A stretch of 64,000 bases of DNA from Takakia lepidozioides. Taxonomy: Eukaryota; Plantae; Bryophyta. Positions 1 to 64,000 of this stretch are shown here, in pieces; positions within the stretch are counted from its first letter, which is position 1, and every line of letters starts with the position of its first letter. The notes beneath the pieces are model-generated. The model ran no database searches. It had not been told where the DNA came from and saw only the letters and a list, made by a program, of their open reading frames with translations. The translations under genes and the position numbers were made by a program. The stretch spans positions 30,628,001-30,692,000 of the forward strand of contig CM060731.1 of assembly GCA_030704615.1 (NCBI GenBank), in the 5' to 3' direction.

Positions 1-2326
1 GAGGGAGCTCGGTCGTGCTCATGCACGCTCAACTTGAGAGAGATGAGCCGCACAACTGACGAGCTCATGAAAATAAGATGGTTCAGGTGTCAAGCTAAAC
101 TTGACACCTGACTTAACACTTGAACTAATTCTAAGTATTAAATATAAATAACTAGATTTATTCTAGTTAGTTTCACACTGTGTTCATTTAACTTGACAGT
201 TGTCGTACGCATACGTATCGCTACACAACTACATCGTTGTCCAAACCACACCACATATATATGCACAATACAGTAGTCTGCCACAATCGCCCCCTTAGCT
301 GGTGGTTAGGTCCCTCTAACTCCAGATATCTATAAGATGTAATAGCCACAGCCGTACTAAGTCATTTATCACTGTCCCTATTGTACTCAAACTCTATAGA
401 CCAAGAGGCCGGGTACAAGAGTAGCCCCATCGTTAGTCGTCGTCTTGCAATCTGTGAACTTGAGCCAGGATCTCGTGTGTTGGTCTCCTAGTAGCTTGGC
501 CTTGCATTTTTTGTTAGTCTTCCATGGTTGTATCCACTCCCACTATCCAATGCAATGCGGACATAACCAATCCCCATCAGGAACCATCTGAAGAGGTGGA
601 GTCAAGCATCCCATATGCCAACCTCTAGAGCATCGATCACACACCACCATGGTGGCTGCCCCTCTAGCAGACCCACACAACATGCACCTCAAACTTGCAG
701 GTACCATTGCCAGGTTTGGGTCAATCCTGCCATTGACATTCGGAAGGTGACATGGCGCGCAATTACGCACATGGTCCTTCTAATTCATGTCATCCCGACC
801 CTCCAAGATCAGGACGCTTGAGGGCAATACCTCTCGAACCCTCAAAATAACACGTCCTGCAGTCACATCCAGGGTCGTTGGAGCAGTCTGCTGCAGATAA
901 ACATAGTCACCAAGGTGAAATAATGGCAAAGTTCTCGAAAGCCATGGGCATGACTTTCTTGAACAAACTCCGCGCGCTGACCGCATGCACGTGCCCACAC
1001 GTCCGGATCGTCAAGATTGAGGACTACTACAGCCTCCCTGCGAATAGATGCAGACAAATCTGGCTCTCAGCCAAAGAGAAGGAAATAAGGCGAGAATGAG
1101 GCAAGTGATGTTTGCTTGCTGAACCTGTAGCCCATGGCTAACCAGGGTAGCTGAAGGTCCCAATCTCCAAGGTGTCCCTTCTGCAAACCATACTTGCGCA
1201 AACCCCTCTTAACCGTTTGCACAACCCTCTCTGCCAAGCCATCGGCCTCAGGATGATCCCGAGAAGTGGTGCGGTGGTCTATCAAGGCATTGTCACACAA
1301 CGCCTGAAACTCCCCCCAAGAACTCTCTCCCTTGATCCGTGAGTACCTCAGCTGGAGCACCGAATCGGCTAAGTACACGATCCAAGAATGCATACGCAGC
1401 TCCCTCACTAGTCTTATCAGGCAATGGAACCAAATCGATCCACTTGGAGAAGTGTTCCACCATCACCAACACGTACTTGTTGTGGCGCATGGTCAGTGGC
1501 AACGGCCTTGCGATGGTGTAGGAGCGTTGAATGAAGCACGCACCTTGTCACACACCATGCACCTAGCCACAAATTGTTGCATCTATGTGTGCATACCACG
1601 CCACGAATACTGCCTCTGCAGTAGACTATGAGTGCGTCGCACCCCAAAATGCCCCATCTCCTCATGAGCATGCTGCACTAACAGTGTCCGTTGTGTTGGG
1701 TGAGGCACAATCCTCACTCGACCATCCTCCCACATTCGGAGCAGGTGTGTCCCCTCCCACTTGAACCTCTTGGCTCGTTGTAGGATCCGATCCCTCTCCT
1801 TGGCAGTCATAGTGGCTGCCGTGTCTTCAGTGCGGAGATAGTCCAACACAGCTGAATCCTCATGTATATCTCTGGCGCCACCTTGCTCATTGTTGGCCTC
1901 AGGGTCCTCACACACTCGGTCTATAGTCATCCATGTTGTAGGTCCAACCTGGCCTTCCGCTGCCAAGATACACAAAAATGCAGATGCATGCCATCCGAGC
2001 ACCATCTCCTTGTCCGTCTCACCATGCCACCGAGCTCCAATGTCATCCTGCTGGCTCGTGCATGGATTGCGACTCAACTCATCCGCATCCCGATTGACTA
2101 GACCGGGTCGATGTACCACCTGCTAGAGTATGAGTGCCCACCGTGCAAGCTTTCCTATAAGCTTGTCTGACTCCATCAACCACTTGAGTGGCTGATGATC
2201 CGTGACAAGGGTGAAGAGATTGCCGTATAGATAGCACCTAAAGTCTGTCACGGCCCACACTGCAGCTAAGCACTCTCCCTCATATGAGCTATACTTAGCC
2301 TCTGCAGCGTTGTTCGAGCGGCTAGC
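1..2326 (-). mobile_element. Family A (DNMT/PHD Gypsy-type retrotransposon), copy A2, 3' part: RNaseH end, integrase, PHD finger, 3' UTR, repeat A (201-285), repeat B (1-198, runs off the window)
   Basis: Reverse complement of ~35270-37690. ORF fragments: SRSNNAAEAKYSSYEGECLAAVWAV (RNaseH), HAHEEMGHFG (zf-H2C2), rve core, PHD. Continues at 10732 beyond the CACTA insertion. Confidence 0.93.
543..2326 (-). pseudogene. Degenerate RNaseH-integrase-PHD finger coding region of copy A2
   Basis: ORFs 2123-2347, 1583-2119, 1293-1502, 1067-1408, 780-998 and 543-770 are consecutive pieces of the 35619-37154 protein, broken by stops, frameshifts and small deletions. C4-H-C3 PHD: CMLC...CDRCSRGWHMGCLTPPL..VPDGDWLCPHC. 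Confidence 0.92.
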
Positions 2327-3174
2327 CACTAGAAGCATTCGTGTCATTTACCACTAGGATAACGACTCATTTTGAGTCATAAAAGTCAAAAAACCGGGAT
2401 CGACTGGAAGTTATAAACGACTAGTTACAATAGACGTGGAAGTTGGGTCGGACATCCAATGATTGAAGTGGTAAAGGACGCAGACGCATGAACAACTGCT
2501 CAGCAATTATTGCGATTAATGCTGAAGAACCACGTGGCTTAACCAGGCGAGCTGCCCGTGTGTCTGACCTTTTGGGTTGACTTTAACTGTTCCCTCCCGA
2601 TGAATGGAGTGACTCACCAAAGCACGGTGACACATGGACGCGGACGTGGACGCGGATGTGGACGTCGACGTGGCGGCGGCGCGACGACCACCACTACTGC
2701 CACGTAGCCATGGGCCCGGGCGCCACGTGGTAGTCGACCAGATAACTTGTAGTGCTACATGCCCAGTGGTAACTGCGACTACGGAAGTCGGCGCAACCAC
2801 TGCTTTACTACTTTAAATGTGCTCGAAATTACTTGAACAATCACTCATAGTGGTTCATGCTTTGAAGTTTTGGTGTTTGTAGTGAGCACGCATGTAATGC
2901 CATACAAGAGAACTAATCATGTCATTAGAAACGTGAAAACAATGAAAGACATGTCATGAAACAAAACGAAATGAAAATGAAATGAAAATGAAATGAATCT
3001 GTAGAAAACTCAAAGAGCTTATGGTACAAAATGAAAAACCAAAGTCAAAAAACAGCAAGCTACTACTGCTCTGGGGATTGCCTACGGGTCAAGGCCTCGT
3101 GCAGGTAAGCTGCCAAGCAATTGTGATCCTCATAATGCAAGACTCAGTGACAGATTGAGTCTCATGGAATAGAC

Positions 3175-5845
3175 CTACCCATGCAGGTTTCTTATAGCTA
3201 TTGATCCACAGGGAATCATAGGTAATCTTGTGCTTGAGATATGGCCCTCTTGGATGAATCTGGACCCACACTCTCTTTGCTCCTTCAGCTACCCATGCCT
3301 CTGTACAAATTATGCATTCATCCTTGTCTTGCTGCTAGTAGCTGACAATGACAGCCTATATTTATTCTAGGAAACACCCAACTCAGCTTCTCACACTAGT
3401 TCCTATGCTGAATGCGTCTGCTACTCTATGGAATTTAACAGGCATTCACCTTTTTGCCTCGGTTGTCCCATCATTGACTGGGGCAGAAAAGTATTCATTC
3501 CACAGCTTCTCCTCATCTTTGTTACTTGTTTTTTTATACTTTCATGTTGTCACATTGGCAATATCATGTCAAAGTCACTCCAAACTAGATTCACTCAACC
3601 AGCTAACTTGCAAAATTCAACATAGAAATTGAGGGCCGACTCTGATAAGAGGGAAATACAAGGTGAAATGTGTTGAAGAAGATGGAGGATTGTTATTTTG
3701 TCAGCCATCAGCCATTAGCCATCAGCCATCAGTATGACGTGGACACACGAAAAATGGCCGCGTGGCAAAGGGTCGTCCAAAATATTTTTCTCGAGCTGCC
3801 CATAAATCCAAAACTGAATGATAGTCGTTTTCCAATAGGAAATGAATGAGAACAACACTATATTGCTTGTCAACATCGGATAACTAACGTCGAGACCTAA
3901 CAAGATAAGATACAAAACCTTTAATTATCACAGAAGGCTGGCAAAGGCGGGGTATGAGTTGTGGACTTGAAGGACAACAGTCGCAGGCTAGATGGCCGCG
4001 GAGAACACCTTCGTTGGCCAAAGGTGGAGGATGAAGAAGATGATTGGGATGAAGTTAGGAAAAATGAAAATTTTCGGTTTATTATTATTATTATTATTAA
4101 CATTGCTATATCATCCTCCACCTTCGATGGACGAAGGTTCGGGGTGAAGTGGGGAAAAATGATAATTTTCGGAAGCACCATGGTTGAGCGAATGTTGTCA
4201 CCTTCGTTAGTCAAAGGTGCAGTTTTTGGGCAGGTTCGTTGGGCAGGGGCAAATGTTCATGCTGACCTTCGTCACTGATGGAATTGAGCTGTTTACTGAC
4301 AGAATATGAGCTCTCAAGAAGATGCCTTCATTAGCAGTGTCTGATTTTATAAATTGTGTTGCTGCTGCCAGTTGACCATCTACCCATGCAGGTTTCTTGT
4401 AGCTACAGAGTCAATCTGGAGCTTGAAGCCCGGCCCTCTTGGATGAATTTGCACCCACACTCTATCCTTGCTCCTTCAACTATCCATGCCTCTGCACAAA
4501 TCATGCATATATCATTGCCTTGCTGCTAGCAGCTGACGATGACAGCCTAGATTTGTTCTAGCAAACACCCCAACTCTACTTGGAAAAACAGACTGAAATG
4601 TGTTGAGGAAGATGCCTTCATTAGCAGCACCTCATTCTATCAACAGTTGCACTACCGCTACTGTTTCCACTTGCAACAATTGACCATCTACTCCAGCTGA
4701 TTTCTTGTAGCTATTGATCCCTCAGCCTGAACCTGAACATGAATCTGGACCTTTATCCCTAGTCCCTCAGCTATCCCCGGTCCTTCAGCTATCCCTGCCC
4801 GTGCACAGATCATGAACACATCCCTCAGCCTTGCTGCTAGCAGCTGACACTGACGGCGTGAAGTTCTTCCAGAAAACATCCCAACCTTGTACTTAACAGT
4901 ATTTCCAACTCTGAACTGCAACTACTTCTCTCTGTAGTCCAACAAGCACTCACATTTTTGTCTCCATTGTCCCCCCACTGACTGGGGTCGGAAAAGTGTT
5001 CATTCCAAAGCTTCTCTTCATCTTGTTATCTGTTTTTGGGTACTTTTCTGCTACCACATCAGCAGTAACTTGTCAAAGTTACTCCAAACCACCCCACATC
5101 CACCCAACAAGCTAACTTACAGCATTCAATATGTAAATTCAGGGCTGAGTCTGATGAGAAGGCAAAATAGGCTAGGTCAAAGAAGAAGGTGCCCTCACCA
5201 CATTGTCCTCGACCTTGTGTCATGATCCATGGAGGATTTGACTGACCATGCACCCAAGAGGACCTCTTGTGTGTGCGAGGTGTGTGCAGCTTCCACAGGG
5301 AATTGTAGGCGATCTATAGCTTGAAATCCGGCCCTCTTGGATGAATATGGACCCACACTACTCCCTGCTCCTTCAGCTATCCATGCCTCTGCACAAATCA
5401 TGCATACATCCTTGCCTTGATGCTAGCAGCTGACAATAACACCCTAGAATTGTTCCAGCAAACACCCCAACCCTACTTATCGCACTAGTTCTTATGCTGA
5501 CTTTGCTTCCAACAGGCATTGATCACCTTTTTGCCTGGATTGTTCCACCATTGAATGGGGTCGGAAACGTATTCATTCCAGAGATTCTCCACATCTCTAT
5601 TATCTGTTTTTCAATACTTTCTTGTCGACCACATTGGCAGTAACATGTCAAAATCACTCCAACACCACCATAGATCCACCAACGAGCTAACTTGCAGAAT
5701 TCAACATGAAAATTTAGGGACGACTATGATAGCAGGGGAAAACAGGGTGAAATATGTCAAGAAGAAGGTACATTCATTAGCAGTGGGCCTTGTTCTATCA
5801 ATTGTGTTGCTGCCGTTGTTGTTTCCAGTTGACCATCTACCCACT
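3175..5845 (-). pseudogene. Tandem degenerate copies of a two-exon OSB-type PDF-motif unit (cargo of the CACTA)
   Basis: Exon 'DEEKLWNEYF..P..WWDNRGKK|gt' at ~3450-3550, ~4955-5050 and ~5527-5620. Exon 'ag|IHPRGPDFKHKIT.DSLWINSYKKPAWV' at ~3175-3260, ~4375-4450, ~4685-4745 and ~5290-5350. A repeated ~180-200 bp intron separates them. Confidence 0.75.
3685..4315. mobile_element. MULE-like non-autonomous element (MITE), 631 bp
   Basis: 9-bp TSD AAGAAGATG (3676-3684, 4316-4324). An uninterrupted homologous site is at ~4600-4625. Degenerate TIRs GAGGATTGTTATTTTGTCAGCCATCAGC vs GAGAGCTCATATTCTGTCAGTAAACAGC. Confidence 0.75.
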
Positions 5846-5858
5846 TGTAGCGGCTGTG

Positions 5859-7095
5859 CTATTGAAGAAGGTGCCCCCCTTCCCCCATCATTTGATCATA
5901 GGTCTCCAAAGCCTCCATACCATGTCCCTGTTGTGCATATCCTACAAGCATCGCGTTCCATGACACCACATTTGGTTCAGCCATAAGGTTGAAAACTCCC
6001 TTCGCATCCTTAATGCACCCACATTTGGCATAGACGTCCACCAGGGCAGTGTTCAGCATGACATCTGGTACAATTCCAGCTTGACGATGTAACCATGGAC
6101 CTCTTTCCCCTTTTCCAGAGGTCCCGGGCTTGCACACGCATTGCAAACATAAGCGTGATGTGGTTGGGCTTCACCCTTTTGCGTAGCATTTGCTCATAGA
6201 TTGCCAAAGCATTCCTACCACACCCATGCTTGGTAAATCCTGCCAACATTATATTCCACGTGATCAAAGATCGTTGAGGCATTCTGTAGTCTAAATCTTG
6301 GCGAGTATCCATGATGCTCCCGCACTTAACATACATGTTGACAGGGTGTTGAGTAGAAAAACATTTGGCATAAATCCACTTTGGATAATGTGAGTGTGCA
6401 CCTGATTCCAGCTTCCAGACCTAGAGCCTTTGTCAGGCTGCATGCCTCACAAAGCATCTTCACATGCCCCGCAGAAGAGGCATTGTGGACTCCCTCTCTT
6501 GATCCTCTTTCAGAAGCTGTGGTCATGGTTGAGGTACCTGATTTTATCAACTGTGCCGCTGCAGCTGCTGCCTTTAGTTGACCACCTACCCATTTAGGTT
6601 TCTTGTACCTATTGATCCACATGGAATCACAAGTAATCTGGAGCTTGAAGTCCGGCCCTCTTAGATGAATCTGGACCCACACTCTATCCCTTCTCCTTCA
6701 GCTATCCATGCCTCTGCACAAATCATGCATTCATCTTTGCCTTTGCTGCTAGCAGCTGATAATGACAACCTAGGAAACACCCAATCACACTAGTTCCTAT
6801 GCTGATTGCGTCTGCTACTCTCTGTCATCTAATAGGCATTCAACTTTTTGCCTCGGTTGTCCCACCATTCACTTGGGTCAACAAAGTATTCATTCCACAC
6901 CTTCTCCTCATCTCTGTTATCTATTTTGGATACTTTCCTGCTGCCACATCGGCAGGTACTTATCATAGTCATTCCAAACCACCACAGATCCACCCAACAA
7001 GCTAACTTACAGAATTCAATATGCATCTCAGGGCCGAGTCTGATGAGAGGGAAAATCAGGCTGAAATAGGTCGAAGAAGAAGGTGCCCTCACCAC
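5859..7095 (-). pseudogene. Best-preserved PDF-motif + PLS-class PPR fusion gene fragment
   Basis: ORF 6829-7095 ends ..DEEKVWNEYFVDPSEWWDNRGKK. After an intron, ORF 6326-6682 reads IHLRGPDFKLQITCDSMWINRYKKPKWV..linker..KMLCEA..GLEAG and runs (frameshifted) into MYVKCGSI..TWNIMLAGFTKHG..NTALVDVYAKCGCIKDAKGVFNLMAEPNVVSWNAMLVGYAQQG. Confidence 0.85.
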
Positions 7096-8589
7096 ATTGT
7101 CCTTGACAATTCAATATGCATCTCAGGGCTGAGTCTGATGAGAGGGAAAAACAGGCTGAAATAGGTCAAAGAAGAAGGTACCCTCACCACATTCTCCAAG
7201 GCCTCCATACCACGCCCCTGCTGTGCACACCCTGCAAGCATCGTGTTCCACGTGATCCATCGGTGGTAAAAAGTTGCGCTTCTCGCCATTCGTCGTATTT
7301 TCGCTACAGACATATTTTGTGGTATATTTGGAAATCAAATTCCCGGTGATGGCTCTGGGGTCTTTGACCCTGCCACTGAATCATAGGTTGTCCGGAGTCC
7401 CCTCCAGTTGTCCCGCACTGCTAACAAGTCCACGCTTTGCCGTTTGAAGTCGTCCTGACCTGTTGTCGTTCCGATGCGGCCAATTGCTTTGTTGCGATAT
7501 TTCATCGCTATACATGTCGCTTCCACCAATTGCCAAGCTCCTCGCCGTGTGTTCCTACTGGACTTGAAAGGCGGGAGAAAAGAGAGATCGCAATCTGGGA
7601 CTGGAACAGTCGTCCTGTATTGTTTGAACAGGATTATCTCGCCATTTCTGGTACCGAATTGGCAGCCTAATATACTGTCGATGCAGCTGGCTACCTTCAT
7701 CCCCTGTCATTTCTCCTGCGATGTGTGACTGGAAGTGTTATCACAATTCCTACATGTTACATCTGTTTCGGATTGGGGTTTAGAGCAGCATAGTATCTTC
7801 TACCATTATATCAATACCGTGGTTGGTAGAAACTATAAACCCACCAAATGGCTCCTGGACTGTCATTAAGTACCTCACACCCAAAACACAATGTTTGGAC
7901 AAGAGTACAGCTCTCTCTACCCTTATGATCCCCTCAGTGTGGCTGGCAATTATTGCTCTTCACTCTTCCAGACGGGACCGCGTGCTTGATAAGCACCCTT
8001 CCACATTGAGGAGTATATTTTAAATGTTTGCACATGCAAGATCTCTGTTAAAACGTCACTCAGACAGCGCAATAAACTGAAAGAAAATAGACACACCAGG
8101 TATGTCAGAAATTTAAGCAGACAAGCAAGCTGATGGAAGGAGGAGAAGGGTGTCGATAAATTTTTTGCATGAACATACAGGGAACTTCTTGGACCACGAT
8201 TTCTGCTGGGATGGGTCAAGGACAATCTCAAGCCTAAAATGCTCCAATTCAAACAACCAGGAAGAGCACAAATAGAGATGGACATTACCTTGCTTTGGTA
8301 TCCCTCGAGGCCAACATCATAGCCATCAGTTGGAATGATCTGGGGCCCCGCATGGCCAAGCCGGGTACCCATTTCAGCTCCACAGACAAGCGCGTTAATC
8401 TACTGAAGGATGTGAAGTTTCCCGCCCCCTCCCTGCAAGAAGAAGACAGGGCATAGCCTCTCCGGCGAGCTCGGAGAACAGCAGAGCTCGCTCCCATCCC
8501 CGGGACAGAGGGACCCTCCATCTAAAACCTCCCGTGATGTGTTTCAAAGAAGAAGACAATTGCCCTCGGCATTCAAAAACACTAGAGGT

Positions 8590-10255
8590 TTCTGCCAGAA
8601 GAGGCATTGTGGACTCCCTCTCTTGATCCTCTTCCAGAAGTTGTGGTCATGGTTGAGGTGCCTGATTTTATCAACTGTGCCACTGCAGCAGCTGCCTTTG
8701 GCGATGCAACCATGCACCTCTTTGCATCTGGTAATCTGACAGGCATTCACCTTGGTACAATTCCAGCTCAACCATGCACCTCTTTGCATCTGGTAATCTG
8801 ACAGGCATTCACCTTGGTACAAATTCCAGCTCTGAAGAAGTCGCCATGGACCTCTTTCCCATTTTCCCGAGCTGCCAGGGCAGTGTTCATAATAACATTT
8901 GGTACAACTCCAGCTTTGATGATACCCCATGCACCTCTTTGCCCTTGTCCAGGGCTTGATGCACCCACATTTTGCATACATGTCCACCAGGGTATGGTTC
9001 AGATGACATTTGGTACAATTCCAGCTCTGAAGATGTCGCCATGGACCTCTTTCCCCTTTTCCAGAGCTGGCACAGCAGTGTTCAGAATGACATTTGGTAC
9101 AATTCTAGCTTTGATGACATGCACCTCTTTGCCCTTGTCCAGGGCTGTTAGGCTTGCACAAGCATTGCAAATGCACACAAACATGATGTGGTCGGGCTTT
9201 ACCCCTTCCCCCATCATTTGATCATAGGTCTCCAAAGCCTCCATCCCACGTCCCTGTTGTGCATACCCTGCAAGCATCGCACTCCATGACACCACATCTC
9301 GTTCAGCCATAGTGTCGAAAACTCCCTTTGCATCCTCAATGCATCCACATTTGGCATACATGTCCAGGTCAGGGCAGTGTATCTGATGCAATTCCAGCTT
9401 TGACCGATGTCACCATGGACCTCTTAATTCCCCTTTTCTAAGCTTGCACACGCATTGCAAACACATACAAACGTGAAATCATCCATGATGCTCCCCTTAA
9501 CATACATGTTGACAAGGTTGTTGAGTAGAAAAACGTTCGGCGTGAATCCACTTTGGACAATGTGAGTGCGCACCTGCTTTCCAGCTTCCAAGCCTTTCAT
9601 CTTGATGTACTTATGCAAGAGACACACATTCGTATCTACATCTGCTAGTATGCCTCCTTGGTTTAAAGTCTATAGAGCCTCTTTCAGTCTGCTTGCCTCA
9701 TAAAGCATCTTCACATGCCCATAAGTGCCAGAAGAGGCATTGTGGACTTCCTCTCTTGATCCTCATCTAGAAGTTGTGGTCATGGTTGAGGTGCCTGATT
9801 TTATCAACTGTGCCGCTACAGCTGCCGCTTCCAGCTGACCATCTACCCGTGGAGGTTTCTTGTAGCTATCCTTCACAGGGAACCATAGGTGTGGAGCTTG
9901 AAATCCGATCCTCTTGGATGAATATGGACCCACACTCTATCATGCTCCTTCAGCTATCACTGCCTCTGCATGCATCATGCCCCCGTGCTGCCCCCTTTTA
10001 CCAGGCAACAAGTTCCCAACCAGGGCCTCATGAGAAACACAGTCTTTCAGTTTTATGTTTATGGTGGTAATGACAACCATCCTTGCCTTGCTGCCAATGC
10101 GATCAGCGCACTCCGCCACACCACATCTGGCCACAGTCGAACACTACCTTTGCATCTTCAATGCTCCCGCATTCGGCATACATGTCCACTAGGGCGGTGT
10201 TCAGAATGACATACCCTACAATTCCAGCTTTCACGATGTCACCGTGGACCTTCCA
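8590..10255 (-). pseudogene. Second scrambled PDF-PPR (PLS-class) fragment set
   Basis: PDF exon 2 at ~9838-9925, then linker, GLEAGKQVRTHIVQSGFTPNVFLLNNLVNMYVK (9424-9627) and DMYAKCGCIEDAKGVFDTMAERDVVSWSAMLAGYAQQG (8999-9391), plus short internal duplications at 8700-9130. Confidence 0.85.
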
Positions 10256-10731
10256 TGTCACTTCCAGGTGGAGGCAGTACATATTAAAATATCTATTCCC
10301 CCAAGGCCAGATTTTGTTTGCCTATTCTTGTGAAACACACGTCAGCAAATGTGCCCCCGAATCACGGGTGCAATCAATGCGCAGTGGTTCATGGAGTCGT
10401 TGAGTCGACTACATATTCAATTTAATGAATAAATATTTTTATTCCATTAATCGAATTAGGAATGAAAATTTCTAGTCGCATGTGCAGTAATTAGAACCAC
10501 TTGTAATTTCCACTTTTTCAAATTTTATGTATTTATGCAATTAATTAAATAGCCCGAATTGTTGCTACGACTCCGGAGTCGTTGACCCCACTTCTGTCCA
10601 CCGTCTGAAATGCCCCCGTGGGCCCACATTGTCCGTTTCGACTTTCCAGTAATCCCGCTTACTGCCAAGTGGTTCCCGGAGTGGTTGGCGGATACCCAGT
10701 CGATTCGGAAAAGACACGAATGCTTCTAGTG

Positions 10732-13700
10732 AGCATAAGCCACTACGAACTCTCTTCCCTCATCATCCACTTGTGTGAGCACCACTCCAAGCCCCAGCAT
10801 GCTCCAATCTGTATGCAACTGAAAAGGACGCCCCCTGATAGGTCGTCTCAAGATAGGCGCTGAGGCCAACCTCGCCTTGAGCTCTTGAAAAGCTCGTTCT
10901 TGCTCATCTTCCCACTGCCACTCCTGGTCCACCTTGGTCAGCTTGGTTAGAGCCTTTGCAATGGCACTAAATCCCTTGACAAACCGTCTATAATAGTTTG
11001 CCAACCCCATGAACGAACTCGGCTCACATCCGTGGGGCGGGGAATCTGTGCAATGGCCTCTACCTTAGTCTGCTGTACCCCCAATCCTCCAGGATATATC
11101 ATGTGACCCAGATACTTAATCTGGTTGTGGAAAAACTTGCACTTCCCCGGATGTAACTTCAATCCGTGCGCCCTCAAGCGCTCAAATACCACCAGAAGGT
11201 GTCTCTCATGCTCTCGCTGCTACATAGATGACATCATCATCTTTAGTGTTACGGAAACTATGTAGGAGCTTCTTAAGCCCAAATGGTCAGAACCGCCACT
11301 GGTATAGGCAATCCTTCCCGTGCTCATTGATCCCCCAAAATGTCGTCTTCTGCTTATCTGCCTCTTTGATCGGCAACTGGTGATATCCGGATCGTAAATC
11401 CAAAGTGCTAAAGACCTTGGCATGCCCAATGGCATCAAAGATCTCCTCTGGTGTTGGCATGGCATACCTATCGGACTTGGTCTGACGATTTACAGGCCGG
11501 TAATCACCGCTCATACGTCTCTCCGTCCAATTGCCATAGACATCCTTCTTGGCTGGCATCACTGTGGCTGAAGCATACTCTCCACCAAATCACCATGAGA
11601 TAGCTCCACCAAATCAGCCTCCCAGAGGTCCCGAGTCCTCATCTGAATCAAGGACCTCTCCATGTCACTGTATCTATAGGATCTCCGAAAGATTGGCGTG
11701 TCAGTGGCCAATTCAATGCAAATCTCTTGACCCTTCAGTGCTCCCAAGTCCTTCAAACTGAAGGCAAAGCAGTTCCTGTAAGCCCTCAATAACCACCGTA
11801 TACGTCGTCTCTCTCCTCCGGTGACTATGGGTCCATTATCAGGCTCTCAGTTGTCCTCCGTGACTGCAACCTTGAGTCCAGCAGGCTTAGAGGTAGAAGA
11901 CGCAGCCAAACTGATAATCCAGGTCAAGCAATTGAGATCCATTGCTTACCCCAACACCTGACGACGTGATGCCTCAGAATGAGATGGCACTGCTGTGGTA
12001 CCACTGGTAAAACCCATCGCTCACTCGCGCTCGTCAGCATTGGGCTCCACTAATTGCTGCAATTGGCTATCCCACAAGAGGCCAGGTCCACCATCCCGGA
12101 AAGCATGAGATCCTGGAAAGCTAAGCATAGGCAATGTTGTTCATGGGTTACCCACCTTATTGACCACTGCCAAAGGTGACCGGTCATCGTGTCTCACACG
12201 CTGAGACTGCCTCCCTATGTCCAAAATGCTATCCACCGTGAGGTTTGGTGGCCGCTGCACCCCATCAAATGCACGCTTGAGCAGTGCAGGTGGCATAAAG
12301 TTGGTCCACCATAGTTGTGGGCGATGAGCCCGTGACCCCACTGCAGCTGCATCTAGCAACACTGCTAACCCAAGCCAAGACCTCACTTGATGCACACTGG
12401 TCATCACCTTGGCCCGAGAATCACCCATCTATGGCACATTCTCCAAGATATATGTCGGAGAGTTTGTCTGCTGAAGCTGTAAATAGCGCATGACCATCAA
12501 CATTTCCCAAAACAGGCGTGACTTTGAGTCTTGTAACCCATTGTCATGCCCGGCTGATGAATGCCCTTGGCAGGGCCAACCTGCCATTACCAAGTGAATA
12601 GGGCCAACCTGCTCCAAATCATGCGCCCCCAGCAAAGAAATGTATGCTGGCAAGGCTTGCCGGTATCCACGAACTGCAAACACTGACAACAAATCAGGGT
12701 ACTGCTGCACCAACTGAGCAACATGGCACACTGAGACGCGTCATGCAATCTCATCCCTCTCCACATACAGGTAACGTCAAACTCATACACCTACCTACAG
12801 CACTGCAGCCAATCCAGTGTTGATCCCGCCAAACAAGTCTAGAAGGCATATGCCTTCATCCGAGCACTGCCACATAAGAGATGTGGTGTCCAATGGCGAC
12901 AACTGAGGTCGTCCTGGTGCAATCACCGCACTCTCCTCCTCTCCTGACGGTACAAAGGCCTCTACCCATGCTTGTTGCACCCGTGTACCAGCAGCCTGCT
13001 GCAAATCCTTGTTCATGCCCCACAATGGAGTGTGAGCAACCATGGCAGACAACTCTGCTGTACCATGCATGTCATCTTGCTCTGCTAGAGGTAGCACATC
13101 CCTCTGCATGGGCATTGCCCTCCAGCAACTCTCCAGACCAACTAACTGCAGCTGTGAAGGCTGTTAGTGTTGGCATCTTGCCCCGCTGGGCAGCAGGAAC
13201 ACCCCCAATGAATGTCACATGGAGCTGTACACGACGACCATCCCTGACTACCATCCAGGCCTGTAAGATGTTGACTCCTCCCAAAAATCCAGGGTGAAGC
13301 CCATGTGATACAACACTGCCCCACCAACGAGGACATCGTAAAAGACCACGTCTGTCACAATGGCCTTGGCTCGCATCACTGAGCCATCTATAGGATGATC
13401 CGGCTGTAGTCTAATGGCCAACTCACGCCGTGTCATGCCCCGAGCCTGCTCTGATCATCCCAGAGATGTCTGTATCTGGAAATGACAAGGCTTCATATCC
13501 GCCTCGATGAGGCCCAAACCTGCAATAGCAGCTCTGCCCAACATCAATGGCTGAGCTCCCGAGTCCAACAAGATCCACAGTGGCCGGTACCTCTTGTCTG
13601 CCGGTCCACTCAAAGAGAAAATGTCATCCTGGTTGTCTAACAAGACAACTCCAGGTGTCACCATGGCGTGCTCAAAGGCTGGCCTAGCTGGCAGCTCCGT

Positions 13701-14209
13701 CAACCTGGCAGCTTCAGCTTGCCATGGCGCAACCGTGGCAGTCTGGACCCTCAAATCCGAGGATCCCTCTGCCACTAACTCCGCAGAAGATGAAGTGACA
13801 TTCCCACTCTCACAGAGTGTTGCTGCTAGTCTGAACACTGCAACTGGTCTTACCCCCGGCGTCGCAATCATGGTTGCCAAGAATAGTGGGGCCTGACACA
13901 CAGAGGTGGCCGCCCCTAACAACATACTGGCTGCACTAGCCTTGGCAGCAGGTGTCAGTGCTACACTTGTAGCTCTCCCCAATGGCACAATAACGGCCTC
14001 TGCTTCGGTATCCGTCGGACGAGAACTAGAAAGATGTCATGGATGTCGTCGACATTGTCTCCGCCAAGATGAATGATTGAGGCAACCTAGCTTGACGGGT
14101 TGCCTCCCCAGGCTGTGGATCCAACTCCACCTCTGCACCTCGTGGCTCAAGAACTTGTGCTGTTCCTCGACTGACAGCTGCAGCAGACTCCACCTACACT
14201 AGTGGTAGT
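10732..14209 (-). mobile_element. Family A copy A2, middle part: gag C-terminus, protease, DNMT, RT, RNaseH start (degenerate)
   Basis: LLDSGAQPLMLG protease (ORF 13455-13988), DNMT motifs, [20 protein letters not shown], RNaseH LHTDWS. Colinear with ~31450-35250 apart from deletions. Confidence 0.93.
11913..12855 (-). pseudogene. DNMT3-like C5 cytosine methyltransferase domain, copy A2
   Basis: LLDLFGGINTG (motif I), GWPCQG (IV), ILENV (VI), DAAAVGSRAHRPQLWWTN (VIII); premature stops. Confidence 0.9.
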
Positions 14210-15153
14210 TGTCGCGCGGCTTTTACTCACCCATCCCTTCGCTATCCGAGGCGGAAACTCCAAGATAGAAGAGTTGGAAATCTCTAAGTACTCAGCCCGC
14301 TCAGAACAATCAGTCATGACCTACAGCTAGTGTATCATGGGGGTGTTTCCTATTTGTTTTCCTTCCCGCATTCATGTTAGCTAGTTACCTTACTGTTGGT
14401 AATTAAGTATCAGTTTGCTTCATCAATCTATCGGATTCCATCAACTCATCCATTCATTCCACAGCTTCACTCAGATCTCTCTACACAGTGTGAGTATGAA
14501 GTGTGTATCAGATTAATATCTATCAAGTATCAGGCTGAAGCCATGGTGTCTCTAATTTGCTCTACATTACAATTCTACTGCCTGCATTCATTAAGCATCA
14601 ACAGATCCTCCTCCTACTCCGTGCTCTCCCTCTTTCTACTCAAAGATACGCTCTCTCCTCATTTCCCCCAGTGATGTCCGAAGTTCCTCCAAGAAGTGAT
14701 TCCCCCAGAAGTGATCCAAGAATCAATCTTTTTCCAGTCCTTGCTCCTGGCTTTATCTTCCTACCCGTTGTTCTAACCGTTTCCCTCACTAACCGTCATC
14801 CGTGAACTAACATGTTCCATTCGCAGATGTTGTTCCCCACAGTCGTTCCCTGTCCTGCTATCCGTTCCCTATGGTCGTGACAGCTGTGTCAAGCTTTGAC
14901 TAGCTGTACGACTGTGTTGGACTGTGTCAACTGTGTCAAGCTGTGACTAGCTGTGTTGGCTGTGTCGGCTCTGTCGGACTGTGACGGGCTGTGTTGGCTG
15001 TGACGAGCTGTGTTGGCTGTGACGGGCTGTGTAACCCCCCCTAAAGTGCGCTGCTGTCACCCCTAAGGCTCCTGTTGGTCTCAGTCTATGCAAAAATTAA
15101 GGGTACCCCACAGATCCCTTATAAGTGTCTAAGTCCCAGACAGTCCTCTAACA
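14210..15153 (-). repeat. 3' LTR of the Athila/Tat-like element (944 bp)
   Basis: TG...CA ends; preceded on the minus strand by PPT GAGAGGGGAAGGGGTAA; near-identical to 23941-24806 plus 26816-26890. Confidence 0.93.
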
Positions 15154-15743
15154 TTACCCCTTCCCCTCTCAAAAAGCCGTGTCCTCACGGTTTACTGATT
15201 GGGATTAGCAAACCTTTGTGAGCGAGCACCTTTCTGACGTTGAGAGTTTCGTGGCGGACTGTGTGTACGAGCCCGAGGTCTGTCACTGGTTGACGGAGAT
15301 GATTGAACACTACCTGGATATGTGAGGCCCTCTGGAGGCTGATATCAAGGTAACCTTTCAGGCATAGGAGACCCCCGTCGCTTCTTCTCTGCCATCTGAA
15401 TTGCATAGTCTTCTCCCATGTCAAAAGAGTCCGCTGAAGAAACAGTTGTATCAGAATCCTCATCGCCTCTCAGGTGTTTTAATTGTCGAACTTTTTGTGG
15501 ACAATGTTGTCCTACCATGTCTGGAAGTTTAAACTTTAAAACTTGCTGTAAACGCTGAATGGCAAAATTGGTGAAGACCCTGAGCTCCTTGTCTGTCTAG
15601 GTGAGTGGGGTACCAATGACTTGTGAATTGTGCAAGTATTTCCATGCCTCATGTCCCTTATAGAAAATATCATCAATGCCAAATTTCTGTGTTGACAAAT
15701 TGTTCCAGGCCGCATGAAACCATGAACGAATTTGAGAATCCTT

Positions 15744-18713
15744 TTACATCATAACTTTTGCCTCATATAGGTACATAAGTGGTGGCACTGAAGGTAAGAC
15801 CCAATGATCCCCACTGGAATAACTCAGAAAGCGCGATTGCATCTTGTGCTGCTCAATGTGATAACGTACCAGAAAACAAGCAGCGTAGTATAGCCCGCAT
15901 CCCATGACAATACTTGCTACCTCCTTGGTCTTGGTATAAATGAATCCATGTACAATTTGGAAGGCAATTAATTCCTTCAACATGGTACCTGCCTCATGCC
16001 AGTACTGTGCAAAGTGATGATCCTCAATTGGTCGATTGTTCGGAAGAACTTTAGTCCTAGTTGCCACTGGCAGCCAAATGCGCATGATTTGATAGTAATG
16101 TGCCAATGACTGCGGAGGACTAAATTCTTTCCAAGCCAAATCTAACATAATGGGAATTTGGTTGAAGGGCATAATCATAGCCCTACTGTACTCCCTTGCA
16201 GCTGGAGTTTTAGGTGGGTTAAAAGCAGCATTCCCCCATACCTCAGGCTGTGGTGGCTGTGGTGTGGCTGTAGTAACAACAGGGTCAGCTACTGGCACAG
16301 TGACTTGTTGTGGTGTTGGTGGCATTGGCTCTTGTATCATTGGCATCTCCTGCACCTCCTGTGAAGAAGACTGAAAAGCCAAAGTTCTGGCTTGTAAATA
16401 AGAAGCCATTAGCTGTTCCTCAGGTATATAGACTCTTTTGTCGATATTTGAAGTGAGATCCTCCACTTGAGTCTGCAGGCCGTCTACATCCTCCTGTAAC
16501 TCCGCTATCCTACTATAGACATTGTCTATAGTAGTTATGGCAATGTTCTGCACTTACAGCCTGAGCTCATTCATCTCGCTTTGGGTGAGTTTTCGTGGTG
16601 CTTTGCCCTCCACTGACCCTTGTGCTAACCAGACCTGCATAAGGTGGTTATCCACCCAGTTGCTTGTGGTTCCTCTGAGAGTGTGCTCCTCTCTGAGTTT
16701 GTACACATCTAACTGCTGTTGTAAAGCCTCCATGTGCTTCGCATGAGGTTCAACCAAATTCGCATAGGCAGCAAGCAGATTATTGGCTTCCTTCCAAGCC
16801 TTGTTAGTGACCGAGATTTCATTTCTATTGGCCATGACCGTTTGTTGCAACTCCAGGATGTGCCTCTCTTGGTCAGCTTCAACCTGCCTGTATTGCTTGA
16901 AAGTATCCTCATTGCGACAGATTGTATTCTTCATATCGACAATGAGTTTCATTTGCTCAACATTCTCTTCCTCTGCCTTCGTACATTTTTCCGCTTGACT
17001 GTTTATTTCTTTTGTAGATTGGTCAAGCATAGTTGTGAGTGTAGCACATTGTATGGCCATCCTGTCATGCACTGTCTGCAACTCCATATGTAGTGCATTC
17101 ACTTCTTGTAACTTGCTTTCATGCTTCACCTGCATTTGGTATAGTTGTTGCTTATGTGCTTCGTGCAAGTGGTCTTGTGCGAGGCATGCCTCAATCAATT
17201 GTTCCTTGGCCAATTGCAAAGCCGCTTCTTTACTCTCCAAGTCTTGCTGCATCTTGAGAGTCACCTCTTCATCGACCTTGTTTGCACACTCTGTGGCAAG
17301 TTGAGCCTCAAACTCTTTCTTGAGTTCCTCCCTCAAAGCTGCCAATTGAGTAGTGGGAACATGGGATTTGACATAAGTACCCAACAAATTCAGTGTCCTG
17401 TTTATGGAACTCATAAGCATAGCCTGTTGAGGGTCATCTTGGTGAGCTTGCTGCTGTTCTCCCTGATCCGCAACAATGTGATGCCTTACGAACCATTCAA
17501 GCCATTGCCCCACCAGATTTTCTTCCTGAACCACTTCATTCGTCACCGGTGCTGCAGTGTTTTGACATTCTACCTGTGGTACCTCCGTCACAGGTGTGTG
17601 TATTATATGCACCGCAAGGTTTCCCTTGGACAACCGTTGCACCTCCGGAATCACTGTGTCCTTGACCATACCAGAATATTCATAGAGAAGGTCCCCCTTC
17701 TCAATTTCTGCCACCACCTGTTCTGGAGTGGGAATATCTAACCCTTCTTTTTCTAAATCAATTATTTCTGGTTGATCTGCATGGATAACTTGTGGTAACT
17801 TTGTGACAAGCCGATCCTCTGGCTGTGATGGCTGTGAACTGAAGTAACTTCCTCTTCCCTCTCTGAAGGTCCTGCTTCCAGTAATAGCAGTTCTCTGTGC
17901 TGCTGTGCCCCTTCCTGCACAAAAACTTGGGAAACATTATCATGCGGATTCCGTGAAGCCAGTGGATCCGCCACTACAGTCTTTCCCCGCCTCTGTCTCT
18001 TATTCTCGGGTTGCCCTGCCAGTCCACCCTCACTGTGTGAAGAGCCTTGCTCTTCCATTGCAGTGGTTTCTGGCTCAAACACTCCCATTTCCTTTCTTTC
18101 TCGCGCATCAAGTATGCCAGAATCAAGAATTATTTGAGCAATGATTGGGCCAGACACTATGATAGGAGACTTTGCGGCAGTACCCTGTAATCTTTTCATC
18201 TCCTCTACCAGTGCGTTGTACATTATGTCCGCCTATTCTACCTCTTCTCCTCTCAGGGCTTTGAGTATTTCTTCTGTGAAGGATCTGCTCAAATACCTCC
18301 CTTAGCCCTGGGTACACGGCCTTGGTACAAGCATAACCCTGAGTTTTAAAGAAACTCCCTTCTTGGAATAAGTCCCCTATTTGCAGTCTTGCCCTGTGCT
18401 CCTCCACATGCACCTGGCCTGCTGGCAATCGAAACAATTGCTGTAGGTATAGGGGAGTAATTACTAATTCAACTCCCTTCACCGTTGTTGCTCCTGTCCT
18501 TGGCTCAAAGTTCTGCAAGAATTGTAACATGTATTGTCTATGGTGCAATGTCCAATCTTTGCTTTGCAATCCTTGCAATCTCAGCTCCTTCTGTATCGCC
18601 TGTGGAGTAGCAATCGTTTGTTTCTGCAGGATTGTGGTGCTCTTCACCCTGATTTCCTCCATTCCTCTCACTCTCTTTATTCTAGACCCACAGAAATGTT
18701 TTGGCTGTAACAA
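15744..18713 (-). pseudogene. Large extra 3' ORF of the Athila/Tat-like element (plant-transposon-protein-like N-terminus plus long coiled coil), broken by frameshifts and a stop
   Basis: ORFs 18123-18713 (FLQNFEPRTGATTVKGVELVITPLYLQQLFRLP), 17762-18223, 16554-17717 (Q/E/K-rich heptads) and 15744-16553 lie in series between integrase and PPT; the last two are in frame across one stop. Confidence 0.65.
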
Positions 18714-19817
18714 TTGAAGAAATGCCTACAGGGCACAAAGCATAAACGTATGGTTGCTACAAAAAACTATGGGTAATTTGTTGTAAGCCTGCGGGGCTTG
18801 CAAGCATCGATCAAGAGAAAAGATCCGCTCTGTTCTTTCGTCCCTATGCCACTGCGTAAGTAATATTGCGAGCGTATAGTCTGTTAGTTCCTCCATAGCT
18901 TCAAAGCTATAGCATTGATGGTTTGTCCCGTCGAGACGCCTGTTACTTAGAACGACGCCGACTCTTGCGCTTAAATTGCCTCCAATTTCTTGATTTCTTT
19001 TCTGGCTTTCGATTGGCTGTAACCGCTGAGACTGGATTTTAGATTTAATTTTCTTTAGTGGACATTCCTTGCTGGACTGTCCACTAGGATAACACATGTG
19101 ACAAGAATTTTGCTTTTCTGTACTTGCCGTTTGTTCTGTTGCCCCTTTTTCGTATTCATTAATGGGCCCGCCATTCATCTGAATTGACGTGCTAATTAGG
19201 TATTTTGACGGCCATTCTTGTCCTCTTTCTTGATGGCATCCGTTCTTGCACTTCCTTCTTAGCTATGTGTTGCGCCCTGACTTCCACATGTTCTTTTCTG
19301 AACTGACTTCCGTCCTTTCTTCCGCCGGCCATTTCCCTGAAGTTATCCTGCGTCCACCTGTCACTGATTCTATGGATTGTGTAACCCTAGTAGGCTGTGT
19401 TGAGCTGTGACAGGCTGTGTTATACTGTGGTACGCCGTGATACGCTGTGTTGTACTGTGGTAAGCTGTGATAGGTTGTGACACGCTGTGGTAGGTTGTGA
19501 TAGGCTGTATTGGTCCGTGCTGGGCTGTGATATGCTGTGTCGTACCGTGATGGGCTGTGATAGGCTGTGTCACGCTTGTTCTGCCCGCCCTGGTCATATA
19601 TGCTCGGCCTAGCGACAAGTGCTCCATACTCCGTTGGTATCACTGGTGCAGCCCGTGACTGCTTTTGCGTTTCAACATGCAAATCATGCTGCAATGGTTT
19701 GTCATGGATACCACTATACCCCTTCAACTTATTAGCATTGACTCTTCCCAGCATCTCTTTGTTAATGGTTTGTAACATGACGGTGTTGTTATCATACATC
19801 TTTTGTATGACATAAGG

Positions 19818-22800
19818 TCATTTCCATGGTGATTTAAGCTTAGAAGCTTTAATCTTTCCTTTCTTCTGCAACCATAGAACTAAATCTCCCGTCTTAAAAG
19901 TCTTTAACTTGCCTTCATCAAACTGTTCCTTTCTCTTCATCTGAATTCTGGTCATATTATCAACTGCATCAGCACGTACTTCTTCCATATGGTGTAATTC
20001 ATGTTTCCTGACCTTCATGGAATCTTGCAATTCCATTCTCTTTCCCCATTCCGTTTTCATGGTAGGTAACAGGAATTCCACTGGAAGTAAGGCTTCCATA
20101 CCATAAACTAATTGGAATGGTGTATACTTAGTGGTGACTTTATATGAAGTCATGTATGACCACAAAGCTGTCAGCAGCTTTGTATCCCAATCCGTTCTGT
20201 TTGCATTGACTATCTTAGCCAAGATAGTACATAATATTTTGTTGGTAGCCTCTGCCTGCCCATTACCCTATGGGTAATATATTGTACTCTTCCTATGCAC
20301 AATCATGGACTCTTTAGTCAACAATTCAATGGTCTCATTAATGAAGTGACTTGCCTGATCACTGATAAATTCCAAGGGACAGCCAAATCGTGTAAGTATG
20401 TTCTCATACAGAAACTTTGCTGTGGACTTGGCCGTGTTGTCCCTCAAAGCTTTAGCTTCCACCCACTTCGTAGTATAATCAGTGGCTGTAATTATGTACC
20501 TGTTATGTGTTTTCTTGGCTGGTGGGTTAATTGATCCAACAAAGTCTAGTCCCCATTTCTGAAATGGTTCCGTAGGCATTATAGGATGCAAAGACATTTT
20601 CCCAGATCTCTGCAAAGGTCCTAGCCTCTGACATTCATCACAACTCTGACAATACTTGTGTACATCTTTGAACAAAGTAGGCCACCAGTAACCTGCGAGT
20701 AATATCTTCCTACTGGTAGTCTCTTCTCCAAAATGACCTCCTGCCACTCCTTTATGAACTTCCTCCAAAACTTTATTAACTTCATGGTGGTATAAGCATC
20801 GCTTCAGCACTCCATCTGGTCCTAGCTTATACATTCTGCTCCCTACCAAAGTGTAAGGTAGAGCCTTGATAGCAATTCTCTTTCTCTGCTCCTTTCCATA
20901 ACTTGGTGGGCACTGACCATGAGCAAGGTAGTATCTGATTGGCCACTGCCAATCTAACCAGTCATCTGCACTTCCCTGCACCTCCACTGCAAATAGACTC
21001 GCATCTGGTAATTGATCATCTACTCCTGTGGCTGGTTCTCCTGTTGATAACCGTGACAAATGATCCGCCACAAGATGCAGTCTCCCAGGCTTGTAAACAA
21101 CCTCGAACTCAAACTCGTGCAAGATTATCAACCATCTTGCTATTCTTCCGCTTATCAGATGTTTGTTTACCAGGTATATCAGAGCCTGGTGATCCACATA
21201 GAACATAAACTTCTTGCCTAGCAGGTAATGCCTGAATTTCTTCACTGCATAGATCATTGCCAATGCTTCTCTTTCCGTTGTGCTATAATTTCTTTCGGCA
21301 TTGTTCATCAATCGGCTAGCATAGTACACAGGTGAATCTATCCTTCCTGTTACATTTTGGGCTAACACTGCTCCTAGTGCTTCTCCAGAAGCATCACAGT
21401 GAACATGAAATATTTCCTGCCAGTGAGGACTAATCAGCATAGGTGTAGTTGTTACTGACAATGTAAGTTCCTCAAAAGCCTGTTGACATTCAGGTGTCCA
21501 TGCAAACACTGCATCTTTCTTCAGAAGTTTGCTCAATGGTGCTGCTATCTGTGCATACCGTCTGACAAATCTTCTGTAATAGCTGGTTTGTCCAAGGAAT
21601 CTCCTTAGACTCTTAACATTCACTGGTGGTGGAGAGGCTTTAATGGCCTCTGTCTTCCTGGGATCCACAAGAAGTCCCCTCTTACACACGATGTGTCCCA
21701 GAAGCACCCCTGAGTTCACACAGAAAGTACACTTCTCTGGATTCAGGCCCAGACCTCTCATCCTGCATCTGGCCAGACATAACTCCAATTTATGCAAGTG
21801 CTCATTCTTAGAGCTGTACACACTGAAATCATCCAAGAACACCTGCATGAAATCATCCAGATACTCATGAAAAGATTCACTTATCACTCTCTGAAATGTC
21901 GCTGGTGCATTACAAAGTCCAAAGGGCATGACTTTGTATGCATAAGCACCCCAGTCTGTGATGAAAGCTGTTTTTCCTTGGTCTTCTTCTGCCACTTGCA
22001 CTTGATTATAACCACTGAAGCCATCCATGAATGAGTACATCTCATGGCTTGCCACAGTGTCTAATACTGCTTCTGTGAATGGCAAAGGGAAAGGATCTTT
22101 CTTCGTACAAGCATTTAGCTTCTTGTAATTCACACAAACTCTTAGTTTACCATTCTTCTTAGGAACTATCACAATGGGTGACAACCAAGTTGTATACTCT
22201 ATTGGGTATATAAACTTAGCCTCAGCCAACTTCTTGATCTTTTCTCCAACCTTCTGTGCGTAGTTGGGATTCATTCTGTACCTTGCCTGCTTGATTGGTA
22301 CTGACCCCGGTTCCAGTTCAATCTTATGCTGACAGATTTCAGGTGGTATCCCTTTTAAATCCTCATAGCTCCAAGCAAATACATCTCTGTATTTGATGAA
22401 CAAACTCTTAGCTTCTTCAAAGAATTCTGGCTCCAAATCAGCTCCTACCTTCACCATCCTCGGTTCCTCTTTAGTTCCCACATTCACTTCCCTCACTTGC
22501 TCATCAGCTGTGATTGCCCAACCAGTCACCACTTCATCCTGTAAACTCACAGTAGCTGGTTCCTCTAGGATTTCCATTTCTCCTTCTTTTTCTTCATAGA
22601 AATGTGATGGGTAACTGCTGGTTTCCTCTTCAGTTGGTGTTGCTGACACTACACCACAGCAGATACCTCTTAAACAACTTAGGCTTTCCAACCGCATCTC
22701 TGCAACCTGCTCCCACTCTGGGTGTGCTGCAAACAAGGTAGCTTCCTACTCCTCATCCAGTCCTCCTCTCCAGTCATACTCTCTGACCCCTCGAGGTCTT

Positions 22801-23462
22801 CTCGTAGCAGGTAATCTACTAGATTTCTTTGTGGTAATTTGTATCTCGTGTATCCCATTATGCACGGTTAGTAACTGAGAATTCCAGTCATGGAATACCC
22901 TGGCCTGTTTCAGCCACGGACGTCCCAATAATAAGGAGTAAGCCTCCATGACTTCATCCATCTTCAACACAGTTACTATGATCATAAAGATCATCTTCTG
23001 TATCTGTATCTTAACTCCTCTTATTAATCCCAATGGCTGTACACTTCTTTGATCTGCCATTGTTACTGTAAATGGGGCTGGTTTCATATTACTTAGACCA
23101 AGCTTCTTCCTTAATTGGTCTGTCATGATATTTACTCCAGAACCTCCATCTATCAGTACATCAGTTAGTTCTGTGCTTCCAATTCTCAATTGGATTACTG
23201 GCATAGAATCATCAAAGTCCATGACTGTTTCTCGCCCTTCCGGCTTCACATTATAACTGGTCACCTTGCTGTTCAGGTCTGTGTTTCCTGTCTCCTGGGC
23301 AATTCGATTGATTGCTTGATACAGCCTGTGCCTACAATAAGGTGCCACAGTCAATAGCTGTCCAATGGTAATCTCTGCTTTGGTCTGGCATATTACTTCA
23401 GCCAAAGTCTCTTCATTACTTTGCATGTCTGCATCTTTTTTCTTCCTTTCATCCTCACTCAC
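19818..23462 (-). CDS. Pol of the Athila/Tat-like element: protease, RT, RNaseH, integrase (interrupted by stops)
   Basis: VLIDGGSGVN (protease); YKVMPFGLCNAPATFQR and VFLDDFSVYS (RT); HCDASG..ERNYSTTEREALA (RNaseH); GGHFG..CDEC and WGLDF (integrase). In-frame stops near 22746 and 20268. Confidence 0.93.
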
Positions 23463-23944
23463 TTCTTCTTCTTGGGTCCTCGCCCTTGGTCTGCTCTTGG
23501 ATTATTTCTGTAATCCTGATTCCCGGGCTGGTAATTCCCCCTTGGATTACCCTGATAGTTGCCTCTGGAATTTCCTTGGTAATTCCCTCTTGAATTACCT
23601 CTCCTTTCCATGCCATTGTTATAACCACCACACCTACCATAGTGGTCCTGATCATTGTTTCTTTTTGGCTGGGGCTGCACCTGATGCACCCTTACTTGCC
23701 TAGGTTCTCTTGCAACTGTCCTTCTGTTGTAGTAATAATTCTCAGTAGAATGGTTATCCATTTTATAGATAGTACAGTGTTTCTCCTTCATGTGGCATTC
23801 TGTGGTGGTATGGCCTTCATTCTGGCACTTTGCACACCATACACCCTTCCTCCAATGTGTTGCAGCCTCTGTGGCATACTTCTTCAAGATTTCTTCCAAT
23901 CTTTTCTCATAGTTATCCCTCTTCAACTTCTCCTTTCTCTCAAC
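23459..23944 (-). pseudogene. Gag C-terminal part with zinc knuckles (Athila/Tat-like element)
   Basis: CAKCQNEGHTTTEC knuckle; joins the inverted N-terminal part as ...EEEEQELV|ERKEKLKRD. Confidence 0.85.
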
Positions 23945-24806
23945 ACAGCCCGTCACAATCCGACACAGCTCGTCACAGCCAACACAGCCCGTCACAGTCC
24001 GACACAGCTCGTCACAGCCAACACAGCCCGTCACAGTCCGACACAGCCGACACAGCCGACACAGCCAGTCACAGCTCGACACAGCTGACACAGTCCAACA
24101 CAGTCGCACAGCCAGTCAAAGCTTGACACAGCTGTCACGACCATAGGGAACAGATAGCAGGACAGGGAACGACTGTGGGGAACAACATCTGCGAATGGAA
24201 CATGTTAGTTCACGGATGACGGTTAGTGAGGGAAACGGTTAGAACAACGGGTAGGAAGATAAAGCCAGGAGCAAGGACTGGAAAATGATCGATTCTTGGA
24301 TCACTTCTGGGGGGAATCACTTCTTGGAGGAACTTCGGACATCACTGGGGGAAATGAGGAGAGAGCGTATCTCTGAGCAGAAAGAGGGAGAGCACGGAGT
24401 AGGAGGAGGATCTGTTGATGCTTAATGAATGCAGGCAGTAGAATTGTAATGTAGAGCAGATTAGAGACACCATGGCTTCAGCCTGATACTTGATAGATAT
24501 TAATCTAATACACACTTCATACTCACACTGTGTAGAGAGATCTGAGTGAAGCTGTGGAATGAATGGATGAGTTGATGGAATCCGATAGATTGATGAAGCA
24601 AATTGATACTTAATTACCAACAGTAAGGTAACTAGCTAACATGAATGCGGGAAGGAAAACAAATAGGAAACACCCCCATGATACACTAGCTGTAGGTCAT
24701 GACCGATTGTTCTGAGCGGGCTGAGTACTTAGAGATTTCCAACTCTTCTATCTTGGAGTTTTCGCCTCGGATAGCGAAGGGATGGGTGAGTAAAAGCCGC
24801 GCGACA
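23941..24806 (+). repeat. Major part of the 5' LTR of the Athila/Tat-like element, flipped by the inversion
   Basis: Reverse complement of 14210-~15000; ends GCGCGACA and is followed by the PBS. Confidence 0.92.
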
Positions 24807-25394
24807 TTTGGCGACCATACTGGGGAACTGGGTCATGAACAACCAGATGTGACAGGCATCTGGTGGAATGATGGTGGATGGAGAATTAAAGAATTTGATG
24901 TAAATCAAATTCCTTGTGAAACTGAGAAGGAAAGATTGTCCAAACGATTCTTCCAGAGGTTTTTGGAATTGCCAGACGGTTGTAAAGAAAACATTCTTAA
25001 GAGAGTGCATGATGCTGACACTGAGTGGGGTCTGGAGAAAGGAGTGATAAAGATTTATCAGGTGGCCTGTAGAGGAAGAGCACGTTGGTTACCAACATTG
25101 GTTTATGTGATAGCATTGCTATCCATTAAGCGAGTAGAGTTTGAAGGCTGGGAGGAAAGAAAGGTGAATGTTTATACTCATATGCATGAAGAGCTTGTAT
25201 TAGTAAAGAATTGGATTCCAAAGGATATTTTGTGGATCAAACTCACACCAAGAACAGCTTTCCAGACTTGTTTGCCATATGGTTATATGGTAACGGAGAC
25301 TTCAAGTATAGCCAAGGGTGCATTGAAGCTTGAAAGAAACCCTGGCATATACGAGAGATATTACAGAAGAGAGTTTTGGTTATTGCCACATTAA
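24699..25394 (+). CDS. Extra ORF upstream of gag in the Athila/Tat-like element, unknown function
   Basis: Open 231-codon frame crossing the LTR end and PBS and ending 22 bp before gag; the true start may lie downstream of the PBS. Confidence 0.5.
   Translation: MTDCSERAEYLEISNSSILEFSPRIAKGWVSKSRATFGDHTGELGHEQPDVTGIWWNDGGWRIKEFDVNQIPCETEKERLSKRFFQRFLELPDGCKENILKRVHDADTEWGLEKGVIKIYQVACRGRARWLPTLVYVIALLSIKRVEFEGWEERKVNVYTHMHEELVLVKNWIPKDILWIKLTPRTAFQTCLPYGYMVTETSSIAKGALKLERNPGIYERYYRREFWLLPH
24809..24826 (+). promoter_or_regulatory. Primer-binding site TGGCGACCATACTGGGGA
   Basis: Starts with TGG two bases after the LTR-terminal CA; resembles Athila/Tat-type PBS. Cognate tRNA not assigned. Confidence 0.75.
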
Positions 25395-25415
25395 AAGAAA
25401 TGAAAGACATGGGAC

Positions 25416-26817
25416 ATGAGTGATGAAAGAGAAGCTAGACGCCAGAGATATTCAGCAAAAAGAGAAAGCTATCTGAAAGCTAATTATCCATATCTTTGGG
25501 AGAGAGGAATAGACATAGGGGAATCATCTGGACCTCTCACACCATTAAGATCAAAGAGTACATCACCCATACCGGAAGAACTAGAGTTGGATGCCACTCC
25601 TTCTGTTTCTTTGCAAGAAAGATTAAGGGAATTGGTACGGGAAGAAGATCAATCACGAGGTGAAAGATCTGAGGTACATCCCTGGATAAAAGATTTGACA
25701 GAAATCTTTGATAAGAGTTGGCATGGAACACCAAAAGCAGGAACTCCAGTTTCTGAAGCGGAAGGTGAAGAAGGAGGAGAGGATGTGGCAGAGCCAACGG
25801 AGAGTTCAGACTCTCCAACACCATTGCAGTTGAGTTACATGAGTGAAGAAGAAACCCAAGGGCAGAACTTGGAGGATGAAAACAGAGAGAAGAAATTGGA
25901 AGAGGAAGAATATGAAGAAGTAGACCCAACAACTGAGGTTCAGACTACAACCAGGACATCCCAACCTGTTGGACCTGGATCAAGTGGAGCACTTGGATCA
26001 CAGGCCAACGAAGGTGTCGGCTCAGGGGATCAGGCGGGCTGCCTGGATCTGGCTCTGGGGGGACAGGGAGTGTGGGAAGTAGTGCAACTGAAGCTGGGAA
26101 TACTGTGAATATCGTGGGGCCAGAAGTAGGGAGTGCTCAAGGGCCACCACTTGGTGGAAGATCCACCACAACAACAACAGGTCCAGAAGGACCAGCACCA
26201 GCAAGGGTGCCAGCACCTGTCAGTGGGCAGAAGGTAGGGCCACAGATGGCGTTACAACCAACACGGGCAAAACCACATTTTCCAATATATTCAGGAAAAA
26301 AGGATCCCGATGTACACATTAGCCAATTTGAGCACATGTGTATAGTGAACAATGAGAATGGCGATGATGCCAAGATGAGATTGTTTCCTTGTTCACTTAT
26401 AAAGAAAGCAAGTGAATGGTATGCAAGATTCCCTGATAATCATTTCCTAACCTGGAATGGCTTGAATACAGCATTCCGAAATAGGTTCAGGACAAGTAAA
26501 ACTGAGGATGAAGTGTATGAAAGTTTACAACGGTTAAAGCAAAAGAAGCATGAAACTGTTGAGGAGTATATGGAAAAGATGGAATTGATGATGAAAAAAC
26601 TGGCTGCAGTACCAGCACCAGGTTTACAGAAGACTTGGTTTGTGAGTGGACTAAGACCAGAGTTGCAAAAGAAAGTGGATATGTTACCCCATAATACAGT
26701 GGAGGAGGCATTTGAAACTGCAAACATAATTGAGCAATTGGGAATGCTCAGGAGAGAGAAAAGGGAAGATGAGGACTCTGAGGATGAGTCAGATGAAGAA
26801 GAAGAGCAAGAACTAGT
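25416..26817 (+). pseudogene. Gag N-terminal and capsid part (Retrotrans_gag) inside the inversion; one frameshift
   Basis: YSGKKDPDVHISQFE..KMRLFPCSLIKKASEWY..LKQKKHETVEEY..WFVSGL (ORF 26072-26860), preceded by acidic ORF 25416-26108. Confidence 0.88.
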
Positions 26818-26890
26818 GACGAGCTGTGTTGGCTGTGACGGGCTGTGTAATCCCCCCTAAAGTGTCTAAGTCCCAGCCATTCCTCTAACA

Positions 26891-28105
26891 GTAGTGCTGC
26901 CCCATACATAAATCCCATGCCTCCCATGTCTCCTCCGTCAGGATGACGCTGCTGAGGAGAAACAGGAGGTGGATCCTTAGGTCTTGAAGCTGGTACCACC
27001 TGAGCTGTGGCCATGGCAGCAAGCCTTTGCTCTAGCTGCTGAAGCCAGTTGGCCATGCCTTGGCAACGCCCTGACCTCCACGTCCTTGACCATATTGTGC
27101 TTGCCCTCGTCGTGCACCTCGTGCCTGACCACCTCATCCTCTCTGAGGTGCTCCACCTCGCCCTCGGCCACCATTGTTCCCTTGGAACTGGCCTCGCCGC
27201 AACTCAGGGTGCAAAGTCATAACACTGGGCCTCTGCATGCCCATAGTTGCCACAATGCCCACACTGCAACTGTGCAGGCTGTGCTTGTGCCGGCCCTTTT
27301 TCACTCTCTAGGCAATCTTTCTTGACATGGGGTCCTCCACATGTCCAACATACCACCCCTGGTTGATGTTGGCCTGCAAAAGAAGCTACTGGCCTCTACA
27401 CCTGTGGTCCCCTGTAAAGCTCCATGGAATTTAGGTTGGGCAACCGTGCCCCCCTGACCACGTTGTTGGGCAGTCCCTTGTGCCTGTTGGATGGCAGCTG
27501 CGCCTCGTGCAGGCATGTCCTTGTCAAATCCAATGGTAACAACTCGCTCCTCCACCATGTTGAGCTCAATCTGCTCAGCCAATAGAAACACATTTGCTAA
27601 TGTGGGTTGGGCCGCTTGTAACAGGGTTGCATCCCGCACCCTTCTTCTGAGCTCCTTGTCCAAAATTCCATACCAGAACTGGACTGCCTGAGCTTCAGTA
27701 ACCCTTTGGTCACACTTATCGAGCGCCTCATACGAGTGTAGGCCTCTCGCAAGCTCTCACTGGATTTGCGCTGGAAGTCTTGCAAACTTCGCAGCTTCTC
27801 TGTCCGTACTCCTTGGTAGTTCCTCCTTAACTCCTGGAAAAACTCCACCATTGGGTTGAAGACAGGAACGAGTGTTGGTGCTGCAGCAGGAGCTTGAATG
27901 GATTTCCCAGCTCCTGTACCACTTGTCCCACTACTAGTGTTTGCAGTTAGAGATGTTGGTGCTGATGCAGCTGTTGGTCGCGTCGTGCCTCAAATAATGG
28001 AGACGTAGTCAGGTGACCAATACATCCTCCACTCCTCAATCTCTGCTTCATGTCCTCGCCTGAACTCGTGGTAATCGTCCATAGGCGGGCCTTCCAAATG
28101 CTGGA
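26891..28105 (-). mobile_element. Family A copy A2, gag portion; 5'-truncated at ~28105
   Basis: QHLEGPPMDDYHEFRRGHE and EFFQELRRNYQGVRTEKLRSLQDF, colinear with ~30250-31450 but without the small inversion seen in A1. Confidence 0.9.
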
Positions 28106-29012
28106 GCTTTGCTTCTAACATATCCTTGAGGGCAGTTTCTTCACAAACAGAAAACCCTGCGAGAGCCAGTCCGCATATCATCACCACCAGGGTTTGAAAC
28201 TCTGCAGAATATTGCAACATTTTTCGCACACCCAAGCAAAATATTGTCGATGGTCATGGAGTACTGCTTTAAGACCTAGCCTCAAGTGACATAATCTGGA
28301 AACTATGGTTTTGATTTGGGAACGGCTAGTAGTAGCTCTTTAGAGAAAGATGTGACCATTACATTACACTTGGGGGTACCTGTTAGGTGCCAGGAACGAA
28401 GGTCGACCTGTCCACCAATTCGAAATAACAGACTGCTAGAATATCGCCGAACTGACAGTTGCAGGTTAAATGGAGCAGGCTCGCGTGCATGAAGATGATC
28501 CAGGACTAGGGATTTTTATGGGCGTGGACAGGGCAGGATGGCAGAAGTAGAGATGATGATGTACAGGCACCTTGAGCAGATCTGCATGGGCAGGAAATCT
28601 GATTGTAGCACGGCGTGGTGGCTGGGTGGACCGGATGTTGTAACCGGTGCTGTGCTTATAGAGTTGTAGGTTGATGTTGGAATAGACATCACTTGACTTT
28701 GGTGGCTTGCAGCAGCAGGGACTGTGATTTCTCTTTTGTATAAAGTGATGATGTAAATCTTGTGACTAAGGTTTCATCAAGAGTGATTTGAAGAGGGACA
28801 ATTTAGATCTGGTTCCAGTCACTGTTTGGAACAAGAAAGGTTCGCTTTGAGGCTTGTGAAGACGCTTCCGTGAAGAACAGGGCTGAACGATCGTTGGACT
28901 GGAGTGATCTCTGTTACGATCTGAGTCAAAGAGTTGTGACTGGAATAAAAGAGGCTGGTTACATGAGGTCCATACTGTTGTTGATTCAAGCAAGCAGATT
29001 TCTTGGGGTTCT

Positions 29013-29094
29013 TGTCGTGCGCATACGTATCGCTACACAACTACATCGTTGTCCAAACCACACCACACATATATGCACAATAAAGTAGTCTGCC
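29013..29094 (-). repeat. Terminal repeat A of copy A1
   Basis: Reverse complement of 37418-37499; same sequence at 201-285, 63232-63316 and 63679-63763. Confidence 0.95.
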
Positions 29095-29869
29095 CGCAAC
29101 CGTCTCAAAGCTTTCGAGTTGAGAGACTATCAGACCCTACCTTTGTTTTCTTTAGTGTTCAGTGAGCGAGAGATAGGGGAGTATTGCTTTGTCTCTACCT
29201 GGCAGAAAGAGGAGGAGGGTTGGTTAGAGTGAGCTACTGTAGCTTGGGACAAGGTTAGTGGCAGGTTTCTGGACATAGATATACCTCCTACACCTTACCA
29301 TCATGCAGAGCGAGGCACTTTGAGAGAAGTCTGGCAGTTGATAGCATAGATCAGGATTAGATCTTGCTTGGTCGGGCTTCTATTCTTCCCCTCCATCTCT
29401 GTACTATTTTCATTATCTTGTACTTGTAGTTGCCAAAGCCTCTCTTGGTGGAGGCCAGTCAGTCCGGGGTTTTGGGCTGGGATATTCTGCAGGATCAGTA
29501 TTGCAGATGGATTTTGGTGTGAGGGTGTTGATGTTTTGATTTCTTGTGTTTGGATCCCCCCCAACACCTGTATGCTTGACTGTGTGCCATGTTGGTTTTG
29601 TGTGGGCGCTTGCTTTCATAGGGATTAGGCCGGATTTGATCACCGGTCAATCCTAGAGTATGCTGTCGGTGGTGAGGCTGGAGTGATGACCAGCAAGACC
29701 ACCAGTGTTTCTTCTATGGTGAGACTGGGTTGATGACCAGCCAACCATAGGAGTTCTTGCGGTGGATGCAGGTGCAGGTGCCCTGAGCCACTGGGATATG
29801 ACCCTTAAACTGCAACAGGTGCCCACCCGTGTCATCATTAGAAATAGTACTAGAGCCTTATAGTGTCAC

Positions 29870-31330
29870 GTGGGGGAGGTGCACATTGTGAGTGTCATCA
29901 CGGAGTTACCCAGGGGTTCTGAGGGGAGTACGGCTACATGCAGTAGCAGTGAGAGTGGGTTCACCAGACGAGGTGTTCATTTCAGACCACCTTCACCTCC
30001 ACCCTCAACTAGTGCAGAGTCAGACACAGACTCGGAGGCTTCATCAACAAGTGTGCAGTTTCATTCGCCATTGTTGTGGGACGACATGGAGGAGATGTAT
30101 GGAGCTACCAAGGGGCCTCGTAGGTACTCTGGAGCTGTGGGCACAATTGAGCTGGATGACTTTATCCAGGAGTTCGACAGCTGGTGTGATTTGCAGCAGA
30201 TGCGCAATCCACAGCTGTTCACCCCATTCATGGCGTGGAAGGGACTGTTCCAGCATTTGGAAGGCCCGCCTATGGACGATTACCACGAGTTCAGGCGAGG
30301 ACATGAAACAGAGATTGAGGAGTGGAGGATGTATTGGTCACTTGACTACGTCTCCATTACTCGAGGCACGACGCGACAAGTAGCTGCATCAGTACCAATA
30401 TCTCCCACTGCCAGCACTAGTAGTGGAACAACTAGTGCCGGTACTTCTGCAGGTGGTTCCAGTTCAAAAGGTGCTACTACTCCTCCTGCCACGACTACAA
30501 CACATGTGCCTAGATTCAATCTGGTGGTGGAGTTCTTCCAGGAGTTGCGGAGGAACTACCAAGGTGTACGGACAGAGAAGCTGCGAAGTTTGCAAGACTT
30601 CCAGCGCAAACCCAGTGAGAGCTTGCGAGAGGCGTACACTCGTATAAGGCGCTTGATAAGTGTAGCTCCATGAAATTTGGGTTGGGAAACCTTGCCGCCC
30701 TGACCACGCTGTTGCGCAGTCCCTTGTGCCTGTGGGCTGGCAGTTGTGCCTCGTGCAGGCATGTCCTTGCCAAATCCAATGGTAACAACTTGCTCCTCCA
30801 CCATGTTGAGCTCAATCCGCTCAGCCAGCAGAAACACATCTGCTAATGTGGGTTGGGCTGCTTGTAACAGGGTTGCATCTCGCACCCTTCTTTTGAGCTC
30901 TTTGTCCATAATTCCATACCAAAACTGGATTGCTTGAGCTTTAGTAACCCCTTGGGTCCAGGGGACCTCAGGTGCAGAGGCCATTAGCATTTTTTGCAAG
31001 CCAACAGCAACCAGGGATGATATGTTGGACAAGTGGAGGACCCCATGTCAAGAGAGATTGCCTAGAGAGTGGCAAAAGGCCGACACAAACACAGCCTGCA
31101 CAGTTGCAGTGTGGGCATTGTGGCAAGTATGGGCATGGAGATGCCCAGTGTTGTGACTTGCATCCTGAGTTGCGCCCAGGCCAGTTCCAAGGGAACAATG
31201 GTGGGCGGGGGCGAGGTGGACCAGCCTAGAGAGGACGAGGTGCAGGCCAAGGGCAAGCTCAACATGGCCAAGGACGCGGAGGTCAGGGTGTTGACCAAGG
31301 CATGGCCAACCGGCTTCAGTAGCTAGAGCA
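29870..31330 (+). pseudogene. Gag of copy A1 with two zinc knuckles; 295-bp inversion at 30664-30958
   Basis: YSGAVGTIELDDFIQEFDSWC..FQRKPSESLREAYTR; knuckles CWTSGGPHVKRDC and CGHCGKYGHGDAQC. Confidence 0.85.
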
Positions 31331-32059
31331 GAGGCTTGCTGCCATGGCTACAGCTCAGGTGGTACCGGCTCCCAGGCGGGATGGTCCACCTCCTGCGCCT
31401 GAGGGAGGAGATATGAGAGGCATGGGATTCATGTGCGGAGCAGCGCTACCACTAGAGCAGGTGCAGTTTGCTGCAGCCGTGACTCGAGGAGCATCACGAG
31501 TTCCTGAGCCATGAGGTGCAGAGGTGGAATTGGATCCATAGCGTGGGGAGGCAAGCCGTCAGGCAAGGCTTCCTCAGTCATTCACATTGGCGGAGACAGT
31601 GTTGACGCCATCCATGGCACCTAGTTCTCGCCCGACTGTTACCGAGGCGGAGGTTACTATGCCATTGGGGAGAGCTACACGTGCAGCACTGACACCTGCT
31701 ACCAAGGCTAGTGCAGCCGGTGTGTTGTTGGGGGCAGCCACCTCTGTGTGTCAAGCCCCACTGTTCTCGGCAACCATGATTGCGATGCCGGGGGTAAGAC
31801 CAGCTGCAGTGTTCAGACTAGCAACAACACTCTGTGAGAGTGGGGAGGTCACTTCATCTTCTGTGGAGTTAGTGGAAGGTGTAGTGGCAGAGGGATCCTC
31901 GGATTTGAGGGTCAAGACTGCCACGGCTACGCCATGGCAAGCTGCAGCTGCCAGGTTGACGGAGCTGCCAGCTAGGCCAGCCTTTGAGCGCGCCATGGTG
32001 ACACCTGGAGTTGTCTTGTTAGACAACCAGGATGCATTTTCACTTTGAGTGGACCGGCA

Positions 32060-32450
32060 GGTAAGAAGTACCGGCCACTGCGGGTCTTGTTGGACTCGAG
32101 AGCTCAGCCACTGATGTTGGGCAGAGCTGCTATTGCAGGTTTGGGCCTCATGGAGGCGGATATGGAGCCTTGTCCTTTCCAGATATAGACATCTCTGGGA
32201 GGATCAGAGCAGGCTCGGGGCATGACACGACGTGAGTTGGTCATTGGACTACAGCCGGATCACCCTACAGATGGCTCAGTAATGCGAGCCAAGGCCATTG
32301 TGACAGACGCAGTCTCGTACGATGTCCTGGTTGGTGGGGAAGTGTTGTACTCCATGAGCTTCACCCTGGATTTTTGGGAGGAGTCAGCTTCCTATAGGCC
32401 TGGATGGCAGTTAGGGGAGGGTCGTCGTGTACAGCTCCCTGTGAAATTCA
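32060..32450 (+). pseudogene. Aspartic protease of copy A1
   Basis: VLLDS(R/G)AQPLMLG..SYDVLVGG; the intact DSG is present in copy A2. Confidence 0.8.
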
Positions 32451-32799
32451 TTGGAGGTATTGCGGCTGCCCAACGGGGCAGGATGCCAACATTAGCCGCC
32501 TTTACAGCTGCAGTTAGTTGGCCTGGAGAGTTGCTGGAAGGCAATGCCCATGCAGAGGATGTGTCACCTTCAGCAGAGCAAGATGACATGCATGGTACGG
32601 CGGAGTTGCCTGCCATGGTTGCTCACACTCCATTGTGGGGTACGAGCAAGGATTTGCAGCAGGCTGCTGATGGACGGGTACAACAAGCCTGGGTAGAGGC
32701 CTTCGTACCGTCAGTAGAAGAGGAGAGTGCGGTGATTGCACCAGGACCACCTCAGTTGTCGCCATTGGACACCACACCTCTTATGTGGCAGTGCCCGGA

Positions 32800-33765
32800 T
32801 AAAGGCATATGCCTTCTGGACTTGTTTGGCGGGATCAGCAGTGGATTAGCTGCATACCTGCAGGCAGGTGTACGAGTTCGACGTTACCTGTATGGAGAGG
32901 GATGAGACTGCACGACGCGTTTCACTTCGCCATGTTGCTTAGTTGGTGCAGCGGTACCCTGAGTTGTTGTCGGTGTCTGCAGTTCGTGGATACCAACAAG
33001 CCTTGCCAGCAGACATTTTATTGCTGGGGGCGCAGGATTTGGAGCGGGTTGGCTCCATTGATCTGGTAGTGGCAGGTTGGCCCTGCCAAGGGCATTCATC
33101 AGCCGGGCATGGCAATGGATTGCGAGACTCGAGGACGGGTCTGTTTTGGGAGATGGTGCGGGTTTTGCGCCACTTGCAGCTTCATCAAGCTGTATCTCCA
33201 GCATACATCTTGGAGAATGTGCCACTGATGGGTGATTCTCGGGCCAGGGTGATGGCCAGTGTGCATCAAGTCCGGTCATGGCTTGGGTCAACAGTGTTGC
33301 TGGATGCAGCTGCAGTGGGGTCACGGGCTCATCGTCCACGGCTATGATGGATTAATTTGATGCCACCCGCACTGCTCAAGCGTGCATTTGATGGGGTGCA
33401 GCGGCCAGCACACCTCACAGTGAATAGCATTTTGGACACAGGGAGGCAGTCTCAACGTGTGAGACACGATGACCGTTCGCCTTTGGCAGTGGTCAACAGG
33501 GTGGGTCAACCACGAGCAGGATTACCTACACTGCTCAGCTTCCCAGGATCCCATGCTTTTCGGGATGGTGGACCTGGCCTCTTGTGGGATAGCCAATTGC
33601 AACAATTAGTGGAGCCCAATGCTAATGAGCGCGAGCGGGCAATGGGTTTTACCACTGGTACCATGGCGGTGCCATCTCTTTCTGAGGCATCACGTCGTCA
33701 GGTGTTGGGGCAAGCAATGGATCTCAATTGCTTGACCTGGATTATCAGCTTGGCTATGGCCGAGC
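32800..33765 (+). pseudogene. DNMT3-like C5 cytosine DNA methyltransferase domain within pol of copy A1
   Basis: Motifs in canonical order: LLDLFGGISSG (I), YLY.E (II), IDLVVAGWPCQGHS (IV), LFWE (V), YILENV (VI), DAAAVGSRAHRPRL(W)W (VIII), ERERAMGF (IX), RRQVLGQAMD (X). One frameshift at ~32893 and one TGG>TGA stop at 33345. Confidence 0.93.
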
Positions 33766-34214
33766 AGCGCAGAGTACGGAGTACACTTCCCTTCATGGTC
33801 TCCCTGCCTACCCAGACGGTACAGGCAGCGAGTGGGGGCGAGCAGGTGAGGACCACAAGGTGCAGGCCGCATCCATGGCACACGTGGGAGGTGCTCGAGG
33901 TTCAGAAGGAGTTGGCAGCCAAGGCAGCCGTGATGGATGAGGTTGGGGATTCTTCTCGGGTTGATGAGGTCCTCAAGGATGAGATGATGGGGCAGGATGA
34001 GGCCTTGTCATTGACTGAGCAGGCAGGGAGTACTGCTCAAGAGGTTGCGGCATAGCAACCACAGGATGCGTCCTCTACCTCTAAGCCCACTGGACTTAAG
34101 GTTGCAGTTATGGAGGATAATTGGAAGCCTGACATTGGACCCATTGTCACCGGAGGAGAGAGATGACGTATACGGTGGTTCCTGAGGGCTTACAGGAATT
34201 GCTTTGCCTTTAGT

Positions 34215-35594
34215 TTGAAGGACTTAGGAGCACTGAAGGGTCAAGAGATTCGCATTGAATTGGCTACTGACACGCCAATCTTTCGGAGACCCTATAGATA
34301 CAGTGACATGAAGAGGTCCTTGATTCAGATGAGAACTCAGGACCTTTGGGAGGCTGGTTTGGTGGAGCTATCTGGGGGAGAGTATGATTCAGCCACAGTG
34401 ATGCCAGCCAAGAAGGATGTCTATGGCAATTGGACGGAGAGACGTATGTGCGGTGATTACCGGCCTGTAAATCGTCAGACCAAGTCCGATAGGTATGCTA
34501 TGGCGACACCAGAGGAGATCTTTGATGCCATTGGGCATGCCAAGGTCTTTAGCACGTTGGATTTACGATCCGGATATCACCAGTTGCCGATCAAGGAGGC
34601 GGATAAGCAGAAGACGACATTCTGGGGGATCAATGAGCACGGGAAGGATTGCCTATACCAGTGGCGGTTCTTACCATTTGGGCTTAAAAACGCTCCTGCT
34701 GAGTTTCAAAGAGTCATGGACAGGATTCTAGCAGGGGTGGAGTTTGCTCAGTGCTACATAGATGACATCATCATCTTTAGTGCTACGGTGGAAGAGCATG
34801 AGAGACACCTTCAGGGGGTATTTGAGCACTTGAGGGCGCACGGATTGAAGTTACATCCGGGAAAGTGCAAGTTTTTCCACAACCAGATTAAGTATCTGGG
34901 TCAGCAGACTAAGGTAGAGTCCATTGCACAGGTTCCACGCCCCACGGATGTGAGCCGAGTTCGGGCTTTCATGGGGTTAGCAAACTATTATAGACGGTTT
35001 GTTAAGGGATTTAGTGCCATTGCAAAGGCTCTAACCAAGCTGACCAAGGTGGACCAGGAGTGGCAGTGGGAAGATGAGCAAGAACAAGCTTTTCAAGAGC
35101 TCAAGGCGAGGTTGACCTCGGCGCCCATCTTGAGACGACCTATCAGGGGGCGTCCTTTTCAGCTGCATACAGATTGGAGCATGCTGGGGCTTGGAGCGGT
35201 GCTCACACAAGTGGATGATGAGGGAAGAGAGTTCGTAGTGGCTTATGCTAGTCGCTCGAACAACGCGGCAGAGTCTAAGTATAGCTCATATGAAGGAGAA
35301 TGCTTAGCTGCAGTGTGGGCCGTGACACACTTCAGGTGCTATCTATACGGCAATCTCTTCACCCTTGTCATGGATCACCAACCACTCAAGTGGTTGATGG
35401 AGTCAGACAAGCTTACGGGGAAGCTTGCACGGTGGGCACTCATCCTTCAAGAGTATGACTTTCAGGTTGTGCATCGACCGGGTTTGGTCAATTGCAATGC
35501 AGATGGGTTGAGTCGCAATCCATGCACGAGCCAGCAGGATGACACTGGAGCTCGGTGGCATGGTGAGACGGATGAGGAGATGGTACCCGGATGA
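34215..35594 (+). CDS. Reverse transcriptase + RNaseH of copy A1
   Basis: [62 protein letters not shown]. Confidence 0.96.
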   Translation: MKDLGALKGQEIRIELATDTPIFRRPYRYSDMKRSLIQMRTQDLWEAGLVELSGGEYDSATVMPAKKDVYGNWTERRMCGDYRPVNRQTKSDRYAMATPEEIFDAIGHAKVFSTLDLRSGYHQLPIKEADKQKTTFWGINEHGKDCLYQWRFLPFGLKNAPAEFQRVMDRILAGVEFAQCYIDDIIIFSATVEEHERHLQGVFEHLRAHGLKLHPGKCKFFHNQIKYLGQQTKVESIAQVPRPTDVSRVRAFMGLANYYRRFVKGFSAIAKALTKLTKVDQEWQWEDEQEQAFQELKARLTSAPILRRPIRGRPFQLHTDWSMLGLGAVLTQVDDEGREFVVAYASRSNNAAESKYSSYEGECLAAVWAVTHFRCYLYGNLFTLVMDHQPLKWLMESDKLTGKLARWALILQEYDFQVVHRPGLVNCNADGLSRNPCTSQQDDTGARWHGETDEEMVPG

Positions 35595-35618
35595 CATGCA
35601 TCTGCATTTCTGTGTATC

Positions 35619-37154
35619 TTGGCAGCGGAAGTCCAGGTTGGACCTGCAACAGGGATGATTGTAGATCAAGTGTCTGAGGACCCTGAGGCCAGCAATGAGC
35701 AAGGTGGTGCCAAAGATATACATGAGGATTCAGCTGTGTTGGACTATCTTTGCACTGGAGATACGGCAGCCACTATGACTGCCAATGAGAGGGATCGGAT
35801 CCTACAACGAGCCAAGAGGTTCAAGTGGGAGGGGACACACCTGCTCCGAGTGTGGGAGGATAGTCGAGTGAGGATTGTGCCTCACCCAACACAGCTGGCA
35901 CGGTTAGTGCGGCATGCTCATGAGGAGTTGGGGCATTTTGGGGTGCGACGCACTCATAGTCTACTGCAGGGGCAGTATTGGTGGCGTGGTATGCACACAG
36001 AGGTGCAACAATTTGTGGCTAGGTGCATGGTGTGTGACAGGGTGCGTGCTTCATTCAACGCCCCTACTCCACAATTGCACCCTCTTCCGATCATGGGATT
36101 GGGCTACAGGTGGAATCTTGACTTCGCAGGGCCGTTGCCACTGACCATGCGCCACAACAAGTACGTGTTGGTGATGGTGGAGCACTTCTCCAAGTGGATT
36201 GAGTTGGTTCCATTGCCTGATAAGGCTAGTGAGGGAGCTGCGTATGCATTCTTGGATTGTGTGCTTAGCGGATTCGGTGCTCCAGCTGAGGTACTCACGG
36301 ACCAAGGGAGAGAGTTCTTGGGGGAGTTTCAGGCTTTGTGTGATAAGGCCTTGATAGACCACCGCACCACTTCTCGGGATCATCCTCAGGCCGATGGCTT
36401 GGCAGAGAGAGTTGTTCAGACAGTAAAGAGGGGTTTGCGCAAGTATGGCTTGCAGAAGGGACACCTAGGAGATTGGGACCTTCAGTTACCCTGGTTAGCC
36501 ATGGGCTACAGATTCAGCAAGCAAGCATCACTTGCCTCCTTCTCACCATACTTTCTTCTCTTCGGCCGAGAGCCGGATTTGCCTACATCCATTCGCAGAG
36601 AAGCTGCTACAATTCTTAACCTTGACGATCCGGACGTGTGGGCACGTGCATGTGAGCAGCGTGCAGAGTTGTTCAAGAAAGTCATGGCTTTCGAGAACCT
36701 TGCCATTGCACAACACCGTGATACGTTGAGGTATGCTACCATACGTGGTGGGGGCTATCGTCCTGGGGTTCGAAGATTCAACCCTGGTGACTATGTCTAT
36801 CTGCAGCAGACTGCTCCTACGACCTTGGATGTGACTGCAGGATGTGTTATTTTGAGGGTTCGAGAGGTCTTGCCCTCAGGCGTCTTGGTCTTGGAGGGTC
36901 GGGATGGCATAACATGGAAGGACCATGTGCGTAATTGTGCGCCATGTCACCTTCCGAATGTCGATGGCAGGATTGACCCAAACCTGGCAGTGGTATCTGC
37001 AAGTTTGAGGTGCATGTTGTGTGGGTCTGCTAGAGGGGCAGCCACCATGCTGGTGTGTGATCGATGCTCTAGAGGTTGGCATATGGGATGCTTGACTCCA
37101 CCTCTTGAGATGGTTCCGGATGGGGATTGGTTATGTCCACATTGCATTGGATAG
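35619..37154 (+). CDS. DDE integrase with C-terminal PHD finger, copy A1
   Basis: HAHEELGH..CMVC zinc finger; LDFAGP / LTDQGREF / GLAERVVQTVK (D,D,E); RRFNPGDYVYL; C4-H-C3 PHD at ~37010-37146. Confidence 0.96.
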   Translation: MAAEVQVGPATGMIVDQVSEDPEASNEQGGAKDIHEDSAVLDYLCTGDTAATMTANERDRILQRAKRFKWEGTHLLRVWEDSRVRIVPHPTQLARLVRHAHEELGHFGVRRTHSLLQGQYWWRGMHTEVQQFVARCMVCDRVRASFNAPTPQLHPLPIMGLGYRWNLDFAGPLPLTMRHNKYVLVMVEHFSKWIELVPLPDKASEGAAYAFLDCVLSGFGAPAEVLTDQGREFLGEFQALCDKALIDHRTTSRDHPQADGLAERVVQTVKRGLRKYGLQKGHLGDWDLQLPWLAMGYRFSKQASLASFSPYFLLFGREPDLPTSIRREAATILNLDDPDVWARACEQRAELFKKVMAFENLAIAQHRDTLRYATIRGGGYRPGVRRFNPGDYVYLQQTAPTTLDVTAGCVILRVREVLPSGVLVLEGRDGITWKDHVRNCAPCHLPNVDGRIDPNLAVVSASLRCMLCGSARGAATMLVCDRCSRGWHMGCLTPPLEMVPDGDWLCPHCIG

Positions 37155-37414
37155 TGGGAGTGGATACAACCATGGAAGGCTAACAAGAAATGCAAGGCCA
37201 AGCTACTAGGAGACCTTGAATACACGAGATCTTGGCTCAAGTTCACAGATTGCAAGACGGCGACTAACGATGGGGCTACTCTTGTACCCGGCCTCTTGGT
37301 CTATAGAGTTTGAGTACAATATGGATAGTGATAGAGGACTTAGTACGGCTATGGCTATTACATCTTGTAGCTCTCTGGAGGTAGAGGGACCTATCCACCA
37401 GCTAGGGGGGCAAT

Positions 37415-37854
37415 TGTGGCAGACTACTTTATTGTGCATATATGTGTGGTGTGGTTTGGACAGCGATGTAGTTGTGTAGCGATACGTATGCGCACGACAG
37501 CTGTCAAGTTAAATAAGCACAGTGTGAAACTAACTAGAATAAAGCTAGTTATTTGTATTTAACACTTGGATTTAGGTCAAGTGTTAAATCAGGTGTCAAG
37601 TTTAGTTTGACACCTGAACCGTCTTATCTTCACGAGAGCGTCAGTCGCGCAACTCATCTCTCTCGAGTTGAGCCTGCGCGACCGAGCTCCTTCATCGTTT
37701 AGAACTGAGTGTGCTTATGATGGGAGGATAGGTTGTTGTGGGGTGGAGTCCCCATAGCTTGGGGTGCCCCTGGCTCGACTATTATCTGAAAGAGTGATGA
37801 CGAGATGGATTTCATGTTTCTTGTGTTAAGAGTGTGTTTCTAGTTTTCTTATCA
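37415..37854 (+). repeat. Internal A-GC-B junction repeat (A 37415-37499, GC spacer, B 37502-37854), preceded by a polypurine tract
   Basis: AGCTAGGGGGGCAAT then TGTGGCAG...GCACGACA-GC-TGTCAAGTT...CTTATCA; each half matches one terminus of the element. Confidence 0.93.
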
Positions 37855-39455
37855 GAACTGACTCATAGCAGGGAGCTCCCTTGCTCTGCAATGGGCCCCG
37901 TCTTCTTTGCCTCCCGCTCTTTTTCATGTGCCTACTCACCTCCCTCTCAGTGCAGCATTCCTTCTAATGCTACCCCCAGGCTCACAATTTCATGTTGCCA
38001 CCAATGCAGGGAAGTGCCACCAATCCCGAGCTTATTCTGTCTTCCTTGAAAGCCTGTTGGCCTCTCAACTACTCAAAACACTACTCAATGTATGATTAGT
38101 GCTATCTCCAAGGTATCTTGGATTCCCAATGCCCTCTAGCCTTTGAAGTATTTCCTGCTATGGCAGTCAGGAGCCTAGCGTTCTGTGGAAACACAACAGT
38201 ATAACAGGACACAAACCCACGAACAAAACCTCAACTACTTAAGGTCTAATGAGCTCCAGCTCCGAGGTATGTTTCTTTTCTCCAAAATGCACTCTGCCTG
38301 CCGAGATATTTCAAAAACCCACAAACTGAAAAACCCTCGACCACCTGAGCAAATGTTGTTGTGTTGATCCGAGGCCTTCTGAGTCTTGTCTTCCGAATAC
38401 CCTCCAAATGCTCAGAGCTGTCCAGCTACGGAGGTGAGGGGCGTGCCCTAAAGGAAGAAGAACTGATGAGAAAGAATACACATGAGGTGTAGCTACCACT
38501 TAGAAGGGACTCCGTACTTGGGCCTTGACAAGTAGGATCCCGCTTTCAGCTCCATAACCCAGTCCTTAATCACAAATCGCCCCTCTCAGATCCCGCCTCC
38601 TCTTCACTGCTGCCCAGCTAGTACCCCTTATGCACAGCCCACATAATCCTTCTCCCCCAACAAGCCCACTGGCCTGCTCAACAAAAAGCCCAGCGAAGGC
38701 CCTCAACGAGAAGGCCCCCGGCGCCACAGACACCACGCCCCCGTAGCCTCTCCATAGGCCTGGGCCAGTTACCGGATCACCACACGCACCTCGCACCTCG
38801 CCAGTAGCTTCACTGGCGCGACTCCTCAAGCTTCTCCAACATGCTGTGATTCTGGATGGGCTACTCTTTGTTTGAGCAGCATGCTGTGGACGCCGAGCTA
38901 CCACTCATTGAAGAAGAACGCTCCGGATTCGAACTGCAAAGCATTGGCCTCAGCATGTCCAAAATTGACGAAATGCAACACTGCCCAAAGGCCTATCCAC
39001 ACGTCCCTCAGCTTCACTACCCCACAGTGAGGCCCGATGGCCGTGAAGGCCAGTACCTTCCGCTCACCCAACTGCCCAAAAACACTCAAATTGACACAGC
39101 TTCTTTCAGATTCTCAGCCTGCTGTCGGATAGTCGAGCCAAGATTCTCTGCCTGGTCGGTACCATCCTCCAGATTTCTCTTGCTGGTGCGGGCAGTAGAA
39201 TCAGCTCGATTCTTCAGATCAGCTGACGCCTTTCCTGCCTACGGCAGTGCACGGTTCTCATCCAGCCAAGCAATCAGCAGCGCAGCCCACACACCCCACT
39301 CTTAGATATAACCACCGGTTGACAGAAATCGCAGCAACATCTCAAGCCTCCTGTTCTGATCCCCGTGACCAAGCTATATTATAATAGTGCTTAAAAAACA
39401 AAAACATAATATCTAGCTTAGCACTGAAAAACTAGATAGAGTCATCTCTCTCGAG

Positions 39456-39808
39456 TGATAAGAAAACTAGAAACACACTCTTAACACAAGAAACATGAAA
39501 TTCATCTCGTCATCACTCTTTCAGATAATAGTCGAGCCAGGGGCACCCCAAGCTATGGGGACTCCACCCCACAACAACCTATCCCCCCATCATAAGCACA
39601 CTCAGTTCTAAACGATGAAGGAGCTCGGTCGCGCAGGCTCAACTCGAGAGAGATGAGCTGCGCGACTGACGCTCTCGTGAAGATAAGACGGTTTAGGTGT
39701 CAAACTAAACTTGACACCTGATTTAACACTTGACCTAAATCCAAGTGTTAAATACAAATAACTAGCTTTATTCTAGTTAGTTTCACATTGTGCTTATTTA
39801 ACTTGACA
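39456..39808 (-). repeat. Terminal repeat B of copy A1
   Basis: Reverse complement of 37502-37854 (353 bp, about five substitutions by eye). Confidence 0.95.
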
Positions 39809-39901
39809 TTCTGATAAATTCCCTGTGAATAGCAAGATAAACGAAGCGCCTGAAATTTGGTCATAGTCGGACTGAAGAGAGAGAGTTAGATACTTTTCAA
39901 G

Positions 39902-39913
39902 TGGTATCAGAGC
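39902..39913 (+). promoter_or_regulatory. Primer-binding site for initiator tRNA-Met (chromovirus)
   Basis: TGGTATCAGAGC, two bases after the LTR-terminal CA at 39899. Confidence 0.92.
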
Positions 39914-40133
39914 TGGGTTTGCGATCGGGGAGAACAGATCTTGAAATTTCGGAATTTCCAGAAGTAGGGAAATCGTGTGAATGAGCCAGATCTCGTTCGG
40001 CTCTGTGAGCACACACCCCGGTGACGACGACAAGGATAGTGAAATGGCGGGAGACCGTGAGCGCTCCGATGTGGCCAGCCTACACCGAGCTTCAGATCGC
40101 GAACGTGGGAGTCAGTTGTTTTCCCAGTAGCAG

Positions 40134-43100
40134 ATGGAGGCCCTAGGCACTTTAATTCGATCTGAGATACAGAAATTGGCCCCTGCACCAACTCAAACTG
40201 AAAAGCAATCTCAGGAGCTACCTGTGAGTGAGCCACGGAATGAGGACGAATCTGAGGCCGACTCCCATGAGGCCAAGATGAAAAGAAGCAAAGATGTCAC
40301 TAGAGAAATCAGAAGGTTGGTGAAATTGCCAGAGTTTTACGGTAAGCCTTCTGTGAAGCCTGAGGAGATTTTGTCCTTTTTGGATACCCTAGAAGAATTT
40401 TTCGAAGAGGACTACTCCGAAGAGGCAAAAATCCAGACCGTGGCCTTGCAGCTTCGTGATGCCGCAAAGCTGTGGTGGTCACGGCAGAAACAGGAAAGGC
40501 GAGAGCATAAGAAACCACCAGTTGATACATGGGCGACATTCATGACACTATTTCTGGCTCACTATCTCCCTGGTGACTATGCTCATAGGATGAAGGTTGA
40601 ATTGTTCAGGTTGAAACAAGAGACTTTGAACGTGGGAGAGTTTAAGACGAAGTTTGAGACGCATGCCAATTATTTCCCCTCGCTGAGTGAAGAAGACAGA
40701 GTTGATTTTTTTATTGATGGCCTCAGTGATTCTCTCAAATTTAAGGTCAAAGCCCACAACCCTCATACCGAGGCAAAAGCATATCGTTTGGCCTGTAATT
40801 TTGAGAATGAAGTGAGGGCACAACGTTCTTCGAATTTTGCTCGTGGCACGGCAGAGTTCAAGCCTAGATCATCTGGTCCTTGGCAGTCACCAGCGAAGAG
40901 AGGGAATTGGAAGAGATTTAAACCGTTTAAGAAGGTGGGGGATCAAGCTACACGGAGACCGCCCATGAGGGCTCCTCCAAGGCTCAGTTTCAAAGAGCAA
41001 GAAGAACACAGACGTAAGGGTTTGTGTTTCTTGTGCCATGAACCCGGACACAGAGCTGCTGAGTGTACGAAGTACCCGAATTATCGTCAGGCTCGACAGA
41101 CCGCCGCCTTGACAGTTGAAGAGCCTGCAGAACCTTGTGCGGTTGTTGAAACTGGGGAGAAGTCAGGACAAGAAAAAAGGGAAAGGTCCTAATGTGCGGG
41201 TTTCTGCAGCTATCATTACAGACCAAATAGAGCACAACCCGAGTGTGATACGGGTTCAAGGGAGAGTGGCTGGAATTTCCACTCAGGTGCTGATTGATAC
41301 GGGCAGCACCCATAACCTGTTGTCAAAGGGTTTCGCTGACAAGTTGGGACTAGTTCAAAAAGACATGCAACCCTGTCAAATCCTGTTACCAGATGGTGGC
41401 GTGGATTCTACGCACAAACACATCTCAAATGTACCGATGGTCATGCAAGGCGTACAAACTATGGCGGACTTCGAGGTCTGGGAAGGAGCTCGGTACGATT
41501 GCATCCTTGGCATGCGGTGGCTGGATCTGGTTGATGCTGTGGTCGCTTGCAAGTCCAGACTGGTTAGTGGTACAGGGTGGTACCTTGCCCAACGGGAAGG
41601 GATTCAATATCAGAGGTACTAGAGCTCTTCCCAATGTACATGTCTTGTCAGCTATTCAGATGAAGAGATGTATGCGGAAGTGGAATGCTCAGCTTTTTGC
41701 TGTTAGCTTGCATGAGGTCTTGGAAACAAATCAGGAAGAAGGGAAGTCACATCCCAAACTTGACCTAATCCTGAATGAATATAAAGATATGTTTCCTAAT
41801 GAGATCCCTGGAATGCCCCCTGAACGGGAGGTTGATCATGCTATCGAGTTGATGACAGATGCTGTACCGGTTGCAAGGGCGCCGTACAGGCATTCAATTG
41901 CAGAAAGTGAAGAGTTAGAAAGGCAGTTGAATGACCTATTGGAAAAGGGGTATATTCGTCCAAGCAAATCCCCTTGGGGTGCCCCTGTAATGTTTAAGAA
42001 GAAGAAAGACGGGACTTTGAGACTATGTGTGGACTATAGATGGTTGAATAAGGTCACCATCAAGAATAAGTTTCATTTGCCTCATGTGGACGATTTGTTT
42101 GACTATCTGTATGGAAGTCAGGTTTTTTCAAAACTTGATCTTCGGTCCGGATATCATCAGATACGGATCAAGAATTCTGACATACCAAAGACTGGATTTC
42201 GGTCTCGTTTTGGTCATTACGAATTCTTGGTGATGCCATTTGGGCTCACAAATGCTCCAGCAACATTTACTCATTTGATGAATTCCATGTTCCAGAAATA
42301 TTTGGGGAAGATGGTCTTAGTCTACATGGATGATATACTGATATACTCGAAGTCTGAAGAAGAACATGAACAGCATCTACGCTTGGTCTTAGACATACTT
42401 AGAGAGAACCACATGTTTGCTAAGAGAAACAAGTGTGAGTTCTTTGTAGACCACATGGATTACTTGGGATTTTGCATCTCTAAAAATGGAATTTCAATTG
42501 ATCCTAAGAAAGTCCAGACAGTGGTTGAATGGCCTAAACCAAGTGATAAGACTGAGGTCAAGAGCTTTATTGGGTTTGCTAGCTTCCTACGGAAGTTTGT
42601 CAAATCTTTTTCACAGATTGCAACCCCATTGACTGACCTGCTTAAGGACTCGAGTCCTGTAAGCTTGAAAGACGTCTGGACAAGAAAATGTGATAATAGT
42701 TTCGAGAAATTGAAGTTTGCCTTGACATATGCTCCTGTACTGAGATTGCTCGACCCTACAAAGGGAGCAATCGTACTATGTACCAATGCAAGTGATCTTG
42801 CTATTGGAGCTGTGCTGATGCAAGATGGGCAGGTGATTGCCTATGGATCTCGAAAGATCAGTCCAGCGGAAAAGAATTACCCAACTCATGAAAAAGAACT
42901 GTTGGCAATAGTTCATGCTCTGAAGATATGGAGGCATTACTTGCTTCCAGTTGATTTTGTGATAGAGACTGACCATCAGAGTTTGAAATACTTGACCACA
43001 CAACCTCATTTAAGTCAGAGGCGGATTAGGTGGTCAGAACTGCTTCAGCAGTTCCATTATGACCTAAAGTATGTCAAGGGGAGAGAGAATGTGATTGCTG

Positions 43101-44524
43101 ATGCACTTTCTAGGAGACCATTACAAGCTTATGTTGTCTCATGCGTCAGTAGCACTATATTTCTGGACATTAAAGGTCAGTATGAGATTGATAAATTCTT
43201 CAAAGAGCCATTTAAGAGTTTGTCTCGTGACCAAAGAACTTCTATTGAGAAAGAAAAGTACCGGCCATACCTCTTGAGAGATGGGGTGTTATTTTATAAT
43301 GGTCGGCTGTGTGTTCCCTTGATCCCAGACTTGAGATTGCGGATTATTCATGACAGTCACAATATTCCAATCTCAGGACACCCGGGCTTTCAGAGGACCT
43401 ACTGGTCAATATGAAAACATTATTTCTGGCCGGGCATGAAAAGAGAAATCAAAGAATATGTACATAAATGTTTCCCTTGTCAAGTTTCAAAGTCAGAGAG
43501 AGTCAGACCTCCTGGATTACTACAACCATTATCTGTTCTTGGATGGAATTGGGAATCCATTAGCATGGATTTCATTGTGGCATTACCCAGGACCAGAAAC
43601 GGCCATGATAATATCATGGTGGTTGTAGATAGGCTGTCTAAGATAGCCCACTTGATACCTACAAGGATGAGTGCTACAGCATCTGATGTTGCATCCTTGT
43701 ATATGAAAGAGATATTCAGGATCCATGGTCTGCCTCAAGAGATTATTTGTGACAGGGACTCAAAGTTTACAAGTCATTTTTGGATTGACTTGTTCAAGAA
43801 ATTGGGAACCAAGGTGAGGCTAAGTACGGTCTTTCACCCAGAAACAGATGCTGAGACAGAAAGAACCAACCGTACAATAGAGGATATGTTGAGGACGTAC
43901 GTTTGTGAAAGACAGTCCTCTTGGGAACAATATCTGTATATGGTGGAATTTGCCTATAACAAGCATTTCCACAGTGCCATTGGCATGAGCCCATTTGAAG
44001 CTTTATATGGACGAGATTGCTTAGCTCCTGCTTTGCTTATTGCACCACCATCAAGTGTGCAGAGTGTGAATGACAGGATCAAAGAGATGCACTCTGTGCT
44101 GGATTTGGTGAAGCGTAGTATGCAGGCTGCGCAGGAACGGGCCAAGTTCTTTGCTGATAAGCACAAAACTTTTCGTGAATTTGACGTTGGTGATATGGTG
44201 TTTTTGAAAGTTACACCTAAAAGAAGCAATCTAACACTGGGCAAGTGTTATAAGTTGTCACCAAGGTTTTGTGGCCTGTTTAAAATCCTGAAACGCCATG
44301 GCACAGTGGCCTATGAGATGGATCTGCCTCCAACACCCGAAAAGATTCTAGAAACGCGAGTGAAGCACCTGCGCAATCGTTCTTGGAAAGAACATTTGAT
44401 TAAGTGGTTGCATTACCCAGAGACAGAGGCTACTTGGGAGAAGGAAAATGAATTGACATTGAATTACCCCTCGTTTTCTGTCATTGAGGACAATGACCTG
44501 TCTTTGGGAGGGGGAGTTTGTTAG
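40134..44524 (+). pseudogene. Chromovirus gag-pol (gag, zinc knuckle, protease, RT, RNaseH, integrase, chromodomain) with two frameshifts and a stop
   Basis: CFLCHEPGHRAAEC; VLIDTGSTHN; [10 protein letters not shown]; [11 protein letters not shown]; SISMDFIVALP; chromodomain PEKILETR..HLIKWLHYPETEATWE. Confidence 0.95.
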
Positions 44525-45238
44525 GTGCCAGGAACGAAGGTCGACCTGTCAACCAGTTTGGAATAACAGACTGCTAGAATATCGCCAAACTGACAGTTGC
44601 AGGTTAAATGGAGCAGGCTCGCGTGCATGAAGATGATCCAGGACTAGGGATTTTTTATGGGCGTGGACAGGGAAGGATGACAGAAGTAGAGATGATGGTG
44701 TACAGGCGCCTTGAGCAGATCTGCATGGGCAGGAAATCTGATTGTAGCACGGCGTGGTGGCTGGGTGGACCGGATGCTGTAACCGGTGCTGTGCTTATAG
44801 AGTTGTAGGTTGATGTTGGAATAGACGTCACTTGACTTTGGTGGCTTGCAGCAGCAGGGACTGTGATTTCTCTTTTGTATAAAGTGATGATGTAAATCTT
44901 GTGACTAAGGTTTCATCAAGAGTGATTTGAAGAGGGACAATTTAGATCTGGTTCCAGTCACTGTTTGGAACAAGAAAGGTTCGCTTTGAGGCTTGTGAAT
45001 ACGCTTCCATGAAGAACAGGGCTGAACGATCGTTGGACTAGAGTGATCTCTGTTACGATCTGAGTCAAAGAATTGTGACTGGAATAAAAGAGGCTGGTTA
45101 CATGAGGTCCATACTGTTGTTGATTCAAGTAAGCAGATTTCTTGGGATTCTGATAAATTCCCTGTGAATAGCAAGATAAACGAAGCGCCTGAAATTTGGT
45201 CATAGTTGGACTGAAGAGAGAGAGTTAGATACTTTTCA
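44519..45238 (+). repeat. 3' LTR of the chromovirus (720 bp)
   Basis: TGTTAGG...CTTTTCA; matches the split 5' LTR. Confidence 0.96.
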
Positions 45239-46399
45239 GTACCCTTTTGGCAATAGGCCATCGTGTGATTGAACTGAGAAACGCCTCCCTACAGGACTAT
45301 ATAAGCTTAAAAGTACCCACCACCTCAATCAAGGGAGAAAAGGGAGAGCTATGAGAGGAAGTACCTCAAACTATTGTCTCCTTCCTGGAGGTCCACGTTG
45401 AGAAACTCTGCCTGTGGCAAACATACCTGCAACCCAACCCTTATCAATTCTTGGAGAGTCCACTAGTATTTTAACAAGATTCTTACCAACTTCTGATTCT
45501 AAGGTCTTGTTTTTCTGGCAATGTTTGATAGGGATCAGGTGTGGTGGCAAAAAAAACACCTAAATTTCTTGATGGTGTATATTTGTCCCCCTGGAAATTG
45601 ATAATCTGCGAAGGTATGTCTACTTCCATTTTAAAACCAATAAAAGAAAAAGGCATGTCGAGACCGCCACCCCATACCTTGACTATGGAAGGAGATTGTT
45701 TATATTTATTGATGATTTCCTTCCCAATCTGTCAGAGCCAACCAACAAACCAAAAGGTTAGTGATCCCTGTGGAGCCCCAGGCTTAAACCACTTCACCCT
45801 TGTTATCGATGTCATCCCTGCCGCAGGTCATACTAGCAAAGAGAGGAGAAGTAAGGGAGGTCCATTCAGCCATTTCAGCCAGCAGTAGATATACAACTCA
45901 GACACAACAATACAGATGTAGGTATACAACTCAGATACCTCTTCCGCAGATCCCAGAAGTGCTCCGGATGGAGTAGGGCCTGTGGTGATACTCATGTTTA
46001 TTTCTGCCACTGAGGAGTCATGTGCCAACACCTGCAGTTTTTCATCCAACAATCATTGAAACTATCCACCTACACTTAGCAAATCTCTAGTTTTGCTTTC
46101 TACATGACCAGCTAAATAGCTACCACTTACAGACCCAAGACTTAAAAAAAATGGGTTGGAAAGAGGAATCTTTCAAAGGGCCAGACACCCAAATTGGATC
46201 CCATTGGATGTTTGGGGGTGAAAAATAAAGAAAACATAGAAAACCAGGGGTTACGCACAGAGCCATTCATGACAGGAAGCTCACAAGCATTTCTGGTCAT
46301 CAAATGAAAGATAGAAGGATGCCAGACCACTTGAGTCTAGACTTAAGTGGAAGAACGAGTTGCATATAGCAATAAAAGATTTAATAGTTTATCTTTATA

Positions 46400-47970
46400 T
46401 TTTAATCATTTTTTAGTTTATAAAAAAAAAGAAAAGGATGAGAGGCCCTGGAAATTTATTAAAAAGGGAAAAAATTAAACCCTTACATATTGCCATGAGG
46501 CTTAACACATGGGGACCGTGTTGGAGATTCCAACGATCAGTGAACAGGGTAGGAAATAGACATGACTACACATGCAGCCCTGGTAGACCCATCTATTATT
46601 GGTTGCAAGATTTGCCCATAGTGCAGAGAGCTAATCTGGGATTAGTTCATAGCAGTGAAAAACTCCATGAGAGAAAGGTGCCCTAGTGCAGAGGGAACCG
46701 AACGGAACGACGAACAGTAAGAGCACAGGCCAGAACGGCCAAGGAGCGAAACACTGAAGATGTCTATCTGAGGAAGATCAACTTAGATTTAGATCCCCAT
46801 ACCTAAACTCTGGAAACACCGATGGGGCACCGTCTTCAGCCTTGACTCGGCAGATATTAACTGGAAGCACATAAGGAGCAATAGTAACATCATAGAAAAC
46901 ACAAGCAAGGATTTCTGTACATGAGGAAGAAGCATTGTTTAATGTCCATCTACACCGAGCCTTCCAGATTTGCCACAGTGTTGCCGAGCGGAGGGCCTCG
47001 AATACTGGGCACGTGGACACCTTGGACTTGGTTGTTTGGTTGTAATTTAGCAGGAGGGCTATGGGGTCCTGAGCAGTGTCGGACCAAACCTTGTAAAGTG
47101 ACCATACCAAGGGCCAGATTTTTGACGACCCTCTACAGAAAAGAAGGCAGTGTTCCAAAGACTCAATAATCCCAATGGGGCAGCATCTGCAGAGTAGAGC
47201 CTCTTGGAAGTTCAGAAATTGCCCAACCTTTAAAACTCTATTTGCAATCTGCCAAAGAAAGGCACTGAGTTTGGCTGGTTTTGATTTTTCCCAAATCAAA
47301 GCCCATATGCACTTCCAGTTTTCCAGCCCCATCCGTCATCCCATTTTTTGGTTAGAGGCTTGGCCTTCAGCATCGCTCTGTAGGCACCCTTGGCCGTGTA
47401 AGAGAAGAAGGAGCAAATCTTGTCCCCGAATTCCCATTGCCATTCTGCCGGGTCGATTTGCAGATCCTGGATGGACTGGCCTCCTATCCATATGAAGGTT
47501 CCTGATCGTAACCATGGTAGAACCTGCGTGTTGGATGGTAGGGATGGATTAAAATCTTTGAGCTTAGAGTTCCAGTGGCAGATTCTGGCTGGTGGGGTGT
47601 TTGTATATGGGATTGTGATGGAGTTGGATGAGTGTAGCGAGAAATCACCCGTAAACGGATGGGCCCTGAATGCAAAACCCACCAAGTTATCACGTGAGGA
47701 TTCCGTTATGAACATGACCTGAAAGTGGTGATCAGGTGTGGTCACCCACTGATAAAGAGACGAAGAGGATGGCTGTCTGAGCATGTCTCTAGCCGCCAGC
47801 TTAGAGGTAAATCTCTCTATGGGGCAGTTTAAATGGTTGCCTGAATTATGCCATTCATCCTTTAATGCCTGCATGAAGGATGGAATATTGAGAAGGGAGG
47901 AGTTTAGCTTGTAAATACCCCTACCTCTACGATGAGCGTTAGGGACATCCATTTTTAAATAAACCTTCAT
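46400..47970 (-). mobile_element. L1-type LINE remnant (ORF2 with RT deleted; zf-RVT C-terminus)
   Basis: RGRGIYKLNSSLL post-endonuclease motif; W..IW..KLSAFLWQIANRVL..CRCC..ESLEHCLLFC..LWQIWKARC (zf-RVT). Boundaries approximate. Confidence 0.85.
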
Positions 47971-48089
47971 GAGTTATTACCTATTCAAAAAGTGTGTGGG
48001 ATAAGGTTAATAAATAGCAACTTTTCATTCTGTTTTCATCCAATTATTTTATTTTTCATTCATTTTTTTTAGACTGTACGTCATTTTTT

Positions 48090-49290
48090 TCCATATAAGT
48101 ATAGAAAACGAGGATCATTTTCTTCTCTTTCTTCCACAAGTTGTTTGCAAACAATAGAACTGTCTCTCAGTTTTGCTCTTTTATCTTTGTTTCTGTGTTT
48201 CTTCTTTGTTTCTGTTGCTTGTTTATGTTTCTTTGTTTTTCTGGTTCTTTGGCAATGTTTTTTAGTTCTTCCCAGTAGTATCTTTTGTCTTTGTTCTTCA
48301 CTTTTGGTTCTCTATTTATGTTTCTTTCTAATCTCTATTCTTTGTTTTTCTGTGTGAGTTTTTCGATAGAATAGAACTTTCTCTTCTTTTTTTTCTTTCA
48401 TTCTGTTGTCTTTTTTTTTTCTTTGAAAATTCTATAAGTATGCAGAACGAGGATCATTTCCTTCACTTTCTTCTGCAGGAAAGCTTTTTGTATAGAATAG
48501 AATTGTCTCTCAATTCTGCTCTTTTGCAATCGTTTGTGTTTCTTCTTTGCTTCTATTGTTTGTTTATGTTTCTTTGTTCTTTCGGTTCTATGGCAAAATA
48601 GAACTCTCCTAGTTCTTCTCAATAGCCTTCATTTGTTTTTTTCTTTCACTTTCTGTTATTTGTTTATGTTTCTTTCTGATCTCTGTTCTTTGTATTTCTG
48701 TATGAGTTGTTCAGCGGAATAGAACTTTCTATTCGTTCTTTCTCTTTCGTTTTGTTTTCTTTCCTCTTTGTTTGTGTTTCTTTTTTGCTTTTGTTGTTTG
48801 TTTATGTTGCTTTGTTCTTTTGGTTCTGTGGCAAAATGAACTGTCTCCTAGTTCTAATTCTGAGTAGCATTCATTTGTTTTTTTCCTTCGCTTTCTGTTC
48901 TTTGTTTATGTTTCTTTCCGATCTCTATTCTTTGTATTTCTGTGTGAATTGTACAACAAAATAGAACTTTCCATTCTTTCTTTCTCTTCGTTCTTTCTCT
49001 TTCGTTTTGTTTATTTCCTCTTCGTTTGTCTTTCTTCTTTGCTTCTGTTGTTTGTTTATGTTTCTTTGTTCTTTCGGTTCTGTGGCAAAAGAGAATTGTC
49101 TCATAGTTCTTCTGAGTAGTCTTTATTTGTTTTTTTCTTTCACTTTCTGTCTTTGTTTATGGTTTTCTTTTTATCACTGTTCTTTGTATTTCTGTGTGAG
49201 TTGCTCAGTGAAATAGAACTTTCCCTTCTTTATTTCTCTTCGTTTTTTCTCTTCGTTCTTTCTCTTTTATTTTGTTTTGTTTTGTTTTCT
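48090..49290. repeat. Degenerate T-rich tandem repeat (units roughly 220-250 bp, anchored by AATAGAAC)
   Basis: Recurring AATAGAACTTTC...GTTTATGTTTCTTTG...TTCTGTGTGA blocks near 48150, 48500, 48720, 48960 and 49210. Confidence 0.75.
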
Positions 49291-50444
49291 TCTAACATAT
49301 CAGACACACTATCAGATAACTACCAAACACACTATCGTATATTTCCAAGAAATCATTAAAATTCCTTACACTGTGATTATGCCACTTGAATGTTACATCA
49401 TAATCTATAGTATATATGATATTCAAGCATGATATCAGTATATACAACTTAGAGATTATAAATATTTAATTATAATCAGAAAATATATAATATAAATAAG
49501 TATATGAAAAACGAATATTTATATTATATTAAATAAATAATTTTTAATAATAAATAAAATATTTTAAAATCTAGCTATAACCTAACAACGTTGCTACATA
49601 AATTAACTATCATTCTATCCATCAACCAGTCAATTATCATTCCATCCATTATCATAAATCATTCATTATCAGTTACAATCATGTGTTATTTTTACTTACT
49701 ACATAATTATTTATTCATATCACTTTATATCTTATCATCACATTTTTATATTTCAAATTTAAAATCTTAAATATTTGTATTATTTATATAAATGAACATA
49801 CTAAGATATTTATTTAAAAGAACTAAAATTATAATTTATTTATTAATTTAAATATAATGCTGTATATTAAATATATTATAAATATAAATATATTATCAAT
49901 TTATGTCATGCTTTCAATGTCAGATTCATCATTCCAATTTAAATCTAATCAATCAAGTTATCTATCATATTACATCTCAAAAACTTCAAAAACTTCAAAT
50001 ATATTATTTATATCAACGAATTTATGTAATGAATATTAATTTAAATAACATATATAATAATAAAATATGTATTAAATAATTTAGATATTAATCAATATAT
50101 AATAATATAATGTATAATACTATATTGTATCATGTTTCCAACCTCAGATTTCATCATTTCAATAAATTCAAAATCCATTCAATCAAATTGTTTATCATGT
50201 TACATTTCAAAATCTCCAATTTGTTTTTAACCTTTATGGTTAATCTTTAAGGCCTTTGGGCCATAATTTTGTATGCTATAATGGATAGCTATAAGGGTTC
50301 GAATCCCTATACAAAAATAAATTTTTTTGTTTCATATTCGTATATTGTATAATATGTATATATCTATATGTATACATCAAATATGACATGTATAATATTG
50401 ATGGTAATCTGATATACCAATTCAATCCAATGACGAAATAAGAA

Positions 50445-51300
50445 ATCTTTAGAGTGATTCTAAGAAACTCTTAGTGTGAATGTGTTGTTTTTTTAATCAC
50501 TCTAAAAAATCCTTAGAGCGGCTCAGAGCGGCTCTAAGGGATCCTTAGAGCGATTGCAAATAGCAATATAGTTTATTTTGTTTCTTGCTCTAAGTAATGC
50601 TTAGATCAAATGTGAATAGCCGTTTAGATTTTTTTTGTTTTCCCGCTCTAATAAATCCTTAGAGCGGCTCTGAAGGATCCTTAGAGCAAATACAAATAGC
50701 AATTTAGCTTTTTCTGTTTCCCCGCGGTAGAAAATCCTAGAACGGCTTAGAGCGGCTCTAAGGGATCCTTATAGCGAATGTAAATAGCAATTTATCTTTT
50801 TTTATTTTCTTACTCTAACTAATACTTAGATCGAATGTAAATAGCAAATTAGTTTTTTTCTGTTTTTCCACTCTAAGAAACCCCTAGAGCGGCTCTAAAG
50901 GATTCTTAGAGCGAGTATAAATAGCAATTTAGCTTTTTCTGTTTTCCCGCTGTATGAAATCCTTAGAGTGGCTTAGAGCGGCTCTAAGGATCCTTAGAAC
51001 GAACGTAAATAGCAATTTAGCTTGTTCTATTTTCCCAATCTAACAAATCCTTACATTGGCTCTAAGGATATTAAGGGATCGTTAGAATAAATGTAAAAAA
51101 TATGTTAAGTTTATCTTCTTCGTCATGGTTGACCGATTTGTTTTCCCGCTCTATGAAATCCTTAGAGCGGCTTAGAACGCTATAAGGGATCCTTACAATG
51201 AACGTAAATAGAAATTTAGTTTTTTATTTTTGTTTTTCCAATTTAAGAGATCCTTACATTCGCTCTAAGGGATCATTAGAATAAATGTAAAAAATATGTT
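50445..51300. repeat. Tandem array of palindromic CTTAGAGC-G-GCTCTAAG / CTCTAAGG-GAT-CCTTAGAG motifs
   Basis: Motif blocks at ~50510, 50660, 50745, 50885, 50970 and 51160, separated by AAATAGCAATTT and T-rich spacers. Confidence 0.75.
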
Positions 51301-52530
51301 AGGGTTTTTCTTCTTGGTCATGGTTGACTGTTGAGGCCATATGGCACCCTTTGAGATTTAACTCTTCTTCCCCTTCAATAATTCAACTATTAACAATATA
51401 GTTATTTGGCTAAAAATAATGTGATTTTTTGGCTAAAATATATTAGGGTTTAGCCAGAACTTGTCGACGTGGCCTTCTGTCTTGCCGAGAAACAAAAACT
51501 TGGCACTAGCTGGCATCCTAAATACATCTGCAGGGATGAACGGCCTCTGAAAAGACAGTAGTGACCAAAAAGAACAAAGAGAGGCAAATGACCTCAATGC
51601 CACGAACACGCTCAAGGACCCATGAGGCAGGGTATGCGTATTCATAGCCGGCTGCCTGCACCCCTGTCAGTGAACACCTGCTAACCGACCCCCTTCCCCT
51701 CTGAGCTCATCCTATAGGCTAAGGGAAATGCTTCTCCCGACATACAAGGTGAATGATGCTGGGAGATGGAGTTTGCGCGCGCCAATATTCACATGGAATT
51801 CAAACCATCTTCATGTCTCTGAGGTTCATCATGGACATGCTAATCTGAGCAAGATAGAATCTGACATTCTGTCCAAGTCCTGACACGCATATGACTACGC
51901 ACCTACAGGTTACTCTGAATTCTTGAAGTTCGAATCCCCACCAAACACAGGTGGGCAGGAGGAAAGCACCAGTGTTGGCCGGGTATGGCATCTGGACATG
52001 CATATCCGGCGGAGCTTCCTAACCGGCTAGAGAACCGGCATCGCGATTGTAAGGATGTTATACCCGGACCAAGATCCGGAACAAATGTGGATGTCGTAGA
52101 GGCGGTTCTAGATAATACATGTAGGGGGTTGGTGATGGTAATTAAGAACATTACAGATGGACAGATCTTGAGGGGAATGTTATGTCTTACTAGTTACAAT
52201 ACATTTACAATGGTTAGGGAGAATGTCCAAGTAGATAGGAAATTAATTAGTTGGGCATTTGGCTAAAATAATAGTTGTCAGCTGTAAGCTTAGTGTATTA
52301 CAAGGGCAGAGCCCCAAGAGATAGATGACAGGGGTTGAACATTTGAAAATCAGATCCATTGGCCAACAGACGAGTGGCTTACCACCAGGCCACAGCCCTC
52401 TTTGTGTAGTTTTACACACACGCACAAAAAGTCTAGAAAAAGTAAAAAAATAAAAATGGATGAATCCCATAACCGGTACCATGGAACTGGCATTTAACCG
52501 GACAATTTTTTTTTCATGTGCTTAATGAGA

Positions 52531-52660
52531 AGACAACTAGCATGTAGCCCAGTGGTAATGGGCACAAACCATGCTGGATGTGATTGTGGGTTCAAACCAC
52601 CGTCTGGTGTGTCATGAATGTGTCCACCTTCCTGTTATAAGAGGTAAAAGTAAAATAAAA
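52531..52660 (+). mobile_element. Probable tRNA-derived SINE
   Basis: Pol III A box TAGCCCAGTGG (52545-52555), B box GGTTCAAACC (52589-52598), A-rich tail, and imperfect flanking direct repeat AATGAGAA/ACTGAGAA. Confidence 0.5.
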
Positions 52661-54229
52661 ACTGAGAACCTGTAACTGAGATGTTTTTTAAACCTATTGG
52701 TATACCCTGCCCCGGCCCTCCATTTTTTTCAAAGAGTAGGCTATAACCGGAAGAGGGCTCAAAACATGGTACCCGGCCAACACTAGAAAGCACCACCGCC
52801 AAAAGAGTAGCAAGCATTCGTGCACCGCCGTTTACCAGTCTCTTTTGTTGCCAAACTCCAAGATCAAACAACCACTTCAAATTTTTGAAGTCATTGACAT
52901 CACTGCCCTTTTGGGAACAAGGCCCCCATTGAAACTCTGTCGAAAGATTTAGTCGAAAGATTTAGTCAGCTGGGCCACCCAATCTAGTATAGAGAGAAAT
53001 CTCCCGATTGCTAACCCCTATGGCGTCCTCGAGCGAATCCACATGTCTCGGAGCTGATTCCTCTCTTTGACAGCCGACTGCATCCCTTCTTTTATCACTG
53101 GAGGGCATCTCTGTGGAACACATTGTTCGATTGCATGCCAATGAAGACCTCTGATGTTTTAGTTTCATCAATTCTAACCATGGATAGCAGTCGATAAAGG
53201 GGAACTTTCTCGGCACGCCTACGGTCAGCCAGGGCTGCTTTCCACTTGAGCTCTGAAGGACTACATCTTGTCAGTCTTCAGCTTCCTCGGCCCAGTGCAG
53301 ATGAAAGGGTGATGGGAAAGAGAATAAGACATTTGCAAAGAAAGGAAAGACTTGCACATTCATGCTTTTATAGTCCGGTGCAGAAGTATCTATTGCAGTA
53401 GAGAGTAGAGAAATCCAGAATAAGAAGAGGGACAGTCTGCATTCAATAGAGTCCAATCAAATGATCGTGACACCAGCTTGCAATGCCTTCTTTCATGCTC
53501 TTGCAGTTAGGCGAGCCAAACATTGAAGCATACTAGTACCGCCATGCAGAAAGGGGCTCCCACTTTCTCATGTGATGGTAGACATAACAATTAGAATAGA
53601 GAAGACAAAAGGTTATCAACGTTGATTGTTAGTTTTGCCAAATTCATTCAGCCTGTTAATCGCTAAGAGTGCATTGTGTGCCTCTGCAGGCCCCATCATG
53701 TAGTTCTATGGGGCCAAATCAAATCCCACTCGGCGGACAAACCATGTACAAAAGAAAGCCACATACTGGGGCAATCAACATAAGGTAGTTTGATTGGCAA
53801 ACCAAAAATTAGGGGTTGCACAGATCCATTTTGCAGAGAACATAGTACTCCTTTTGTCTTCATCCAGCGCTTCTGCACGCAATGAAGAGCAGAAGACCTC
53901 GGATTTGAGATGTGGATGACTGGACAAGTAGAAAGTGGGTGCTGAAGAAATACCGGGTCAATTATAACCAGGAGTGAACATATAGCATTTTCAACAAGCA
54001 TAACAAGCTTAAGTAAAACCTAAAAGCACCAAGAATACGTCCCAATGAATAATGAATTTCGCGCTCTCTAGCCTAAGCTCCCACCCCTGATTTGCTAGAG
54101 CTGTTTTCGGGGTCACTTCCTATTTCCTCTCAAGGAACCAGGATGGTACAGAGACAGATTGACTATGTTCTAGGGCATCACCCTGGCCATAGGAGAAGAA
54201 GGGTGATCACTGCTATTAAGCTATCAATC

Positions 54230-57200
54230 TTAGATGCCAATGAGGCGCTTGTATCGTGCATAGCCCATGACTGCTGCAAAGATCACTGCACAAACAATGC
54301 CTGTAACCACCACCACCTGTTGTCCAACCCAGATTCTGGTCACTTGCAACCTCAAAACAAAAAGGAGCACAAGAGAACATACCAAAGCGCGAACCAAATG
54401 AACTAGCCATCCAAGAGAGGCGTTCAGCTTATGGGACAAGAATGCATGGCAAAAAAAGACAACAGGACATTTGTCCTAATCGCTCCTCCAAGACATAGCA
54501 CTGTTAGTCGCCAAGCATTTCTGTTCTTCAGCCTCTCCTAAAGATGAGCAGCCTCTGAAAAGATACTAATAATACTACCATACAAAGGGCAGGACAGACA
54601 GGGGAAAGGCATTGGAATGGTTACCCATTTGAAGATAAAGGAATGTTGCTGGTTCCAGGAATATGGGAGATTCATGCCAAATATGCCCGCCACCAAGGAA
54701 TAAAGGGCAACCACCACAGTCGCAGAGCTAAGAATCAACTCTAGCTGCAGTAAGCCCACATGCGGAGCTAAGATGCTATGGGAAAAAGCATATTTGGGTT
54801 GAAAGGGCTACTTGATTGTCACTGGCGAAAGAAAAAAGAAATAAAGAGAAAAAGTAACTCATCGAAGAAGTAAGGGAGAATCTATCAGGAAAAACTGCAA
54901 AAGTCATGGGATCATTCACGAAGAGAGGCTAAGACCGACACAGACAGGAGTGAAGCAGGGACATACCTGAATGAGCTGGTTCCGATGGTTGTCCAACTGC
55001 ACCAGAAACAGTGGAGAAGTGAAAGCATTAGAACAGGGCAATGATCATCATGTGCTTGGCCTTCCAAACAGTTATACAAAAAATGCCCATATTGAGACAT
55101 TGACTACCATAACCATCATACACAAAGGTGCCTGCACATATGAGGCAGTATACCCGAGTACCTAGATCAAGACTGCTCCCTAGAAAAACACACTTTTTCT
55201 GGTACTGAACCCCAGTTCCTACACAGGAAGATGAGTATATGGGCACTGTAGACTCCAAGAGCATCTGAGGATGAACTTTTCCACCTTGGTATGTGAAACT
55301 ACCTGAATGTTGATGTAATCCTCGTCGTCATCGATGGACTCTCGGAGCTGCCATACAGAAGTTACTTAAATAAGCCAAGAGGCTCTTGGCCACATTACGA
55401 AGTGCCGAGTCCTCATCAACTATGTCAGAATTATCAGAACAACACTGGTGATGTTTTTAAGACTTTCCAGCCAGCCGTTGCAGGGAAGCAACAGCTAGTT
55501 AACCAATTAATACATTTCAAATACTTCTGGTTGCTGAAAGGAGTAACAGACTTTCCAGCCAGTTCCTCACAGATTTAGTCATATGTACCTTCCTTTGGTT
55601 GGTTACTCTCTGCTAACAGAACAGAAAGCACCAGGGGAACATAAACTTACTGTGGTAAGTTTATTTAGGGTGCCATCAATTTGCATAAAATAGGCCTGCA
55701 CCAGTTCCAACCCCATCCATCAATGAACCAACAAGGAATGTCCTCCAGTTACAAGTCAGTTTCAAGAAATGGTGCTGGTTTGATCAGAAACAGAGGTCAC
55801 AGCCAGAAATGACACATTGAAAGGTTGCAACATGATCCTGAAAAGCTGTCTATACCAAGGGCATTCTCATTCCATTTCTCAGACATCTGTCCTGGCACAT
55901 TACCACCAACTTTCAAGGCAGAGAGAGAGAGAGAGCAAATTTTACATAGCACAAGTACTGCAAATCAGTTATACCTCCAGCAACATCTCTAGTTCCTCCA
56001 CATCATCTGCACCATTAGCAGTGCCATGGATGTAGCTGGTCACAGTGCTTGCTTTATCTGCCCGTGAAATACGAGACCCGATTGTTGGTGAGATCGGAGC
56101 CCAATTGGGTGCAACAGAGGTTGTCACAGGGGATGTGGCCCCTAGCATTTTTCGAGTTAAGAACAGGTCTGCCATATCATCATCATCATCTAGCAGCTGC
56201 TCCAGCTCATCCCTTACCTGCAACAGAGGATACACATTGAGTTATTAGTGGGCAACAGTAGCATAGGTCTGGTGCCGAATAGAACAAACATGCAGCACCA
56301 GTTACCTTTTGCACACGTGCAGTGAGCCTAGTCATGCCACTCTTCAATTTTCGAACTCGGTCCAAGTTCCGACTGCTGATCTGCATTACAGTGGGGCATT
56401 AAACCTACATATCAGCCTCCAAAGGGCCAGCAAGATGGCCGAACACATTTTTGACGCAGCTCCAAACAATGTCAATGGAACACTCATTACAATTTTTTTA
56501 AATCAGGTGTCTCTATGAGGTATTGACCAACAGAGACTTCACAGCATCTCTCTCACAGTCCTCAATACCTGAACAGCAAAATAGACTGGTATATTGAACA
56601 TGATCAATGAACACAGGTAGGGCTTCAAGGTTGTGAATTCAGCTCAAGAGGCTCTCAACACACTATGAAGGGGTCTTTGACCCTCTAATCACTAGCTTAT
56701 TCATGAACCTGGGCAGAGATGAGAGAGTTAGGAATTGAACATGCCTTCCTTGTGAGCTCATCCAAAGCTGGGTAAGCAGCTCCTACCAACTCGGTTGTTC
56801 GGGCATCCAAAAAGCTACAGATGGCTTCCAAGGCAACCTCCAAAGCACGAAATTCGAAAGGGGGGGCTGACCCCCAAAAGACAGCTAGTTAGCTTGCCAC
56901 CCTTCATAAACCCTCATTTTTGTTAAAAAGGCACACAGCGGTAAAATGATTCTGCCATCCAAATTATCCTCATACACTGATTGACAAGATTCAAATCTGT
57001 TGTATTTTATTCAATTCATGTCCGTGACAGACGCTGCAACTGCCCTAGGTGCTTATTGCTGCTGGACCTGACACTGGCTGATCAGAACATCAATCATGAC
57101 CTCTAACAGTACAGAAACAAAATGTGATGCTCCCAGAAAACTAACCATCTTCCCCAGGCATGTTGTCATCTTGACCTCCCGTTTGAGGATCCCAAGACAT

Positions 57201-58606
57201 CCCCTTCCTAGAGGTTTTCTCCAGATGTTTACCTTCACCCTCATATCCATCTAACCCCAAGCCATCAGGATCCCCCTTGATAGGCAGCCGTCGACATAGC
57301 TCTTCTACAATAGGGATGACAAATTCGTCTGTCGGATTCCGCAACAGGACCTGTGCATTAAGACCCACAAGATGTATGCAGAGCTTGAACTCATGCTTTG
57401 AAGCTCAAGAAGTACCACCTACTGAGTTGGGGCTCACTATGAGCATGTCTGCCAGAAGGGTGACTTGGTTATACAACCCCACTTGCTGGATACCCAAAAT
57501 TATAGTACTCAAACAATGCTTCGGCAAGAGATAAGTGCAAACACTTGATTGTTCCATCGGATCCAGTACTACACCAACATGGTCACTCTCGCATTTGAGG
57601 GTAATTGAACACCACTGTATTGATAACAAGGCTGTGCACACACTAAACAATGGCGACATGAAGAGCTTGGAAAGAAAATCACAAACACTCTGAAAACAGT
57701 AAATACCTCTTCTGCTGTGATAATGGCCTTGATATGCTGTTAAAAAGCCCACAAGTAATGGTGTTAATGCGCTATTGCAAGAACAAATGATTTTCAGATG
57801 AGATTCTACTCACAGAAGAGGAGTACCAGGTTTCAAGAATTTGAGACAAATATCACAGCTGCTCATAGCACAGGTAGCACTTGCCCAGGCACAAACATCT
57901 GGTGCCTTGATGCCAAGTGTTGACTCACACATAATGACACACAATTGTATGTGGAGCATGCACATTGATACATCTTCTTCAGCTGAACGCACATCATTCT
58001 GAAAAGTGTTTCAAGGCTGGCTGCCTCAAAACTGGCCGTGCACACATCTGCTGTTGACAGAATATAGGGAACATCCAAAGGCGTTCTCATACCAAAAAAT
58101 TCGATCAATTGAAAATGACCGCTGATTCAAAGATTGATTGGGAGATTTACAAACTGGAGAATTGTGTACCTGGTGTGATTCTAAATTAAGAAGCCTATAC
58201 GTTTCAACCAAACTTTAAGTGATAAGGATAAAACCCTTGCACCATGCTCAAACCCCTCATTCACTACCAATACTATGTAATACATACAAACAGGAAAAAA
58301 TCGCCTCAACAGTGTGTGTCTGTAGTCCGTACCCACAACTGGGCGAGGGCGACTCTAAGGAGTGTAAGGCATCACCTCAAGATTCAGGACAATGGCACGC
58401 TCACGCCCCAGTATGGTAGATGGATACGAAAGGAGGGGATCCAGAATACGGAGATCACGGGCATGAATGCCAACGCGGTGCATGATGGCGTACTTGTCCA
58501 CTTCCAGCAGCATCGATTCTCCATTGGCATCAAGCAGCATCCAGCTGCGGGATGCTGTCTTTTTCTTTGCCAGTGCCTGCGTATCTTGCACTACCGATGG
58601 AATCAT
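54230..58606 (-). CDS. MRS2: MRS2/CorA-like magnesium transporter, 11 coding exons, ~410 aa
   Basis: Exons 58376-58606, 57707-57736, 57146-57350, 56745-56866, 56306-56380, 55975-56217, 55651-55695, 55303-55347, 54967-54996, 54625-54744 and 54230-54316 sum to 1233 nt in frame. Motifs [65 protein letters not shown]. Probable 5' UTR intron ~58654-59007. Confidence 0.95.
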
Positions 58607-59707
58607 GGCCTTCGCCGGATTGACAAACCACTAGAACTGCTACATCAATGAATCTGCAGTGAAGAAAAAAAGTGACATGCAATTGCTTAGGTGTGCCACT
58701 TCATTCATAAGCTTCATTCACCCAAACCTGAATTGTTGCAACCACAACTGATGTCATCACGATTTGCCTATTCACTTCCGAGTATGAGTGTTATAATCCT
58801 CTTTCGGTTCTGTAAAACAACTGAAATTCTCAAAGCAAAGCTCCCATGCTGGCAACGACGCAAACAGTATCACATCAGAAACTGGAAGATGAGCGGGCGC
58901 ATTACTTTTGAATTGTGAGCATTTCAAACTGATTCAGTCGGATTGGTGCACTTCGTCACTTCGTCGCACCAAGCATTCACTTGCAAGGACCGCTGCCCCG
59001 TCGATTACCTGCAAAACAGACCTCTGCATACTGATCCAAACCTACCAATAACGCTGTCTCTATCCATTATCCGTTAGGGTTAGTTCTGGCAAAATTTCCC
59101 TCGAAGGTGATAGTCCTGGCATTCAAGGAAGAAGTCTAGGGCTCAATTGGCTGAAATAGTTGCAAGCTGCAGTATGGCGGGTCCAATTCAGGGCGACAGG
59201 AAGATGGATCAAGAAAGGAGCACGGACACCGCAGCAGCAAGGACTCCTGGTTTGTAGCTCAAATGACGCCAAACGTGTTCTCCCATATTGTCGATGTAGG
59301 TTTCACGCACTGTAATTGCAGATCAGCAGTCGGAAATCGGACCGAGTTCGAAAAATGACGAGTGGCCTGACTAGGCTAGCTGCCTTCGTGCGAAAGGTAA
59401 TTGATGCTGCATGTTCGCTCTGGTGGACACCAGACGTATGATGTCGTTGCACAAGAATTACTCACTCACAGTCTGTATCCTGGGCAAGTTAGGGATGAGC
59501 TCAGCATGATGATGATGGAGCCACATCCCCCACTACCCACCCAATGGGCCTTCGATCTCTCCAACAATCGGGCCTCGTATTTCGCGGGCACATAGTGCAA
59601 GCACTTTGACCAGCTATATCCATGGCACTGCTAATGGTGCGGATGATGTGGAGAAACTAGAGATGTTGCTGGAAGTATAACTGATTCCTGGTACTTGTGT
59701 TATGTGA

Positions 59708-59708
<1 letters not shown>

Positions 59709-59748
<40 letters not shown>

Positions 59749-59765
59749 GCACGCACGCACGCACA
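59709..59765. repeat. Compound microsatellite (TC)n(AC)n(GCAC)n
   Basis: Directly visible; expanded relative to the (GA)n at ~55920 in the parental intron. Confidence 0.95.
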
Positions 59766-61502
59766 AGTTGGTGGATGTGTTAAGAGCAGGTGTGTAATCA
59801 GTGGGATGAGAGTGCCCTTGGTATAGACAGCTTTTCAGGATCCTGCTGCCAGTTTTCGTATTGTGTCATTTCTGGAAGTGACAAGTGACCTCCGTTCCAG
59901 AGCAACAATGGGTGGGAATTGTGATGACCAAACCAGCACCATTTGTTGGAGCTGACTTATGACTCTAGGAGATTCATTGGTGGAGGGGGTCGGAACTGAC
60001 TGAAGGCCTATAATCATGGCACCCTAAGGAAACTTACCACGGTCAGTGTCATTTATCTCTGGTGCTGTTGTTCTGTAAGCTTGGAACTGAGGGAGTAAGC
60101 AACCGAAGCAAGCGACTATATCTTTGAAGAACTGACTGGGAAGCTTGTTACCGTGTCAAGCACCCAGAATTATTTGGAATCTATTCTGCAATTCTTAATT
60201 GTTTTATTCAGCTGTTGCTTCCCTGCTATGCCTGGCTGACCTGAAAACAGCATCAGTGTTGTGCTGATGATTTTGACATAGTTGATGAGGACTCGGCAGT
60301 TCATAATGTAGCCAAGAGCCTCTTGACAGGGTTTTGTGAATGTTGTAAGGCAGCTCCGAGAGCACATCGACGACACCGAAGATAAGATCGACATTCTGGT
60401 AGTTTCACATATAAGGTGGAAAAGTCTAAAGCTAAGGTGGTCTTGGAATCATACACTCTTTTTGTTGTGTAGGCACTCAGGTTCACTTCCATCAGGACCA
60501 GAAGTAGTGTGTTTTCTAGGATGGCTAAGCCAGCAGTCTTGATCTAGGCACTCGGGTACTGCCTCACATGTGGAGGCACGTTTGGTATGAAAAGGTTATG
60601 GTAGTCAGTGTCTCAATATGAGCAATTTATTGTATGGCTGTATGGAGAGCATGGGTAGGCCTAGCACATGATGATCATTGCCCTAATGCCTTCACTTTTC
60701 CACTTTTCTTTGTGCAGTTGGAAAACCAGCGAAAGCAGCTCATTCAGGCATGTCCCTGCTTGCTTGCTTCTGTCTGTGTTGGCCTTAGCCTCCCATGGTC
60801 AACGAGCCCATGAGTTCTGTATTCTTTTGCATGATAGATTCTTTCGATGACTTCTTTTCTCTTTCTTCTTTTGCCCGTGACAAACATGTAGCTCCTTCAA
60901 CCCATATATGCTTTTTCCTGAAGCCTTAGTTGCACCGATGGGCTTACTACAGCTAGAGTTGATTCTCAGCTTGGTGACTGTGGTGTTGGCCCTTTATAGT
61001 GGGAATATTTGGTATGAATCTTCCATGTTACTGGAACAAGGACCATTCCTATTTCTTCAAATGGGTAACTATTTCAATGCCTGGCCCTGCCTTCCCTGCC
61101 AATTGTATGCGGGATTAGAGGGCTTTAGCCTAGTGTCTTTTCAGAAGCTGCTCATCTTTGGGAGAGGCTGAAGAACAGAAATTCTTGGCCACTAACCTTC
61201 ACGCAGTGCTGTCTTATAGCATTGATTGGGATTCAACCTTCTGGTTGTTTCTTTTTTTGCTATGCATTCTTGTCCCATAAGCTGTAGTTTCTCTTGGATG
61301 TTATAGTTCATTCGGTTCTTTGTTCGCATAGAATACTTCCCTCGAATTTTATGTTGTATAGCGTAAACTCAACCCCTGATATTTTCTAGAGCTGCATCAG
61401 GTTTACCGTCTATCTCCTCTCCCAGGATAGTACAGAGACAGGTTGACCAAAATCAAGAGCATTGCTCTAGCCTTAGGAGGAGAAGGGTGGCTACACTATT
61501 AA

Positions 61503-62541
61503 CCCCTAAAGGACGAGAGATGTTTTTGGGTTTTTGGACAATTCCGGGACCCACCCTCACACGTCAGCAGCTACCTGCCCACCAACGTTCATCCACGTGG
61601 ATGAACAGTACAAACTGCTTCCTACCTACAAGATGCACAAGCCCCCCACATTTAGGGAGATTCCACCGTGTAGTTTGGGAGATTATAACATTTGAAGACG
61701 GTGCATTTTTTTGAAAATGGAAAAAACAAAGCAAAAGTTCATATTTGACCAAGCAAATTATCCATGATCCCAAATTTTCCCGGGAGAAAAAGTGCTATGT
61801 TCCTGTGAAGTGCACAATCCCAAACCCTCACACCAAATTTCACCCCAATCTGCCAAAATGAAAGGGGGGGGGGGGGGTGCTTTGTATATGACTGGAATGG
61901 GGGTCCAAAAAGAGAATTTGCAAAGGAAATGGTATAGGCCCCATTGGGACCCCAAATTCTCCTTCATTTGGGAATTCCAACGGTCAGTCCCTCATAGGCC
62001 AAGAACTACACAAGCCTGCCCAAGAATTTCCCAAAAATTCCCTAAATTGCATTTGGGATGTGGGATTTTGTGAAATTTCCGGCCTCTCGGTGGCCGGGAT
62101 TTTGCCTGAATCCGACGACGTTTTTCGGGCCACGTCGAGGTTTCCCATTATTTGCTAGGACCAGCTCATTCGAGCCGTCCCCGAGTTCGTCGGCGTTTTG
62201 GGGAGGGCCTCACAAGCCCCCGACTCCAACCCCTGCATTGCCCCCCACCGCATTGCCCCCCACCGCAAAATCCCACCCGCGTGGCTGCTGCCACCTGCCA
62301 CGTCGACGGTCAACTGCCGTGCCCCCCACCCACCCACCCAAAATCCTGTAATTTCCAAACTTCAAAAAATTCTTGACTGCGGAGTTTTTCTCTGTTGGGG
62401 GTGTCATAAATCCTGCATGTGCAGCTCGTTCCGCGCTACATTTTTCGTTCAAGCCGCTCGTTCATCGGACTTCATCCATGCATGCTACGGATGGATGAAA
62501 AATCGGGCCTACCCGATTCGGGTCGGCTCGTCGTTCAAGGG
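61503..62541. mobile_element. piggyBac-like non-autonomous element (TTAA TSD), 1039 bp
   Basis: TTAA|CCCCTAAAGGACGAG ... CTCGTCGTTCAAGGG|TTAA (12/15 TIR match). The flanks rejoin to CTATTAAGC.ATCAA, as at the parental MRS2 3' UTR (~54213-54228). Confidence 0.8.
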
Positions 62542-63038
62542 TTAAGCCATCAAACAAAGGCCTCTCATAACTGCCAAACATTCTTAGATGCCAATAAGGC
62601 GCTTGCTTATGCACTTCCACGCAACAGGCCATCCACGCTAGTAGTGGCAACTATGATACTTGCACTATTTCACCAAAAGAGGCCCACAAAAATCAAAACA
62701 AAACAAAACAATAATAATAATAATAATAATCGGAAGTGTTGATTTTTTTTTTTCCTCATTTTACAGCCAATATTTTACCAAAAAAACTCACACCGACCCC
62801 CCATGGGTTGCTCTTAATCAGCGTCGGGTTATTGTTTAGGGACTCGGTCAATTAGCTCATAAGTTTTAGCAAAACGACTATTTTTTTGAAACGTGTTTAT
62901 AAAAATCTAAGCTTGACCATATTACCCATTTGGGCTTTTGGTTATCCAAGGCTCTAACAATCCTCGTCTTCCATCCATCCAACACGGTTGAGTTCATTGT
63001 CATGTGTAAATACATGGTCTCGCATCAATAAAGCTACT

Positions 63039-63231
63039 AACTTGTCAAAGTCACTCCTAACCACCATAGATCCACCCAACGAGCTAACTTACAGAGTTCA
63101 ATATGCATCTTAGGGCCGAGTCTGATGAGAGGGTAAAACAGACAGAAATAGGTTGAAGAAGAAGGTGCCCTCACCACATCGTCCTTGACCTTGTGTCATG
63201 ACCCATGGAGGATTTGACCGAACATCAACCC
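63039..63231 (-). pseudogene. 5' fragment of the same PDF-PPR gene family carried by the CACTA
   Basis: Homologous to ~5067-5255 and ~6960-7105; interrupted at 63232 by copy A4. Confidence 0.8.
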
Positions 63232-64000
63232 TGTCGTGCGCATACATATCGCTACACAACTACATCGCTGTCCAAACCACACCACACATATATGCACAAT
63301 AAAGTAGTCTACCACAATAGTCTAACCAAACTAGATAAGGACACACACTCTCAACACAAGAAATATGCAATCCCTCAACATCACTCTTTAAGATAATAGT
63401 CGAGCCAGGGGCACCCCAAGCTATGGGGACTCCACCCCACAACAACCTACACTCCCATCATAAGCACACTCAGATCTGAAGAATGCAGGAGCTCGGTCGC
63501 GCAGGCTCAACTCGAGAGAGATGAGCTGCGCGACTGCCGCTCTCGTGAAGATAAGACGGACCAGGTGTCAAACTAAACTTGACACCTGATTTAACACTTG
63601 ACCTAAATCCAAGTGTTAAATACAAATAACTAGTTTTATGCTAGTTGTTTTCACACTGTGCTTATTTAACTTGACAGCTGTCGTGCGCATACATATCGCT
63701 ACACAACTACATCGCTGTCCAAACCACACCACACATATATGCACAATAAAGTAGTCTACCACAATCGCCCCCCTAGCTGGTGGATAGGTCCCTCTACCTC
63801 CAGATAGCTACAAGATGTAATAGCCACAGCTGTACTAAGTCCTCTATCACTGTCTTTATCGTGCTCAAACTCTATCAACCAAGAGGCCGGGTACAAGAGT
63901 AGCCCCATCGTTAGTCGCCGTCTTGCAATCTATGAACTTGAGCCAAGATCTCGTGTGTTCTAGGTCTCCTAGTAGCTGGGTCTTGCGTTTCTTGTTAACC
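63232..64000 (-). mobile_element. Family A copy A4, 3' end: 3' UTR - PPT - A (63679-63763) - GC - B (~63330-63676) - A (63232-63316)
   Basis: Two direct 85-bp A repeats flank B; the terminal CA abuts unrelated host sequence; the element continues beyond the window. Confidence 0.92.

Follow-up and report, generated by a model that had tools for sequence, protein, structure and literature searches.

The 64,000-nucleotide stretch of Takakia lepidozioides DNA analysed here (the window) contains three copies of a retrotransposon that encodes a DNA methyltransferase (MTase), set among other mobile elements and an intron-containing gene. Copy 1 sits within the 5' LTR of a chromovirus (28381-45238) that encodes gag, protease, reverse transcriptase (RT), integrase, SH3 and chromodomain and whose LTRs differ at 18 of 719 positions. 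Copy 2 is split by nested insertions, its segments lying at 1-2326, 10732-14208 and 26883-28105: a patchwork repeat block (2327-10731) divides it, and a non-chromovirus Gypsy element (14210-24806, minus strand), with 825-bp LTRs that are 97.6% alike and long extra frames without Pfam matches (15744-19817), is inserted in it. Copy 3 is represented by its 3' end (63232-64000, minus strand). Elsewhere lie a LINE fragment (46781-47973, zf-RVT), AT-rich tandem arrays (48000-51300) and an MRS2 magnesium-transporter gene (54233-58612, minus strand), adjoined by a decayed, inverted partial duplicate of itself (59294-61318, plus strand, 72% identical). The MRS2 exons are 83% identical to those of Marchantia, 80-81% to mosses, Riccia and Calypogeia, 79% to Psilotum and 76-78% to seed plants, and in a comparison that included no lycophyte, hornwort or alga the gene falls outside the seed-plant plus Psilotum clade. 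The gene thus marks its host as a land plant outside the seed plants, which agrees with the land-plant host proposed in a preliminary description of the window.

Copy 1 encodes, in order and on the plus strand, gag, protease, MTase, RT, RNase H, integrase and a PHD finger. The same order is shared, as far as each reaches, by the best 80 of 313 metagenome loci (loci L001-L080 were chosen by their MTase and are silent on how often it is retained). A 5' leader common to the family (29095-30085), with host-contig cover like that of the rest of the element, precedes gag (30086 to approximately 31990), which is 62-68% identical to the N-terminus of Marchantia Mp_4g09160 and carries, among further lesions, a 292-bp inversion (30664-30955) seen by comparison with copy 2. 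The aspartic-protease-like domain (32012-32398) is recognised by its motif, LLDS.AQP (32087); Pfam protease matches were obtained in homologues P0016, P0029 and P0071 only, with none in the window copy. Beyond the MTase (32801-33755) lie a conserved stop codon with its context, TAG CAA CCA (34053-34061), which ends the Gag-PR-MTase frame and is in frame with RT, then RT and RNase H (34287-35462; Pfam RVT_1 and RT_RNaseH, with the RT motif YIDD at 34755), a DDE integrase (35880-36584; Pfam H2C2 and rve) and the C-terminal PHD finger (37011-37145; PF00628, E=2.9e-10). The placing of the MTase between protease and RT in the preliminary description is borne out, whereas its assignment to the inside of pol needs amendment: in copy 1 and in most close relatives the conserved stop divides MTase from RT, and the enzyme ends the Gag-PR frame ahead of what is likely to be a leaky stop.

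Both MTase domains display the motif set of C5 cytosine methyltransferases, namely I, IV (PC), VI (ENV), VIII (RxR), IX and X. Copy 1 reads LDLFGGI (32816-32836), GWPCQG (33075-33092), ILENV (33207-33221), DAAAVGSRAHR (33303-33335), ERERAMGF (33627-33650) and RRQVLG (33693-33710), and copy 2 (11904-12857, minus strand) has the identical order from 12842 down to 11949; the two domains are 87% identical. PF00145 matches both above its curated cut-off of 22, copy 1 at 49.4 bits (E=5.8e-13, for the part 3' of its frameshift) and copy 2 at 35.4 bits (E=1e-8), and when a profile of 15 non-window homologues is used instead, the score of copy 2 is 444 bits, whereas 500 shuffles gave at best 3.0. Ordered motifs in two copies, an HMM match and different lesions in each copy had all been claimed or proposed as checks beforehand, and all hold: copy 1 has one frameshift near 32892 and two stops, and copy 2 has eight stops in a single frame, at sites that differ from those of copy 1.

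A sequence search of the PDB ranks DNMT3A and DNMT3B first among solved structures, with DNMT3A (E=3.5e-8) ahead of M.HhaI (6.5e-3) and the DRM-type 4onj (0.022). A structure model of L002, a naturally intact relative (pLDDT 83.8), aligns to DNMT3A/B over 267 residues (Z 28, rmsd 2.8), as against Z 23-25 for bacterial enzymes, and its residues 1..318 are colinear with DNMT3A 632..905, with no circular permutation. Judged by sequence and modelled fold, both window domains are unpermuted C5 MTases whose closest counterparts among solved enzymes are DNMT3A and DNMT3B, as the preliminary description had supposed; a DRM enzyme, the circularly permuted type, is ruled out by the linear I-to-X motif order and the colinear model. 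A Pfam search found no DUF3444 with the element MTase. In a redundant set of 159 full-length domains the motif-IV cysteine is matched in 148, EN in 149 and RxR in 135. Motif IV is ECQ rather than PCQ in 58 of the 159 (the L045-L080 clade and P0041-type proteins), and this variant includes an entire clade under purifying selection.

The stop that follows the MTase recurs in relatives. Proteins from Marchantia, Calypogeia and other sources terminate ~80-130 residues past the MTase, and Mp_4g09160 (P0002) is annotated as an apparently unbroken Gag-PR-MTase frame. Clade 1 is Sphagnum-like, its protease having a median identity of 84% to a Sphagnum protein as against 71% to Marchantia; 40 of its loci were examined, of which 34 cover the site and yield 27 independent copies. 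The stop falls at the same codon in 26 of these 27 (the next stop column stands at 19%) and is followed by CAA CCY in 25. UAG-CAR-YYA is the tobamovirus-type readthrough signal (PMC3542737). Exact CAR-YYA is present in the window, L027, L029, L036, L066 and L111, more distant relatives have TAG CAG TTA or TAG CAA TCA, and the CAA CCC of clade 1 is one base away from the consensus. These sequences make it likely that MTase synthesis keeps pace with that of Gag and that RT-IN-PHD is produced by readthrough. In copy 2 the stop was lost to a 309-bp in-frame deletion, and only for that reason does the frame run on into RT. The shared stop is absent from clade 2 (L045-L080), where, as in P0071, P0091, P0099 and P0129, the MTase occupies the same ORF as RT/RNase H.

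The termini of the element do not form an ordinary LTR pair. Its layout is a-coding-PPT-b-GC-a-b, where a is a long repeat (the TG..CA LTR proper), b a short one and PPT a polypurine-tract-like run. Copy 3 shows the standard order at its 3' end (PPT, b, GC, a, a 15-nt filler, b, flank), and b-a-b 3' ends are likewise seen in L018, L035, L038, L047, L050, L056, L058, L059 and L115. Copy 1 is flanked by the target-site duplication TTCT (29009-29012, within the chromovirus 5' LTR, and 39809-39812, both plus strand), and host contigs span its empty site (29007-39808). It begins with an inverted terminal b (29013-29094, minus strand; the end reads TGTC on the plus strand) and ends with an inverted terminal a (39456-39808, minus strand). 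Internally, a polypurine-tract-like run (37400-37412) stands directly 5' of a b-GC-a unit (37413-37854, a being 37502-37854), whose internal joint is the palindrome GACAGCTGTC (37496-37505), all on the plus strand. The terminal and internal a differ at 5 of 353 positions. Copy 1 follows this standard layout except that its interior is inverted. A DIRS1-type inverted design (ICR) was considered for it and rejected, since the split repeats of copy 3 and of the relatives are direct.

Copy 1 has also captured, between a and the leader, ~1.5 kb of copy-specific filler (37855-39380, the right border being approximate) that is low-copy in the host, the summed contig depth dropping there from ~1e6 to 1e2-1e3. 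The one long frame of the filler has no Pfam match, and part of the filler is well covered in a sequencing run guessed to be RNA. Internal inversions recur (window 29013-39808, L019/L025, L026 and L051): L019 and L025, which represent one insertion, begin with an inverted b, and L051 with an inverted a. Such recurrent inversions could stem from mis-joined or self-integrated extrachromosomal DNA.

Across the family, repeat a starts with TG in all 24 independent left ends (27 were examined), while the last bases of b are GACA or a close variant. The purine run lies ahead of b in the three window copies, as it does in relatives; across elements the internal joint reads as the palindrome or a decayed form of it, and the a|b joint is either blunt or carries filler. 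Exact 4-bp target duplications flank six of the eight elements for which both ends are available; L024 has one mismatch and L050 has no duplication. Following a in copy 1 is a 14-nt self-primer (39442-39455, minus strand) complementary to position 153 of repeat a, a match reached by none of 2000 shuffles. Self-primers of 12-16 nt at LTR position 153-165 were found in 7 of 18 elements tested, involving three unrelated LTR sequences, and are shorter or absent in the other 11. The sequence after a fits self-priming of the Tf1 type.

The mirror arrangement, a-b-a-coding-b, was seen in none of the 24 independent left ends. From the anatomy of the ends, the integrase likely cuts inside an LTR of a circular intermediate, and foamy-virus integrase is reported to cleave palindromic circle junctions (PMC1180852). 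L111 was assembled as a circle with a 127-bp end overlap, although collapse of repeats in short-read assembly would look alike. Elements of the form a-coding-b (L016, with a duplication) fit integration of a one-LTR circle or, equally, recombination between two b repeats.

The family is very large: 84,124 contigs of one host run fall on the element, a figure that is no copy number but implies multiplication on a great scale, as the preliminary description had proposed. The MTase is covered in this run like the neighbouring parts. In the run guessed to be RNA, contigs fall on parts of the element and the MTase core is barely covered. Comparison of the window copies gave dN/dS values of 0.35 for MTase, 0.33 for RT and 0.19 for integrase, and in all five between-subfamily comparisons, some of them near saturation, the MTase value was 0.056-0.12. 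Within-clade analysis of two clades, each with 29 independent copies (from 37 and 32), gave dN/dS of 1.04 and 0.90 for private changes and of 0.58 and 0.37 for shared changes, the latter falling to 0.37 and 0.08 when C>T/G>A changes were left out. These values together indicate that the MTase was conserved for as long as the element was active and degenerated only later; purifying selection thus preceded insertion. The three results named in advance as counting against the preliminary description (no HMM match, dN/dS near 1 on internal branches, a domain absent from most members) were none of them found within the family. CpG observed/expected is 0.52-0.53 in the element as against 0.43 and 0.20 in the two MTase-less Gypsy elements of the window, so that, in this comparison, no extra CpG loss was found that would signal self-methylation.

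MTase homologues with a named source belong to Marchantia polymorpha and Calypogeia fissa (57-69% identity) and to Sphagnum (44-52%), and homologues of the RT extend the list to Coleochaete, Klebsormidium, Closterium, Tetraselmis and Haematococcus. The MTase lies before RT in Closterium and Tetraselmis and after RNase H in Haematococcus and many other proteins; the Coleochaete and Klebsormidium ORFs retrieved are without it. The persistence of the lineage in an embryophyte, as first described, is therefore correct but understates its range, which takes in liverworts (Marchantia, Calypogeia), mosses (Sphagnum), Closterium and chlorophytes, in the last of which the MTase mostly follows RNase H. 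Among 89 proteins with both domains, 20 of the 24 strongly supported MTase splits recur in the RT tree and one conflicts; the 62 proteins with MTase between RNase H and integrase form one group in both trees. The RT of the window element, which is placed apart from that of the window's own chromovirus, groups with Marchantia and the Sphagnum-like clade and then with Coleochaete (94.6/99), and the whole green-plant clade has a long stem and weak bootstrap support (89.7/47). The simplest reading suggested by these trees is that the domain was captured once, long ago, in green plants and later changed position.

An RT-selected scan returned six loci, L111-L116: L111 has an MTase, L113 and L114 do not, L112 and L115 lack the upstream part and L116 is distant. 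L113 and L114 are intact and nested in the clade with MTase after RNase H, with an MTase match neither before RT nor after RNase H; the palindrome is retained in L112, which belongs to their group. To judge by these two loci, at least one sublineage can do without the MTase, and the L112-L114 group offers a natural control for its function.

Retrotransposon-borne DNMT3 domains have been described in KnitGypsy-Dnmt3 of Klebsormidium nitens and in SymbioDIRS-Dnmt3 (PMC5890265). KnitGypsy-Dnmt3, the nearest system so far described, resembles the present element in its Gypsy enzymes, its intronless, unpermuted DNMT3-like domain under purifying selection and its DIRS-like repeat layout (PMC5890265, Fig. 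4c legend); the arrangement A-coding-B-A-B is the one given there for SymbioDIRS. The MTase of KnitGypsy-Dnmt3, however, shares the Pol ORF with its RT and RNase H, whereas in our element it ends the Gag-PR frame ahead of the probable leaky stop, and the element differs also in its land-plant host, very many copies and green-plant span. Target duplications, palindromic junction, PPT, self-primer and PHD finger receive no mention for KnitGypsy-Dnmt3 in the accessible portion of that paper, which treats the capture as an event of the K. nitens lineage; two later papers use 'streptophytes' in referring to the earlier work. Three K. nitens RT-RH proteins belong to the same broad lineage as the window element (50%, 46% and 46% identity), and the K. 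nitens RTs form a 97/93 clade with the window group in IQ-TREE and fall elsewhere in FastTree. The element probably shares descent with KnitGypsy-Dnmt3, the two being likened by RT and published description rather than by the K. nitens MTase, and the tree evidence suggests that such elements are no Klebsormidium peculiarity.

SymbioDIRS-Dnmt3 likewise has a DNMT3-like domain in its polyprotein, split direct repeats and two domain orders, but it uses a tyrosine recombinase where our element has a DDE integrase and 4-bp target duplications (PMC5890265). Of the features that define DIRS/Ngaro elements, the split direct repeats are present and the tyrosine recombinase is absent: the element's frames gave no recombinase match and do contain an rve integrase. 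Of those that define Ty3/Gypsy, the order PR-RT-RH-IN with DDE integrase, the TG..CA ends and a duplication within 4-6 bp are all found, and two identical direct LTRs around the coding region are not. The host DNMT3s of plants (PpDNMT3a/b; Yaari 2019, PMC6453930) share with the element an unpermuted DNMT3-type catalytic domain in non-flowering streptophytes but carry DUF3444, whereas the element MTase has neither introns nor DUF3444 and is made within a polyprotein. Tf1/Sushi and Tcn1 have, like the element, a primer site complementary to the 5' LTR (Neumann 2019, PMC6317226), and Phygy and Selgy are likewise Ty3/Gypsy elements of non-seed plants (PMC6317226); these have ordinary LTR pairs, unlike our element, and Tcn1 a chromodomain. 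EpiLTRs (bioRxiv 10.64898/2026.05.21.726589) also combine LTR-element structure with a DNA methyltransferase and a chromatin-reader domain, but have a DNMT4-related domain, DAM and a chromodomain, and are stated by their authors to be distinct from streptophyte Gypsy-DNMT3. Membership of Troyka was rejected, since those elements have CG..CG ends, a 3-bp duplication and animal hosts (PMC12440569) where ours has TG..CA and 4 bp.

We found no description of an element of this kind in land plants or chlorophytes in the literature, of which supplementary files and Repbase may hold bryophyte members; the accessible portions of PMC12344493, PMC12885004, PMC11982613, PMC10952607, PMC6453930, PMC9985172, PMC11244446 and bioRxiv 10.64898/2026.05.21.726589 contain none. 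Nor did we find any description of a leaky stop, target duplications or internal cut site in such elements. What is new here is the stoichiometry signal, the anatomy of integration, the green-plant range and the presence in Marchantia; the principle was already published.

Why a transposon should carry its own silencing enzyme has been an open question since de Mendoza 2018 (PMC5890265). Our preferred reading, which we consider evenly poised between right and wrong, has the MTase produced in step with Gag, enclosed in the particle and used to methylate the element's new DNA before insertion. Most ribosomes would terminate at the UAG, the few that pass it giving RT-IN-PHD, so that particles would hold many more MTase than RT molecules, and the protease would free the MTase. 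Reverse transcription would be self-primed, as in Tf1, from the sequence after a, and the plus strand would start at the PPT before b, giving a linear DNA with b-GC-a at both ends. These ends would then be joined into a circle, the a|b joint being blunt or carrying filler, and cleavage by the integrase of the palindrome in the upstream LTR would yield exactly a-coding-b-GC-a-b. The MTase would methylate this extrachromosomal DNA, probably at CG by analogy with SymbioDIRS-Dnmt3, reported to methylate CG de novo (PMC5890265), so that it would enter the genome marked like host DNA, while the PHD finger may steer integration via histone H3 tails. Against this route, the mirror product that a symmetric circle model predicts is seen in none of 24 left ends. 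The one-base departure of the clade-1 context from the readthrough consensus, the lack of a shared stop in clade 2 and the short or missing self-primer in 11 of 18 elements also tell against the reading. Three findings count against self-methylation: the K. nitens domain produced no methylation in yeast, a result its authors call inconclusive (PMC5890265), there is no extra CpG loss, and one intact sublineage manages without the MTase.

The MTase might instead act on host chromatin at the insertion site, as part of the rarer readthrough polyprotein with integrase and PHD finger, the new copy and its flanks being methylated after insertion (for self-limitation or camouflage). Animal DNMT3, which couples an ADD finger to catalysis, provides a parallel. 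In favour of this, PHD and MTase are found together throughout the lineage, 62 of 89 proteins have their MTase between RNase H and integrase, and the PHD of the lineage resembles the KDM5, PHF21A, CHD4 and BAZ2B fingers in the PDB, several of which read unmethylated H3K4. We nonetheless think insertion-site action unlikely, as in the window subfamily the stop divides most MTase from integrase, a protease is present that would be expected to split the polyprotein, and an MTase-less relative retains its PHD.

That the MTase is kept not for catalysis on DNA but as a nucleocapsid-like accessory that binds cDNA or genomic RNA to coat or shield it, or for RNA methylation, seems quite improbable. Gag-level expression would suit a structural role and the missing CpG signature agrees with one, as does the inactivity of the K. 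nitens enzyme in yeast, inconclusive as its authors judge it (PMC5890265); yet most domains retain the catalytic cysteine, EN and RxR across the chlorophyte-streptophyte span, and the fold is closest to those of DNA enzymes. A longer shot is that the MTase shields the internal b-GC-a site from the element's own integrase in the manner of restriction-modification, which would explain why one of two identical sites is cut. The asymmetry of the cut (no mirror form in 24), the cytosines in the palindrome and the occurrence of split termini and MTase together in four clades speak for such shielding. Against it stands L112, which retains the palindrome although the other two members of its sublineage are without MTase, L112 itself missing its upstream part. 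Passive capture of a host DNMT3 fragment that is merely decaying would fit the broken state of both window copies and private changes at dN/dS near 1, but is scarcely credible and is, we consider, ruled out by selection and co-divergence: the position is constant in liverwort, moss and Closterium elements, the RT tree reproduces 20 of 24 strong MTase splits, between-subfamily dN/dS is 0.06-0.12, and there is no DUF3444, unlike in plant host DNMT3s (PMC6453930).

Methylation of the element's DNA before insertion and methylation at the insertion site are separated by the stoichiometry that the stop position predicts, and since the family is present in the genetic model Marchantia polymorpha, activity, packaging and readthrough should be directly testable. 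Circles are usually regarded as dead ends for integration; the split ends, together with target duplications of integrase type, point to routine integration from them and show that a DIRS-like layout needs no tyrosine recombinase. We offer tentatively, and without expecting every part of it to stand, the broader proposition that these elements form a class of integrase-bearing retrotransposons spanning green plants and predating the chlorophyte-streptophyte split, which circularise and are cut at a palindrome inside the LTR, and whose land-plant branch packs a DNMT3-like enzyme at capsid stoichiometry, by way of a TMV-type leaky stop, so that the circle is methylated ahead of its entry into the genome. 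If so, end-on integration would have been given up, programs that search for LTR pairs would miss or mis-delimit the class, and it may account for a large share of seed-free plant genomes that is not annotated, and for de novo methylation that has gone uncounted.

The element was not found in viral contigs, where phage MTases gave weak matches only (28-48% identity over short stretches). L111-L116, P0186 and P0341 occur in records labelled as bacterial metagenome-assembled genomes, in which plant or algal elements are most likely contamination.
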